From Auanema rhodensis (lineage: Eukaryota; Animalia; Nematoda): DNA of 64,000 nucleotides. Both the position numbers and the translations under genes were made by a program. The stretch is taken from contig OZ059897.1 in NCBI GenBank assembly GCA_964057225.1, positions 5,766,001 to 5,830,000 on the forward strand. Reading direction: 5' to 3'. A model generated the notes under the pieces. That model was not told the DNA's origin, ran no database searches, and worked only from the letters and a program-made list of their open reading frames with translations. How positions within the stretch are numbered: position 1 is the first letter of the stretch; every line of letters starts with the position of its first letter. Positions 1 to 64,000 of the stretch are shown here, in pieces.

Positions 1-521
1 CTGCTGGTCAAGTTTCTATTACTTTATTGACATTGAACGGAGCCAATACCCTCTCTGTACTAGTTGCTATTTATGGAATTTATAAGCTTAAACCAGTTTT
101 CATTATTCCTGATGCTGTAATTAAAGTAAGTACATCTAGCTTTCTCTATATTTGTTTCATATTTGAATTATTTTATTAGGTTTGTCTTTGCTCGTCTTCA
201 CTGTTTTATACATTGCATCTAGCAGAAACCAGAAATTTTGACTCTGAATTTCACTTTGTATGGCTTCTTGTGTCTTATGTTATCTTAATGTGGGAGCTGC
301 AATCCATTATTCGTATCTCGTTTGACATAATCAAACAAACTGATTCGAAAAAGTCTGTGAAACCACCTCCCTCCTACAATCAGGTACATTCCATGAGCTT
401 GAGCAAAAACTTACAACTTAATTTGCAGATAATTTTGGAAGAACAACCTCCTTCATATTTAGAAGCTATAGAGAAAATAGAAAAAGGTGCTTCTCCAATA
501 TCTGGAATACACATCGTATGA
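1..521 (+). CDS. 3' part of a membrane protein with two C-terminal PPSY (PPxY) motifs; 5' end lies outside the window
   Basis: Exons separated by short GT-AG introns (125-179, 384-428); hydrophobic segment FVWLLVSYVILMW; ends ...KPPPSYNQ|IILEEQPPSYLEAIEK...GIHIV*. Confidence 0.6.
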
Positions 522-1408
522 GCATAGTCTCGCTGTATTATATCGAAAACGGCACAGCACGAGCTTTTATTAAGTGAATCATCAACATATCTGCTAAGAT
601 GATTGAGCCGTTCGGCAATCTTAGTTCAACGTCGGGTTTTTGTATAGTTAGTAACTGTAATATACTCATGATTTCCATCACATTGATCTCATTTCTTTAA
701 TTCTTTAACTTTGTATTATTCATACAATTAACTAAATGAATGTTTGGTTTTAAAAAGTTTTCGTTTTTGAACATTTCTTACAATCTCTTACACTCTTGAT
801 TTTAACAGATACATAAACATATACTACAGAAGAAAACAGTATGAATGACACACTCCTGTCTTTAAAGAAGATAGATTCTTATTATATTTGAAACATTACA
901 ATATAGAGTACATAGGTGATGGCGTCAAGACCTTCGTACTCTATGTTCAATTTCATAAATCGAGAAATTTATCAATCAAAGTTCATACTTCGGGTATGAG
1001 TAACATGACGAATAAATAAAAAGATTTTTGTATATAAATTCTTTGTTTTTCTTTTTAAAATTATGTACATTATCAGTTTTAAAATAAACATTATTGCATA
1101 TTTAGTATGGCCACTAGCAAACTAAAAAACTACACGTAAACAACAGATCTTAGAGGTCAAGATTACCATATTTCAGATGAGTAATCATCTGTTTTGATTT
1201 CAAAAATTTACAAATTAAAATGAACCCTCCAATAAGGGGTAAAATTTTCAAGGAAAAAATAATTTGAAATATCACACTCTCATGTAAAAAACATTCGGCT
1301 GCTTGGAGCACATATTTACAAGATTGTTGGTTGAAGCTGATTTTTTTCCTGAAAGACCAACACTGTATAAAATTACTGAAAAGATCGTACTTACTTCATT
1401 CTATTATA

Positions 1409-9839
<8,431 letters not shown>

Positions 9840-10133
9840 AATTAATAAACAGTCATTAGGGCTTCTGAAATACAATATATTAGAGAAAAGAAGTATCCAA
9901 AAATGAAAGCAAATATATAATAAGTCATAAATAACATGTTAATAACTTGCTTCTGTCATACTTAAAAGTTGAAGATATATATGAATGTAATAACGACATT
10001 TTGCCGTTTTTAAAATATACAAATTGAATCACAGTGCATGTTCTAATTGGTAATTGAAAATTAAATTTAAGAATCATCAATAATATGAAAGTTTTGTGCG
10101 GGTTTTAACAGAAACTGTGCATTGCCTGCATTA

Positions 10134-10145
10134 GCCCCGCCCACC
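10134..10145. promoter_or_regulatory. GC-box (GCCCCGCCCACC) in the ~400 bp bidirectional promoter between pecanex and sgt-1
   Basis: Sp/KLF-type motif in otherwise AT-rich DNA between divergent starts at 9839 (-) and 10257 (+). Confidence 0.45.
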
Positions 10146-10256
10146 TACTCTTAGGTTTATCATTCATTGATGGTGCTCTTGTATTTTAGGCTTTTACCGT
10201 TGTAATTGTTGATTTAGTAAATTTTTTTCCGAAACAATTTTTTTTTTAAGATTGTG

Positions 10257-11594
10257 ATGGCTGAACCCACTCCCAATGCTACTGTTGCTTCTAGCGACGA
10301 AAAGAACTTGGTTGTTTCTTTTATTCAATTCATTCGTCATAAGGTTTCCGCCAATGAATGTAACATGGATCAAGTTGAGGCTCTTGAAGGTAAGATTAAT
10401 TTAATTACAGTTATGTATTTTTTCTTTAGTTGCCGTTCAATGTCTTGAATCTGCTTTTGGATTGAGCGATGCTAATTATGCTTTCCAACCTTCTAAGCCT
10501 CTCCTTGATATTTTCGTTGGAGCTGAAGGATTACCCACTGTTTATTCTAATGTATTGCATTTATTTATACTTTATGTTTTAAGGGTGAAACTGCTCTTCC
10601 CGAACCTACTGATGCTGAGATTGTTCAAGCTAACAAACTGAAGGAAGAAGTAAGTGGAAGGTTACAGAACTTTCGAGAAAAAACTGTCTATTTAGGGTAA
10701 CGAGCTTATGAAAGCCTCCAAGTTCGATGCTGCTGTCAATAAATATAATGAAGCAATTAAGCTTAACAGAGACCCAGTATATTTCTGCAACAGGTTATTT
10801 AATATTTTTTTTTTGTATTTTATATATTTTTGCAGAGCTGCCGCTTTCTGCCGTCTGGAACAGTACGATCTCGCTATTCAGGATTGTCGCACCGCTTTGG
10901 CTTTAGATCCAAATTACAGCAAAGCTTATGGAAGAATGGGGTTGATATTATTTTTTATTTTAATATGTTTATTGAAGTTTTTAGTCTCGCTTTGTCATGC
11001 CAAAATCGTTATGCTCAAGCTGTTGAGGCTTACCAGAAGGCTTTAGAATTGGAGCCAAACCAAGAAAGCTATCAAAATAATTTAAGAATTGCTGAAGAAA
11101 AAGTAAAGGAACTCGAAGGCGCAAGAGAAGCTCAGCCAAACGTAATTAATATTCTTTTTTATTTTGAATTTATATTGTATACAGAATCCATTTGGAAGTC
11201 TTTTCGGTGCTGCTGGTGGTCCAGGAGGTATGGATATTGCTTCTCTCTTAGGAAGTCCCCAAATGATGAATATGGCCCAAACTTTGATGTCTGATCCATC
11301 TATTCAAAACATGATGTCACAGATGGTTTCTTCTGGACAAGGTCTGGGAAACATTTTCCAAGCTGGTCAACAGGTTCTTAAAATTTTTCTACATTTGTTT
11401 CACAATTTTAATTTTTAAGCTTGCTCAACAAATGCAACAAAGTAATCCTGAATTCGTGGAACAACTTAGGAGACAATTTGAAGGTCATGGCCCCAGTAAG
11501 CTATTTTTTTAAAATTGAATGTAGAATAATGTTATTATTTTCAGACCAAGATGAAGACCAAGGCCAAAATCCTCCTAACCCTCCTCCACAGTAA
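10257..11594 (+). CDS. sgt-1: Small glutamine-rich TPR co-chaperone (SGTA)
   Basis: N-terminal dimerisation domain (LVVSFIQFI...[15 protein letters not shown]); TPRs ([37 protein letters not shown]); Q/M-rich STI1-like tail. Confidence 0.95.
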
Positions 11595-12216
11595 GTCACT
11601 GATACATGAACGTTTTTGTTGATTTGTAAAGTTTCTCTAATTATATGATATAATAGTGATTAGATGTTTACGATTTTTTTCCATAAATCATGCTTAACAC
11701 ATACATCTTTTCGCAAGTGATAGATTATACTATAATCATGTATATCATATAATTAGCATACATAGTTAACGTAAACGAGGCTATATAAAAAGCATAGAAC
11801 TTGTTTAAACCTGTTGAAGTTATTTTTTTTAATATTTTTCACTATTTGATTTAAATGTGTACTTCAAATGAGTAATAAATGCTTGTTACTTAACATTCTT
11901 AACTTCATTTCAAGAATTCATTTAGTAACGTTGTGTCAGTCGAAAGATAATCAGATTTTATTTCTGTCAGTTTAGGTTATTAGTTTATTAGTTATAAGTT
12001 CCAACGGATCTTATAACAAAGAACTCTTGTTTGTTTTTGAAAAGAATTGCTAATTAATACGTAGTGATGATGATTGAATTTAACAGAATGTGGTATTTCC
12101 CTTTGAAGAATAGGTCAACTTACTATTATTATGAAAGTATATTTGATAAACAAATAACACACAACGAATAAATACACGTTTATTGGAATTGATCAAAGGA
12201 ATATCACAGTGTTGCT

Positions 12217-14773
12217 TCAACAAATTACTCGCTGAATGCAAGAATCTCGAAGGCATTGCAAGGCAGTCTCAGTAAACTTGGGTCGACCTATATTCACTAA
12301 AGGTATTAGTTAATGGAAATATAAAATCAAACCTGAGTAATCGGCATAAGAAATCCATTCCAATTCTGGACAAAATTGTGCTAAATGATATATTGATTTA
12401 TCTGTACAAGCTGTACCACGTATTCTAACTTCACGAAGAGAACATCGCCTGAAACTTAATCTTTTAAACCACCAGTATTACTACTATAGATCACTTGGCT
12501 AAGTTGCAAATTCCTTTGTCAGTAACCCATCTACATCCATTAAAGTTAACAGTCTCCAACCTTCTACAATTATCTCCCAATAAACTAATGAAACGATCAT
12601 CAATTGAATGCATATGTGATGTTTCAAGATCCTTAATTAGTTATTTATATATCGAAATCGAGAAGCTTAATACCACAAGATTTCTGGCTCCTTTAGCTAT
12701 AGCAAAAAGAATGCGATATGTAATTCTCATTCGACATATTTTTAATGATTGTAATCCGGATCCTCTAGATTTGCTGCCACCTTCAAAAGAGAATTAAAAT
12801 CAATATAATAATTAGATGATACGTCTATAGAATATTCTTTCATGATTATTTTATAATAAATAATATTTTATATTTTAGTACTAGTAGGTACATATATAAT
12901 GATAAGGGATTTCAACATCCCATAGAAGTTAACAATTTCTTTTGCAATTTTCGAAAAATATATACCTGCAAAGTATTTCTGAAGAATATTTGTATTTAGA
13001 TGGTTAACTGCTAGTGCTAAATGAGTGAGGTTTGGAGTGTTGTCAAGCAATTGATGTAAAGCTTCATCAAAGAGTCTCCATACAGATACCTAAAAATAGA
13101 TTTGTTTACCAAAAAAAAGTAAACAAATACCTGAAGAATCGTAATTTTGTGTCCCAAATAAGGCATTATACAAGTGAGCAAATTGTTCGCATTGTCTACA
13201 GCTGACTAAATTATTTTGGAATCATGTGATGTCAAGTGCCAAAAATCATTATAGCTTACAATGGTAGCATCTTGAACTGTTAACTGAAGGTTTATGGATT
13301 CTAGATATGGCTGATTCTCCAAACACCGAACTAATGCCATTGGATCTTCATTACCACTAAGGGAAATTCGGATAGAATGAACAGTTGGAGGTAAAACAGG
13401 GAAAATGGCAAAGTAGTTTCCTTTAAATATCAAAACTTTTTAAAATAAACAAAAGAATTATATACCATATAAATCAACATCTCTTAGATTAATTCCATCA
13501 ATTTTGCAAGGTTCTTGTTCCATGCGATCTGTTTCAAAGTTCTGGAATTTGCTCTCATTTTCACATTCTTGAGAATATCATGTGTTATTCATGAAAGTAC
13601 AGTTGTAATTTAAGTGTAGAACCAAACGCTTTTTGAGCATTTGAAGTTTGAATTCAATACAGTAATACTTTCAAGAAATTGTTCACAATTTCAAAGATAT
13701 CCCTTTAGGATATTAGAAGCAAACATACATCTTTAAAAAATCGGGCTATTGAAAGCTGACTTAAATTTGGGCATTGAACTGAAAGATGGTTAAGAGATGT
13801 TCCTGGATTGGAAAGACTTGATGGGAAATCCATTTGAAGAACCTGAAAAACGTTCCCTATTTGCTTTAACTTTTCTTTTTTTGATCTTGAGGAAGTATAC
13901 ACGTTGAAGAGGCAACAAACAAACGATTGATTTTTCAATAAAAAACAAAACGAAAGCATATGGCCTGTTTGTTGTGAGTAAATTGGATGAATCAGAAATT
14001 TTTTTGATTCTTTCGTTGGAAAATTGATTAAAATTAAATGTATTTAAGGTTGACATACTTGTAGACGATCTCCAACATGATCTGCAATGTAGTACAAAGC
14101 TGTATCATCTAGTGCAGAGCAATGATTCAAATATAATGAACGAATATTCTGATGCCGAATTAAGACATCTCGAAGCCCATTACTTGTAAACTGAAGAATT
14201 TTTATATTGCTTGTATGCTCAGATTGTAGAAAAAACCTTTGCACATCCGCTAAGGTCTATTGTATGAAGATAGGGGCTATGTAAGTCGTGTAATGCTTCG
14301 TCTGTAAGTTGATTCATAGCTCTTAGTTCAACTGTATATAGGTTCGATTGAGATCTAGTAGCCCATTGTACACCCTATTTGGGAAAAAAAGATTTTCAAA
14401 TTCATTATATTCAACGTTCTTACTTGATTTGAAATCTTTGTGCATTCGACAAGAGTCATCTTATTCAAACGTTTGTTCAAAACTGTTAATGCTCTAAGCA
14501 TATTGTCTGTCAGATCATGGGTGAGAAAAAACGTCAATTCTGTCAGATTGGTTCCAAAATATGGTGAACATATGAGTCGATCACAATCGAGAGCAGATAA
14601 CTAAAAGTTGAAGTTAATGCAAGAATATATAAAGGTAAATTAAATACTTGATCATGACTAGCAAAAAACTGGAGAAGACGTTCTTTGCATTCTGCTGGCA
14701 TGTAGGCTAGATCATCACTTAACTCATGCTGACAAACTGATGATAGGCATATATTGAACAGAGACCGGACCAT
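12217..14773 (-). CDS. Cysteine-containing leucine-rich-repeat protein (FBXL/AMN1-type LRRs) with an N-terminal BC-box-like motif
   Basis: Repeats such as LHTIDLSGCAKFTSNGL, IRSLYLNHCSALDDTAL, LETVNFNGCRWVTDKGI; starts MVRSLFNICLSSV; ends ...CIQRVIC*. Confidence 0.8.
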
Positions 14774-15496
14774 TTAGAACATGTAAGTGAAGAAGCTCAA
14801 CCTAAAGTTTGAAAGAATGATATAAGGAATATAAGGAAAGTACTTAAACAGCGGTTCATATAGTTTGGAAAAAATGAAATAAAAAATTGCTCAGACAGAG
14901 AAAAGCGAGGAAAACACTCGAGATTCGGACTGACTGTATATCGTCATCTATGAAGAGCAAACATTACTGTTTAAAAGAAGAAAAACTGTGTAGAGTGAAT
15001 AAGAATAAGAATAATATTGCAATTCTCAAAATAATAATAAAATAATGACAATCACACAAATTTCTTGGGGTTTCGTCATCAGTATTACACAGCACAAGGT
15101 TTTTCAACCTGCCAAGAAGATTGAAGAGTTTTTGTTATTTTTGCTTAATACACAATATAAACTTCTAAAATTGCACAAAATTGATATTTTCAATTGATAA
15201 TTAAACAGAAACAATAGTGATAACTTTCAATTAAAGGCTTAAAAGTTGGTGAGGAAGTCAAACATTTGTGTGTTGGCTGTTCTCTCCTGCGGGTATTACA
15301 CAAGAATTGTGTGACAGGAGGCAAAAATCGTTGAAGAGAAGAGGTTGAGGGAAAGGCCAATAAACCACGTGAGCATCCGTTGCGATTCAACTGAATACGA
15401 GATAAAGAAAGATGAGAGAAACTCCAAGCATTTTCAAACCAATGAGAGCAATAACAAGACGTTTTTTTGACGTTTCGTAAAATATATCATCATACC

Positions 15497-16264
15497 TGGC
15501 ATTAAGATAAATTTAATATTGATACATGATTGATACATGATTGATACAACTTGAAAAAGATGGAAAAAACTTAATCCAACCTTTGATTGAGCATTCCTTA
15601 TATGTACTGGTTTAAAGCTCATTAGCATATCAAGGTGTTGCCTCACGCACACCACGTCCCGACAGAATCATTTTTAATTTTCGCAAGACCTGAGGTCGGT
15701 TGCATTCTAATACAAGTTTCCCATGATATTCTGAGAAAAATATGTATTAGATATAGTTAAGAACAAGAAAAGTATTATATAATATACAAAGTTTATTAAC
15801 CTTCAAATAGAAATATATTATAATATTAACAAAAATCTTTTGTTGAAACCTTATAGTTAAGTAAAATACAATTTTTGCATCGTTATGCATTATCACAACA
15901 AGGAATTTAAGTATTAACAATCAAAAACGAAAACAAATACCCAAAATAGATATAGAAACAGCTTATTCCCACGGATGCCACACAGATTCAGATTTAGATG
16001 AGATATTACGTGGAAGGTTGTGTTTTCGAGGTAAGTGAGGAGTAGTGTTACCGGAAATCATTAGACCTACAGGGCTCATCTCAACAGAAGAGCAATCCAT
16101 ATCATCTGATGAAGTATTTGTTGGAGAGGAATTAATAGAATCGTCATAAAGAATTTCTGATCGAATCATACGATCTGGGCTGAAACTTTCCTCTGATGAA
16201 GGTGAAGCTTGTAGCAAACCAGCTGACATAACATCTCTGAAAATAAAAAAGAATGTGAACTTTC
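15497..16264. repeat. 768-bp direct repeat, copy 1 (last exon, 3'UTR and downstream flank of bHLH gene A)
   Basis: Near-identical to 18276-19043; identity stops inside the last intron at GAATGTGAACTTTC. Confidence 0.95.
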
Positions 16265-18494
16265 TACTTCAACTTCTGATATACTTTAAGATATTTTCAA
16301 GTTGGTTGTATTTATATTCCCATTGGCTAGATTCGTTCTTCCATTGGCTTTTTTCCTTCTCTAGTTGATACATATATTCTAAAATTATCAATTTAAACAG
16401 AATTTTGTAAATTGTATATTTACGTTTAGATGTGCGGAGATAAATATTCGCTTGTTGTAGTACATCAGCTTTTTCCATTTTGGAAAAAATGTTTGGATTC
16501 TCATCAAGTAAGAATTGCTTCATTTCGCTCAACTCATTGCTTTCACGCTCACGACGTTGTCGTTCTTTTTGAGATTTCTGAGCCTAAAACAAGAAAGTTA
16601 TCTTGTCAACATACAGAGAATAATAAAATAATGAAAAACAAAAAATCACTAACCTTAGAAGAATCATCAGTAGATATAGTAAAGATGGTGTTAGCAAACA
16701 TAGTGTTAATTCTGAAAAATAGATGAATGAGAAGTTTTAAAACTCTTTTAAACATGATTAAGCTAACAGAATAGTGATAAAATTTAAAAATTATAAGCTG
16801 CAGTTATAAACATAATAGCACAAAACGCTATATATGGAGTGGCACAAATCGTGATTCACGTATTTCCTTCCAATATTCGAAAGTTGAGGGTAAATGGAGG
16901 AATCAGCACTAAAGGGAAGAGAGGAATGTTTGTTTCAAAGGTGATGTCAGTTTCAATGGTGCCGTTGGCTTATGATATCTATTGTAAGAAAACGGAATTA
17001 CTATACCTTGAATGAAGTTTAAAAAAAGGAAAAACAATAATATGAGAAACAATTGTCTAATTTAAATATAAATGAATATAATTCCAACGAGTTCGGTATA
17101 TTTGAAGAAAATCGTTCTTAAAATAAGAAAAAACAAAGAATCGATTCAATTCCGTTCAATGAATCTCTTTGAATGGAGGTAAAAATACACTGGGTCGGAA
17201 ATAGAAGTAATTGTAGTTTGATCAGTTAAGGTTCGACAAGTCTTTCGGGGAGGGAAGCTTACATGAAAAGAGAATTTGGCTTTGAAATTAAGAATTGATG
17301 ATCACAAAAGGTTGATATCTCGATATGCATAGAAACTTCATTGAATAAAGATGTTAAGGAGATTTTTGAAAAATTTGGAAGAGCAGACAGAACGAACACA
17401 GAATGTAGAATGACTATGCGAACTTATGATAATGATGAGGTGGTCGAAGGTTTGACTCATGAATGAGAAAAAGAGTTGCATTTCCCATCTAGGTTGCCGA
17501 AAATAACCAAACAGAAGTCAAATAACAATGAATACGTGAGGCAAGAAGAACATGAGCCTAATATGAAGGATCTTATGTCCAAATAGCTTTGGGTCTTATA
17601 CACTTGTACTTTTAAGGTCAACAGAGGTTAAAGAATCTGAAAAAGTTTTGAACAAGCTTTAGATAATTGATTGATAACCTTACAGCATTTTTATCATTTA
17701 TGAACATGTTATGGAAATTTTTCATCAACACTTGGTTCATAAAGTGATAACAGATGACAGCAGATGTATTGTAACCATAGGATATATTTTCTGTTGAAAA
17801 TAAATTTGAATCAAGTTCATAAATATATTTGAAGAGCAATTCAGAGAACATCCAGAGTTTCATATTGTTTTAATAAAAGTTTGAAGATTATAAATAAGTT
17901 GAAAACAATTCCTAAAGTTGATCTTACGATCACTAATTATCAGTACAGCTGGCAAATCGCTTTTTCATTGAAAGGATAGGTTATATTCTCTACTAACAGT
18001 CTTCCCATAAGATAATCTTCTTATAACGTTATGGGATGTATTAGATTCCCATCATGTTCACACCTTGGCTCACAGAAAAAACCTTTGGAGAACTCTACCA
18101 CAGGCTAGATTCCTTACCAGCTCTCTAATATTCTCAGATTTCAAATTATACCTTCATATTAAAATAAAATAAAATAAATAAACTTTGAATAAACAACGAT
18201 CTGATATAAATAAACTTTAATATACCAAAAAATAAAACTTATAATCACATCGCATCATATTCATTCAATAAGGATTGGCATTAAGATAAATTTAATATTG
18301 ATACATGATTGATACATGATTGATACAACTTGAAAAAGATGGAAAAAACTTAATCCAACCTTTGATTAAGCATTCCTTATATGTACTGGTTTAAAGCTCA
18401 TTAGCATATCAAGGTGTTGCCTCACGCACACCACGTCCCGACAGAATCATTTTTAATTTTCGCAAGACCTGAGGTCGATTGCATTCTAATACAA
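15507..18494. repeat. Left arm (~2.99 kb) of a large inverted repeat
   Basis: Reverse complement of 20114-23110 apart from a few SNPs and small indels. ORF-track peptides mirror each other (15963-16229/22388-22654, 16269-16532/22085-22348, 17618-17863/20745-20990). Confidence 0.97.
15963..16701 (-). CDS. HES/REF-1-related bHLH + zipper protein, copy A (4 exons), C-terminal WHPWE
   Basis: Spliced: MFANTIFTISTDDSSK|AQKSQKERQRRERESNELSEMKQFLLDENPNIFSKMEKADVLQQANIYLRTSK|QYMYQLEKEKSQW...QLENILK|DVMSAG...ESVWHPWE*. KMEKADVL is the HES helix-2 signature. Confidence 0.85.
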
Positions 18495-19043
18495 GTTTCC
18501 CATGATATTCTGAGAAAAATATGTATTAGATATAGTTAAGAACAAGAAAAGTATTATATAATATACAAAGTTTATTAACCTTCAAATAGAAATATATTAT
18601 AATATTAACAAAAATCTTTTGTTGAAACCTTATAGTTAAGTAAAATACAATTTTTGCATCGTTATGCATTATCACAACAAGGAATTTAAGTATTAACAAT
18701 CAAAAACGAAAACAAATACCCAAAATAGATATAGAAACAGCTTATTCCCACGGATGCCACACAGATTCGGATTTAGATGAGATATTACGTGGAAGGTTGT
18801 GTTTTCGAGGTAAGTGAGGAGTAGTGTTACCGGAAATCATTAGACCTACAGGGCTCATCTCAACAGAAGAGCAATCCATATCATCTGATGAAGTATTTGT
18901 TGGAGAGGAATTAATAGAATCGTCATAAAGAATTTCTGATCGAATCATACGATCTGGGCTGAAACTTTCCTCTGATGAAGGTGAAGCTTGTAGCAAACCA
19001 GCTGACATAACATCTCTGAAAATAAAAAAGAATGTGAACTTTC
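18276..19043. repeat. 768-bp direct repeat, copy 2 (last exon, 3'UTR and downstream flank of bHLH gene B)
   Basis: Near-identical to 15497-16264. Confidence 0.95.
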
Positions 19044-19516
19044 ATTTTCAAGGCACATCATACCTTAGACGGTATTCATACTGCTGAAGACGCCGAGCTT
19101 GATCTCTAATGATCTCCTCATTTCTTTCGATACAATTAGATTGCTGTCGGATTGTCTCCTCCATTTTAGTAATGATTTCCTCTTTCATTCTAACATTTTC
19201 TGAATAAAATTTGAATAAAATACTGTATATAACGATGTACAAAACTTACGTCCTAAAGAGGAAATATAGTGAACAGTCTGTTCGAGAATATCAGCTTTTT
19301 CCAGCTTGAAAGGATTATTTGGGAAAACAGATAGAAGAATTTGCTTTAAACGATTTATCAGAGCGTTTTCACGTTCACGGCGTTGGCGTTCCTTTTGTGA
19401 CTTTTGAGCCTAAAAATATCATAGTACTACCATATTTGAAAAGAGAAATATTTTAGAGACAAAATTCGAACCTTAGCGGATTCTTCTCCGGAGACTGGTA
19501 ACGTATTTGCAAACAT
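18742..19516 (-). CDS. HES/REF-1-related bHLH + zipper protein, copy B (4 exons, in the palindrome spacer), C-terminal WHPWE
   Basis: Spliced: MFANTLPVSGEESAK|AQKSQKERQRRERENALINRLKQILLSVFPNNPFKLEKADILEQTVHYISSLG|..NVRMKEEIITKMEETIRQQ...YEYRLR|DVMSAG...WHPWE*; canonical KLEKADILE. Confidence 0.88.
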
Positions 19517-20113
19517 GATTTTGAAAGAAAATCTATAAAAATATAAATTAGGTGAGATTTGAATATATACTATATAAAATTGTAAGAGTGAAATATCATA
19601 AAAGATAACCAATTCTAATCAGAATCAAGTCTACCGCTTAGCACGAGAGTGATTGTTCGTTGGTATGAAGGAGTTGTTACAGTTACATGGAGGTTGGACT
19701 TGAGTGGGCGGAGCCAGATTAGGTCAGATGAGAAAAAGTGAATATCAAAGTTGAACATGCTAACGGCAAGAAACACATGAACTAGACAAGTGAAAACAAT
19801 ATTTCAAAATACAAAACTATAAACTTTATGATAATTTGATTATTCCTATAAGTATTGGGCAATGAATAAAAAAAATAGTTTTTATTGTTAACACAAAAAA
19901 AAATGTTTAGCCAAGGGTAATTTTAAATGTTAAACCGGAAATATTTTGTAGTTTGATCATCACGAAATAAAAACTTAACCAATAGGAGTCATACAAAAAA
20001 AATTTTCCTTATAACCTGCGGCGAATAATTCAAATTATATAATGTATCGATTTTATAAATGACTTTTAATTCTTTGTCAGTACTGAATCTGAGATAACAC
20101 TACATCTGGTTCT

Positions 20114-23110
20114 TTGTATTAGAATGCAACCGACCTCAGGTCTTGCGAAAATTAAAAATGATTCTGTCGGGACGTGGTGTGCGTGAGGCAACACCTTGAT
20201 ATGCTAATGAGCTTTAAACCAGTACATATAAGGAATGCTTAATCAAAGGTTGGATTAAGTTTTTTCCATCTTTTTCAAGTTGTATCAATCATGTATCAAT
20301 CATGTATCAATATTAAATTTATCTTAATGCCAATCCTTATTGAATGAATATGATGCGATGTGATTATAAGTTTTATTTTTTGGTATATTAAAGTTTATTT
20401 ATATCAGATCGTTGTTTATTCAAAGTTTATTTATTTTATTTTATTTTAATATGAAGGTATAATTTGAAATCTGAGAATATTAGAGAGCTGGTAAGGAATC
20501 TAGCCTGTGGTAGAGTTCTCCAAAGGTTTTTTCTGTGAGCCAAGGTGTGAACATGATGGGAATCCAATACATCCCATAACGTTATAAGAAGATTATCTTA
20601 TGGGAAGACTGTTAGTAGAGAATATAACCTATCCTTTCAATGAAAAAGCGATTTGCCAGCTGTACTGATAATTAGTGATCGTAAGATCAACTTTAGGAAT
20701 TGTTTTCAACTTATTTATAATCTTCAAACTTTTATTAAAACAATATGAAACTCTGGATGTTCTCTGAATTGCTCTTCAAATATATTTATGAACTTGATTC
20801 AAATTTATTTTCAACAGAAAATATATCCTATGGTTACAATACATCTGCTGTCATCTGTTATCACTTTATGAACCAAGTGTTGATGAAAAATTTCCATAAC
20901 ATGTTCATAAATGATAAAAATGCTGTAAGGTTATCAATCAATTATCTAAAGCTTGTTCAAAACTTTTTCAGATTCTTTAACCTCTGTTGACCTTAAAAGT
21001 ACAAGTGTATAAGACCCAAAGCTATTTGGACATAAGATCCTTCATATTAGGCTCATGTTCTTCTTGCCTCACGTATTCATTGTTATTTGACTTCTGTTTG
21101 GTTATTTTCGGCAACCTAGATGGGAAATGCAACTCTTTTTCTCATTCATGAGTCAAACCTTCGACCACCTCATCATTATCATAAGTTCGCATAGTCATTC
21201 TACATTATGTGTTCGTTCTGTCTGCTCTTCCAAATTTTTCAAAAATCTCCTTAACATCTTTATTCAATGAAGTTTCTATGCATATCGAGATATCAACCTT
21301 TTGTGATCATCAATTCTTAATTTCAAAGCCAAATTCTCTTTTCATGTAAGCTTCCCTCCCCGAAAGACTTGTCGAACCTTAACTGATCAAACTACAATTA
21401 CTTCTATTTCCGACCCAGTGTATTTTTACCTCCATTCAAAGAGATTCATTGAACGGAATTGAATCGATTCTTTGTTTTTTCTTATTTTAAGAACGATTTT
21501 CTTCAAATATACCGAACTCGTTGGAATTATATTCATTTATATTTAAATTAGACAATTGTTTCTCATATTATTGTTGTTTTGTTTTTCCTTTTTTTGAACT
21601 TCATGCAAGGTATAGTAATTCCGTTTTCTTACAATAGATATCATAAGCCAACGGCACCATTGAAACTGACATCACCTTTGAAACAAACATTCCTCTCTTC
21701 CCTTTAGTGCTGATTCCTCCATTTACCCTCAACTTTCGAATATTGGAAGGAAATACGTGAATCACGATTTGTGCCACTCCATATATAGCATTTTGTGCTA
21801 TTATGTTTATAACTGCAGCTTATAATTTTTAAATTTTATCACTATTCTGTTAGCTTAATCATGTTTAAAAGAGTTTTAAAACTTCTCATTCATCTATTTT
21901 TCAGAATTAACACTATGTTTGCTAACACCATCTTTACTATATCTACTGATGATTCTTCTAAGGTTAGTGATTTTTTGTTTTTCATTATTTTATTATTCTC
22001 TGTATGTTGACAAGATAAACTTTCTTGTTTTAGGCTCAGAAATCTCAAAAAGAACGACAACGTCGTGAGCGTGAAAGCAATGAGTTGAGCGAAATGAAGC
22101 AATTCTTACTTGATGAGAATCCAAACATTTTTTCCAAAATGGAAAAAGCTGATGTACTACAACAAGCGAATATTTATCTCCGCACATCTAAACGTAAATA
22201 TACAATTTACAAAATTCTGTTTAAATTGATAATTTTAGAATATATGTATCAACTAGAGAAGGAAAAAAGCCAATGGAAGAACGAATCTAGCCAATGGGAA
22301 TATAAATACAACCAACTTGAAAATATCTTAAAGTATATCAGAAGTTGAAGTAGAAAGTTCACATTCTTTTTTATTTTCAGAGATGTTATGTCAGCTGGTT
22401 TGCTACAAGCTTCACCTTCATCAGAGGAAAGTTTCAGCCCAGATCGTATGATTCGATCAGAAATTCTTTATGACGATTCTATTAATTCCTCTCCAACAAA
22501 TACTTCATCAGATGATATGGATTGCTCTTCTGTTGAGATGAGCCCTGTAGGTCTAATGATTTCCGGTAACACTACTCCTCACTTACCTCGAAAACACAAC
22601 CTTCCACGTAATATCTCATCTAAATCCGAATCTGTGTGGCATCCGTGGGAATAAGCTGTTTCTATATCTATTTTGGGTATTTGTTTTCGTTTTTGATTGT
22701 TAATACTTAAATTCCTTGTTGTGATAATGCATAACGATGCAAAAATTGTATTTTACTTAACTATAAGGTTTCAACAAAAGATTTTTGTTAATATTATAAT
22801 ATATTTCTATTTGAAGGTTAATAAACTTTGTATATTATATAATACTTTTCTTGTTCTTAACTATATCTAATACATATTTTTCTCAGAATATCATGGGAAA
22901 CTTGTATTAGAATGCAACCGACCTCAGGTCTTGCGAAAATTAAAAATGATTCTGTCGGGACGTGGTGTGCGTGAGGCAACACCTTGATATGCTAATGAGC
23001 TTTAAACCAGTACATATAAGGAATGCTTAATCAAAGGTTGGATTAAGTTTTTTCCATCTTTTTCAAGTTGTATCAATCATGTATCAATCATGTATCAATA
23101 TTAAATTTAT
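20114..23110. repeat. Right arm (~3.0 kb) of the large inverted repeat
   Basis: Begins TTGTATTAGAATGC (pairs with 18481-18494) and ends TTAAATTTAT (pairs with 15507-15516). Confidence 0.97.
21915..22654 (+). CDS. HES/REF-1-related bHLH + zipper protein, copy C (inverted duplicate of copy A)
   Basis: TTTTTCAG acceptor ending at 21904, ATG at 21915, three GT-AG introns, same protein as copy A. Confidence 0.85.
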
Positions 23111-26100
23111 TCGAGGGTTTCCGTATTCTTTGCTTTTTCTGTTTGTTGTTTCAAACTTTTCATAAATCTCCTTAACATCTTTATTCAATGAAGTTTTTAC
23201 GCATTCGCATATCGTGATATCAACCTTTCTTAATCATCAACTCTTAATTTCAAATACAAATACATATTCTAATGGTATACATCATTTCAAACAAAAATCA
23301 TAATTCTTAGTTAAAAAAAATCTATGTACATGAAAGACATTGTAGTTTGAAGAAATTTTTGAAGCTTTTCAGAAAGCTGCTAGTTCTTGAAGAACATGTA
23401 ACTTCTGCATTGGCAGTGTTTCGTGGGTTTTTTTGGTTTGAAAAGTACATTTATATATACACACATTGCGACCATTTGGGGAAACAAAATGATGAAACGG
23501 AAATTTTAATTTCCAAGCTAAGGCAACTCAGGTTTTTTTTTCTAGTTTTGTGGCTGACCAATCGACTCTTCGTGTCAACAGTTACAGGTTGGGGAGCCAA
23601 ACTGATCCTGGCAAGATGTCAGAAGAGCTTGGCATCATTTTTTTTGGAAATCTGGGACAGAAGAAAGGGCACTCTCTCCCGTAGAAATAACTTTGCAGTT
23701 TCAGGGTAGAAGAGTTGATGGGTCCTGTACACATCACCGGGGCTGAAATGCCGACCGGTGTAACCGATACGACGACAAAATTTATAAAAATAACATCTGA
23801 AAATAAAAATAAAATTGCCGATTATGTAAGATTTTAAAACTTACATATATAGTTGAAAGTATGTATGAGAATATGTATTTGAAATGACAAAAAGTTGATA
23901 GAAACTCCTCAGATGGTTACACTTCCACTCATTCAATATCAAACATCATAGAAAATTTGGATGTTCTTAATGTTCAGACTATTACGAGGTTTAATCCCCC
24001 CAAAAGCACTGACAGGCATCCCAAGTTTGACGTGATTGAATCCTTCAGATCTTACTGGATTCCTAAAATGAGATATTTTAATATTAACGTACTTGAAAAC
24101 TAAAACAAATCACATGAAACAAGGCTAGAAAAAATATAATATATTGTATAATTATGAAATTTCGAATAGTTAAATGTACAATGAGGGAGACGGATGAAAT
24201 TCGTAAGGCCTCGGGCGACATGCACTAGTTATGAGTGAACATCTATAAAGATGAAAGAGGATGAGAAGAGAAATACAATGAGTGAGAAAGCGAAAGAGAA
24301 AATAGGAGAAAAGAGAAATGCGACCATCCTGTACGTTGAATATGCGCAAAATGAAGATTTAGATTTAGAAACTGTCACATGACCCAACCGTCAAATTACA
24401 ATTTTATAATCTGTGCAAAACTATTAGCAGTTTCATTAAGTTATTTCAAAAATGTAATAAATTTTAGTTTATTGGAAGTATTATAAAAACTTTTCTTCTT
24501 TCGTTTTCTTATACTATACATCTAATGAAATTTCAAAAAAGGTATGTAATGATTACCTGACAACATGAAATAAATGAAAAAAAATTAATGAAGTACTTGA
24601 GAGTATTCATTATGAAATAAATAATAACTAAAACTCCTCATATATACTTCTTTTATTAGTGAAATGAAAAAATTAAGAAGGCTTCAAAGTTGAGCGGATT
24701 CGTATAGCGCTTTCATGCATCAACCGCGGAGTAGATTCCAAACAATCGTCCGCCCTGCTGGAGCTGGACTGCTGCTGAGATAGCGCAACAAACGAGGAGA
24801 GAGTGGACAGCCAGCCGGGAATTTCATACAATGAATCGGAGGGCTGGCATTTGCAAATGTCTGAACAACTCGCCTCCCCTTTCCTCTCTCTCTCCCTCTC
24901 TTTCTTTTCCACACTCATATTTTCCTGCAATCTATCATGTCCAGTATGAACTTGCCACCCCCCCCAAAACTGGAGTTTTCAAAATTCATATAATAGCAGA
25001 ACTGGACAAGAAAATCTGATTGCTGCGAAATAGTTAAATAAAATTATAAAATACTGGTGCATCCCTTGAATGAACTAGAATATATAATATACAACATGAT
25101 GAAACTGAATAAATGTCATCCTATTCTAAAAGAACATAACGAGAATTCAATTTAAATATGAAATTGTTGAAACGTATAATTTTGTGTTACCTCAAGACAT
25201 ACTGAACTGTAGGTATTATGTAATAAAAATGTCACTCAGCAACAAAATTATGAAGAAAGAAGTAAAATAAAGCGGCTAGTATTTGGGCCAGACATTACGA
25301 AATGCTCCTATTGCACAACCAGCTTGTCCTTAGATCATGGCGAATACCCGGACACGATAACGGCCATTCGATGGAAATATAATGAATATTTGAAGCAGAC
25401 AAGTCATAGAGAGTGTGTGACAACTACATTTGAGGAGCACATAGACAAGTCGACATTGGAGGTATTATTTATGTCTGAGAGCTTGCAGACAACTGCTATC
25501 GGTCAGACAGCCCATTGCGTAATGGCTCGCTGGCTCGCGCTGGCTCGTGGCTTTGCCCAGTTAGTTCCCTTGTCTCTGCTCTCACTATTTCATTCAGTGT
25601 CTTTCTCACTCTAACTGGTCAAGATCTCATACTGGAGAGAACACTATTTCTATTCTCTCTCGTCTCCTTTTCTCTATTTCTCCGTTATTTTCTTTCTCTC
25701 GTTTATAATGTTCATATTGTAGATATGCATTATACTATTCTGATCTCTCTCTATCTTCTTCTATCTCTCTCCTCGCTCTCCTCTCCTAATTTCTCCTGAC
25801 TCTTTAAACTTTATAATTCCCTCTTTCATAGTTTCACTTACTAAGTCTCTTATTTCGTTCCAATACCTCATATTCTTCTCATTTCATTTCATCGACTATC
25901 TCTTCTCTCACTCCCTCTTTCTCTCTCTCCCTCTCTTTTCTGCTTCGTTGTATTCGTTTCTACGGGCTTTTCGCATAGCTAAATGCGAGGGCAAGTGCAA
26001 GTGTAATGCTATTCCACTCTAGCACAATCATATTTCGCGCATAGCAACACTATACATCATCTGTGGAGCATAAATGGGTATAAAACTAAATCTGTTAATA

Positions 26101-28257
26101 CTCCAATATAGTAATATTATTCTAAAGTATATATTATAATTAAAAAGGATTTACTAAAGCAGTTAGTGATAACACATAATATTCTATTCATGTGTTAATT
26201 GATTTTCCATACTAATCTTCTAATTCGTAATAAAGATAATGGGGAAAGAGTAATATATAAGAGAAAAGAGAAACAGAGAAAGCTTTAATGATTCTAATAA
26301 TCGTACATTAGTCAGTTTCAAACTACATCCGACTTATAGAAATAGTAATAATATTGTTTGAGCAATGCTTGGGTCAATAACACGATGAAATGGAAATAAA
26401 AATGAAAATCAGCTCATAAAACAGTGAAATATGATTTTGAGATGCTGATGCTGATGATAGTAAACATAGAGTGCACGACAGACATTATAAACAGCTCTTT
26501 GTGTCTTCTATAGTTTGATGAGAGCACAGTTCTGTGAAATGGACAGAATGATTGCAAACCATAAGTATAAATAAAATGAAGATTATATATTTAGAAATTT
26601 AAGACGAAAGGGAACGTCGCCGTAGTTCAAATGAAGCGAGCGTCTGGCTTATCTTTTGTTGAAATGTGGACGGAGAGCGAATTTGAAGGTTTCGCATATG
26701 TATGAAGATGATATGCAAATCACACAAAACGTAAAGATGGAGAGAAAATGAAGAAAGGGAGAGGAGACGAGAACGCTCATGGTACGATGAGGATATCGGA
26801 GTTTAGAGACAGTGATATATCAAGAGAAAAGTGAAAATCGGTTCTTGCCCAATGTTCCTTGTTCCTTTCTTCATCTCCTTATTTCATCTAGCTTCTCAGG
26901 AGAATTATCTTTCTTTTCTACTTTCATCATTATTCTTGTCTATCTTCGTTTCAACCTGAAACTGCCCTTTATTAGATTCTTCAATAAGGCGATCTTCTCA
27001 TCTCATCTCTATAAATTTCTTTCGAGATCAACGAACCTGAATTTGAAATTCATTTGAGTCTCCGTTATACTCTACGATTTCTCATAATCGAACGGTATAT
27101 CATTCAAGTTGTCTCTTCCTCTCAGATACTATTTCATTGTTATAATAAATTCGCAATCTGTACCACAATAAAATATATGCATGTGGCATTTGAATACAAG
27201 AGATCCTTCTTTGAATTATTATATATTAAAGTTCCTAAGTTGATCTTTTATTTCTTGCAGTGGTGGTCTCCTATCTCAGAAATATGCAGTTACATGGTAG
27301 TCTTCAAATCAGTAGAAAATAGCATATTCTGATAAATTGTGTCAAACATAATATTATATATTACAACACCTGAATTATGACGCAAATCACGTTTAAGTTT
27401 AATTATAAAGATTTAAAGTTAATAAATAAAACAAAATTAGAAAAAAACTACTTAATTATAATTATAATTATAATAATAAAAATAAAAATAAAATTAACGT
27501 ACCTTAAAATATTAATAATAATAATTGTTGTATGCAACCGCTCTCCACGTAACTTTGTTTGAAATGAATTTGACACGTGCCGCACGTTTCTTACCATATT
27601 AAGTTATTTACAATGCATTTTATATGCTAATTACATATTTCATTATATTTAAATATCATGAATCAAGTTCTTTTGCTATAAAAAGATGTTTACTAAAAGA
27701 TATTTGGTAGTGTGAGAAAAGTAAATAAAGTCAATAATCGTTGTACTGATAACATGGGAATCTTTTAGTAAAAATGCAAAGCAGTAAAAAGATTTTCTTC
27801 AAACAATCATTTTTCAAATACTTTATTATGCTTTTTATAAAAACAAAATTACATTTTAAAACAATATATCTCCAAATTATTATTTTTTTCTTTTGTTTTT
27901 TTTAGAAAAAAAAATGCACAATTAATTAACAACTGTCATAAGTGTTCATACACGTAGTTGAGATCAAAATCCTAATGATTTGCAGTTTCTACCTTAAGCT
28001 GTTAGATTAAATAATCCAGCAGATGAAATTTTAGTAGAAATGCAAGCCATACGAGGAACATTTGGAATTTTAATGGCTATAATGCATACCAAATGATATG
28101 CTATACGTTCGATACGTATATACAAATTGGAGTAAAAAATGTTGGGAAAGTCAAAAAGTACAGGGATGTACTTCATTAACATGGCATGATTTGGATAATT
28201 TGGGAAGATGTATAGAAATACGACTAGGTATTGGTTATAATACAGAAAATGTGAGAC

Positions 28258-29051
28258 TTAAAGATAGGGCTGCCACACCGTTTTCCTAGGCTGAGACCGA
28301 ATAGTTGTTTCGAGTTTAGTTGGAGATACAGAATGGCAATGTCTCGAATCTTCTGGGGATTCAGATGGCGATGATGTTGGTGTTAATGGAGTCCATTTGC
28401 CAGAATTTGAGGGCATGTTACCGTTCCCTGTTGCACATGTTGTTGGTGATGTTCCTCGAAAAATGGCAGGATTTGTTTGAATCATAGAATTTCTTAAACG
28501 TAATTATTTTCATGATTTGGAGAAATTGTTGTACTCACCTCAAATGTGTTACAAGTCCCAAATGAAATTGTTGAGCACGAGCATCTGTCTGTGGTGGCAT
28601 CATCATGGCTAGGTATGTGAAAACAGCTCGAGAGCACTGAGTAAATCCTTCTTCTATTCCTTCCAGTCTACCCTTCTCATATGCTTCTTGAGCTTCTGAA
28701 CAGAGACATTAATTCACTACATTTATTCAAATCTTACTAATGACATCTTGAGGAATTCCACGCTGTTGCTGTAATTGGCGAATACTGATTACTGTACGTT
28801 CTAGTATATCCGCTTTTTCAAGTTTAGTGACTCTGAAATTAAAATTAATCTTTTGAACAATGAGAAACTCAATTCTACCTATCATGTGGAGCAAATTGAA
28901 GTAAAAATTCTTTTAAATTATTCAAAGAATCATTTATTCTCTGTCTTCTCATTTTCTCCATCATAGGTTTTTTAATTTTTCTATCACGAGTAGCATGTAG
29001 TAGCAGATCTGCTTGATAAGATGAACGTGATGTTGTCGGAAAACAAGACAT
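28258..29051 (-). CDS. Hairy/E(spl)-family bHLH-Orange transcriptional repressor (lin-22/hairy-like), 4 exons, ends VWQPYL
   Basis: Basic region with the HES proline (RKIKKPMMEKMRRQRINDSLNNLKEFL); helix 2 (KLEKADILERTV); Orange domain (EGFTQCSRAVFTYL...LVTHL); S/T/P-rich linker; WRPW/WRPY-like tail. Confidence 0.92.
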
Positions 29052-32000
29052 TCCTACAAAAAAAAACATTATGCACAGTTTAAAAGGGAATTTAAACAAT
29101 TAAAATCACGAAAAATCGAGAAGTACGAATAAAATTGTTCATCACGACTGGTGAGGAAGAAAATGAATAATGGTAATATTCATTGTTTTATGAAGAAAAA
29201 AAAAGAATTACAATCTTTTGATGAGAAGAGGAATACATAAATGAAGTGAGAAAGACGAAAAAACATGACTACCGTACCCTTGTCTAGCACCCAGTGGCCG
29301 TATTTGGCAACAACAGAAGTTCAGCTCAGCCATGTTGGCTTCAGATTTTTATCTTAATGAGCCTATTAAGGTACTACGTCATGGACGGTTCCCTCGAAAA
29401 CGCAACGTTCATAAGATTTATGTCACATTTCCACTATTTTAAAAAAGAAAGCTAGATGAGATTGCATACAGGTTGTCAAGCGATTGGTTATAAATTAAAA
29501 TGTAAATGTTTACAGACACAATGCTTCGAATATTTTTTTTTAGAAAAGAAGCTTCAGCAGCATCATTGATAGAAGTGAATCGAAACTCTGAAAGGGCTTG
29601 AAAAATGTTTTGTGTAAAGCTTTCGTAATGAAGTAAATTCTTTCGATAGAAAAATTGAAATATAAATCCAAGTAGATGTCAGACACAAGTAGTTAAAAAG
29701 TAGAGATTACTGTAGAATAGTGAAAAAACAGTCTTAGTTGTTGGAAAAGGAGATGAACATAAGTATGAATATAGAAAGAATAACTAATAAGTAGTTGCTA
29801 ACTAGAGTTTCAGATGAATCACAGCTCAAACACGGAAGAACGTGATAAGACTGAAGACCGGCACGCTTATTAAGACGATAAAACCGCCTCTGCCTAATTG
29901 ACTAATTATCTGTGACGAAGGCTAATCACAAATCCTCTTAAGATGATTCTCTCTTTGCGGCTCCGTCCAACAACTTTCTCATGACCTCTTACACACGAAG
30001 CTTATCATACAAGTGGCATGCGACAAGGTTCCTTGCAAGTCAAATACCGTAATCGCCATAGGTACATATACGCATGCAGAACAATTTCTGAAATTTCAAG
30101 ACCAAGCAAAGTTTTTCATCAAGAATGAAAATCTTTGAGTTTTTTAATTGCCAGACAAGAATATAGAGTCTTCAAAAAGATCTTCTAAAATTGATTGTGA
30201 TTGAGATTTTAGATGAGAGAGACGATCAATTGCTAAACTACAGGAAACGCCGTATATTATTTATGAAAACGTTCAAGCTTGTGGAGCAAGAACGATAGAA
30301 AACATGAAAAACGACAACAGAGGAGGTTGGAAAAGGAACCATACACATGGAATAGAAGATGATAAAACCGGATGAAATGTTTGTAATTTATCCTGGAAAC
30401 TCAAAACATTTTTCTCTCCACCTACTCAAAAGTTCATATTACAGATATGAAATGTTGGGCATGTAAGTAGATCGGTATACGAGCTTGTTAAGAAATTTAA
30501 AAATACTTCAAAAACTAGGAGAGGCGTTTATTCATTTCATAAATATGGAAATAGAAGCTGTTGGAATTAATGTATCAAAACATTTTAAAGAAACAGAGTT
30601 AGTAAATGTGATTGAACGAGGATTGACCGACTGATGGCTTGTCGGAAGTGTGGTAAGGTCGCAAAGGATTTGATGGGTGGGACGAGGTGATGGCATCAAG
30701 TCGGATGGACAACCACTGTTCTACAGCTGGTAACGAGAAGATATGAAGTGAGAAAAGAAGATTATATTATAAATAGATAGAGATAAAGAAATAGTTTGAG
30801 AGAAAAGAAGAGGTCGAGAGATGTTAGCTATAGCCTGAATCAAAAGACAGAGCGCTGTGTGATGTCGTTGACTGGTTGTAATGGTTAGCAGAGAAACAAG
30901 CGGCTCATCAAAGGGCTTGTCCCGACCCTACTATTAACAGGCAATATTCTGTTCGGTGACAAATGTGGAAGAGGGAAGAAACAGAAAACGGAAGATGAAG
31001 AGAAAGAAGAAGCTCGTAGAATCATTCGTCAGCAACTTAAGTGCGATTCCGGCAGACTTCGGGAAGTATAGAAAATCACATGGCTACGACAGGAGAACAC
31101 GCAACAGCTACTCTGTTCCTTGCTTAGAGCACATTAATTTCCACAAAGACATCTCTTACTTGACCGATAAAACGAACGAGAAACATGATGAGGCAAACTA
31201 CAACGAGCGAAAAAAAGTTGGAAGTGTTTAAGAAGTCAGAGTCTGTTCAGATCATAAACGCTAGAGCAAGGAATTCTTGGCGCAAACCACAAAAGACATT
31301 CGAAGAGGGGGCGTGACGATGACACTTAAACACTATCCCTCTGATGGCCAACGACCGATATGAAAACCGTTAACTACAGTACAAGTGTTGAAGTTTTGTT
31401 TTTTTATTGGAGAACATGGGGGGATAGTCTACTATAGTCAAAATTTTGCAAACAACTAAACAGATTGTTTAGGTATATCCAGACATTTTTTTTTGCTGTA
31501 TAAAATAACTGTCCTTCAGACGCACTCTATACTTAGCGCTTCTTGATCATTAAAAATAGCACTACGCAAAAAATCTGAACGAACGAACATGCTATCCTTT
31601 TACAAAGGTCTATTATACTCTTCTCTTTAACTACGTCTAAAGTCAATGAGCTGGAGGTAAAACATGTGAACTGGTCAGAGTCTTCCACGATTGACATATT
31701 CAGGCTGTTATTTTAATGTTTTCGGATGTACAGCTCAATATCGTGCAAAAAAGCCCATGAGCGAACCGAAGTAGAAAAAAAAAGATTTTTCAATTTTTTG
31801 TCGGTTTCCGACAAAAGAGGATCCACAAGGTCTGCCTGATGAAGCAGCTGTCTGCTTTGTATACGGGTGCGAATGTTTCTTCTGTCTCAACATGTTCACA
31901 TTTTATTTCTTGTTCAATTTTCGGTAGATGTTGCCATCTATGTCCTGTTGATAAGATGAGGCGCTAATTTTTATTTGTTTTCCTATGTTGTAATAGAGCT

Positions 32001-33017
32001 CACAGTAAGACACTGGACAATGTAGTTGTCCTCGAAATTACGTTTGCAGTTATATTTTTTCTTTTAGAAAAAAAGATATTGAAGGACGAACTGATGTTTC
32101 AATCTATCGACAAATTTGAAATTTTTGGAGAGCGAAAGTAAATCCTCAGGTCACAAAATCTTTAGATAGTTGTAAGATAATTGTGTATGATAATATGTGG
32201 ATCAGTTGGCGTATCCTTTTGCGGGAACATAATTAATAGGTTCAACCTCACGACCTTGGTACGGATCAAACATGATATCCGGTTAGCTCCAGGCAGATTA
32301 GGTGACATCATAAACCTAAATGGTTACGAGATTCCGCGAGGAGAAGGAGGCCCATTTGATCTAATTGACGGGAGAAAAGTAGAAATAGCAAGTAAAAGGA
32401 AGTACAGAATAACATAAATAGAATATTTGCCAAACTGACCAATAAATAGCAACCGGACGCGCTGACGTAAAAAACCAAAATGGAAAATGCTAATTAACTG
32501 ATTCGCACGCAATGAATCTGCCTGCCACGTCAGTGACGTGAACAATATGATATGCTGGATCTTATACGAAGAAAGATATCTAATAGATATCAAGTTTAAA
32601 GCCCTTTTTGTTTTAAATTGATTGTAAAGCATAATTTAGGTTTCGGTGAAAACTTTTGTACTCAATTTCATTGCATAAGTTAAAGAAAAACATAAGAGGG
32701 CTTTTATGAGTTTATCGGCTAGGTTTAGTGTCCAAGGCTGTAGATGGTATGTACAGCAACTAGTGATAAAATCAACCTCGTAAAACTAATTAGTTGTCTT
32801 GTGCAATGCGTCTTGGTCGTAAATACGCGCGAATGCGAGATGTGAGTTGCGAGTTTATGAGAATTCGCAACCGGCTTTAGAATTGTTGCGAAAAATAAAT
32901 ACTAGAACGATTGACTGCAATGAATAGTAAAACGAGAGAAAGAACAATATACGTCTAGCTAGAGCGTTGAGCCAAAATATCACCGACTGATGATTTAGGT
33001 ATCGAAATTCAGCTTCA

Positions 33018-33245
33018 ATGTCTCTCTTTTATCCACTAGCATTTATTACCTTCTTTATCTATATTTCAATCCTCATGATGGCACGTGACATCGTGAAAGG
33101 AATAGAGAAGCGCGAATATCGTCACATTTCAAGTGTGCTAATGAATGTTGAAGCTTCCCTTAATGATCCTGATGATTATATTGCTCAGAATACTTCCGTG
33201 ATGTTGTTCAGAGTCAGTGCGACTAAGAAAGAGCCGTTCGTGTAA
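33018..33245 (+). CDS. Possible small (75 aa) secreted or single-pass protein
   Basis: ATTCAG acceptor 5 nt before the ATG, N-terminal hydrophobic stretch, KR dibasic site; no recognised homology. Confidence 0.3.
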   Translation: MSLFYPLAFITFFIYISILMMARDIVKGIEKREYRHISSVLMNVEASLNDPDDYIAQNTSVMLFRVSATKKEPFV

Positions 33246-34327
33246 CCCATGATTGGGCATATTGAGGTCGTGTCTAGTTGAAGATTGTCTCTCGGGGTGA
33301 AAAGACGACGTAAAAGCCGTGAATATCCAATTCATCACAATAATGGTCGTGTACACACCATCAACCACATCATCTCACATCCTTGTCCTCAATTATTCGT
33401 CTACTTACCGTAGTCCGAAATACACTAGACGGACTTTAACTGAACCTTTCATCTTTCCGATAGAAACAAAATTTACTGCCAATCAGAAATACATTAATCA
33501 GACGCGTGTTGCGATTTTCTTGTCAGAATATAGCTTCTACATCTGATATATTGCATCTTCAAGACAATCTAAACCTGAAAGGTTCATCACGAGAAAGGAA
33601 TCCAAAATACCAAATTCTCATCAAATCAATTTACAAGAACTAAAACGTCTCCAAAATTATTTTATATTTGGTGTACATTAGTCTACATTTTTTCTCCCAG
33701 CAGGAGATCTTTTACGACTTAATAGACTAAAGACAGTTAATCATTATGAAATCTGAAATGCTGCCCGAAATTAAACCGTAAATAGCAGAGAGGAAACAGA
33801 TGAAAATAGCTTTACAACAACTGAACGACATTTAGGTTTGATGAGCTGGGAATTCGGGAAACATTTTCTGAAAACTTTTAGCCATATCTCAGCATCATCA
33901 GGAATCATAGAGTTCAAAAGCTTCCCAAATTTTAGTAAAAACGTTCCAAAGTTGTACAAGCAATTATAAGTATGAAAAGTGATATTTTCATTAAGGGATT
34001 AAGCGCACTGAAGTACATGATATAAAGTAAGCAAATCCAAAATAAAAACGAAAGAAAATGCTTCTACGTAGAAAGTAAATTGATCGATTAACAATCACAA
34101 CTTCAAAGAACTAGACGTTGAAAATAATCCAGTCATTTCTATTTATAAACAATCCATATGTACGCCAAATATTTAGTGAACAAAATGCGTATCAGTTAGT
34201 GATGTTCAAATCTTCGTTGTCCTAGCTATGCCCACCATCGATTTTTCTTTCTTATTAATGTCTCTGTTCATACTATTTTATTTACTTTCCTTTCTTTAAA
34301 AAAAAACAAATTAACCATGTTTTAGTA

Positions 34328-34942
34328 ATGGCTGGAGCTAAGAATTGTGTTGCGCTTTTGGAAAATTTTATTAAGCATGCAGGAGCTTCAAATAGATTTT
34401 CCAAGTTTGCTGGAGCCGTAAGACGCACAATATTTAAACATTGATTGATACTATTTTATAGGTTCGTCCAATAACAGCAGAAGAAGGGCGAGTCAAAGTA
34501 GAGTTTGAAGTAACTGAGGAATTAACAAATGAAATGGTGTTTTATATTGTACAGTTTGAAATTTTTTATCTTTTCATCACAGGGCACTCTCCATGGAGGA
34601 TGCACTGCAACCTTGATTGATATTGTTACAACTGCTGCTTGCATGCTGACAAAGAAAGCAGCACCTGGAGTGTCGGTTAATTTGGATGTCAAGTGATGTT
34701 ACTTATTCTTACCTTGTGGTAACATATGTTTTTCAGTTACTTGAGTGCTGCAAAATTAGGAGAAACTGTCGTATTAGACGCTCGAGTTCTTCGTGTCGGT
34801 AACACTTTGGCTTACACGGAGGTAAAGCAGTAGTATGAGTTGTTTTACTTATTTATTATTTCTTCAGGGTGAATTATTCCTTAAGAATTCTAATAAATTG
34901 ATTGCTAAAGGAATGCATACCAAAGCTTTTCCAAGAGTTTAA
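34328..34942 (+). CDS. Acyl-CoA thioesterase 13 (THEM2/PaaI hotdog fold), paralog 1
   Basis: NEMGTLHGGCTATLIDIVTT, PGVSVNLDVNYLSAAKLGE, IAKGMHTK. Confidence 0.92.
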
Positions 34943-35125
34943 GAATAATTATTTTAACTTTTTTTCTTGTAAATAGTTTTTTTGTAATTTATTAAAACAA
35001 GTTATAAACGGTTTTGTAAATTACATTTTTAATTTTAGAGATACATTCAAGTTTTAATAACTCTCATACTTTTAACTGTAAAACTTCTTTATTTCCTGAA
35101 TATATTTATTTTATTTAACTTAAAG

Positions 35126-35736
35126 ATGAGCAGCATGAAGTATATGCAAATTTTACAATCAACAGTCAATCGCTGTAAAAAAGATAATAGTTTCATGAAA
35201 TCTTTCGGAAAGGTATTTAATTTGTTTTCAAAAGAATTTATAAAATATATTCCAGGTGATTCCAGTATTTGCCGATGAAGGAAAGGCGAAAATAGAGTTT
35301 GAAGTAACGGAAGATCTCACTAATATGTCTGTAAGTTGTTTTTTTCTTTTCTTCTATTATATATTTTTTGTTTAATAGGGTACTCTTCATGGAGGTTGTG
35401 CCATGACTATTTTTGATATCTGTACTACTACCCTTTGTGCTATGACTCCACGAGAAATAACGGGAGTTAGTGTTAACTTGAATATGAAGTTTGTTTCCTG
35501 TGAATTAATCATTTTCTATGTGTTTGTTTAGTTATCTTAGCCCAGCTAGACTGGGAGATGTGGTTGTGATGGATGCTCGTGTACTTCGTATGGGAAAATC
35601 TATAGCATATACGGAAGTTGTTTTAATCTTTCTAGCTGTTTTAATTTTAAAGTTCCAGGCTGATCTGTATTTGAAAAGTTCAGGAAAAGCTATTGCTAAA
35701 GGGCTTCATACTATAGCAATACTAAAGACGAACTAA
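35126..35736 (+). CDS. Acyl-CoA thioesterase 13 (hotdog fold), tandem paralog 2
   Basis: NMSGTLHGGCAMTIFDICTT, GVSVNLNM.YLSPARLGD, IAKGLHT; same intron positions as paralog 1. Confidence 0.9.
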
Positions 35737-35798
35737 TCTATTGTTGTTGTTGTTAGTGCTTAATTGGAAAAAAACATTTTATTAGAATTTCAATATAT

Positions 35799-38052
35799 TT
35801 ATTTCTTGCGTTTAGGGGCTAATTCTAACCCTTTGATAAACTTCTTATCCACTCCATATTCTTTCATTAAAAGGTCACCAATGAATACAACCTAAATGTT
35901 TTACTAAAGATATTTCATACGAAGGAAATATTACTTGATTTCCTTGAATGACAAGTTGTGGTCCTTCGCAGTTTACTGCTTCGGGATTCAAAGTTGCGCT
36001 AGCAGCAACTCCGACTTGAATTTGATGGCAAATGGTTTTGGGGTCTAACCCAAAAACAGCAGAGTTATTAACTAGAGTTACTTTTTTGTTTCCAGATCGA
36101 GTTTCAACCTATGCATACAAAAATTGATTTCATATACTTTAACAGTTGTACCTTAAACACAATTTCAGGCATAGAAATTTTACGAATAATTTCCTTTCCG
36201 TTCGGCATTCTTATCACAAACGTTTTTGTCATTCGCGACTTAATATATGAATGATAAAAACATTTATAAACTTTTCACATACTTGGATCTTCTGCATCAA
36301 AGAATTCCAATCAATAACATCAGAATTAGTATTTGATACATCAGCCAAAATGGGATCAAGCTTAACTTTTGAGCCTGCTGCCAAATTCTATGTTTTGGAA
36401 ATTACAAAGCATTAAAATTATATAGTTACCTCTTTTTTCACATACTCAGTTACTAAATATTTTATATCTTTCGCTTCTAATAAATCACCTTTGTTTAGTT
36501 TATCTAGAGTTCGGAAAAGCTTTAGAACCGGCTCTGTTACCTAAAATAAAGGAATATTAGTATGCAAAATGAATAATTTTACCGAAAAATATTCATGAAT
36601 CGTTGGAGCATTAATAGATTTTTTCTCTTCTGGTTCCGTTGTGACTTCATCAGTTAATTCAAATGATCTGAAAGAGGGATGAGCCCAATTGATCTGAAAC
36701 CCAAAGTTTAATCTTGAAAGTTTTTTTTCATCTTACTTCAGAAATAACATCAGCTCCTTTATTTTTCTTGGTTATTTTTACGAATATTCCATCTTCATGT
36801 TTATTAATCTAAACTTTCAAGTATTTAGTGAGTCGGAGAGGCAATCAGTACCTCGTCTAAGAAAGTTCCGAACTTCTTGTATTTTGTCTTTTTCATATCT
36901 AATCTCTTGTTAGATGGTACACACTTCAGAAGACATTGTGAGTAGAACTGGAAAACAATGTCCTTTATCCTCAATTTCACTGAAACTAACTTGTCCAACA
37001 TCCAATGGAAGTGTACCCGATTTCTTGAACCGAAATTTCAATCCAGCAATAAAACAACGAAGCAGCTTAAAATATATTCCATAAATCAGAATTTCAATTC
37101 TTAACCAACTAAATTTTCCATTGGCTCTATATCTTCTTCGGCTTCTTCCACAACGACATTTGAATCTTCTGCTGCAGGAGTTGGTGAAGGAGACTCTGCT
37201 TCCGAATCTGCTATTCGTTATAAGTAACATACGTCTTTTAATATTGCTACCTTTCGAGAGCACAATATCTTGAATATTCAACTCTTCTTCAGTTCCTGAT
37301 ACACTATTTTCTTCAACTGGGGGAGGAGATAATATGGACAGCTCATTTACTGGTGGTGTTCCTCTTGGACCAAACTCCCTGTAAATTTATGAACTGTATC
37401 TTATGTCGAATGCAATCGAACCAGAGGTTGTCTCGAAAAACATGAAGAGTTTGCAGTACTTTTCCTTGGGATGTACCAATAAAAGCATCTCTTGATGACA
37501 TAAAAGCTGCACCAACGGAAACGGGTCCTTTAATTTGTCCTTTTTCAAATAATGACACGACAACACAATCTCCTTTTTCAAACTCCGGTAGAGGAGCTAC
37601 ATTTCGAAGCACGCCTAAAAGAACAGCATTGTATCTTCGAAAAATGCTATGTGATTTAAAAAGAAGTAGAGTTACCTAACCAGGTAACATTAAATCAGCT
37701 CCATTCTCTAGATATTGTAATGTAGGAGAGTATACCAGTATAGTTGGATATACTGCAGGATGCTTCCATAAATAGAACATAGTAGGAAAGATTACGCCAT
37801 CATCTTCATAGTCAAAGAATAGAGGTTCTTTATCGAAGGTGTAAAGATTGATGAGCATATTATTGAAAGTTATCAGTTTTACATGAGCAACTTGAGCTTT
37901 CTTGTCCACTGTAGCCGCTACATTTCCTGGTAATTTACTGATAAGTTTTCTCCTTAGAAAAACTTAATAGTTACTGAAAAAGGCTGACCAACTTACGTAT
38001 CGGAATTCCTCAAGTTAACATTTTTTTTAACAACAAAGGGTTTTCTAAACAT
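35799..38052 (-). CDS. eif-2D: Eukaryotic translation initiation factor 2D (ligatin): PUA, SWIB and SUI1 domains
   Basis: MFRKPFVVKKNVNLRNSD; LENGADLMLPG (PUA); LDMKKTKYKKFGTFL; VETRSGNKKVTLVN and LVIQGNQV (SUI1). Confidence 0.95.
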
Positions 38053-38448
38053 TTTAGACACCTATCCGAAAAAAGCCCTGAAAAACTATCATTTTTAAAT
38101 TCCAATCCCGATAAGTGAAATTAAGCCAGCTTGACTCTCGAATATATGAGCTTCTTAAAATCATTTCAATATAGTTTTCAATCACGGAGTATGTTTATGA
38201 AAAACTTTTCATTTTATTAGTAACTGATTGTTATACAGTTAAACTAAACATTTATATTAAATTTAATATAATTTCAATTTAATATTTTAATTAACATGAA
38301 ATAGTGTACGCAAAATAATCTGCACGTTGTTTACAATAAACTTGCGCCCAACATTGCGCTCTTTAACTTTTCTACCTTCAAGCTCATTTTTATCTTCATC
38401 TGTTTACTCTAAAAATTTAATTTTCAAAGTTTTTTCTTTAATTTAGAG

Positions 38449-39342
38449 ATGGGTAACCAGTACGTTAAGCCAGATCAAACCGGCAAATCGCCATACACTA
38501 GATCTGGAGTCCCACCTCCAGCCATTGCCAAGAAAGCTGGATCAGACAAGCCTAGTCACCGGTTAGTGAAGTTTTAAAGTTTTTCTTTTGTGTGAATAGA
38601 ATATTTTACAACAACTTAATTAAAAAACGTAACTTTAGTATCAATGAGCCTATGTCTCTTGAACTTCATATGGCTGACGAGCGAGTCCGTGCTGCCGGTC
38701 TTTCTCCAGCCGAGAGAGAATGGCGTAAAAAATGGGTTATGGTAAAATAAATAGTTTCAAAGCATGTTCTTAATTGAGCTTTTAGGACCAACATCTTCAC
38801 CCAGATGAGCCTATTGTAGTTGATGCTGTTCATCGCCAATTAAACCCTGTTAGAGTTCTGTACAGATATCCATGGGACAAGCTGTACCTCCACTTCTTAA
38901 AGGTTGAAATATTTAATAACGTTTTTTCATTTTAATTACTTTAGCCAACTTTTGGTGTTTATTATGGAACAGCTATTAGAGTAACAGTTCCAAAGGTGTT
39001 GATGGCTTTTGTCACGATACAAGCTATGTACTATTACTGGAAGTATGAAGTCAAGGTATTCTTTTTTTTTGTACCCAGATTAATATTACTTCGATCAGGA
39101 CTGGACACATTTGAGAGGACTTGAAACAATGCCTCAAAAAGAAGTTCTTCTTAATGCTAATACTATCGAAAACAAATATCCAGGACTCGCTTCTAAAGCT
39201 CTTCCTCATCCTGCCAACTACGACTACTATGGGTAACACATTTTACCAAATTATATATGTATAGATTTGCTCTCATTTTAGCCCAACCTTTGAGAAGAGA
39301 ACTGCTTTATTGGATGTTGGACAATCTTCTCGCCCTTGGTAG
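38449..39342 (+). CDS. NDUFB6: NADH:ubiquinone oxidoreductase subunit B6 (B17)
   Basis: EREWRKKWVMDQHLHPDEP, YRYPWDK, TM segment followed by YYYWKYEVKDW. Confidence 0.88.
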
Positions 39343-39899
39343 AAGTTAGCGTAATGTAGATACATAGGAAAATGCTCATCCGCAGTTTTCGTTATTAGCG
39401 TTTTTTGTTCTGTTCTATGGGTATATTTGCCTGGAGAATAAAATATATTATATAACAAAAAAATTTATTTATTGTGTATTCGCGTCACAATTCGTTCATA
39501 TCTGGAATAACTATATTTGTCAATAAAAGTAAAATTATTACAGAATTAAAAATGGTTTGTATCAATAAATCAACAAAAATTTCTATCAATGTGAGTTGCA
39601 ACCAGTTATGATTATTAAAAAAAAAGGAAAATTGTGAGTCTTTTGTCTGATGTGAGCTTCTTGCTATACCATCTGTTCTGTGGATGTCCATTTGAACACC
39701 TGCCACTCGGGTTCTCTATGGATGTAGCTTAATTTGGTATTGACATATGCGTCAGGTCATTTTATCGTTGCTATGGAATAGTTTACGTTAGATATATCTA
39801 TTCATGAAATTGTTTTTGATGAAATCGTTTAAATTTCATGTGTGATTTTCAGGCTGTTTCCTTATTCATTTCCCCTTGTTAATCTTACATCAATGAAAA

Positions 39900-42673
39900 A
39901 TGGATCATTCTCTTAATGCAATAGCAAAAAAGGTAAGTATTATTACATTATTATTATTTTTGATACTATCACCTTTTAGGGCCTCAGTGTTCTGGATATG
40001 GAATCAATATTAACTAGAGCTATTTATCAAGTATTGAATCGTAACCCATCTCAATCAGACATTTATAATCATTTAGAGAAAAATACTAATGTAAGTTTCT
40101 TTATTAACAATATTCGTATTCTATGTACCGTTTCAGAATATTCCAGCAGATTTTCAGAATCAGTTAAAACTAATTGCTGAACATCTCTGTAAACGTGTTG
40201 AACGAATGTAAGTTCTTTTCCTTTTTTTTTAATCCTCTTTTTGCAATCATCTGTATTTTTTCCCCTACTAGCTATATAATTCTGTCTAATTACTCTTGAT
40301 CTGATTTTTTATAAAAATAGATAGATACAAGTTATAACTAAAAAATATTTCTTGATTACACTTTTGTCATGCTACTTTTTCTAATTCTCATCCTATACTC
40401 ATAATTCAGCTTTGTTTAAGAAACCTACCTAGCAAATCTAGTGGGAAGAAAAAAGTAGATATTTAAGTTCAAACTTTTAGCTATGAGAAAAAGATGTATG
40501 ATCGAAGAGAAGCTGATAGAAATGAAACAGATAAACGAATAAAGGAAATCAGAAACGAATACGAAGATGAGATGAAAGTTTTTAAACGCAGGGTATATAT
40601 CTCAAACATTTAAAAATAATTTTGTTTTTTGTAATTTAGGTTGAAAAGGAAAAAAATCTCCTTGAACAAGCATTACGTAATAGAGAACGTGATATGCAAC
40701 AGAGAAATGATATTCGTTTAATGGTAAATGTTTCTTTTTGTTCAATATATATGGAAGTATTATTTGCAGGATCGTGAAAATGAGTTAGAAATTAGACGAA
40801 AGTTCTTGGAAAATCGCGCGAATGAGTTGAATCTAGTTAAAGAACAACTAGAGTCTGCTAGTGAAGGCTTCAAAAAGTATGTTTAATCGTAATATAAATT
40901 TAGTTCATTGTATATTAGGAAAATGAAAGGCGAATTGGAAGCAATACGAATAGAATGGGAAAAGATTTCTGCGGTGAAACTAGAATTAGGAGACCCCAGG
41001 CAAAATATAATTTTTAATATATTCTTCTTATAAACAATATTTCAGTGGTTCATTACCATGTGTCCAAGTTCCAATTTTCAAAGAACGGATCATTGAATTA
41101 GAAAAAATTTGTGAGGAGTTGAAGAATAAACTATCTTCAAGAGAAGCTGAAACATTTGTTCTGAAACAAAAATTGGAAATGAAGGTACTATTTAATAAAG
41201 GCTGTGTTTCTTATATTTTCATATTTCAGGGTGATTCCAATCATTATAGCCAATTTTCTAAGGATATTGAAAGATTAACTCATGAGAACGTTAGGTTAAA
41301 AAATGAAATTTCTAAATATAGGGTGCATAATTTTTATTCCTCCTTTTTCTTTAAAAGTCTGATCTATTTTCTAATTTATATTTTATAGAGCATGTATGAA
41401 GGATCAAACAATGATTTACAAAAAAATGTTATGCAATCGAGACTTAATGGAGAAGCTTTACAATTTAAAATTAATGAACAGAAAATTATAATGGGTTTGC
41501 TGGTGAGTTTATTTTATTTTTATTTGTTGATTTTTTCAAAATTTAAGAACGATAAGATAAAAACTTTAACTATCGAAAGAGATAATTTGCGGAAAGATAT
41601 TATTTCAAATTCACGTAGCCAGTGTTATGATGGAAAACATAAAAAGGGAAAGCGATATAGGTATAAGCATAGATTCTTCTTGTTTTATATGTGTTGTTTA
41701 AAGCTTTTCAATGAATTTGGATTCTGAAAATACCAGTGAACCGAGCACAAGTAGATCTGGTGACAGCAATGAGATCGAAAATATTAGAAAAAGAATACAC
41801 AATCTAGATGTAATCGCTAAGGTATTCAATATCTAATGTTCATTTTAATAAACCTTTTAATAGGAATTAGATGTATCTGTGGAACACTATACATCGTTGA
41901 GAGCTCATATCGTAGGAAGTCATCAGTCTTTGCTGTTATCTAATGTAATTACAGTTTTATTTTTCTATTATTTTGTTTTCCCTTTTCATTCTTCCTACTC
42001 AACAACTAGCATTATTTTTTAAAACATTTTATTCTATTTTTATCCCATTTTCTAGGATGGTTATGATGATTATTGTCGGCACTCTTCCTCTCAGAATTCT
42101 CCGAAGAAAGGGAATTTTCAATTGACTGATACTACTGTTCTTCCAAGTGTATCTGGTGTAGATGTTGCTCTACCAATTATTCCGGGAAGTTCAAAAGTAC
42201 ATGAAGAGCATAATGACATGATAGGAGAATCATCCCAGACAAAACCATCATCAAATAGAGTTACTGTAACCAAAACTGTTTTCAATTCACATGCACAGGA
42301 GGTAATTAATGCATTTTTTCACAATCAATGAACCATTCATTGCAGAAAGAAAATTCTGTTTCAATACAACCAGCTGTTGAGGATAGCTATTACTCAGGCA
42401 TCGATCCTGTGATGGCTCAATATATGCGAATAGTAGGCGATAAACGCAACAAAGATCAGAATGTACTGAAATCTTAAAAACATTGTGTACTGAAACACGT
42501 ATTCCTTTTAGAATCCTGGCGGAAACGAACAGATGAGCTCTACAACGCCAGCTCCTGCTCAAGTAGCAGCGAGGGATGTTGAAGAAGAAACATTAGAAAC
42601 TGTAGAAGTAACTTCCGGATTAGCTAACTTAACCGAGTACAATTATGCTGAAGATAACGATATAGACTGGTGA
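39900..42673 (+). CDS. Long coiled-coil protein with acidic-Trp C-terminus (candidate divergent OFD1-like centriolar protein)
   Basis: About 12 exons in frame from MDHSLNAIAKK to ...NYAEDNDIDW*; E/K/R heptad-rich middle. The OFD1 resemblance is from recalled sequence only. Confidence 0.7.
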
Positions 42674-42898
42674 TTGCGATCATGTTTTTCATGTGACGAC
42701 ATAACTCTTGATATGTATACTTGTAGTTTAATATACTTTATATGAGAGTGTTGGTTTTTGGAGAAAGAATAATGAAAGTTCTTTTTCCCCGGTTTTGTAA
42801 TTTCCTGATGTTTTATGTTTTCTTCTAAAATTTATTTATTTTCCATTGTTGCTTTAATGTGCCATAGATTTTTTTAATAATTCACTTACAGATGTTAT

Positions 42899-45058
42899 AT
42901 GATGTCGTTCTGTAGATTTACTATTCTACCAAAGTTTCTTCTGTATGCCGCTATAGTCTATGTATGTACTTCTTTGATTGTGACATGTGAGTTTCATTGA
43001 GTTACCCCGCTTATAGGTTGCTTACAATAAAATTTTAGTTGTCTTAGTTTGTAGCTTAATTATATCAATAATCAACTAACTTGTGAAAGGTTTACTGTAA
43101 TTTTTAGTTTTGTCTAATGAGCCTTCCATTGAAACTCCGCCCCAGTACTCTTTCCCGGAAATTCCAACCTTATGGCAGGATTTTTGTCAATTTCTCGAGT
43201 ATTCTGTGGAAGGAGTGGAAGGAGATTTCGATAACAAAACATATAGGTTACGCGGTTTAGGGATTGTATTCAGACATGGTGAACGGTAACATTACAGTTA
43301 TTACAAATTGAATTACGTCTTAAACTATTCAAGATCTCCTATAGCTATTCATGACGAGTTGACAGTTTGTAAACCATATAGAGAGATTGATAGACAATTA
43401 TTCAACCAATATGCTCAAACTATTCAATCGGATGATATGAGCTTGTTTTTGACCTCGGATAAGAAATTTATTGATTTTCCAAAAGTTCCTGACGGGTTGG
43501 GTCGAATCTAAATGATGACTTCTTATGTTCTTGACTATTAGGTCGGAATGTCGAGCCGGTGAGCTTACCGCAGAAGGAGCATTGCAACATGTTCGTCTTG
43601 GACAATACATGAACTCTAAGTATGGCTCATCATCTTTATTCGATACAGGTTCTCAATTTATTTAATAAAATAAAAAAAAGAATGTAATATTTTAAGATTA
43701 TCATTTAAATGTGTCAATAACATCATCACAATATCATAGAACATATCAGTCTGCTTTAGCCTTCACTTCTTCTTTTCTCTATCCACAGCGTTATTTAATA
43801 CCAAGCTTATTCATTAAAGTTAGTTTTATTATATTAGGTATAGCTTAGTGTATTTTCGTTCAATGCTTTAATAACCAAAATAAAATATGGTTATATGTTG
43901 ACAATTTTGTGATGTGTGAACATCTGTTTCTCCCCAAAGATGCTGCTAATTTTCGGACGCATTCAAATCATGAAATGCATAAACGAATATATTCAAGTCA
44001 TGAATTGAAATCAACTTTATTTACATTTATTTTTGTAAAATCTTTCAAGTTATATTTCAAATATTTTTGTTCTAAATCAAATGTTATAGGCATCAAATTT
44101 TAGTTACTTATGTACTCATGAAGCTTGTAGCTGTTCAATCGCACGTTCATTACGTAAACGATATGAGAAAGTAGGTTTAAGCTTTATAGTTGTTCTTAAA
44201 TTGTACTATTGTAGGAATGTACAGATGTTTTTAAATCAAATGCTCCAAGTTACATGCAAGATACTGCTTTAAGATTACGTAAACTACAATCATTTAAACA
44301 TGTGATAGATCCATTTGAAATATTAGATGTTTCACTCGGAAGGTTAGTCTGACATGCTACTTTTCCAAACTTTGTTTTTTACAGGTATATCTGTCGGCGT
44401 CATCCCTTACCATGCTTTAATGATGACACTTGTCTCACATATGAGTTTTTGTCGGAGGTTTTATCATAATTAATTGAATTGATCTGTATCATACGGTTTC
44501 TATTACAGATTTTGAATTATGCAACATCTCGAAGTAGTTTTGTATTTTCTGAAAGTGACAAATATATTGCTAAACGTCTTCAACTAGTTGAATCTCATGG
44601 AGTGCTATTTCATTTACGGGATTTGATATTACGACTGAAGCAATTTCCACATACAAATATGATTAAGGTGAAATACTTGAAAACAATGTTTATGAACTTT
44701 TTTATTTTTAGATTTTTTCTGGTCATGATGTTACTGTGGGGCCACTTTTGCGAGTTCTTGGGGTCCCGTTCACTGATCCTCCTCATTACGCGTCTCGAAT
44801 AGCTTTTGAGGTAATAGTATTGTTCAGAAAATCATAATAAGTTCATTTCAGCTACTTGAGCATAATCAAACAAAAAAACTATTTTTACGGTTAATTTATA
44901 ACGGCGAAGATGTTACAAAGCACATTTATATTTGTAAAAATCTTTATAACGGATTATGTCCTATAGGCTTTATTGAAGAATTTATTAAAACTGAATTACC
45001 ACATCTGTTAAAAGAGAAATCTGTTACAGAGTTTTGTAAAAAGTTTATTGATGAATAA
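42899..45058 (+). CDS. Histidine acid phosphatase, 2-phosphoxylose phosphatase (PXYLP1/ACPL2)-like, type II membrane anchor
   Basis: N-terminal TM; RHGERSP catalytic motif (split by an intron); CRAGELTAEGALQHVRLG; FSGHDVT; PPHYASRIAFE. Confidence 0.88.
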
Positions 45059-45206
45059 GTATTGTTATATACAAGATTGGGTACAGAATATTATGAAGTA
45101 AATATTTGAAATTGTTATCAACGCTTTGTTTCACCTGTTCGCCACAGTTTAATACATGATAATTTTTAAAATTTTCATTGAGTAAAAAGAAAAAACATTT
45201 GTAGTC

Positions 45207-47260
45207 ATGGAGAAATGTCCCGACGAACCTGGGTCTAGCTCTGCATGCTCTGGTTTGACTTCATTTAATTTTCATGACCAATTTCTTTCTATTCAGATGA
45301 AGCTGATAAAAAAGTATTCGCTTTGTTTGAAGATTCGGACGGTGAAGAATATATTAGTGATCAATTGGAAGTTTCGAGTATATCTAATGAAAAAACAGGA
45401 TGGATTGATAAAATTAAAAAGTACTTTTCATATTTCTTTAATGAATTATGATAAAGCTTTAGAGCTGGTTCCGTTTTCTCGAGTATAAGACCAACAGCTT
45501 CTAAGGAAAATTTAAAGAAAAGATTCTGGTCTACGTGGAACAATTTCAAATATTCTGGTACAGTGATGTAGCTTATGAAAAAAAAACATTTTTTTTCACA
45601 GGAAAATGGATGAGTGATCGTACTTCCGAATATGATGAAGGGAGTGAAATAGTTCTGCTTGGCAGCTCATATTCTCCTGAAGCTTCAGGTTTTTGCATTT
45701 TTTTATGACATTATGAATGATTGAATTTAAAATGTAGGTAGAGAGGAAGGATTTGCAAATTTTGTGTTGCATTATTACTCAAGAATTTGGGTTACTTATC
45801 GAACTCACATGGAAGCTTTATGTAATACAAACGTAGGTTTATTCTTATTGCAAAGACAATATTTAATTTATAGTATACCACTGATTGTGGCTGGGGTTGT
45901 ATGATAAGAACTACACAGATGATGGTTGCACAATCTATAATTATAAATCATCTTGGAAGAGGTTATACATTACGTTCAGGAGGAAACATCTTCGAAAATT
46001 TAAGATTGGCGTTCAAATTCTCTGCGGGAAAAATTAGGATTAGACGTTCTTGAAGCTTTAGGAGAGCATGATGAAGAAATTCATTTGCAAATTATTCGGC
46101 TGTTTGAGGTTATAAACGTTTTCCATTCTAAACTTGCATATTTTTTTGTAGGATACCCCTACAGCATCGTTAGGTTTTCATAAGATGATGTCTTTCGCTT
46201 ATGATGATATAGGAGCTAAAGCTATAGGTAGATGGTATTCACCGTCGGAAAGCATATCATTGATGAGGTAAATTTATTTTGAAATAAGTATTTAATCGAA
46301 TTTAAAATGTGCACAGCGGAACAGACCAGTTCATAATAATTTAAAATCAAAAGTGATTTACGTGAGAACCACGTGCCTACTTTCAATATGCTAATGAACT
46401 AGCGCTCAAATTACTGAGTTTCTCAGTTTTTGTGTTTTTAGGAAAGCTATCATCACTTCAACCTCACCATTAGTTAGCGATTTGGCTATTTTGTTGTGTG
46501 TTGATGGACTATTGAAATTAAGTGATGTAGAGATTCTTAGTAGAGCTTGGACCAAAAGCTTATTAATCATTATAACCGTAAGATTAGGAACTACTGAACC
46601 CAATATGGTAAAGTTTATTAGCATAAAGTTTGAAATTTGGTTTTTATTCTTCAGATATATCTTAAGCATGTACAGCACATTTTAAAATTAACAACTTGCG
46701 TAGGAATTGTTGGAGGAAAACCTGAACATTCACTATACTTCATCGGTTTTCATAAAGAAGTAAATATATATATTATCAACTAAAACCATTTTCCTTTTTT
46801 AGCAATTAATATATCTCGATCCTCATGTAGCTCGAGATTATGTACCACTGCCGGAATCGCTCAAATCATGGCGAGATGTTTCTGAAAGCTCATATAATAA
46901 CTCAAAGCATAATCCTCTTCATCTTTATCATTGTAAATATATGTCAATGACTCCATATGCACATATTGATCCCAGTTGTGCTGTAGGTTTACTAATTCAG
47001 AACCACAAGCAATTCATGGAAACTGTGGCAACTCTGGAAGCCGTAAGTCATTGGTTTGTATATTTTTTGGAGTACGATATTCACTAATTCAGTGTAATAC
47101 AATCGATGTGGATGATGGTACGCCATCTCGTAGTAGTCGAACAAGTGATCCGTTATTCGCTGTCTTACTATCAGATAATCCAAGTTTTTCATTAAACAAA
47201 TCAGCCCCAACAGAGGATGAGAAACAGACGGCCAATGAACATGGCTTTGAGATTTTATAG
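45207..47260 (+). CDS. atg-4: ATG4 cysteine protease (peptidase C54)
   Basis: SRIWVTYR, TDCGWGCMIRTTQMMVAQ (catalytic Cys), GIVGGKPEHSLYFIG, YLDPH, IDPSCAVGL. Confidence 0.95.
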
Positions 47261-47397
47261 TAAAAAATTGGAAATTTAGATCATTTATCTATTTCCTTTT
47301 GTTTTATCCTTTATAATTATATGGGTTTGTATATTATAAGTAATACTACTACTGTACATATATGTGTAAATTTAATTGTATTCATTTAAAAAAATAA

Positions 47398-50146
47398 CTA
47401 GACGGCAAAAGAAGCATAATCTCTTTTGAGAAGAGGTGTATTTTCATTTTCCTCTCTATCACAGATAGAATCCATTACTTCAATTGTTTTAGACTGTCCC
47501 AGATCTGAAAAACATAATAAATAATTTCATAATAATAGTTCTAATTGCTTGTCAATTACTTACATTGCTTATGGAATTCCAGCTTATCTGTTTTAATGAA
47601 TAATGCTCGAGATAGTGGTGACCGTTGGCCATCCTTGAATATAGCAGTTGCACTGAACATGTAAAACCAATCAAATCGAAGATCCGGAAATACAACCTGA
47701 GACAAAAAACATATGATTATTCTAAAAATTATGTTTGTACTTTTCGTCCATTAACTGGAATTTTATCCCATTCCGATAAAGAAGCATTCGGATTTTCTGT
47801 GAAATATACAATGTAGCTCTGAAATTCATTAAGAATTGTTGTTCGGATAAACAGAAGAAGGCTTATATTCACCTTCACTTCATTTGTTCGTTTATAAGGA
47901 GGTTCCCATGATAATTCAATGGTATTTGCTTTTATCTTCTGTGCCATGATATGCTGAGGACTGAGTTGTGGTTCTGAAGATTAATGATTACTACTACAAA
48001 AATGGTTTAGAACTTATGATACCAGTATATTGAACTAGATACACAGGTTTACTTTCACCATGCTTATTTACAGCTGTTATTCTGAATTGATATAAAGAGC
48101 ATGAATCAACACTCATAATTTCAACAAAGTTCGTTTTAACTCCACGCAGTTCACGAACTTTAGCATCTTCATTATGTCTGAAAGAAGAGAGAATTGATTA
48201 AAAGAAATATAACATTTCTCTTACTTTAATCTATATCTTATATTATAAGTTAAATTCGTATCTGTTGAGAATGCGGGAGCCCAAGCAAGACGAACTGAAT
48301 ACGCTGAAGTACTTACAACCTATAAGCAGCATGTTCGGCCTATTCTGATTAGAGACGAGAACATACCTGACAATCCGATGGTGGATCTGGTGGTAGACGA
48401 GCAAACATGAATTTATCATTTGGCACTAAACATTAACATCAGAAATATTTTCGAAAAAAAGAATAACATACACACATGACTTCCTCTTCGTTTATCTTTC
48501 TTCTTTTTGGACTTTTTGCGTGCAAGTTCACTGTAATCTTTGTGAGCAAAAATCATGCCTCTGGCAAGTTGAGCAAGCAGGGATGCCATGGCTTGTCTTC
48601 TTCGTCTGGAAAAAATATTATTGAGCAAGAACTAACTTCACAGCTTGTAATACCTAGCTTTTGCTTCGCGAATAAGATAGAATGGATTATTACTCTTCAG
48701 TTTTCTACCCAAATAGTGAATTTCTTTCAGATACATTCTTCCCACAACATCCATAAACATTGTAGATAATACAACTCCGCCTAAATAATGGAAAATGAGA
48801 AATTTAAATAATAAAGCCATTAGATAAATTACCCAAAATAACAGCTAAAGTTATCCAAATATTTTGAGGTGATGGTCGAAAATCGCCGAAACCTATAGAA
48901 AAATGGTTTGAAATTGGAAAGTTACATTTTCTTATATACCAACTGTCAAAATACTAATGAATGTGAAATACATGCTTTCAACGTATGTCCAAGATTCTTT
49001 ACGTTGAATAACGTATGAAGCCAGAAGACCGTAGAAGAAGACAAACATGAAAACTACAACAGGCGGAAACCGAACAAGCTTAACCCGATCAAGAATTTCC
49101 TGAAGAAAGATGCTTCTTGATGAGAGCATTAGCTAGTCTAGCTAGGTACCTGTTCACTTTCATCATCAGCAAACATCGGAGCATTTGGATCTGCTCCTTT
49201 TTTGCTAGCTTGCCATCTCATCCAACTTTTCCAAATTTCATAATGTAGAAGAAACACAGATTCAGATATAAATTTGGCAACATTTGCCACAGTTACCAAA
49301 GTCAATGGAATTCCTAGTAAAAATAATCAATAAATTTATTAATTATTATGCTAAAAACCTATCAAACAATATATAACACCAAATAGTCTTCCACTAAAAG
49401 TACTAGGTGCAACATATCCATATCCTATTGAAGTTAACATTGTTGTTGTAAAGAAGACTGAATTCGCAAAATCCCAAGTGGGAGCTTCCTATAAGAATAA
49501 GATTTTTGAACTAAGAACCCTGAATATTGTAAAAGAACAAATATTTTCCAGATTGTGAATCAGATAGTGAGAATCATCGTACCTCATCATAACCATGTCG
49601 AGCAGCTCTATGAGCAGCAAATACAGTATCGGCCAAATCATCAAAATCATCTTTTGTATTTGCTCTAACATGTTCCAACAATTCATCCAAATTCTGAAGA
49701 TAAATCATGTAATATTGCTAAAAGCTGAATTAGGTGTAGTAGATTTGATAGAACAAATGAATTCAATACATTACCTTCTTATTCTTTTCACTTTGAGCTA
49801 AATTCCATATCTGATTCATATATTTTGTGGATGTATCATCTATATTTCTCATTTGTTCTTTTTTAACTTCCTATATATATATATGAAATAGTAATTGAAT
49901 CTTTAATTATAATAGAAAATTTACTTTAAAATGTTCTCCTTCTAATTTTTGAAATAATAAAGCTCCTCCAATAATATAAAAAACACATGTCACTACAAGC
50001 ATTAAATGTGGAGAAAAAAAGCGAGCCATGATTACTTTGAAAACAGGTCTGAAGTATTGCAAATAATTTTGTTTTTTCATTCATTATATAGACAATTTTT
50101 TATTTTGAAATATATAAACTTAAAATTTTTTGATTACAAACCTCAT
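47398..50146 (-). CDS. TWK two-pore-domain K+ channel with two C-terminal fibronectin type III domains
   Basis: P1 TMLTSIGYG, P2 SILTVG|FGD, four TM helices; continues in frame through ...RRGSHV|LPNDKFMFARLPPDPPSDCQ into FN3 (SVRLAWAPA...YQFRITAVNKHGES; IELSWEPP...YIVYF). Confidence 0.9.
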
Positions 50147-53100
50147 TTTGGCAGATCTAGGAATTCAAATGAAATTTGATTCTCCCCAGGTTTACCAAAT
50201 ATAAGTTAAGCGAATGTACTCATATCAAATGAAAGTAAAATTGCTTTTGGACTTTCGTATTATAAATATTGATTTAAAGGAATTTTTATAAAATTAATTT
50301 CATTTTAATAGAATTAAAATTAAATTTCTATTTTAAATTTCTATTAAATCAACATTTTTTAAATTATACTTTTATTAAAATTATTATAATAGTTTTATAA
50401 AAAAATTGACATAATATTATAGGATTAGTTCTGAATAATTAGAATAATAAACATAATTCAACTAAAAATAGTTTTATTTATTTGTTTTTAATTTATAAAA
50501 ATGGGTTTAAAATTAAAAAAAAACTTACGTTTCTTAAAGAAATTAAAAAAATAATAAGAGAAATGTATATGAAAGATTTTCTAAGAACAGTGGTAGTATA
50601 TAGCCACTTCCACCAAATATCGATGCGATTCATCCCCAGAGACCTATTGTGAGAAACGAAGTGCCTTAAGGGTCGGAATCATCAGTTCATTTCTGTTTTG
50701 TCATGTCGATCTTTTTTTATCATTCTGTCAGCTAAAAGTACTTTATTTCTTTATTCTGCAATTGTTGTGGGGGATAATATTTTAAACTTTAAAAGATATT
50801 TATTATAATTATATGATAATTTCATATAGTATTAGATAGTTTTATAGATGTTCTGTTAAGAAAATAGTTATATTACATAGATATCTTCCCTATTTTGTAA
50901 TCCTCTTCTTCTATAGCTATTAGATGAATAGATTGGAAAGTTAGAAGACATCTATTGTGAATCTCTGCTCTCTCTTCTTCAACTTTCTTTCGATTTAACC
51001 TCCTTGTCTATTGTAAAGGAAATAGCCTAATTGTCCCTTTTGGAGCACAATTCACTAATAAGGCTTCTCAATGCTTAAAGCCGCCAAGAAGCGAAGCGAT
51101 TGATAGAGTAAGAGCTCCTTAATGAGGATGTTTGACCTGATGTAACTGTCGGCAACTGCCTCCTGACTACATCAAATTTAGATGAAGAGAGAGCATAAGA
51201 GAGTAAGAGGTTGATGGAGACAGCGCACTAAAGAGTACAGTATTCAGGATAGAGAAGAAAGAGAGGTCAGATAGATGAGTTCCTGAGATGCCTGATGTGC
51301 CAGATGGTCTAAGGGTCTGCATGCGCTAGCTCATGCTCTCTCAACATTTTTCATTCTTTGAATCTCTCAGACAAGTCTAATCTCTCATTCGGAACAGACT
51401 TGACAAGCTTCTCTCATCTATTTCTCTTTTTCTCTCGCTCTCTACATCACTTGCACACTGTTTTCTTTATTTCTCACCGTCTGCTCAATGGCAACAGCAA
51501 TCCCAGTAACTGCTCGCACTCTAACATGCCAGCCACCCAGCTCTTCCTTCTTATACGCATGCCGACCTCATTCATACATTAGCGGAATAGCTTTTTACGT
51601 AACGTGACGGCTACAATCTCAATTGGCTATTAAGGCTAGTTGACTAGATGAACTGAGACCTATCAGCTGGTCACAAAGACCATGTAAATGGCTATCTTGA
51701 CTCTCAGCTCTTGTCGGCTCACCAATGAAAACCGCTTTAATGGATTTTCTTGTGCTTCTTCTTTTTATCTTCTTTTCATACTATATATCTTTTAGTGTTT
51801 GACCCTATAGAGGAAGCTGACTCAATTTATATTCTAAATAACTGAGAAAAAAGGAGATTCAAGTAATTAAAGGAAAAGCCTGTTATTAATCACATCGGCT
51901 TTTACCAAAAGTTACAGGTGGTAAATTGCCGGAAAAGGGTTGAAATTAGTATGCACTATATGATATACGGAATTACTTTCCATATTTCCGTTGTTTTAAT
52001 GCTCAAATCAAATCTAATTATGATGAGAATAAATATATTGAATAGGAGGAGTGTAATCAATTCATATAATATATGAAATCTTATGTATCTTATCAGAAAT
52101 ATTATAAGGCATAGAACTTTGGTAATCTATTGAACAACATACAATACGACAATCTACATACATACTATATAAGATTCTGTTGAAACTGCTGTAAGACGAC
52201 TTCAATCTATTTCGAGTACAAGTAGTGAACCGCTTATCTCAGATGTTACTAATCCCCTTGTGCAGCATGTGCGCATCAGCTAAAATCCTCTGATCTGATG
52301 ATCGAAAAAGAGAAGGAATAAGAGGCTGAAAAGAAAGAACATGATGGCTTTATTTGGACAGAAGATGATATGGTTTCATCCGTTAGAAGCTATAGTCTTG
52401 ATTTCCTTTGATGATGCTCTGGCAGAACAGATTGAGCATACACAGCGAGCTGGCTGAAGACAACGTGACGTTGCAAGATGAGACGAAGTATGCCAAAGGC
52501 GGTTAGATGATCAAAATCAGTTTGTGTTGCTTTCATCCAATCGTATTTATCTTCAAAATAGAGAAATCGGATCCAGCTTGCTCGTAAGATCGCGAGATCA
52601 AGAAGCCTATACAAAGAAAGGTTGACTTAGATGAAACTGGATAGAAAGATGCAAATTTTCGTAACAAACAGCGATATACGGTAATTCAGATTGGCGTACA
52701 TGGAAATAAAGAAGAATTTACCTACTGAATACTATACTCAAACACAGCGATTAAGCATTTAGCTAATGCTCAGAGCTATTGCTCCCGATACATAAACAAG
52801 TTTACGAGGTTCAGTTAACTATAACAATATCAATTTGAATAGTTATGCATGTCAGCTTAGTGCGTTTGTTGACAGACTGATTGCACTACACTATACTTTT
52901 TTTTTTCAAACGACTCATTGGTCAAGAGAATTACACACATTCACTCGCCAATTTACATGTGAAGTAGGACGATTAGCAAATCCAGATGAAACACGTGCAT
53001 TCATGAGGTCGTTAGGCTCGTCCAAGCTTCTCAATGTTCACTACATCGTTTTCTTGATCATTTCGAACATCTAATACATGTAGTTAGACGGCGAGAATGA

Positions 53101-53757
53101 ATGCACGAAAGGAGAGTGAGCAGGAGATTCATGAGAGACAGGAAGACGTCAACTCTAAACGAAAGATCTGCACATGCGGTACAGCTATTTCAGCCATCCG
53201 TGTGACCTTGCCAACTCCAGTCATATCTTCTTATTGAGCGCTTTAACATGCTTCTCTGTTTCTTTTTCACACTTTGTGTTTTTGAACATCTTTTTTCCTG
53301 TCGGCACGATACTCTATCGGCCATGCCATCCCATCAGGAGGCCAAGCACCTTTTCAAGTTTATTTGCTCATCACATGTTTCATGCAGCATCCGGTCATAG
53401 GTCTTCTAGCTTACCCTATCACACCGTTCATAATCAACATTGTATTTTTGACTTGTACGTCGCTGTGATTTCTTGAAAGAAACCGACTAATCATCTGCTG
53501 TGAGACCGGAACTTTCTCAAGCTCGTTGGGTCAATCAACACAGACTTTGATTCTGTTGTCGGATGCTTTCTGAAACATGCACAGCTAAAGCTTGAATTTG
53601 ATCAGAATCTTGAATGAATAACATTCTGCAGCTTATTTTTGAGTTGAACAAGAAATACGGAAGACGCAGTAAAATATTTTTTCCGGAATAAATCCAAAAA
53701 AATCGCATCTGTGAGCTTGTTTCTCCATAATTATTCTATTTCAATTGCACGAAGAGA

Positions 53758-53797
<40 letters not shown>
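53758..53797. repeat. (ATG/GAT)n trinucleotide microsatellite
   Basis: About 13 perfect ATG units. Confidence 0.95.
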
Positions 53798-53799
<2 letters not shown>

Positions 53800-54953
53800 A
53801 CCGTGTCCTGATGTAGAAACATGTGCTTCTCCATACAGACAACATTCATTATGCTTGTGTTCCCTAATCCACTCCTTAGACTAATCGAATCAAAACACGT
53901 ACAAGGGTTCAATTAAGTAGTTGAATCATCCGTAACATCAATTCTATTAAGTTAACAATAACAATCTGTGTATATTCACATAAGGAAATTGAAAAGTGAA
54001 AAATCCTTCACAGTTCTCTCAAAAAAAAAATTCAAAGAATTAAAAAAAATTTCAAATCTAAGCTAAAAATAGGAAACTACAACTAGAGATGATGCAATTA
54101 TTACTAATAATCTTATTGGTAATAAGTCTGCAATTACTAGATGATTTTATATTTTTTTCCTTTTTCTTCATAAAAAGGAACACGTGTTCTATCTGCCTCT
54201 TTTGTTCTTCTGATCGTTTTTTTTCTTCTTTCATTCAATATCTCAATACACAGGTTCATATAAGGTCATTAAAGATTTGTGAATTCGATCAACCAGCTGC
54301 TCCTAATTTAAGCAATAATTTCAATCTTATTATTAATAAAAGAAAGAAGAAAAAAACTATTTATACTTCTTCTATAGAAATAAAATGTTTTTTAAATATT
54401 TGAAACATCATGAGCATTTTCAAGAGTTAACAACTTGAATATTATTGTGTTCAGAAAGTTCTTGAGACTTTTCAATTCTACATAACTATTACATAGAAAA
54501 ACTCAAAACCAAATTGATTTTTATTAAATTTTGATCACATATTTGCTATATCTCTATGCTCTATCCTATAGCTGAATGATCATGCTGCAACTTCACGTGA
54601 TAACAACCCCAGATTATCATTTTGAACGCTTTAGCTTTAAAATTTCACATCTATTTCAATTATTATAGCTATACTGATAATTAAATATTCATTAATCATT
54701 CTAACCTTGTATTCTAAATCCTGGTCATGTGTTTCCGGATTGACTTGACTGTCAATTTCCCGTTTTTCGTTGCAAATTCTGCTATATGACGCATGCATAT
54801 ATAGTTATCATATTTGCAAAACAAATGATTTCATAAATATCTATTTGAAAAAAAAGTTTTTGTTCCTTGTTTTCTTTAACTTCATTTAATTATTTTATTA
54901 ATTAGCTATATGACCCATCTGTCAGCAATGGAGCAATCAGACAGGCAACGCTC

Positions 54954-55076
54954 ATTGGCTGACTCCGCCCACCTCATGCTCAGACTCCGCCCACCAAGGG
55001 GTTGGTCCTGGATATGGTGAGTCTACTAACATAGAGCAGCGATTTTCACCCAAAAGGGAAGGAAACGGATCCGGAA
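54954..55076 (+). promoter_or_regulatory. ast-1 proximal promoter: inverted CCAAT, tandem GC-boxes, ETS-core cluster
   Basis: ATTGG at ~54955; GACTCCGCCCACC at 54961-54973 and 54983-54995; GGAAGGAAACGGATCCGGAA running into the ATG. Confidence 0.55.
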
Positions 55077-58000
55077 TGGACGTCAAGACGGAAAACGCCG
55101 CCACAGTTGCTAGCGCAGCCGTAGCTGTCAAAGCCGCTGAAGCTGTTTCGTTTCCATTTCTACAGGTTAGTTCATCCTTTTTTTCGTTGTTATCTCTTCG
55201 CGATCGGCTGATTCATATAAAGAACGTCGAGTTTGGCATTCTAGAGTCATTTTTCCGAAATTGAGCTTAAAACTTAGATTTCTATGTCTCCTGCCATTTA
55301 CCCTAGTTTTCTCACATCTTTGAATGTTTCGTTTTCAATATTTCGAGTAATATTGATATTCAAGTGTTGAGCAGAGATTTCTATGATTGAAGCTGTCATC
55401 AGTCCCTTCCAATCTTTTAGAAAAACTTATTCTATCAACTTGAATTTGTATTTACAGAACGGTGTACCTAATGGAAACTTACCCCGAGGACTTTCATTTT
55501 ATGAACCCAACAGTGCGACAATGGCTCAGACAACCAAAGGTAATGGATCAGGTATTGGTTACGATTTCTTTTCATATACATAGTAAAAATCAACAACTAT
55601 GAGAAGTATCTATGCCATTTTCTTTTTGCAATTTCCTCTTTATACTTGAAAGAAAAATTCGGATTTCCCTCTTTTTCTGCCGTTTGCCATCGGATCAGAC
55701 TTCGCGGCTAACGGCTGATGAACATGCCTCCCAAATTTCGGCTCGTCTAAATGAAATTTGGTTCAAGCTGAATAGACGCAAGAAATTTTGCTTCAAGTAG
55801 TCGTTACCTTAAATAGGAAACGGCACAAAAAGAATATATTTCGCCTTTTATTCGTTTTCATTTTCTGAAAACTTACTTACTTTGCCACCGGCTGGAAAAT
55901 TTTCTTTCAAGTATTTTAAAGTTTCAAAGCTTCATCTTTCCTGGCAATTTCATACAGAATATGATAATATGAATGGTTTTCTTTCAAATTTCTAAATATA
56001 TGTTTCAGATGTATTCTCAGGAATGAATCTATCCATGCAAGCGTTTAACAGTTCAGCATCAGTAGCAACAACAGCTGCTTCGCATATTAAGGAAGAACCC
56101 AACAGTGTAACTTTAAAGATTCTTGTGATAGTGAAGAAAATATTCTTGATTTTAGCTACAAGCAACTCAATTCAACATGCCATGTTTCAATTACAATCTT
56201 AAACACGTTATCCCAACTTGTAATCCAAGCACTTTCACAACTCAAGGTAGGAATTTTTGTTTGTTTTTACTATTCTTCTATCGTAAAGTTTGAAGAGATT
56301 TTTGGCATAAAAAACGTTTTGTTGTTCTGCTCACGTTTTTCTCTTCCGTTGTCAATCTATATATCTCTTTTTCTTCTTCCCTGCTACTCTCTCAACCATT
56401 TACTATCTTGCGTTCTCGTCTCTCTCTCTCTCTCTCTTCTACTACATCTCTAGCTAAATCTTAGTTACTACTGTAAATATATTTGAATAGAAAACAGTTC
56501 AAAATAATTTATTCTTGTCTTGTTTGGCGAGTGAATCGTTCCTCGTCGCGCCCCAATGTTCACTATATTTCCTGTTCCATATCCGAACGCTCGGTATGCT
56601 GTAAGCATACGGTAACTCAGATGCATACAACACAGATGGGGTGAAAACGGCGGGTCCCACACAGAAAAACAACCATCACGATCTTGGCAGTTCTTCCTGT
56701 TTTGACGCTCACATCGTTCCATCTCTTTGCGTTTTCATCATTCATTCCTTTCTTTATGATTAAACTGAGAGGATGTAGACGAAGACGAGGCAAAAGTGAA
56801 TTCAAGAAATCAGCTCGGAGCAACAACTCAATTTGCGAATTCTATTCAAGACTATTTAACCTTTGTTTGGCTCTAAAGAATCTGCTTTGTCAAACCTATT
56901 GTGAATTTTTTAGTATAAATCAAGAAAAATGTAAGAGTTTGATCTACAATTGCTGGAGCATGTCCTTAGCCAAACTCAGGGTCAATAGCAGTTTGCAATT
57001 TTAAATAATAGGATAAGCACTATAAGAAAACTAGAAATATTCATAGGAATACAAGAGGAAATAAGAATAAACTATTAAAGTTTTATCTTTTCTCTCTTTT
57101 AAAAATCCTCATTTCAATAGTTTCTGAATATCCATGAAAATCCATGAGTGAATGAGTTGAAGGAGAATAATTTCTCCTCATGCTATAGATGTGTTTCCTT
57201 TGTTTGATAGCTTAATCGCTAGTGAACAGGTTCAAGACACATATGAATCACGGAAAACGGTGGTTTAAGCCAGGTACTCTCTCTTACTTCTATGATCTTT
57301 CACTCTTTCTCTGGCCATCATTCTCCATTTAGTTTTATAGAAGGCATGTGAAGCTGATTTACCCACTCGTTCTCTCTCTTTCTCTCTCTTTCTCTCTTGC
57401 AATCTCCGAAAAAAAGAAAACTTTATATAGGAATATTAAAGGGAGAAACAACAGGAGAGACATAGAGCGAGTGAGAAGGGCAAAATAGACTCCTATTATC
57501 CAGCTTATTATATGCGGCAAAGGATCCCGCAGAATCGTATGTCCCATGCATTCTCTGGGTTACTGTAGAGTCGTCCGACTCAATATTAATGGATAGGATA
57601 CTTGCAGAGTTAGTTGAACCATTCGTCTTCATCTATCCATGCTCCATAACCTCTAACTAATAATACTATATTTATATATTTATTAGGGAAAATGAATAGA
57701 ATTTAGTAAAATAAAAAAGATTTGTAATACATACAATGAAGCATATCTTAACGTATATGTATGAGTTTTGTACTATGATTTCACATAAAAAAAACAAATC
57801 TTTTCTGATTTATTTAAAAGCTAAAAATAGTTTATTTTGACAATTTTTTTAATTAACTTTTCTTGCATTTCTCTGTTATTCTTTTTCATAAAAAATGACA
57901 GGAAATAAAGCTTGCTGCTCATCAGCACTCGTCAAGCCTAGCTCATCCACAATCGTCACAATAAGCTTTGATCTAATAAAAGCTGTGCAGCCGTGATTGA

Positions 58001-58380
58001 CCGTATTAGGCAATTGAGTTGATGTTCGTGTAACTCTCTCCTTCTATCTTTCTCTTTTTATTTCTCTCGATTCCAATAGTTACTTGATAAAGCACACATG
58101 TCAGAGAAAAGTAATGTAAGCTGACATGATGCTCTTCAACATTTTCTTCAAAATCAGATGAATAAACATTTAAAGGGAAAATCATGCGTATGAAAGGTTA
58201 TGACAATTAAAGTTTTTATAACATCATTGAAACTTTCTTCTTGTTTCATAATCTCTGAATTTGAAGATATTTTTTGTGTTTCTGATGATGTAATCTGAAC
58301 TGCTAGGATTGTTGATGAAAAGCCTAGTTAATAGAAGTTGGGAAAGATCTTCAACAATTCTTATTTTCAATTCATGGTAA

Positions 58381-58427
<47 letters not shown>

Positions 58428-59638
58428 GATCTCCATTATTTTTCTTTTGCTTCGCTTTTGCCCAGTCTCAATTTCATGTCAGTTGGGTCGGCTTCGTTTG
58501 AGGGTCACATGAACAACAGAAGGGTATAAACCATTCTTAAGCTTTTAGTTGGGATATTAAACTATTACATCTAGAAATATACAAAATATTATATTAAATA
58601 TATTAACATGAAAAGCTACACTGAAAAATCCAAGAAAACTGCAGCTGGAGCATACGTAGAAAATAATAACCTTCCTGAGAACCCTAATTTAGCTATCTGA
58701 CTGCTAAATGGCCAATTTTTGACTTTTCTTAGTTAGAACAATTTTTCTTCAGTACAGCTGCTCAACATGTTTTTCTTTCTTAATCGTTTCTAACTGTCCA
58801 TTACTCCTGATTTGTTTTCGTTCCAATATGTTTTGTCACCTAATTCAGGTTGTAGCCTTGTGCATCTAGACGACAGGTGGGAGATAGAGTGTTAGTTTCC
58901 AGATTGAGCAGAAGAAAAGAATGATCAAGACAGTCTATAGTCTCGAATAGTCTTGCACATCTGGAAGATACTAAGACGTTAGAGAAATATGAAGAAGAGA
59001 AGAGACAATATGACATGTTAGAGATTTAGAGTGCAAGGTATTAAGAAGAGAAGGCTGACACCTGTAAATGACCTTAACTGGTCATGAATGAAAACAAATT
59101 AGTCACAGTAACATGCTAGCTTGTTACGGTTCTTAGTAAGGTCAATAGGTGATTGAGTTCAATTAGATTAGAATGAAGTCGAGCAGAAGCTAATAGCGAA
59201 TTGCCTGCAGTCGAGCTGATGACCTGAGCTTCTTCTATTCAGTAATTTCATAATATCGTAGTTAATCCATATAACATGATTTATACCGTATACCGAAATT
59301 AATATTGAACTGAATGATGAAATGCCCATAAGCTGTCGTTAACATCAAACCAAATGAAGCAATTCCGTTTCTCCTTCTATACATGCTCCTCTCTCTTGTT
59401 TCTTTTTCGTCTTTCTCTCCAATTCTATTGAACAATTAGCGTGTCATCACATAACAAGAACACTAAATCAGTGCTCTTGTTGACTTTATAAATAGCTTGT
59501 CTTACTCGAGACAAGACATGCAAGCCAATGCTTAAACCTCTTTAGTTCTTCTGATTTTGAAGAACAAGAGACTACTAACGACACTATGCCCTTCTTTAAT
59601 ATGCTATGTAATTATTCCAAGTAAGATTTGGTCATTAG

Positions 59639-59717
<79 letters not shown>

Positions 59718-61205
59718 TTCTCTCTCTCTTTCTTTCTCTTTCTCTCATAGTCCTCTCTCGGGTGCCATGGCATCTTAAGCAGTTTCTCTAATAACTCTCG
59801 TCTTCTTGCCTGTATTCGCTTTTGTCGTTTTATTCACATTCACTCATCTTTGGCGCATCCTTACATCCGGTCTATTGACTAGCAATCAAATTTGGTTTCA
59901 GTATATTCTAAGAAAGAAGCAACTTAAGCTTGATTTTCGTTGACACTTAATATTCTAAACAGTCTAATTTCCTTTTGTTTTCGATAAACTCATATAAGTA
60001 GTTAATTCATCAATTTACTTTTAATTTATTTCAGATCCTTATCAAACTCTTTGCACAACAAGTCGGCAGTTAGCTCATTCAGGTATCATTTTAATTTTTG
60101 AAATTCTGTCAATTAAACATCTGATTTCTAGGCAGTGGCCAAACTCAATTATGGCAATTCTTATTGGAACTCTTATCCGATGCTCGTCATCAAGAAGTGA
60201 TTACCTGGGAAGGAACACAAGGAGAATTTAAACTGGTAGATCCAGATGAAGTTGCTAGGTAACATTTGAATTAAAATAATATTCAATCATTTGAAACATA
60301 AAAAAAGAATAGAATCTTGAATGACCATTACGGTAGTTGAATTCTGGTTCACCAATTTCCGAATCTGAGAATTAATTTTTTGAAGTTTTCCACACAGGAA
60401 ATTAGTGGTGGTATTCTACACCCCAAAATGATATATTTCGTTTCAATAATTTATTGGTGATTCAGTTCTCAGAAATCTATTTTAGTTGGATTTCACTAAA
60501 AACCTAATAGAAATTTGTAGAATTTACATTCACATATCTTTTTCTAAAATAATATTTTTTCAGAAAATGGGGTGAACGAAAATCGAAACCAAACATGAAC
60601 TACGACAAGATGTCACGAGCTCTTCGTTACTATTACGACAAGAATATCATGGCCAAAGTTCATGGAAAGCGATACGCCTACAAATTTGATTTCCAAGGTA
60701 AGCTTAATCAAGCTTTAATCAATATATATTTATAATTAATTTCATTTTAAATATATTTTTGTATCTTATGTAATCATTTGATCTGAATATTTGTCTTTTG
60801 AAGGTATTGCGGCCGCCATTCAGCCCCAAACACCCAGTTCAACATCTACGGATTATCTAGCTGTGAACCGATTACCTCAAGAATTCATGCAAGGGCCATG
60901 GAGTAATTACCGTTCCCTGATTCAGCCAGGATTTCAGGTAAGATATTTATGAAAATAAATTGAATAAAAGTCATTTGTTGTGAAATTAGTGCAAAAAAAA
61001 ACACAAAATATTTGTTCATTTTACAAAAAAATATATAAAAGAAAGAATTCGTATATACAAATGTTATTTACAGACTAGCACCACGTTGTTCACGCCTTCA
61101 AGTATGGGATATGGAAGCTTCTCAACAACTAACAATGCTTCACTACCAACCAGAAACTTTCCATTATATGGTTCAAACATGAGTAATTACTCTAAATGTG
61201 CATAA
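55076..61205 (+). CDS. ast-1: ETS-domain transcription factor of the FLI/ERG/FEV class
   Basis: DPYQ...[21 protein letters not shown]...[65 protein letters not shown]; 9 exons with consistent phases and a ~3.8 kb intron (56247-60034). Confidence 0.93.
58384..58424. repeat. (CT)n microsatellite in the large ast-1 intron
   Basis: About 20 CT units. Confidence 0.95.
59642..59746. repeat. (CT)n microsatellite / polypyrimidine tract in the large ast-1 intron
   Basis: About 34 perfect CT units followed by a degenerate CT tail. Confidence 0.95.
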
Positions 61206-63469
61206 CTGTATGCAAATACTGTGGATACTAAAAAATAACAACAAAAAGTTGTCAAAAACTTCATGTCATCACCGATTACTTGAACTTTTCCTCAAAAAAA
61301 GAAATATTTTCCTGTGTCCTATCAAACTTTTTTAAGATTTCAGTATTTTTAAAATATATGAAATTTTACTCATCACCTCCTGTACCGCAGCTTATTTATA
61401 AAAAAAAATGTTTACATACAAATTAGTATTTAAAATATTTTTCTGTTCCAAAACAGCTGTACTCTAGCTAGTGTTTTCATACTGATCTCCAGTTTTTTTT
61501 CCAGATCTTATTAATTGTATTAATTGTAAAATATTATATAATATACATAATAACTGTACTATATTTATAATAATAATTTTTCATTTATTCTTTTTATAAT
61601 ATTGTTCTGATACTATTCATACTAGTCATTCCTGGAGCCTATTAAAATCTTACTAAAACAATATATATATTTATATTAACTATATGATATATACATATAT
61701 TCAGTAGCTCTCAACATCAACGGGGATATCTAGTACTTCTTTTGTCAATTGTCAGCCCTCATCATCCAATTCTCATACTACGTTTTCCGTTGTAATCGTC
61801 TTCCTCAATTACTTTTCACATAATGTTCAAGAAACAATATATAGCCTCACATACTCATATAACTAATTTTCCAAGGATATTTATTAAACTTATAGAACTT
61901 TTTCCATGTTTTCATTATTTGTACTAATCTCTGTTCAATAAAAGTTGAGAATACAAACATACTTATATATAGATGTAGTTTAATATGTCTTCATTATTGA
62001 ACAGATAGTGTGAAACATTACTCTCAATCTTTAGAAGTTCATTTTACTTTCTTCAACTTTATTCACTAAACAAGTCAAACTTTTCTCTTTCTCTTTCTCT
62101 TTTTTTAAACAAATTTTATTAATAAAATGACTTATTATATATACATATATGTATTTATAAAATTATTAGTTCATTATACATTCATATGTATATTTATACA
62201 TTATTTAATAATTATTTATCATGTTATATAATAACTAAATATATATAATATAATATTCCAAACCAAATGTTTGATAAGATCAGCTCAATATTTCATTCAA
62301 ACATAACAGAAAGTTTCAAGATAATTTTTAAATTTCAAGATCATAAATCTCTCATAATTATTTTAGAAAACGTAATTTTAGTTTAGTTTTATTTCAAAAA
62401 ATATAATATTATATATATATTATTATACATAGTATATTCTACATATTTATTTAAACAAATTTGAAATCTGTTATTTTTGTTCTAAATCTTCTTCTAAATA
62501 GAAATATAACTGTAAATATATAAAAATAAATTATAACTATATGTATGTATGTAAATATATAATATTTACTTTTTTTTTTCAAAGATTTTTAGGATATCTA
62601 ATATATAATTTTATTTTTCGTCTTCTAGATCAACAACGTTTCAATTTTAGAAACAACAATCTTTCTTTCAATATGAAATTATGATATAGTATGTATTTCT
62701 TTGAAATAAAAATAGTCAACATTCTCTTTTTGAGTTTTATTATTATTATTTTATTAAAATTTATTTTATTTTATAATTAAATGAAAATATTTATTTTGAA
62801 AAAGTTTACTTTCAATATAAACTAATAAAATTAATAACATACATAGAATGTATGTAATATGAAATTTATTATAGAAAATAAGTATTTGTTTCTTAGTTTA
62901 TAAACTTTTTTGATAAAAAATAAGATGTGAAATACTTCCTAAACTATTGTTCTATAATTATATGTATAATATATCGTCCTTATTCATTGTATCCAAGTAT
63001 TATGATATCATTTTACATAATCAAAAAAGATATTCCAAGAAATATAAATGAATATTATCTTAACAATATAAATCTTGTAATAGTTGCTAATTTGAACTAT
63101 ATATGTACATAGATTTGTATATTTAACTATAAAACAACTACAATTCTAATGTACGTACTGTATAACAACATTCATGTAATTTAGAGAATGCATTTATTAG
63201 TCTTAATCAAATAATATTCTTCATATATAATATATAAGATGAATTTTTAATTTTTATTTCATTCAAATCAGAGATCCTGAGATAACTTTAGATTAAAATA
63301 TGAGAATATTCTCAATACTTTGACAATTAAATGAAACAAACGTAGTTGGCAATATTTGCAATTATTACTCTATATCACAATGATTTATATATGTATATTC
63401 ATATAATGTGTTAGCATTTTATTTTTAATTTTCTATATTTCTCGCATTCTCTCTCATTGTATGTACATC

Positions 63470-63523
63470 TTTCTTTCTTTCCTTTTCCCTCCCTCTCTCT
63501 CTCTCTCTATCTCTCTCTCTCTA

Positions 63524-63555
<32 letters not shown>

Positions 63556-63572
63556 GTTCTTCTTTTCTTTCT
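63470..63572. repeat. Imperfect (CT)n tract
   Basis: CT-rich low-complexity run. Confidence 0.9.
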
Positions 63573-64000
63573 GCAATTTCTCGCCTTTGATGACTCGTTC
63601 GTTCCGCACAATATGCTTACAATTTTCACGAGCGATATACAGAATATTCACACACTCACGTCAGAATTCAAATACTTCTGTATAAATTATAAATTTATTT
63701 ATTTTTCTTTTATAGAATTATCTAAATGAAGGATTAAAAAGCAGCGGCGTGATTGGCTTGTTGTTCGATTGTACTGATCCTACCCATGTTTTCTTGCAAC
63801 AATTCCTCTTTAGACTGTTATCAAATTGCTCAACATATTTTATCCAAAACAACTGGTGGAATGAGTCCGTATCTCAATGCTTCGCTTGTCTTAATTGTAA
63901 TATTTTAATTAATTTAGCTATAATTATGCTTATTTGTACTCCGAGTCATAGTAATGCTTTAGATTGCTGTACCTGGCTTTGTTTTCAATATGTTCTCTAT

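What the first reader, a model, noticed from the sequence alone, without database searches (positions are those of the whole stretch)
15497..29051. Four-gene Hairy/E(spl)-related bHLH cluster: a candidate nematode 'Enhancer-of-split complex'
Seen: within ~13.5 kb there is one canonical bHLH-Orange HES gene (28258-29051) and three divergent single-bHLH genes (A, B, C). All share the K[LM]EKAD[IV]L helix-2 signature and a C-terminal Groucho-type motif. Known: clustered Notch-responsive HES genes are an arthropod feature (E(spl)-C); C. elegans instead uses the REF-1 family (two bHLH domains, FRPWE tail) and lin-22. Inference: this may be an independently assembled cluster, with A/B/C derived locally from the HES gene or representing single-bHLH REF-1 relatives. 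Pecanex, a neurogenic Notch-pathway gene in Drosophila, lies 6 kb to the left, which may be coincidence.
Basis: partly seen in the sequence, partly recalled or inferred. Interest (0 to 1): 0.85.

Follow-up and report, generated by a model that had tools for sequence, protein, structure and literature searches.

The report
Nematode HES-type bHLH gene cluster
A nematode locus holds one Hairy/HES-type gene and three expressed small repressor-like genes, two of them near-identical mirror copies, that combine a HES-like DNA-binding domain, a zipper and a Groucho-type tail; they look like single-domain cousins of the worm REF-1 family, but a Notch link is not shown.

Summary
The stretch carries four group-E (HES-class) bHLH genes.

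- **H** (28258-29051, minus strand) has a bHLH, an Orange-like region and a WQPYL tail.
- **A, B and C** are 191-204 aa proteins with one bHLH, a heptad zipper in place of Orange, a disordered linker and a WHPWE tail.
- **Copies:** A and C encode the same protein. They lie in a 7.6-kb inverted repeat whose arms are 99.7% identical. All three genes share a homogenised last exon and 3' UTR. So the locus encodes three distinct proteins, not four.
- **Expression:** spliced contigs in two RNA-like public runs confirm every intron of A/C and B.
- **Copy number:** unitig depths in a DNA run (1x, 2x, 3x, about 4x) match the assembled copy numbers.
- **Ancestry:** in Auanema sp. JU1783 the same syntenic block (Pecanex, SGTA, FBXL, bHLH, HES, 4HBT) holds a single B-like gene. 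The H + B pair is therefore ancestral, and A/C is a lineage-specific addition.
- **Relatives:** after the JU1783 ortholog, the nearest relative of B is a Pristionchus two-bHLH protein with an FRPWM tail (REF-1-like). The remaining hits are nematode and vertebrate HES proteins. The tree favours the REF-1-like grouping, but AU tests do not exclude descent from H.
- **Notch:** responsiveness is untested. LAG-1-type motifs are modestly enriched in the arms and absent upstream of H.

The "E(spl) complex" reading is only an analogy, and its premise is wrong: HES clusters are not specific to arthropods. Other notes of this scan, on this same stretch, already describe the palindrome, the shared exon, the zipper and the LAG-1 motifs.

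The parts
15963..16701 (-). Gene A. It has 4 exons and encodes 191 aa: one HES-type bHLH (exon 2, 16583-16424), a zipper exon with an L-W-W-L-V heptad (16378-16285), and a shared last exon ending in WHPWE.
   Evidence: Gene model. Pfam HLH hit. All introns confirmed by spliced contigs. Heptads shown.
18742..19516 (-). Gene B. It has 4 exons and encodes 204 aa: a bHLH (19409-19250), a nine-heptad L/I/V zipper (19199-19064), and a shared last exon ending in WHPWE. It is the copy closest to the single Auanema sp. JU1783 gene.
   Evidence: B matches the JU1783 gene at 40 of 53 bHLH residues, against 31 of 53 for A.
21915..22654 (+). Gene C, the inverted copy of A. Its protein is identical to that of A.
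   Evidence: translation identical to A. (arms 99.7% identical).
28258..29051 (-). Gene H, a Hairy/HES-type gene. It has 4 exons and encodes 219 aa: a bHLH with the basic-region proline (KKPMMEK), the HES-type intron in the loop, an Orange-like exon (28695-28539), and a WQPYL tail.
   Evidence: It is 73% identical to the JU1783 neighbour gene.
15507..18494 (.). Left arm of the 7.6-kb inverted repeat. It holds gene A plus 1.6 kb of upstream sequence.
   Evidence: Unitig depth is about 2x that of the spacer in DNA run X1.
20114..23110 (.). Right arm of the inverted repeat, holding gene C. The spacer 18495-20113 holds gene B.
15497..16264 (-). Homogenised 3' module: the last exon, the 3' UTR and about 240 nt of flank. 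It is repeated at 18276-19043 and at about 22343-23110. A and B differ here at 3 of 768 nt, whereas synonymous sites in their bHLH exons are saturated.
   Evidence: Depth is about 3x in run X1.
20490..20606 (+). Conserved non-coding element in the shared B-C intergenic region, with a mirror copy at 18002-18118. It carries two ATGGGAA (LAG-1/CSL-type) motifs and a T-box-like string, TTCACACCT. One motif is exactly conserved in JU1783.
23311..26518 (.). Seven collinear conserved non-coding blocks between C and H, 74-93% identical to the JU1783 locus.
29298..30970 (.). Conserved blocks upstream of H: 29298-29440 (91%), 29892-30054 (78%) and 30592-30970 (83%). No RTGGGAA motif lies upstream of H.
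5475..14812 (.). Left syntenic flank: Pecanex (up to 9742, minus strand), SGTA (10238-11500, plus strand) and an FBXL15-type F-box/LRR gene (12319-14812, minus strand).
32685..37891 (.). Right syntenic flank: 4HBT thioesterase genes (32685-33537, 34480-34939, 35265-35504) and eIF2D (35800-37891). This flank is shared with the C. auriculariae locus of a two-bHLH gene with a WQPWL tail.

Best explanation
A, B and C are functional, transcribed members of a fast-evolving nematode branch of the Hairy/E(spl) superfamily. They sit next to the conserved Hairy/HES-type gene H.

Each protein appears to be a small transcriptional repressor built from four parts:
- a basic region with the K5/E9/R13 pattern and no HES proline, which is inferred to bind class B/C E-boxes such as CACGTG, as the C. 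elegans proteins REF-1 and HLH-26 do;
- an HLH whose helix 2 runs straight into a heptad zipper that takes the place of the Orange domain, inferred to set dimer strength and partner choice;
- a disordered Ser/Pro-rich linker;
- a C-terminal WHPWE, inferred to recruit Groucho/UNC-37.

The locus history is shown in part. An ancestral H + B-like pair is shared with Auanema sp. JU1783. An old duplication produced the A type, since synonymous sites between A and B are saturated. A recent inverted duplication, or continuing arm-to-arm gene conversion, keeps A and C 99.7% identical. Gene conversion has also homogenised the last exon and 3' UTR of all three genes.

The genes are best described as single-bHLH, zipper-bearing relatives of the REF-1 family. 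Regulation by Notch through the ATGGGAA motifs in the arms is plausible but not shown.
For: **Class**
- HES-1 is the top solved-structure match for A, B and the JU1783 ortholog.
- Exhaustive phmmer gives the JU1783 gene P0001 first (72 bits). Next come the P. pacificus two-bHLH FRPWM protein and the C. auriculariae two-bHLH WQPWL protein, among nematode lin-22-like and vertebrate HES proteins.
- The alignment shows the shared KLEKADIL helix 2 and the shared KERxRRxRE basic region.

**Function retained**
- Spliced transcripts are present.
- For the A versus B bHLH exon, dN is 0.39 and pS is 0.71.
- The 15 basic-region codons carry 7 synonymous changes and 1 non-synonymous change.

**Architecture**
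- Unbroken heptads run on from helix 2.
- The AF2 model of P0001 has helices at 12-44 and 52-110 (pLDDT 95-98), followed by a disordered tail.

**History**
- Synteny and collinear conserved non-coding elements link the window to the JU1783 locus, which has one gene.
- Depths of 188, about 380, 572 and 699 fit 1, 2, 3 and 4 copies.

**REF-1 kinship**
- The tree split has 97/98 support.
- The tails match the WxPWE/FRPW type: HRPWE in P0037 and FRPWM in P0002.
- A two-bHLH gene in C. auriculariae sits beside the same 4HBT-eIF2D pair.
- C. elegans hlh-26 is C17C3.8 (PMC8936500), on the same cosmid as the acyl-CoA thioesterase C17C3.3 (PMC2689271).

**Notch hint**
- One arm has 4 non-coding RTGGGAA motifs against 0.48 expected (P about 0.002), and none lies upstream of H.
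- One motif is conserved in JU1783.
Against: - No C. elegans REF-1 or LIN-22 sequence could be fetched, so kinship rests on P. pacificus and C. auriculariae proteins identified only by their architecture.
- The tree uses 62 columns and has long branches. AU tests do not reject A/B/P0001 + H as one clade (p = 0.11), nor A/B/P0001 alone as a clade (p = 0.08).
- The C. auriculariae domains fall on the HES side of the tree. They keep the loop intron that A, B and C lack.
- Synteny with C. auriculariae is one-sided. The P. pacificus locus shows none.
- The non-coding LAG-1-type motifs are all ATGGGAA, which from my own knowledge is the weaker variant. They are co-oriented and not arranged as paired sites. 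The test was post hoc.
- DNA binding, dimerisation and Groucho binding are all inferred from sequence.
- The tissue and stage of the RNA runs are unknown.
Confidence: 0.7

Rival explanations
1. This is a nematode counterpart of the E(spl) complex. On this reading, A, B, C and perhaps H are direct LAG-1/CSL targets that carry out Notch signalling.
For: RTGGGAA occurs 22 times in the window against 12.7 expected, and 14 of those lie in 15.5-23.1 kb. One arm has 4 non-coding motifs against 0.48 expected. Two motifs sit in an element conserved with JU1783. C. elegans REF-1 family genes are Notch targets that act with UNC-37/Groucho (PMC11457946, PMC3601818).
Against: Two of the six motifs in each arm are simply the codons for PWE and QWE. 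The rest are ATGGGAA only, all on one strand, with no paired head-to-head sites. None lies upstream of H or in the 600-nt spacer upstream of B. In JU1783 the enrichment is not significant: 7 against 3.7, with 6 of 100 shuffles reaching that count. There are no expression data under Notch perturbation. The genes arose from recent duplication and conversion, not as a set of diversified effectors.
Confidence: 0.3
2. A, B and C derive locally from the neighbouring HES gene H by tandem duplication. They then lost the loop intron, the basic-region proline and the Orange domain, and they have no special kinship to the REF-1 family.
For: A HES gene and a B-like gene are adjacent in two species. The intron just before the basic region is shared with a lin-22-like gene (P0005). 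The AU test does not reject A/B/P0001 + H as a clade (p = 0.11). The affinity to P. pacificus could be long-branch attraction (warning).
Against: The unconstrained tree puts H with lin-22-like genes of distant nematodes and separates A, B and P0001 from them with 97/98 support. The constrained tree is 8.2 lnL units worse. The basic-region string KERxRRxRE is shared with the P. pacificus REF-1-like protein and with no HES protein.
Confidence: 0.2
3. A, B and C are group-B bHLH-zipper proteins of the Max/Mad/USF type that acquired a WxPW tail by convergence.
For: The language-model search of the ESM Atlas lists Max-like clusters first (0.85-0.86, below the 0.9 level at which the tool treats a hit as more than a lead). 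USF2 is the second solved-structure match across the bHLH plus zipper (E = 0.005). ERxRR in the basic region is common in group B (my own knowledge).
Against: No Max, Mad, Myc or MITF chain appears even at E<=10. Apart from spurious repetitive matches and a few hits not examined, the significant hits in 1.84 billion proteins are HES-class. The KLEKADIL helix 2 and the WxPW tail are group-E marks. A HES gene is the neighbour.
Confidence: 0.04
4. The palindrome, and therefore the count of four genes, is an assembly artefact.
For: Near-identical inverted repeats are error-prone in assemblies. Public contigs break at every repeat boundary, so no single record spans an arm.
Against: The arms differ at 8 substitutions and 2 indels. 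Variants specific to one copy appear in contigs of other runs, at 15990, 16826 and 20565. The depth ratios of 1:2:3:3.7 match the assembled copy numbers in run X1. Unitigs cross the spacer-to-arm junction and the flank-to-arm junction by 30 nt.
Confidence: 0.05

Closest known systems
C. elegans REF-1 family (REF-1, HLH-25 to HLH-29)
   Same: Both are highly divergent HES relatives without an Orange domain and without the basic-region proline. Both carry a C-terminal xxPWE-type Groucho motif (FRPWE in REF-1 is my own knowledge, not found in the paper library). Both tend to occur as identical duplicated copies: hlh-25 with hlh-27, and hlh-28 with hlh-29 (PMC4683635, PMC3606163). REF-1 and HLH-26 bind CACGTG (PMC8936500), which is the binding predicted here. 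There may also be positional homology through a neighbouring thioesterase gene.
   Different: REF-1 family proteins are defined by two bHLH domains, whereas A, B and C have one bHLH plus a zipper. No C. elegans sequence could be compared directly. Notch dependence is shown for the REF-1 family and is untested here.
Auanema sp. JU1783 protein CAI4226242.1 (P0001, 'unnamed protein product')
   Same: It has the same four-exon structure, an identical basic region, a zipper, a disordered linker and a WQPWQ tail. It also has the same synteny between an FBXL15-type gene and the HES gene.
   Different: It is a single gene at the locus, with no palindrome. It is 60% identical to B and 50% identical to A.
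Hairy/HES proteins, including nematode lin-22-type genes
   Same: The helix-2 signature, the group-E basic-region pattern and the WxPW-type tail match. H is a regular member: it has the proline, an Orange-like region and the loop intron.
   Different: A, B and C lack the proline, the Orange domain and the loop intron. According to PMC11457946, C. elegans LIN-22 itself lacks the Groucho motif, which H retains in variant form (WQPYL).
Drosophila E(spl) complex
   Same: Both are clusters of several HES-class repressor genes with Groucho-binding tails.
   Different: E(spl) genes are diversified bHLH-Orange genes with paired Su(H) sites and shown Notch control. Here two copies are near-identical, no paired sites exist, and Notch control is untested. 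Hes clusters are common across Metazoa (PMC4172395).
bHLH-zipper factors (Max, USF)
   Same: Helix 2 continues into a heptad zipper.
   Different: The bHLH sequence is HES-like, not group B. The WxPW tail is not a feature of Max or USF.

Membership tests
Hairy/E(spl) (HES) family | bHLH of group E with helix 2 of the KLEKADILE type | tested here: met
   Pfam HLH hits. HES-1 is the best solved-structure match for A, B and P0001. Alignment.
Hairy/E(spl) (HES) family | Proline in the basic region (KPxxEK) | tested here: not met
   A, B and C have Ser at that position (KSQKER). H has the proline (KKPMMEK).
Hairy/E(spl) (HES) family | Orange domain after the bHLH | tested here: not met
   In A, B and C a heptad zipper takes its place and Pfam gives no Orange hit. 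H has an Orange-like exon by alignment, but Pfam is silent on the exon alone.
Hairy/E(spl) (HES) family | C-terminal WRPW-type Groucho-binding motif | tested here: inconclusive
   Variant motifs lie at the very C-terminus: WHPWE in A, B and C, and WQPYL in H. Binding was not tested.
REF-1 family | Two bHLH domains in one protein (PMC4683635, PMC3606163) | tested here: not met
   A, B, C and P0001 each have one HLH. P0002 and P0006 have two.
REF-1 family | bHLH domains group with REF-1 family domains in a phylogeny | tested here: inconclusive
   They group with the P. pacificus two-bHLH FRPWM protein at 97/98 support. AU tests are not decisive. No C. elegans sequence was obtainable.
REF-1 family | Direct Notch/LAG-1 target | not testable with these tools
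   Only motif counts are available: 4 against 0.48 expected in the non-coding part of one arm, with one motif conserved in JU1783.
E(spl)-complex-like Notch effector cluster | Several linked HES-class genes | tested here: met
   Four genes lie within 13.1 kb. They encode three distinct proteins.
E(spl)-complex-like Notch effector cluster | Paired, head-to-head CSL sites in the promoters | tested here: not met
   All RTGGGAA motifs in an arm lie on one strand. The nearest pair is 44 nt apart in direct orientation.
Group-B bHLH-zipper (Max/Mad/USF) | bHLH sequence closest to group-B members | tested here: not met
   No Max or Mad chain appears at E<=10. USF2 scores only E = 0.005, behind HES-1. 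The representative search returns HES-class hits.

The most novel reading that the evidence does not exclude
The locus may preserve the single-bHLH stage of the nematode REF-1 lineage, still linked to the HES gene from which it arose. It may be positionally homologous to the C. elegans hlh-25/26/27 cluster. That cluster has two identical copies, hlh-25 and hlh-27. That they flank the diverged hlh-26 rests on my memory of the gene order. If so, the two-bHLH Notch effectors of Caenorhabditis evolved from zipper-bearing single-bHLH genes like B. Palindromic, conversion-maintained identical copies would then be a recurrent, selected feature of this gene class, with the conserved ATGGGAA element mediating Notch input.
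Probability: 0.25. Interest if true: 0.65.

Novelty: new variant of a known kind. Interest (0 to 1): 0.45.

Why it matters
The REF-1 family carries out Notch signalling in C. elegans embryos. It is so divergent that its origin from HES genes, and its existence outside Caenorhabditis, remain unclear.

This locus offers an expressed HES-type bHLH + zipper + WxPWE gene that lies beside a regular HES gene, is conserved in a second species, and is nearest in sequence to a Pristionchus two-bHLH protein. That gives a concrete intermediate for testing how the family arose.

It also gives a clean small example of a gene-bearing palindrome combined with exon-level gene conversion. The significance is limited to nematode evo-devo. 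The architecture is a variant of known parts, and no function was tested.

Tried and rejected
- **Word-indexed homology searches.** Searches with P0001, P0006 and P0002 returned only the queries themselves, plus one metagenomic relative of P0002. No C. elegans REF-1 or LIN-22 sequence could be brought into the tree, and no group-B outgroup was available.
- **Spliced proteins as queries.** A, B and H could not be submitted by reference, so the searches used single exons or the JU1783 ortholog.
- **Rfam.** The whole window gave no hit.
- **ESM Atlas.** It suggested Max-like clusters at 0.85-0.86. I rejected this after sequence searches gave HES-1 and no Max or Mad.
- **P. pacificus locus of P0002.** It shares no synteny with the window.
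- **C. auriculariae left flank.** Its FBXL gene is not the window's ortholog.
- **M. belari lin-22-like locus.** It shows no B-like gene within 10 kb.
- **Papers.** Neves & Priess 2005 is not held. "FRPWE" occurs in no held paper.
- **Order of duplication events.** The orientation of the conserved element favours the right arm as native. The way the 219-nt repeat abuts B favours the left arm as native. I leave this open.

Full report
**What is there**

The ORF list and the sequence allowed exact gene models with GT..AG introns of 42-71 nt.

| Gene | Strand | Exons | Protein |
|---|---|---|---|
| A | minus | 16701-16654, 16583-16424, 16378-16285, 16236-15963 | 191 aa |
| B | minus | 19516-19472, 19409-19250, 19199-19064, 19015-18742 | 204 aa |
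| C | plus | 21915-21962, 22034-22193, 22239-22332, 22381-22654 | 191 aa, identical to A |
| H | minus | 29051-28879, 28832-28738, 28695-28539, 28492-28258 | 219 aa |

Pfam HLH hits the bHLH exons of A, B and H. The helix-2 signature occurs exactly four times in the 64-kb window, once per gene. A, B and C end in WHPWE and H ends in WQPYL.

**Repeat structure**

The region is not four independent genes.

- Positions 15507-18494 and 20114-23110 are inverted arms of 2988 nt. They differ by 8 substitutions and 2 indels (99.7% identity).
- B sits in the 1.6-kb spacer between the arms.
- A 768-nt module (last exon, 3' UTR and about 240 nt of flank) is present behind A, B and C. A and B differ there at only 3 positions.
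- A 219-nt piece of that module occurs a fourth time, at the inner end of the right arm.

By contrast, the bHLH exons of A and B are old. Synonymous sites are saturated (pS 0.71) while dN is 0.39. The 15 basic-region codons carry 7 synonymous changes and 1 non-synonymous change. That pattern indicates purifying selection on diverged paralogs whose 3' ends have been homogenised by gene conversion.

**Are the genes and copies real?**

I laid contigs of four public runs on 15400-21300.

- Two small RNA-like runs hold spliced contigs with exactly the predicted joints: 16236/16285, 16378/16424 and 16582/16653 for A/C, and 19015/19064, 19199/19250 and 19408/19471 for B. All have GT..AG ends on the minus strand.
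- In DNA run X1, unitig depths are 188 (spacer), 376-391 (arms), 572 (3' module) and 699 (219-nt repeat). These fit 1, 2, 3 and about 4 copies.
- Variants specific to one copy, at 15990, 16826 and 20565, appear in the contigs.

An assembly artefact is unlikely. No single record spans an arm, so the inverted orientation rests on the assembly and on junction unitigs.

**Class of the bHLH**

- phmmer of the B bHLH exon against 1.84 billion representatives gave 28 significant hits.
- The best hit, P0001 (72 bits, 78% identity), is an unnamed 193-aa protein of Auanema sp. JU1783.
- The next hits include P0002, a P. pacificus protein with two bHLH domains ending in FRPWM, and P0006, a C. auriculariae protein with two bHLH domains ending in WQPWL.
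- Most of the rest are nematode lin-22-like proteins ending in WRPF or WRPY, and vertebrate HES proteins. Four hits are spurious multi-stretch matches and a few were not examined.
- HES-1 is the best solved-structure match for A, B and P0001. No Max or Mad chain appears at E<=10.

The ESM Atlas feature search listed Max-like clusters at 0.85-0.86. This fits the architecture, not the sequence. Helix 2 runs into an unbroken heptad zipper: L-I-V-I-I-I-I-L-L in B and L-W-W-L-V in A. An AF2 model of P0001 has helices at 12-44 and 52-110 at pLDDT 95-98, followed by a disordered tail. So A, B and C are HES-type bHLH + zipper + WxPWE proteins. They lack the Orange domain, the basic-region proline and the loop intron that H, P0002, P0005 and P0006 all keep.

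H is a regular Hairy/HES gene. It has the proline and the loop intron. Its third exon aligns with the Orange region of nematode and vertebrate HES proteins. Pfam Hairy_orange does not hit that exon on its own, and orthologs score only 13-25 bits.

**Synteny and history**

The JU1783 locus reads 4HBT, HES (287 aa), P0001, FBXL15-type gene, SGTA, Pecanex. It is collinear with the window, in inverted orientation, gene by gene. It also shares a chain of conserved non-coding blocks: 15229-15457, 20494-20561, seven blocks in 23311-26518, then 29298-29440 (91%), 29892-30054 and 30592-30970.

- JU1783 has one gene where the window has three.
- B is the closer match to that gene (40 of 53 bHLH residues, against 31 of 53 for A).
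- The H + B-like pair is therefore ancestral for this clade, and the A/C type is an addition. The alternative, a loss or assembly collapse in JU1783, was not tested.
- Pecanex linkage is conserved synteny and nothing more.

The order of the duplication events could not be resolved. The conserved element at 20494-20561 is collinear with JU1783 in the right arm, whereas the 219-nt repeat is contiguous with B only in the left arm.

**Relation to the REF-1 family**

- A, B, C, P0001 and P0002 share the basic-region string KERxRRxRE.
- A Pristionchus-like relative of P0002, P0037, ends in HRPWE.
- A maximum-likelihood tree of 26 bHLH domains (62 columns) separates {A, B, P0001, both P0002 domains} from all HES/lin-22-like domains and from both P0006 domains, with 97/98 support.
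- Long branches are involved. AU tests do not reject A/B/P0001 + H as one clade (p = 0.11), nor all REF-1-like domains together (p = 0.28).
- In C. auriculariae, P0006 lies beside the same 4HBT-eIF2D pair that follows H in the window. The other flank is not orthologous.
- In C. elegans, hlh-26 is C17C3.8 (PMC8936500) and C17C3.3 is an acyl-CoA thioesterase (PMC2689271). This hints that the hlh-25/26/27 cluster is positionally related.
- hlh-25 and hlh-27 give identical mRNAs (PMC4683635), and hlh-28 and hlh-29 give identical products (PMC3606163). Identical duplicated copies are thus a known habit of this gene class.
- That hlh-25 and hlh-27 flank hlh-26 as C17C3.7 and C17C3.10, and that REF-1 ends in FRPWE, are from my own memory and were not verified here.

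No C. elegans sequence could be obtained. A, B and C fail the defining two-bHLH feature, so I describe them as single-bHLH relatives of the REF-1 family, not as members.

**Notch**

RTGGGAA occurs 22 times in the window against 12.7 expected.

- Each arm has six co-oriented motifs. Two of them are the codons for PWE and QWE.
- The four non-coding motifs of one arm compare with 0.48 expected (P about 0.002, post hoc).
- Two of them (18002 and 18046, mirrored at 20600 and 20556) lie in the element conserved with JU1783. There, one motif is exact and the other is ATGGGAT. A T-box-like TTCACACCT lies next to them.
- All are ATGGGAA, and none forms a head-to-head pair.
- None lies upstream of H.
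- In JU1783 the count is not significant.

This pattern matches what is described for C. elegans, where REF-1 genes but not lin-22 are Notch targets (PMC11457946, PMC3601818). It remains a hint, not a demonstration.

**Verdict**

The cluster is real and expressed, and it belongs to the HES superfamily.

The "Enhancer-of-split complex" label is an analogy built on a wrong premise, since Hes clusters were found in all 14 metazoan genomes examined in PMC4172395.

What deserves attention is a zipper-bearing, single-bHLH, WxPWE-tailed HES derivative. It is conserved beside a regular HES gene in two species, and here it has been amplified into a conversion-maintained palindrome.

Other first-stage notes on this same stretch (palindrome, shared exon, zipper, LAG-1 motifs) agree with what I measured. 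A further note reports another palindromic bHLH pair elsewhere in this genome, which I could not examine.

Noticed in passing
window 30592-30970 (matches L001 2318-2672): This 383-nt block upstream of H is 83% identical to JU1783, which is more than the H coding exons (70%). It has stops in all frames across the block. The JU1783 annotation starts its 287-aa HLH gene here (MPSPRPTHQILC...). The block may be an upstream exon or leader, or an enhancer.
   Followed up: partly
window 29298-29440: This 143-nt element, 250-390 nt upstream of the H start codon, is 91% identical to JU1783. It is the best-conserved stretch of the whole locus.
   Followed up: no
window 20494-20561 and 18047-18114: The conserved element in the arms holds a near-perfect T-box half-site (TTCACACCT, the reverse of AGGTGTGAA) directly beside the LAG-1-type motif. 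The surrounding block TCCCATCATGTTCACACCTT.GCTCACAG is shared with JU1783.
   Followed up: partly
window 32685-35504: At least three 4HBT (thioesterase) gene copies lie in tandem before eIF2D. C. auriculariae has one annotated gene at the matching place.
   Followed up: no
L003 10001-12291 (C. auriculariae P0006): This two-bHLH protein with a WQPWL tail keeps the HES-type loop intron in both domains and sits beside 4HBT-eIF2D. It may derive from the H-type gene by internal duplication instead of from a B-type gene.
   Followed up: partly
another piece of this genome (note s1-387538): An earlier first-stage note reports a second palindromic bHLH gene pair with identical promoters and DNA-binding domains. 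If it is REF-1-like, palindromic bHLH pairs recur in this genome.
   Followed up: no
runs X1-X15: The stretch is held almost completely (0.89-0.94 of sampled words) by DNA runs labelled with three different organism codes from three studies. In run X7 the arm-to-spacer depth ratio is nearer 1.2-1.5 than 2, so copy number may differ between strains or samples.
   Followed up: no

What the first reader, a model, noticed from the sequence alone, without database searches (positions are those of the whole stretch)
15507..23110. 7.6-kb gene-bearing palindrome: two ~3 kb arms around a 1.6 kb spacer holding a third paralog
Seen: 15507-18494 is the reverse complement of 20114-23110. Differences are few: an ~8-bp indel and nearby SNPs at 17010-17040 vs 21570-21606, a 1-bp intron indel at ~22018, and single SNPs near 20564, 21207, 21789 and 22627. 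Each arm holds a full bHLH gene pointing outward; gene B sits in the spacer. Inference: a very recent inverted duplication, or a palindrome kept homogeneous by arm-to-arm gene conversion. It doubles the dosage of a putative developmental repressor, and read-through could make a long hairpin RNA.
Basis: seen in the sequence. Interest (0 to 1): 0.75.

Follow-up and report, generated by a model that had tools for sequence, protein, structure and literature searches.

The report
Young inverted duplication of bHLH gene
A nematode chromosome carries two mirror-image, 99.7 %-identical 3-kb copies of a complete Hairy/E(spl)-like bHLH gene on either side of an older paralogue; it looks real, but it is an ordinary young inverted gene duplication of a kind long known in nematodes.

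Summary
The palindrome is in the sequence as described. The arms are 15507-18494 and 20114-23110, with 8 substitutions, a 1-bp indel and an 8-bp indel, around a 1619-bp spacer. These are the only copies found in the 181-Mb genome, and they lie deep inside a 23-Mb contig.

Each arm holds an intact four-exon bHLH gene (191 aa, ending WHPWE) with about 1.6 kb of promoter, pointing outward. The two copies differ by one synonymous base. Gene B (204 aa) lies in the spacer in tandem with gene A.

The structure is more layered than reported. Its order is a b c a b d a' c' b' a'. A 776-bp block (last exon, 3' UTR and downstream flank) is 99.6 % or more identical in all three genes, although B's other exons are old paralogues. 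This marks a gene-conversion-like replacement. The inner 209 bp of each arm is B's 3' flank, so the right arm was copied from the left.

Identity falls to random exactly at both arm ends, and the differences are evenly spread and mostly transitions. The best reading is a young inverted duplication of fold-back or template-switch type. An older palindrome homogenised by conversion cannot be excluded. Read-through hairpin RNA is not supported, because the genes transcribe away from each other. Reads were not available. This is a known kind of structure, of modest interest.

The parts
15507..18494 (.). Left arm (segments a b c a), 2988 bp
   Evidence: reverse complement of 20114-23110, with 8 substitutions and 2 indels.
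20114..23110 (.). Right arm (a' c' b' a'), 2997 bp
   Evidence: Its inner 209 bp (20114-20322) is a truncated copy of gene B's 3' flank, so this arm was copied from the left side.
18495..20113 (.). Spacer, 1619 bp. 18495-19051 is segment b (repeat); 19052-20113 is segment d (unique: gene B exons 1-3 and about 600 bp upstream)
15963..16701 (-). Gene A coding sequence. Exons are 16701-16654, 16583-16424, 16378-16285 and 16236-15963; 191 aa; bHLH in exon 2; C-terminus WHPWE
   Evidence: Pfam HLH 23.1 bits against a cut-off of 20.7; GT-AG introns of 70/45/48 nt, open frame.
18742..19516 (-). Gene B coding sequence. Exons are 19516-19472, 19409-19250, 19199-19064 and 19015-18742; 204 aa. Exons 1-3 are diverged from A and C; exon 4 encodes the same peptide as exon 4 of A and C
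   Evidence: (HLH 41.7 bits).
21915..22654 (+). Gene C coding sequence, the mirror of gene A. Exons are 21915-21962, 22034-22193, 22239-22332 and 22381-22654. It differs from A by one synonymous base (22627)
15497..16272 (.). 776-bp block, copy 1: the 10 bp just outside the arm, then a, then b. It covers gene A's downstream flank, 3' UTR, exon 4 and 36 nt of intron 3
   Evidence: 3 differences from copy 2 over the first 768 bp. Identity then falls to about 57 % inside intron 3.
18276..19051 (.). 776-bp block, copy 2, which gives gene B the A/C-type last exon and 3' flank
22345..23110 (.). Inverted copy of the block inside the right arm (b' a')
   Evidence: (I3) and 11: one difference from copy 2.
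21576..21583 (.). 8-bp insertion relative to the left arm, in A-rich low-complexity promoter sequence next to two of the substitutions
17262..17404 (.). Conserved upstream element of about 140 bp (mirror copy at 21204-21346). A third copy, about 80 % identical, lies at 23125-23274, just outside the right arm
   Evidence: (D3/I6).

Best explanation
This is a real, evolutionarily young inverted segmental duplication in a nematode chromosome.

Inferred order of events:
1. An old tandem pair of Hairy/E(spl)-like bHLH genes, A and B, already existed. Their bHLH exons are now only 57 % identical.
2. A non-reciprocal exchange of gene-conversion type overwrote B's last exon, 3' UTR and downstream flank with the A-type sequence. 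This is the 776-bp tract 15497-16272 copied onto 18276-19051.
3. Very soon afterwards, a 2988-bp piece was copied in reverse orientation about 0.6 kb upstream of B's start codon, creating gene C. The piece comprised gene A, 1.6 kb of its promoter, and 209 bp of B's new 3' flank.

The two novel junctions (20113/20114 and 23110/23111) are blunt. The 1.6-kb single-copy loop between the arms is what a fold-back or template-switch repair event leaves behind. Since then the arms have collected 8 substitutions and 2 indels, about 0.3 % divergence. With a Caenorhabditis-like mutation rate (my assumption, about 2-3e-9 per site per generation) that is roughly half a million generations.

The result is two functionally identical copies of one repressor gene with identical promoters, plus a paralogue sharing the same C-terminal module. 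What is shown: the structure, the gene integrity and the direction of copying. What is inferred: the order of events, the mechanism, the age and any dosage effect.
For: The arm has no other copy in the 181-Mb assembly, and the locus lies 5.78 Mb into a 23.1-Mb contig, so this is neither a transposon family nor a contig-end fold-back.

The left arm continues seamlessly from a into b (gene B's 3' end), whereas the right arm stops after a. This fixes the direction of copying as left to right, after B had acquired the A-type end.

Identity drops from 99.7 % to random at both arm ends, with no residual homology: local-alignment z-scores (observed score against 200 shuffles of one sequence) are -0.8 for the outer flanks and 0.3 for the inner flanks, against 38 for a positive control. 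These are duplication junctions, not the ends of a conversion tract within older inverted paralogues. By contrast, at the inner end of the A/B block identity drops only to about 57 %, with the exons still alignable. That is the signature of conversion between old paralogues.

The differences are 6 transitions, 2 transversions and 2 indels, none in a long homopolymer. They are spread evenly along the arm (KS p = 0.999), as expected from clock-like decay after a single copying event.

All variable sites in the 3- and 4-copy segments are singletons, so steps 2 and 3 were close in time.

All three genes are intact with canonical introns.

Precedent: in C. elegans more than 80 % of the closest young duplicates are inverted (PMC3194840). 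Fold-back inverted duplications leave single-copy spacers of 0.8-70 kb (PMC3907307). A second palindrome of similar size lies 125 kb away in this genome.
Against: No reads, no second assembly and no sister species could be consulted, so neither the reality of the junctions nor the age is independently checked. A palindrome that is old but whose whole arms are homogenised by conversion would show the same sharp boundaries. The locus demonstrably undergoes conversion-like exchange, as the 776-bp block shows. The outer arm boundary (15507) lies only 10 bp from the boundary of that block (15497), a coincidence the simple model does not explain. There is no microhomology at either junction, which is neutral evidence rather than positive evidence for fold-back priming.
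Confidence: 0.62

Rival explanations
1. This is an older palindrome whose arms are kept near-identical by recurrent arm-to-arm gene conversion (concerted evolution), as in the human Y-chromosome palindromes and as proposed for close inverted duplicates in C. elegans.
For: The locus contains a clear conversion-like tract: the 776-bp block is 99.6 % or more identical among A, B and C, although B's other exons are old paralogues. B's copy is as close to C (1 difference) as to A (3 differences), which fits three-way exchange. PMC3194840 proposes preferential homogenisation of close inverted duplicates in C. elegans. PMC3966223 reviews the hsp16 inverted repeat, where the authors favoured conversion. 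A second palindrome 125 kb away has a similar identity of about 99.5 %, which could reflect a balance between mutation and conversion.
Against: The differences are evenly spaced with no long identical patches next to diverged patches. An 8-bp indel and a cluster of substitutions persist unconverted. The right arm still carries the 209-bp stub of B's flank, and all multi-copy variants are singletons, which is most simply explained by one recent copying event. None of this is decisive.
Confidence: 0.25
2. This is an assembly artefact: a chimeric fold-back read or mis-joined haplotypes created a false inverted copy.
For: No read data could be examined. Earlier scan notes report many inverted structures in this assembly, so a systematic artefact cannot be formally ruled out.
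Against: Fold-back read artefacts give arms with no spacer, usually at contig ends. Here there is a 1.6-kb gene-bearing spacer with unique sequence on both sides, 5.8 Mb and 17.3 Mb from the contig ends. The arm differences are mostly substitutions with a 3:1 transition bias, not homopolymer indels. There are no Ns. No alternative haplotig of the region exists in the assembly. Mis-joined haplotypes would normally lie in tandem or on separate contigs, not inverted around a third gene.
Confidence: 0.08
3. The arms are the terminal inverted repeats of a foldback-type mobile element that captured a host gene.
For: It has long inverted arms with a central spacer, and an 11-bp unit repeated 2.8 times sits at the outer tip of each arm.
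Against: There is no other copy anywhere in the 181-Mb genome. There is no matching target-site duplication at the outer ends. No transposase-like Pfam hit was found in arm or spacer ORFs. The left arm is continuous with an older tandem gene pair.
Confidence: 0.02

Closest known systems
Young, closely spaced inverted gene duplicates of Caenorhabditis elegans (Katju & Lynch 2003 as cited in PMC3194840; Ezawa et al. 2011, PMC3194840)
   Same: A complete multi-exon gene is duplicated in inverted orientation a few kb away, with near-zero synonymous divergence. This is the predominant class (more than 80 %) among the closest young duplicates in that nematode.
   Different: This is a different nematode (the SL1 RNA match is below the Rfam cut-off). 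An older paralogue sits in the spacer. A third and fourth partial copy (segments a and b) make the repeat layered.
C. elegans hsp16-1/hsp16-48 3.8-kb inverted repeat (Russnak & Candido 1985, described in PMC3966223)
   Same: It is a gene-bearing perfect or near-perfect inverted repeat of kb scale, with a short unique spacer (416 bp there, 1619 bp here). The same debate applies: recent duplication or gene conversion.
   Different: There each arm holds a divergent gene pair and the arms are 100 % identical. Here each arm holds one gene, identity is 99.7 %, and the spacer contains a gene.
C. elegans REF-1 family duplicates hlh-25/hlh-27 and hlh-28/hlh-29 (PMC4683635, PMC3507288, PMC3606163)
   Same: They are Hairy/E(spl)-related bHLH genes of a nematode present as pairs that produce identical mRNAs or proteins. 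hlh-26 is a further family member; my recollection that it lies between hlh-25 and hlh-27 was not checked.
   Different: By my recollection, REF-1 proteins have two bHLH domains, whereas these have one. Orthology was not tested. I could not verify the orientation of the C. elegans pairs from the papers available.
Human sex-chromosome palindromes maintained by arm-to-arm gene conversion (Rozen et al. 2003, as cited in PMC3194840)
   Same: Gene-bearing arms surround a unique spacer. Arm identity is above 99.7 %. The spacer is predicted to invert by recombination between the arms.
   Different: The human arms are 9 kb to 1.45 Mb long (my knowledge) and are shown to be old by comparison with other primates. 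Here the arms are 3 kb and no evidence of age exists.
Fold-back inverted duplications with a single-copy spacer (Hermetz et al. 2014, PMC3907307)
   Same: An inverted copy is separated from its source by a normal-copy spacer of kb size (766 bp to 70 kb there).
   Different: Those are large, terminal and pathogenic, and often have 2-8 bp of inverted microhomology. This one is 3 kb and interstitial, needs a second join, and has 0 bp of microhomology at both junctions.

Membership tests
Adjacent inverted gene duplicate / gene-bearing palindrome | Two arms in reverse-complement orientation on one chromosome with high identity | tested here: met
   2988 and 2997 bp, 8 substitutions and 2 indels.
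Adjacent inverted gene duplicate / gene-bearing palindrome | Each arm contains a complete, apparently functional gene | tested here: met
   four exons, GT-AG introns, open frame of 191 aa in both arms. Pfam HLH above its cut-off.
Adjacent inverted gene duplicate / gene-bearing palindrome | Not a dispersed repeat: the copies are confined to the locus | tested here: met
   all five matches in the 181-Mb genome lie at this locus.
Conversion-maintained palindrome (human Y type) | The arms are much more alike than the age of the duplication allows (the palindrome is shared with a diverged species) | not testable with these tools
Conversion-maintained palindrome (human Y type) | Direct traces of non-reciprocal exchange between copies | tested here: inconclusive
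   A 776-bp conversion-like tract exists between the tandem genes A and B. No tract is visible between the two arms, where the differences are evenly spread.
Hairy/E(spl) bHLH-Orange repressors | bHLH domain | tested here: met
   PF00010 scores 23.1 bits (A/C) and 41.7 bits (B) against a cut-off of 20.7.
Hairy/E(spl) bHLH-Orange repressors | Orange domain after the bHLH | tested here: not met
   the ORFs covering exon 3 of A (16269-16532) and of B (19048-19242) gave no Hairy_orange hit at E <= 1.
Hairy/E(spl) bHLH-Orange repressors | C-terminal WRPW tetrapeptide | tested here: inconclusive
   all three proteins end in WHPWE, a variant rather than the canonical motif. It recalls the FRPWE that I remember for C. 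elegans REF-1, which was not found in the paper library.
Foldback transposon | Multiple genomic copies, target-site duplication | tested here: not met
   (single locus). (the outer flanks differ and there is no shared duplication).
Fold-back read / assembly artefact | No spacer, identical arms, contig end | tested here: not met
   a 1619-bp spacer, 10 differences, and a position inside a 23.1-Mb contig. Read support itself was not testable.

The most novel reading that the evidence does not exclude
The locus is a small nematode counterpart of an Enhancer-of-split complex. Three Notch-responsive bHLH repressor genes would be held in concerted evolution: identical A and C genes, and one shared C-terminal exon in all three. 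The mechanism would be recurrent gene conversion within a palindrome. Its 3-kb arms and 766-bp three-copy block would also let the centre flip between isomers (B in tandem with A, or with C) without breaking any gene. In that case the near-identity would be selected and maintained rather than merely recent.
Probability: 0.15. Interest if true: 0.5.

Novelty: new member of a known kind. Interest (0 to 1): 0.27.

Why it matters
If the structure is real, it is a clean, datable example of how nematode genomes add gene copies by short-range inverted duplication. It has an unusually readable history, because the 209-bp stub fixes the direction of copying and the order of events. It doubles a probable Notch-target repressor gene together with its promoter. 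It also predicts a polymorphic inversion of the gene-B spacer. None of this changes current understanding, and the class has been described in C. elegans since 1985-2003. Its main practical use is as a caution for annotation and for RNAi or CRISPR design. Genes A and C cannot be told apart, and all three genes share the last exon and 3' UTR. It also flags a locus that short reads will mis-assemble.

Tried and rejected
1. Looked for a second gene or mobile-element protein in the arms. Pfam on ten arm and spacer ORFs gave only sub-threshold noise (PAN_3 at E 0.007, others weaker). Rejected.
2. Looked for RNA genes. Rfam at E <= 1 over 14.5-24.5 kb gave one chance-level snoRNA match, outside the arms.
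3. Looked for residual homology beyond the arm ends, to test whether the arms are conversion tracts inside older inverted paralogues. None was found.
4. Looked for microhomology or target-site duplication at the junctions. None was found.
6. Tried to sample 400 kb around the window for the frequency of such palindromes. Only 200 kb was granted.
7. Tried to read Neves & Priess 2005, McMiller et al. 2007 and Katju & Lynch 2003 directly. They are not held. I cite them only through papers that describe them.
8. Searched for 'FRPWE' in the library. No paper was found.
9. Steps left out. In one search a script joined the exons in memory only to count stops and length. I did not run the large protein searches, because Pfam already places the gene and the palindrome claim does not rest on relatives. 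The species was therefore not identified beyond 'nematode' (SL1 array; short introns with UUUCAG acceptors).


Full report
OBSERVATION

The repeat finder and a gapped alignment confirm the finding. Window 15507-18494 (2988 bp) is the reverse complement of 20114-23110 (2997 bp).
- There are eight mismatches: six transitions and two transversions.
- On the left arm they lie at 15589, 15990, 16826, 17011, 17020, 17401, 18043 and 18478.
- There is a 1-bp indel (extra T at 22019) and an 8-bp indel (extra 21576-21583, in A-rich low-complexity sequence).

It is the only long inverted repeat in the window. The window has no Ns. The locus lies at 5.78 Mb on a 23.1-Mb contig of a 181-Mb, 112-contig assembly. 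A whole-genome search with the arm finds matches only at this locus.

HOST

The genome is a nematode.
- It has a tandem array of more than 50 full-length SL1 spliced-leader RNA genes. They score E about 1e-8 but fall below the Rfam cut-off, so it is not a close relative of the seed species.
- Introns are 45-71 nt with UUUCAG-type acceptors.
- The window is about 33 % G+C.

I did not identify the species. Nothing here looks human.

FINER ANATOMY

I name four segments:
- a = 15507-15715 (209 bp)
- b = 15716-16272
- c = 16273-18285
- d = 19052-20113

The locus then reads a b c a b d a' c' b' a', where a prime marks the reverse complement. Segment a is therefore present four times, b three times, c twice and d once.

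The direct repeat actually starts 10 bp left of the palindrome: 15497-16272 matches 18276-19051, 776 bp in all (D1).

GENES

Genes were read exon by exon, by reference. A script checked splice sites and frame. It joined exons only in memory and printed only lengths, stop counts and the last residues.
- Gene A is on the minus strand, from the ATG at 16701 to the stop at 15963. It has four exons and encodes 191 aa.
- Gene C is on the plus strand, 21915-22654, and is the mirror of A. It differs from A by one synonymous base.
- Gene B is on the minus strand, 19516-18742. It has four exons with the same intron phases and encodes 204 aa.
- Exon 2 scores above the Pfam HLH cut-off: 23.1 bits for A/C and 41.7 bits for B, against 20.7.
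- All three proteins end in WHPWE.
- No Orange domain was detected.
- The bHLH exons of B and A are 57 % identical at the protein level. Exon 4 encodes the same peptide in all three genes.

A and C point outward. B is in tandem with A and head-to-head with C. A fourth, more canonical hairy-like bHLH gene lies at about 28.3-29.1 kb on the minus strand.

WHAT THE LAYERS SAY

1. At the inner edge of the 776-bp block, inside intron 3, A/B identity falls from 99.6 % to about 57 %, with the exons still alignable. That is the footprint of a non-reciprocal, gene-conversion-type replacement of B's last exon, 3' UTR and downstream flank. An AATAAA lies 165 nt after the stop.
2. At both ends of the arms, identity falls from 99.7 % to random. 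No residual homology appears in 600 bp beyond either end: the local-alignment z-score against 200 shuffles is -0.8 for the outer flanks and 0.3 for the inner flanks, against 38 for a control. These are therefore duplication junctions, not conversion-tract ends inside older inverted paralogues. Both junctions are blunt, with 0 bp of microhomology and no target-site duplication.
3. After its inner a, the left arm runs on into b (gene B), whereas the right arm stops after a. The right arm is therefore the copy, and it was made after B had acquired the A-type end.
4. Every variable site in the 3- and 4-copy segments is a singleton (15589 and 15990 in A's copy, 18478 in B's copy). The conversion and the inverted duplication were therefore close in time, or all copies are still exchanging sequence.
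5. The differences are evenly spread along the arm (KS p = 0.999 with the 17011-17033 cluster counted once).

MECHANISM

The single-copy 1.6-kb loop between source and inverted copy is the layout left by fold-back or template-switch repair. In human inverted duplications such spacers measure 766 bp to 70 kb (PMC3907307). An interstitial case like this one needs a second join at 23110/23111.

At 0.27 % substitution divergence, and assuming a Caenorhabditis-like mutation rate (my own assumption), the copy is roughly 0.5 million generations old, provided no conversion has occurred.

I put 0.62 on 'young duplication', 0.25 on 'older, conversion-homogenised palindrome', 0.08 on an assembly artefact and 0.02 on a mobile element. 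The remainder is unassigned.

Against an artefact:
- The spacer holds a gene.
- Both flanks are unique and lie megabases from the contig ends.
- The differences are dominated by substitutions with a transition bias.
- There is no alternative haplotig.

CONSEQUENCES

- A and C have identical coding sequence and about 1.6 kb of identical upstream sequence, so doubled dosage is plausible but untested.
- The read-through hairpin idea fails on geometry. A and C transcribe away from the centre. B reads into the left arm in the same sense as A. Only an outside antisense transcript could span both arms.
- Recombination between the 3-kb arms would invert the centre and give the exact mirror isomer, with B then in tandem with C. 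Recombination between B's a b and C's b' a' would give a further isomer. All of these isomers keep three intact genes. This is an inference, testable in other isolates.

COMPARISON WITH WHAT IS KNOWN

Short-range inverted duplicates are the dominant class of very young duplicates in C. elegans. More than 80 % of the closest pairs with dS < 0.03 are inverted (PMC3194840, which also cites Katju & Lynch 2003 and suggests preferential homogenisation of such pairs).

The hsp16 3.8-kb inverted repeat with a 416-bp spacer is the classic case (Russnak & Candido 1985, via PMC3966223).

C. elegans HES-like genes also exist as identical pairs: hlh-25/hlh-27 (PMC4683635) and hlh-28/hlh-29 (PMC3507288, PMC3606163). 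I could not verify the orientation of those pairs, and I did not test orthology.

In this genome, a 264-kb stretch around the locus contains a second gene-bearing palindrome. It has 2.6-kb arms at 99.5 % identity, a 7-kb spacer and an extra direct partial copy, and it carries an ankyrin-repeat gene. Earlier scan notes call such structures common here. Those notes are leads only.

VERDICT

This is a new member of a known kind, of modest interest.

Noticed in passing
L017:9836 to L019:2031 (contig C5 5,655,836-5,668,031; about 125 kb left of the finding): A second gene-bearing palindrome. It has arms of about 2.6 kb at 99.5 % identity, a 7-kb spacer, an 846-bp direct partial copy inside the spacer and a 97 % inverted partner. 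The arms carry the 5' part of a transmembrane ankyrin-repeat gene pointing inward, and the spacer holds a transporter-like gene.
   Followed up: partly
L023-L025 (contig C5 about 5,708,123-5,733,777): A 25.6-kb array of a satellite of about 200 bp at 97-98 % identity, bracketed by a 750-bp direct repeat at 99.9 % identity.
   Followed up: no
window 15718-22899: RTGGGAA (the CSL/LAG-1-type consensus named in an earlier scan note; not checked here) occurs 6 times per arm, all on the gene's sense strand, against 0.59 expected (Poisson P about 4e-5). The window total is 22 against 12.7 expected. Three of the six sites per arm lie upstream of the gene (17482, 18002, 18046). The other three lie in exon 3, at the stop codon (the site is the coding sequence for the final Trp-Glu plus the first base of the stop) and in the 3' flank.
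   Followed up: partly
window 23125-23274 (also 17262-17404 and 21204-21346): An element of about 140 bp from the A/C promoter (about 560-700 bp upstream of the ATG) has a third copy, about 80 % identical, starting 15 bp outside the right arm in the same orientation as the right arm's own copy. It contains a 33-nt perfect run and a 6-bp indel, and has no other copy in the genome. It could be a conserved enhancer or a relic of an older unit; this remains unexplained.
   Followed up: partly
window 15518-15548, 18297-18327, 20281-20311, 23069-23099: An 11-bp unit (ATTGATACATG) repeated 2.8 times lies 11 bp inside every copy of segment a. It therefore sits next to the outer palindrome boundary and to the boundary of the 776-bp block, which are only 10 bp apart. 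It may be a fragile or template-switch-prone site.
   Followed up: no
window 28258-29099, minus strand: A fourth bHLH gene with a canonical hairy-type basic region (KKPMMEKMRRQRIN, containing the proline). Its HLH is split by an intron, and a C-terminal ORF ends in VWQPYL.
   Followed up: partly
G000 contig C3 about 6.74-7.10 Mb (L029, L030): A tandem array of more than 50 SL1 spliced-leader RNA genes, spaced at multiples of about 252 bp and scoring 54-62 bits (below the Rfam cut-off of 75). This shows that the host is a nematode.
   Followed up: no

Follow-up and report, generated by a model that had tools for sequence, protein, structure and literature searches.

Repressors of the HES family are the main Notch effectors, and in canonical members the Orange domain is thought to stabilise the dimers and to select their partners. 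In Caenorhabditis, the second bHLH domain of the REF-1 family has been proposed as a stand-in for Orange. Three HES-like genes of the nematode Auanema rhodensis (A, B and C), which lie in the 64,000-nt stretch of DNA analysed here (the window), raise the question of what occupies the usual place of the Orange domain in their products, where a short exon of heptads follows the bHLH domain. We think it rather probable that the expressed genes A, C and B are paralogous members of a small, fast-evolving family of nematode repressors, related to HES and REF-1, in which helix 2 is extended by a zipper. The gene models are listed in Table 1.

Table 1. Exons and genes discussed in the text, with positions counted from the first nucleotide of the window.
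Feature	Positions	Strand	Description
Gene C, exon 1	21915-21962	+	start codon, N-terminus MFAN...; joint of intron 1 in contigs from three runs
Gene C, exon 2	22034-22193	+	entire bHLH domain, with helix 1, loop and helix 2 after a Pro-free basic region
Gene C, exon 3	22239-22332	+	94 nt; putative heptad helix, L-W-W-L at 'd'; both flanking introns are contig joints
Gene C, exon 4	22381-22654	+	disordered tail with conserved short motifs; WHPWE, then stop codon
Gene B, exon 1	19472-19516	-	gene model and contig joints
Gene B, exon 2	19250-19409	-	bHLH domain
Gene B, exon 3	19064-19199	-	136 nt; putative six-heptad helix, aliphatic 'a'; contig joints at both introns
Gene B, exon 4	18742-19015	-	DNA identical to exon 4 of C (0 mismatches over 274 nt)
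Gene A	15963-16701	-	inverted duplicate of C; exons 16654-16701, 16424-16583, 16285-16378, 15963-16236
Gene D	28258-29099	-	canonical HES/LIN-22-type; Pro in basic region; tail VWQPYL
Gene D, Orange-like exon	28538-28696	-	aligns with nematode HES Orange regions

A, B and C are real, expressed genes. The exon borders in all gene models are GT..AG, with acceptors of the nematode type (TTTTCAG or TTTTAG). Each of the introns in B and C (6/6) coincides with a joint in cDNA-like contigs, drawn from four public runs of one study, and the three introns of A/C are precisely skipped in spliced contigs of four runs. Genes A and C are identical in exons 1-3 and carry one mismatch in exon 4, and the block common to A and B ends within intron 3. 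The heptad string that the sequence-only reading gave for B is recovered by translating 19066-19200 on the minus strand, where one frame is open and the remaining two contain stops; its A/C string lies in frame 3 of 22239-22348. It had placed exon 3 of B at about 19066-19199, of which the end stood and the start had to be corrected, giving the limits in Table 1. Because the frames are intact and the contigs are spliced, a pseudogene reading was dropped, being ruled out for B and largely so for A/C.

Among 1.84 billion representative sequences there is a single close relative, a protein of Auanema sp. JU1783 (P0001), which served as the one outgroup sequence for comparison. This orthologue has the same four-exon structure, with the position and phase of exon 3 kept, and the adjoining canonical HES gene is conserved in JU1783 as well. 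Its bHLH domain is 75-78% identical to that of B and 58% identical to that of A/C. Protein searches by word index, for which P0001, P0006 and the family alignment served as queries, returned the queries themselves and one canonical HES protein (P0031), with no further orthologues and no link to named REF-1 proteins. A literature search yielded no description of an architecture combining a HES-type bHLH, a zipper exon and a WRPW-like tail. Judged by sequence, the combination of one HES-type bHLH, a heptad exon and a WHPWE tail appears to be a new variant of the HES/REF-1-type repressors.

The bHLH domain of A/C and B is of HES type, in line with the HES-type helix 2 noticed at the outset. Both B (46.5 bits) and C (23.1 bits) pass the Pfam HLH cut-off of 20.7, and a single HLH stretch is found in each of B, C and the JU1783 orthologue. 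The best solved relative of the exon 2 product is HES-1 (2mh3) for B (E 9e-5) and for C (E 0.0015). In a comparison with solved structures, USF2 scored E 0.034 against 2e-4 for HES-1; the sequence alignment with USF2 extends through the USF2 zipper. Nearly all matches of the domain in the representative database are HES proteins. The basic region, which is identical in A/C and B, retains Lys5, Glu9, Arg12 and Arg13. The HES proline had been reported as absent from it, and position 6 is indeed Ser in A/C, B and the orthologue, whereas all canonical HES matches have K-P. A bHLH tree sets the domains of A/C, B, the orthologue and P. pacificus apart from canonical HES (98/97), which is a hint only because of long-branch warnings and few columns.

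Counted from helix 2, the register of dimer-interface positions runs unbroken into exon 3 in all three proteins (B, A/C and the JU1783 orthologue). In B, the 'a' positions read L I V I I I I L L, nine consecutive aliphatic residues, and the 'd' positions of exon 3 are mostly polar (K M Q N Q Y). In A/C the 'd' positions are A S L W W L, and the 'a' positions are mostly polar (M K S Y L). The orthologue has both stripes filled (a = L V I L I N L, d = T A L Q L L), with an Asn at 'a', as in a canonical zipper core. Against 20,000 shuffles, the Ile/Leu heptads claimed for B stand out clearly, both as the best single stripe (9/9, p = 0.0001) and in hydrophobic power at 3.5 residues (p = 0.0001). 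The Leu-Trp-Trp-Leu series of A/C is borne out at 'd' positions with a weaker signal of this power (p = 0.009-0.02), and the heptad signal of the orthologue falls between p = 0.002 and 0.0075. The hydrophobic power is highest for a period of 3.5 residues and lower for 3.6. The stripe patterns of B and of A/C are, as sequences, both unlike that of a textbook leucine zipper. Since 'd' is polar in B and 'a' is polar in A/C, the homodimer zippers may be weak, and it seems doubtful that either protein forms a stable homodimeric zipper.

The differences in the length of exon 3 are whole heptads. The exon measures 136 nt in B versus 94 nt in C and in the orthologue; it is 42 nt longer in B, with the register kept, because of a two-heptad tandem duplication at about 19078-19161 (self-identity 0.46 at offset 42; best window 15/21 matches). 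In A/C, a 21-nt repeat is detected at 22257-22297 (TRF, 2.0 copies, 80% match), and self-identity, about 0.3 at other offsets, rises to 0.56 at offset 21. The 21-nt periodicity that had been noticed in exon 3 of C is thus real but short. Self-similarity at offset 21 or 42 was looked for in exon 3 of the orthologue and is absent. The final heptad of A/C matches that of the orthologue.

In the AlphaFold2 model of the JU1783 orthologue monomer, helix 2 and exon 3 form a single helix of 57 residues (residues 55-111); pLDDT is 87-98 between residues 61 and 100, and the tail is disordered. Exon 3 of C alone is modelled as one helix (residues 2-29, pLDDT 94.6); compared with solved structures, exon 3 gives chance helical matches only. 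USF2 and MYC:MAX bHLH-zipper chains occupy the top Foldseek ranks for the orthologue, with MITF chains also among the matches. VIA-align superposes the model on 1nkp (Z 6.5, rmsd 2.0 Å over 83 residues) and on 6g6k (Z 6.3, rmsd 1.9 Å over 84 residues); for long helices, however, neither Z scores near 6 nor the E-values from Foldseek (0.14 and above) reach significance. The predicted fold of the orthologue is that of a bHLH-zipper protomer. For A. rhodensis, the unbroken register and the orthologue's model together suggest that the helix continues across the exon 2/3 junction, which agrees with the initial view of a zipper contiguous with helix 2. The Gly that closes exon 2 of B is a point against such continuity.

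At the C-terminus, the WRPW-like tail that had been pointed out is WHPWE in the B and A/C proteins and WQPWQ in the orthologue; compared with WRPW, the Trp, Pro and Trp are kept, the Arg is not, and one residue is added after the final Trp. The exon 4 tail of C is 53% identical to that of the orthologue. As to a possible Notch input, the window contains 22 RTGGGAA sites (LAG-1/CSL type) against 12.7 expected; each arm has two in coding sequence, one of them in exon 3 and the other in the tail, and the approximately 600 nt upstream of B are free of them.

These observations fit a protein in which exon 2 encodes a HES-type bHLH domain, with its Ser for Pro at position 6. Exon 3 would lengthen helix 2 by six heptads in B and by four in A/C and the orthologue, with a register that runs on as it does in Max, Myc and USF. 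The prolonged helix would form a parallel coiled coil, stabilising the dimer and helping to select the partner, a job similar to that of Orange. The disordered last exon may recruit Groucho/UNC-37 through W-x-P-W plus one residue; this contact of WHPWE, like the DNA target, is presumed from what is known of the family. After duplication the zippers have diverged, B having an aliphatic 'a' and a polar 'd', and A/C a 'd' of Leu, Trp, Trp, Leu and a polar 'a'. The B and A/C zippers probably no longer have the pairing preferences of the single-copy ancestor.

A different reading of exon 3 has to be weighed, namely that it is a highly degenerate remnant of Orange, in effect its first helix. Its position matches that of Orange, between helix 2 and a Ser/Pro-rich tail. 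Pfam found no match in exons 3 and 4 of B and C, which is weak evidence because Hairy_orange likewise fails to match the obvious Orange-like exon in gene D, an exon 92% identical to that of the Auanema neighbour gene. A profile-profile comparison (hhalign) that set the three exon 3 sequences against twelve Orange regions from nematodes, however, gave a probability of 0.0; in the orthologue's model, exon 3 is fused to helix 2 as one straight helix, where Orange would be a two-helix unit set apart by a linker; and the intron positions of A/B/C differ from those of D. An Orange remnant is therefore highly improbable. By sequence, exon 3 has no similarity to Orange domains, and a putative heptad helix sits at their usual place. 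The claim that Orange had been replaced stands to that extent; the ancestor may or may not have had an Orange domain, and REF-1 proteins also have none (PMC3606163).

Two other explanations concern the role of exon 3. It may be a helical extension that does not pair in a dimer and serves either to hold a fixed distance, as a rigid spacer, or to dock on another protein or on its own HLH, as an amphipathic helix with one active side, with a heptad appearance that arises from one hydrophobic stripe and from the internal 21/42-nt duplications. B and A/C each have only one hydrophobic core stripe, recent duplications in both exons are by themselves a source of periodicity, the best a+d count is marginal in A/C and the orthologue (p = 0.02, exon 3 alone), and the predicted models are monomers. 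Yet the orthologue fills both stripes, Asn at 'a' included, free of such repeats; the register is continuous with the interface of helix 2 in all three proteins; the periodicity is strongest at 3.5 residues and not 3.6; and the entire orthologue protomer superposes on Myc/Max chains. We regard this explanation as unlikely. Less likely still, A/C would be drifting under relaxed constraint, its Trp-bearing exon 3 having no function of its own and B being the sole working gene. The lower Pfam score of A/C, its lower bHLH identity to the orthologue, its long branch in the tree and the origin of the two Trp heptads in the 21-nt duplication would all fit. Against this, both copies, which differ by 1 nt, have kept an open frame, correctly spliced cDNA-like contigs occur in four runs, the basic region is the same as in B, and exon 3 still has 94 nt and the orthologue's final heptad.

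If a zipper extension of helix 2 is accepted, a wider scenario can be drawn, which we offer as speculation with a low probability of being right. A nematode E(spl)-like lineage without Orange would have acquired dimer stabilisation by a different route in each rhabditid branch, as a zipper exon in A. rhodensis and JU1783 and as a second bHLH in Caenorhabditis and Pristionchus. Complementary degeneration of the zippers would have followed, B retaining only the aliphatic 'a' stripe and A/C only the bulky 'd' stripe with two Trp. Counted in register, all-polar core layers number none in B:A/C, four in B:B and two in A/C:A/C, and B:A/C would on this scenario be a preferred heterodimer of two young paralogues, comparable to Myc:Max. 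A zipper exon joined to a HES-type helix 2 and a Groucho-type tail would be a third solution where Orange is absent, and a natural experiment in the exchange of bHLH dimerisation modules. The pair would also be suited to the study of how partner specificity evolves, as its zippers differ by exactly two heptads and the hydrophobic stripe. The reach of all this is specialist: it would refine bHLH classification and the evolution of nematode Notch effectors and overturn nothing.

Compared with known families, the proteins share features with three. Like the bHLH-zipper proteins of group B (Max, Myc, USF, MITF/TFE), they have a heptad repeat that continues helix 2 in register, and the orthologue has the Asn at 'a' and a model superposing on whole Myc/Max and USF2 chains. 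They differ from group B in that the signature His5-Glu9-Arg13 is broken by Lys at position 5, as in HES, in that HES-1 is nearest, in the Groucho-type tail and, in A. rhodensis, in core stripes that are half polar. With HES proteins (group E; HES-1, C. elegans LIN-22) they share an EKADIL-type helix 2, the retained Lys5, Glu9 and Arg13, a disordered, Ser/Pro-rich tail ending in W-x-P-W, and an adjoining canonical HES gene, D; unlike HES, they have neither the basic-region Pro nor Orange, helix 2 appears prolonged by 4-6 heptads, and one residue follows the final Trp. The third set comprises the REF-1 family of Caenorhabditis (REF-1, HLH-25 to HLH-29) together with two proteins that likewise have a pair of bHLH domains, one from P. 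pacificus (P0002) and one from C. auriculariae (P0006). These have two bHLH domains and no zipper, as opposed to one bHLH and a heptad exon, their similarity to A/B/C is weak (37-39% over one domain), and the tree is poorly resolved. Like A/B/C, however, they are divergent relatives of HES, specific to nematodes, that have neither Orange nor a Pro in the basic region. P0002 shares the Q-R-R-x-R-E junction of basic region and helix 1 and, used as a query in this genome, matches A, B and C only. The tails of A/B/C, JU1783, P0002 and P0006 all close with [FW]-x-P-W and a single further residue (WHPWE, WQPWQ, FRPWM, WQPWL).

Genes A, B and C are real and expressed. Exon 2 encodes a HES-type bHLH domain, exon 3 a helix of heptads that keeps the register of helix 2, and exon 4 a disordered tail with a WxPW motif at its end. 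Each gene consists of four exons, listed in the table, whose borders are canonical GT..AG and whose acceptors are of nematode type. The heptad strings of the sequence-only reading are borne out: that of B lies in the sole open frame of 19066-19200 on the minus strand, with stops in the other two frames, and that of the near-identical pair A/C is read in frame 3 of 22239-22348. RNA contigs from four small sequencing runs of one study, all of the same organism, were placed on 18700-22700. They leave out exactly the modelled introns, three in B and three in C, and no alternative joint, including skipping of exon 3, occurs among these contigs. Intron-less contigs are spliced RNA copies, which confirms the exon models and shows transcription of both the B type and the A/C type; the contigs give no ranking of expression levels, and reads from A and C are indistinguishable. 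The cDNA-like contigs of C and B stop at AG acceptors a few bases 5' of the start codons, the C contig with about five additional letters and one mismatch; ends of this kind would be consistent with spliced-leader trans-splicing.

Positions of the genes and associated features (window coordinates unless a contig is named)
Feature	Positions	Strand	Details
Gene A, exons 1-4	16654-16701, 16424-16583, 16285-16378, 15963-16236	-	length as C
Gene B, exons 1-4	19472-19516, 19250-19409, 19064-19199, 18742-19015	-	204 aa
Gene C, exons 1-4	21915-21962, 22034-22193, 22239-22332, 22381-22654	+	191 aa
Gene D	28258-29099	-	canonical HES/LIN-22-type; basic-region Pro, Orange-like exon, tail VWQPYL
Contig ends at AG acceptors	21899-21905 (C), 19533 (B)
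A and C arms	15506-16600, 22014-23110		inverted repeat, mismatches almost absent
Direct repeat A/B	15497-16265 (A), 18276-19044 (B)		~770 nt, nearly identical; exon 4, 3' UTR, downstream DNA
11-nt unit ATTGATACATG	18297-18327 (B copy), ~15520 (A copy), ~23070 (C arm), 20281-20311 (inverted copy)		2.8 repeats
Coding RTGGGAA	22645-22651, 22294-22300, 15966-15972, 16317-16323, 18745-18751
HLH match pairs in this genome	C5:11601833/11605012; C7:7370133/7392571; C3:18863507/18866500	opposite	equal-scoring

The exon-2 products are recognized by the Pfam HLH model (B 46.5 bits, C 23.1 bits; cut-off 20.7), while Pfam gives no match to exons 3 and 4 even at E <= 10. The best solved relative is HES-1 (2mh3; E 9e-5 for B exon 2, 1.5e-3 for C exon 2). 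An exhaustive HMMER search of 1.84 billion representatives, with B exon 2 as the query, returned 28 matches, among which the only close relative is P0001, an unnamed protein of 193 aa from Auanema sp. JU1783 that is 78% identical to the query and whose best solved relative is likewise HES-1 (E 2e-4). Word-index searches with P0001 and the family profile added one ordinary HES protein and nothing else, and a P0001 search of the window's own genome matched A, B and C only. Every canonical HES match of the domain listing has Lys-Pro in the basic region, whereas A/C, B and P0001 have Lys-Ser, so the earlier statement that the HES proline is missing holds; Glu9, Arg12 and Arg13 are retained in A/C, B and P0001.

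The heptad register was set by taking the Leu of the helix 2 motif EKAD(I/V)L as core position 'a' and counting onward. In P0001 the 'a' positions read L V I L I N L and the 'd' positions T A L Q L L; judged by its residues, this pattern, including the Asn at 'a', is that of a textbook dimer zipper. B has L I V I I I I L L at 'a' and T L K M Q N Q Y at 'd', and A/C have L L M K S Y L and A S L W W L. When the residues were shuffled 20,000 times, B gave p = 0.0001 both for the single stripe and for 3.5-residue hydrophobic power; for the hydrophobic power, P0001 gave p = 0.002-0.0075 and A/C p = 0.009-0.02. The power has its maximum at 3.5 residues, not 3.6. Exon 3 has 94 nt in C and in the P0001 gene; in B it is longer by 42 nt, a difference that respects the heptad, and contains a 42-nt tandem duplication (self-identity 0.46 at offset 42, with 15/21 matches in the best-matching stretch). 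The 21-nt periodicity noted for C is also found, the two Trp heptads of A/C forming a 21-nt repeat (TRF 2.0 copies, 80%; self-identity 0.56 at offset 21).

An AlphaFold2 model of P0001, with the window exon products added as alignment rows, has a helix at 12-45, a loop and a single unbroken helix at 55-111 that comprises helix 2 and the whole of exon 3 (pLDDT 87-98 over residues 61-100); the remainder is disordered. The top Foldseek ranks are bHLH-zipper chains of USF2 and MYC:MAX, at a non-significant E of 0.14-0.3. VIA-align superposes the model on the whole Myc/Max chain 1nkp (Z 6.5, rmsd 2.0 Å, 83 residues) and on 6g6k (Z 6.3, rmsd 1.9 Å, 84 residues), which indicates compatibility, not proof, since Z values of about 6 are common for long helices. 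B and A/C were searched and folded exon by exon, and the joined proteins were assembled from window coordinates for the register counts; C exon 3 folded alone is one helix (pLDDT 94.6). That the helix runs on from exon 2 into exon 3 in this genome is thus inferred from the register and the P0001 model.

The exon 3 region would form a parallel coiled-coil dimer. The half-polar cores of B and A/C argue against strong homodimer zippers and leave room for a B:A/C heterodimer; in this register all-polar core layers number four in B:B, two in A/C:A/C and none in B:A/C. The proteins may bind E-box or N-box sites and recruit Groucho, and Notch may control the genes. The LAG-1/CSL consensus RTGGGAA occurs 22 times in the window against 12.7 expected. 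Several of the matches are no more than coding sequence, and each arm has fewer candidate regulatory sites than its count suggests. Two matches per arm are codons, those for Pro-Trp-Glu in the tail and those for Gln-Trp-Glu in exon 3.

The four-exon structure recurs in the P0001 gene with unchanged phases (exon sizes 160 and 94 nt). A canonical HES gene with an Orange-like exon lies ~5.4 kb upstream of it; this exon and that of gene D, the canonical HES neighbour in the window, share 92% identity. Given the exon structure and this neighbour, the two loci are orthologous. Exon 3 is conserved in Auanema sp. JU1783, and the zipper-type gene has been amplified to three copies in this genome. The Orange exon of D is far more conserved than the A/B/C family. 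Between the tail of C (22381-22654) and P0001 residues 103-193, the blocks P-D-R-M-I, T-P-H-L-P-R-K-H and E-S-V-W-x-P-W are kept; from their sequence they look like linear motifs.

Gene A is an inverted copy of C, their coding sequences differing at 1 nt; the two arms are separated by gene B and a ~1.6 kb spacer. Exon 4 of B is identical to that of C at the DNA level. The A/B direct-repeat identity ends inside intron 3, ~26 nt upstream of exon 4. B is hence chimeric, its exons 1-3 being old and its last exon a recent copy. The 11-nt unit is present in every copy of the duplicated block. Three more pairs of HLH matches lie from a few kb to 22 kb apart in this genome, where inverted duplication of bHLH genes seems to be recurrent.

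The third coding exon of D, which Pfam Hairy_orange misses, gives a good alignment with Orange regions from eleven further HES proteins, most of them nematode. The exon 3 profile of three sequences bears no resemblance to this alignment (hhalign probability 0.0). In the literature searched, a zipper was not found described for any bHLH of HES or REF-1 type, and the sole database relative of this architecture is P0001. C. elegans has one HES gene, lin-22, and the REF-1 family of divergent HES relatives, which lack Orange and carry two bHLH domains, the second of which has been suggested as an Orange substitute (PMC3606163, PMC4172395); UNC-37/Groucho acts together with REF-1 proteins (PMC11457946). 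Two weaker matches are two-bHLH proteins, P0002 of Pristionchus pacificus and P0006 of C. auriculariae. Like A/C, B and P0001, both lack the basic-region proline and end in [FW]-x-P-W plus one residue, and P0002 also has their Q-R-R-x-R-E junction. A search of this genome with P0002 matched A, B and C only. In the domain tree the A/C, B, P0001 and Pristionchus domains fall outside the canonical HES clade (98/97), with long-branch warnings. We infer that A, B, C and P0001 form a single-bHLH, zipper-bearing counterpart of the REF-1 group.
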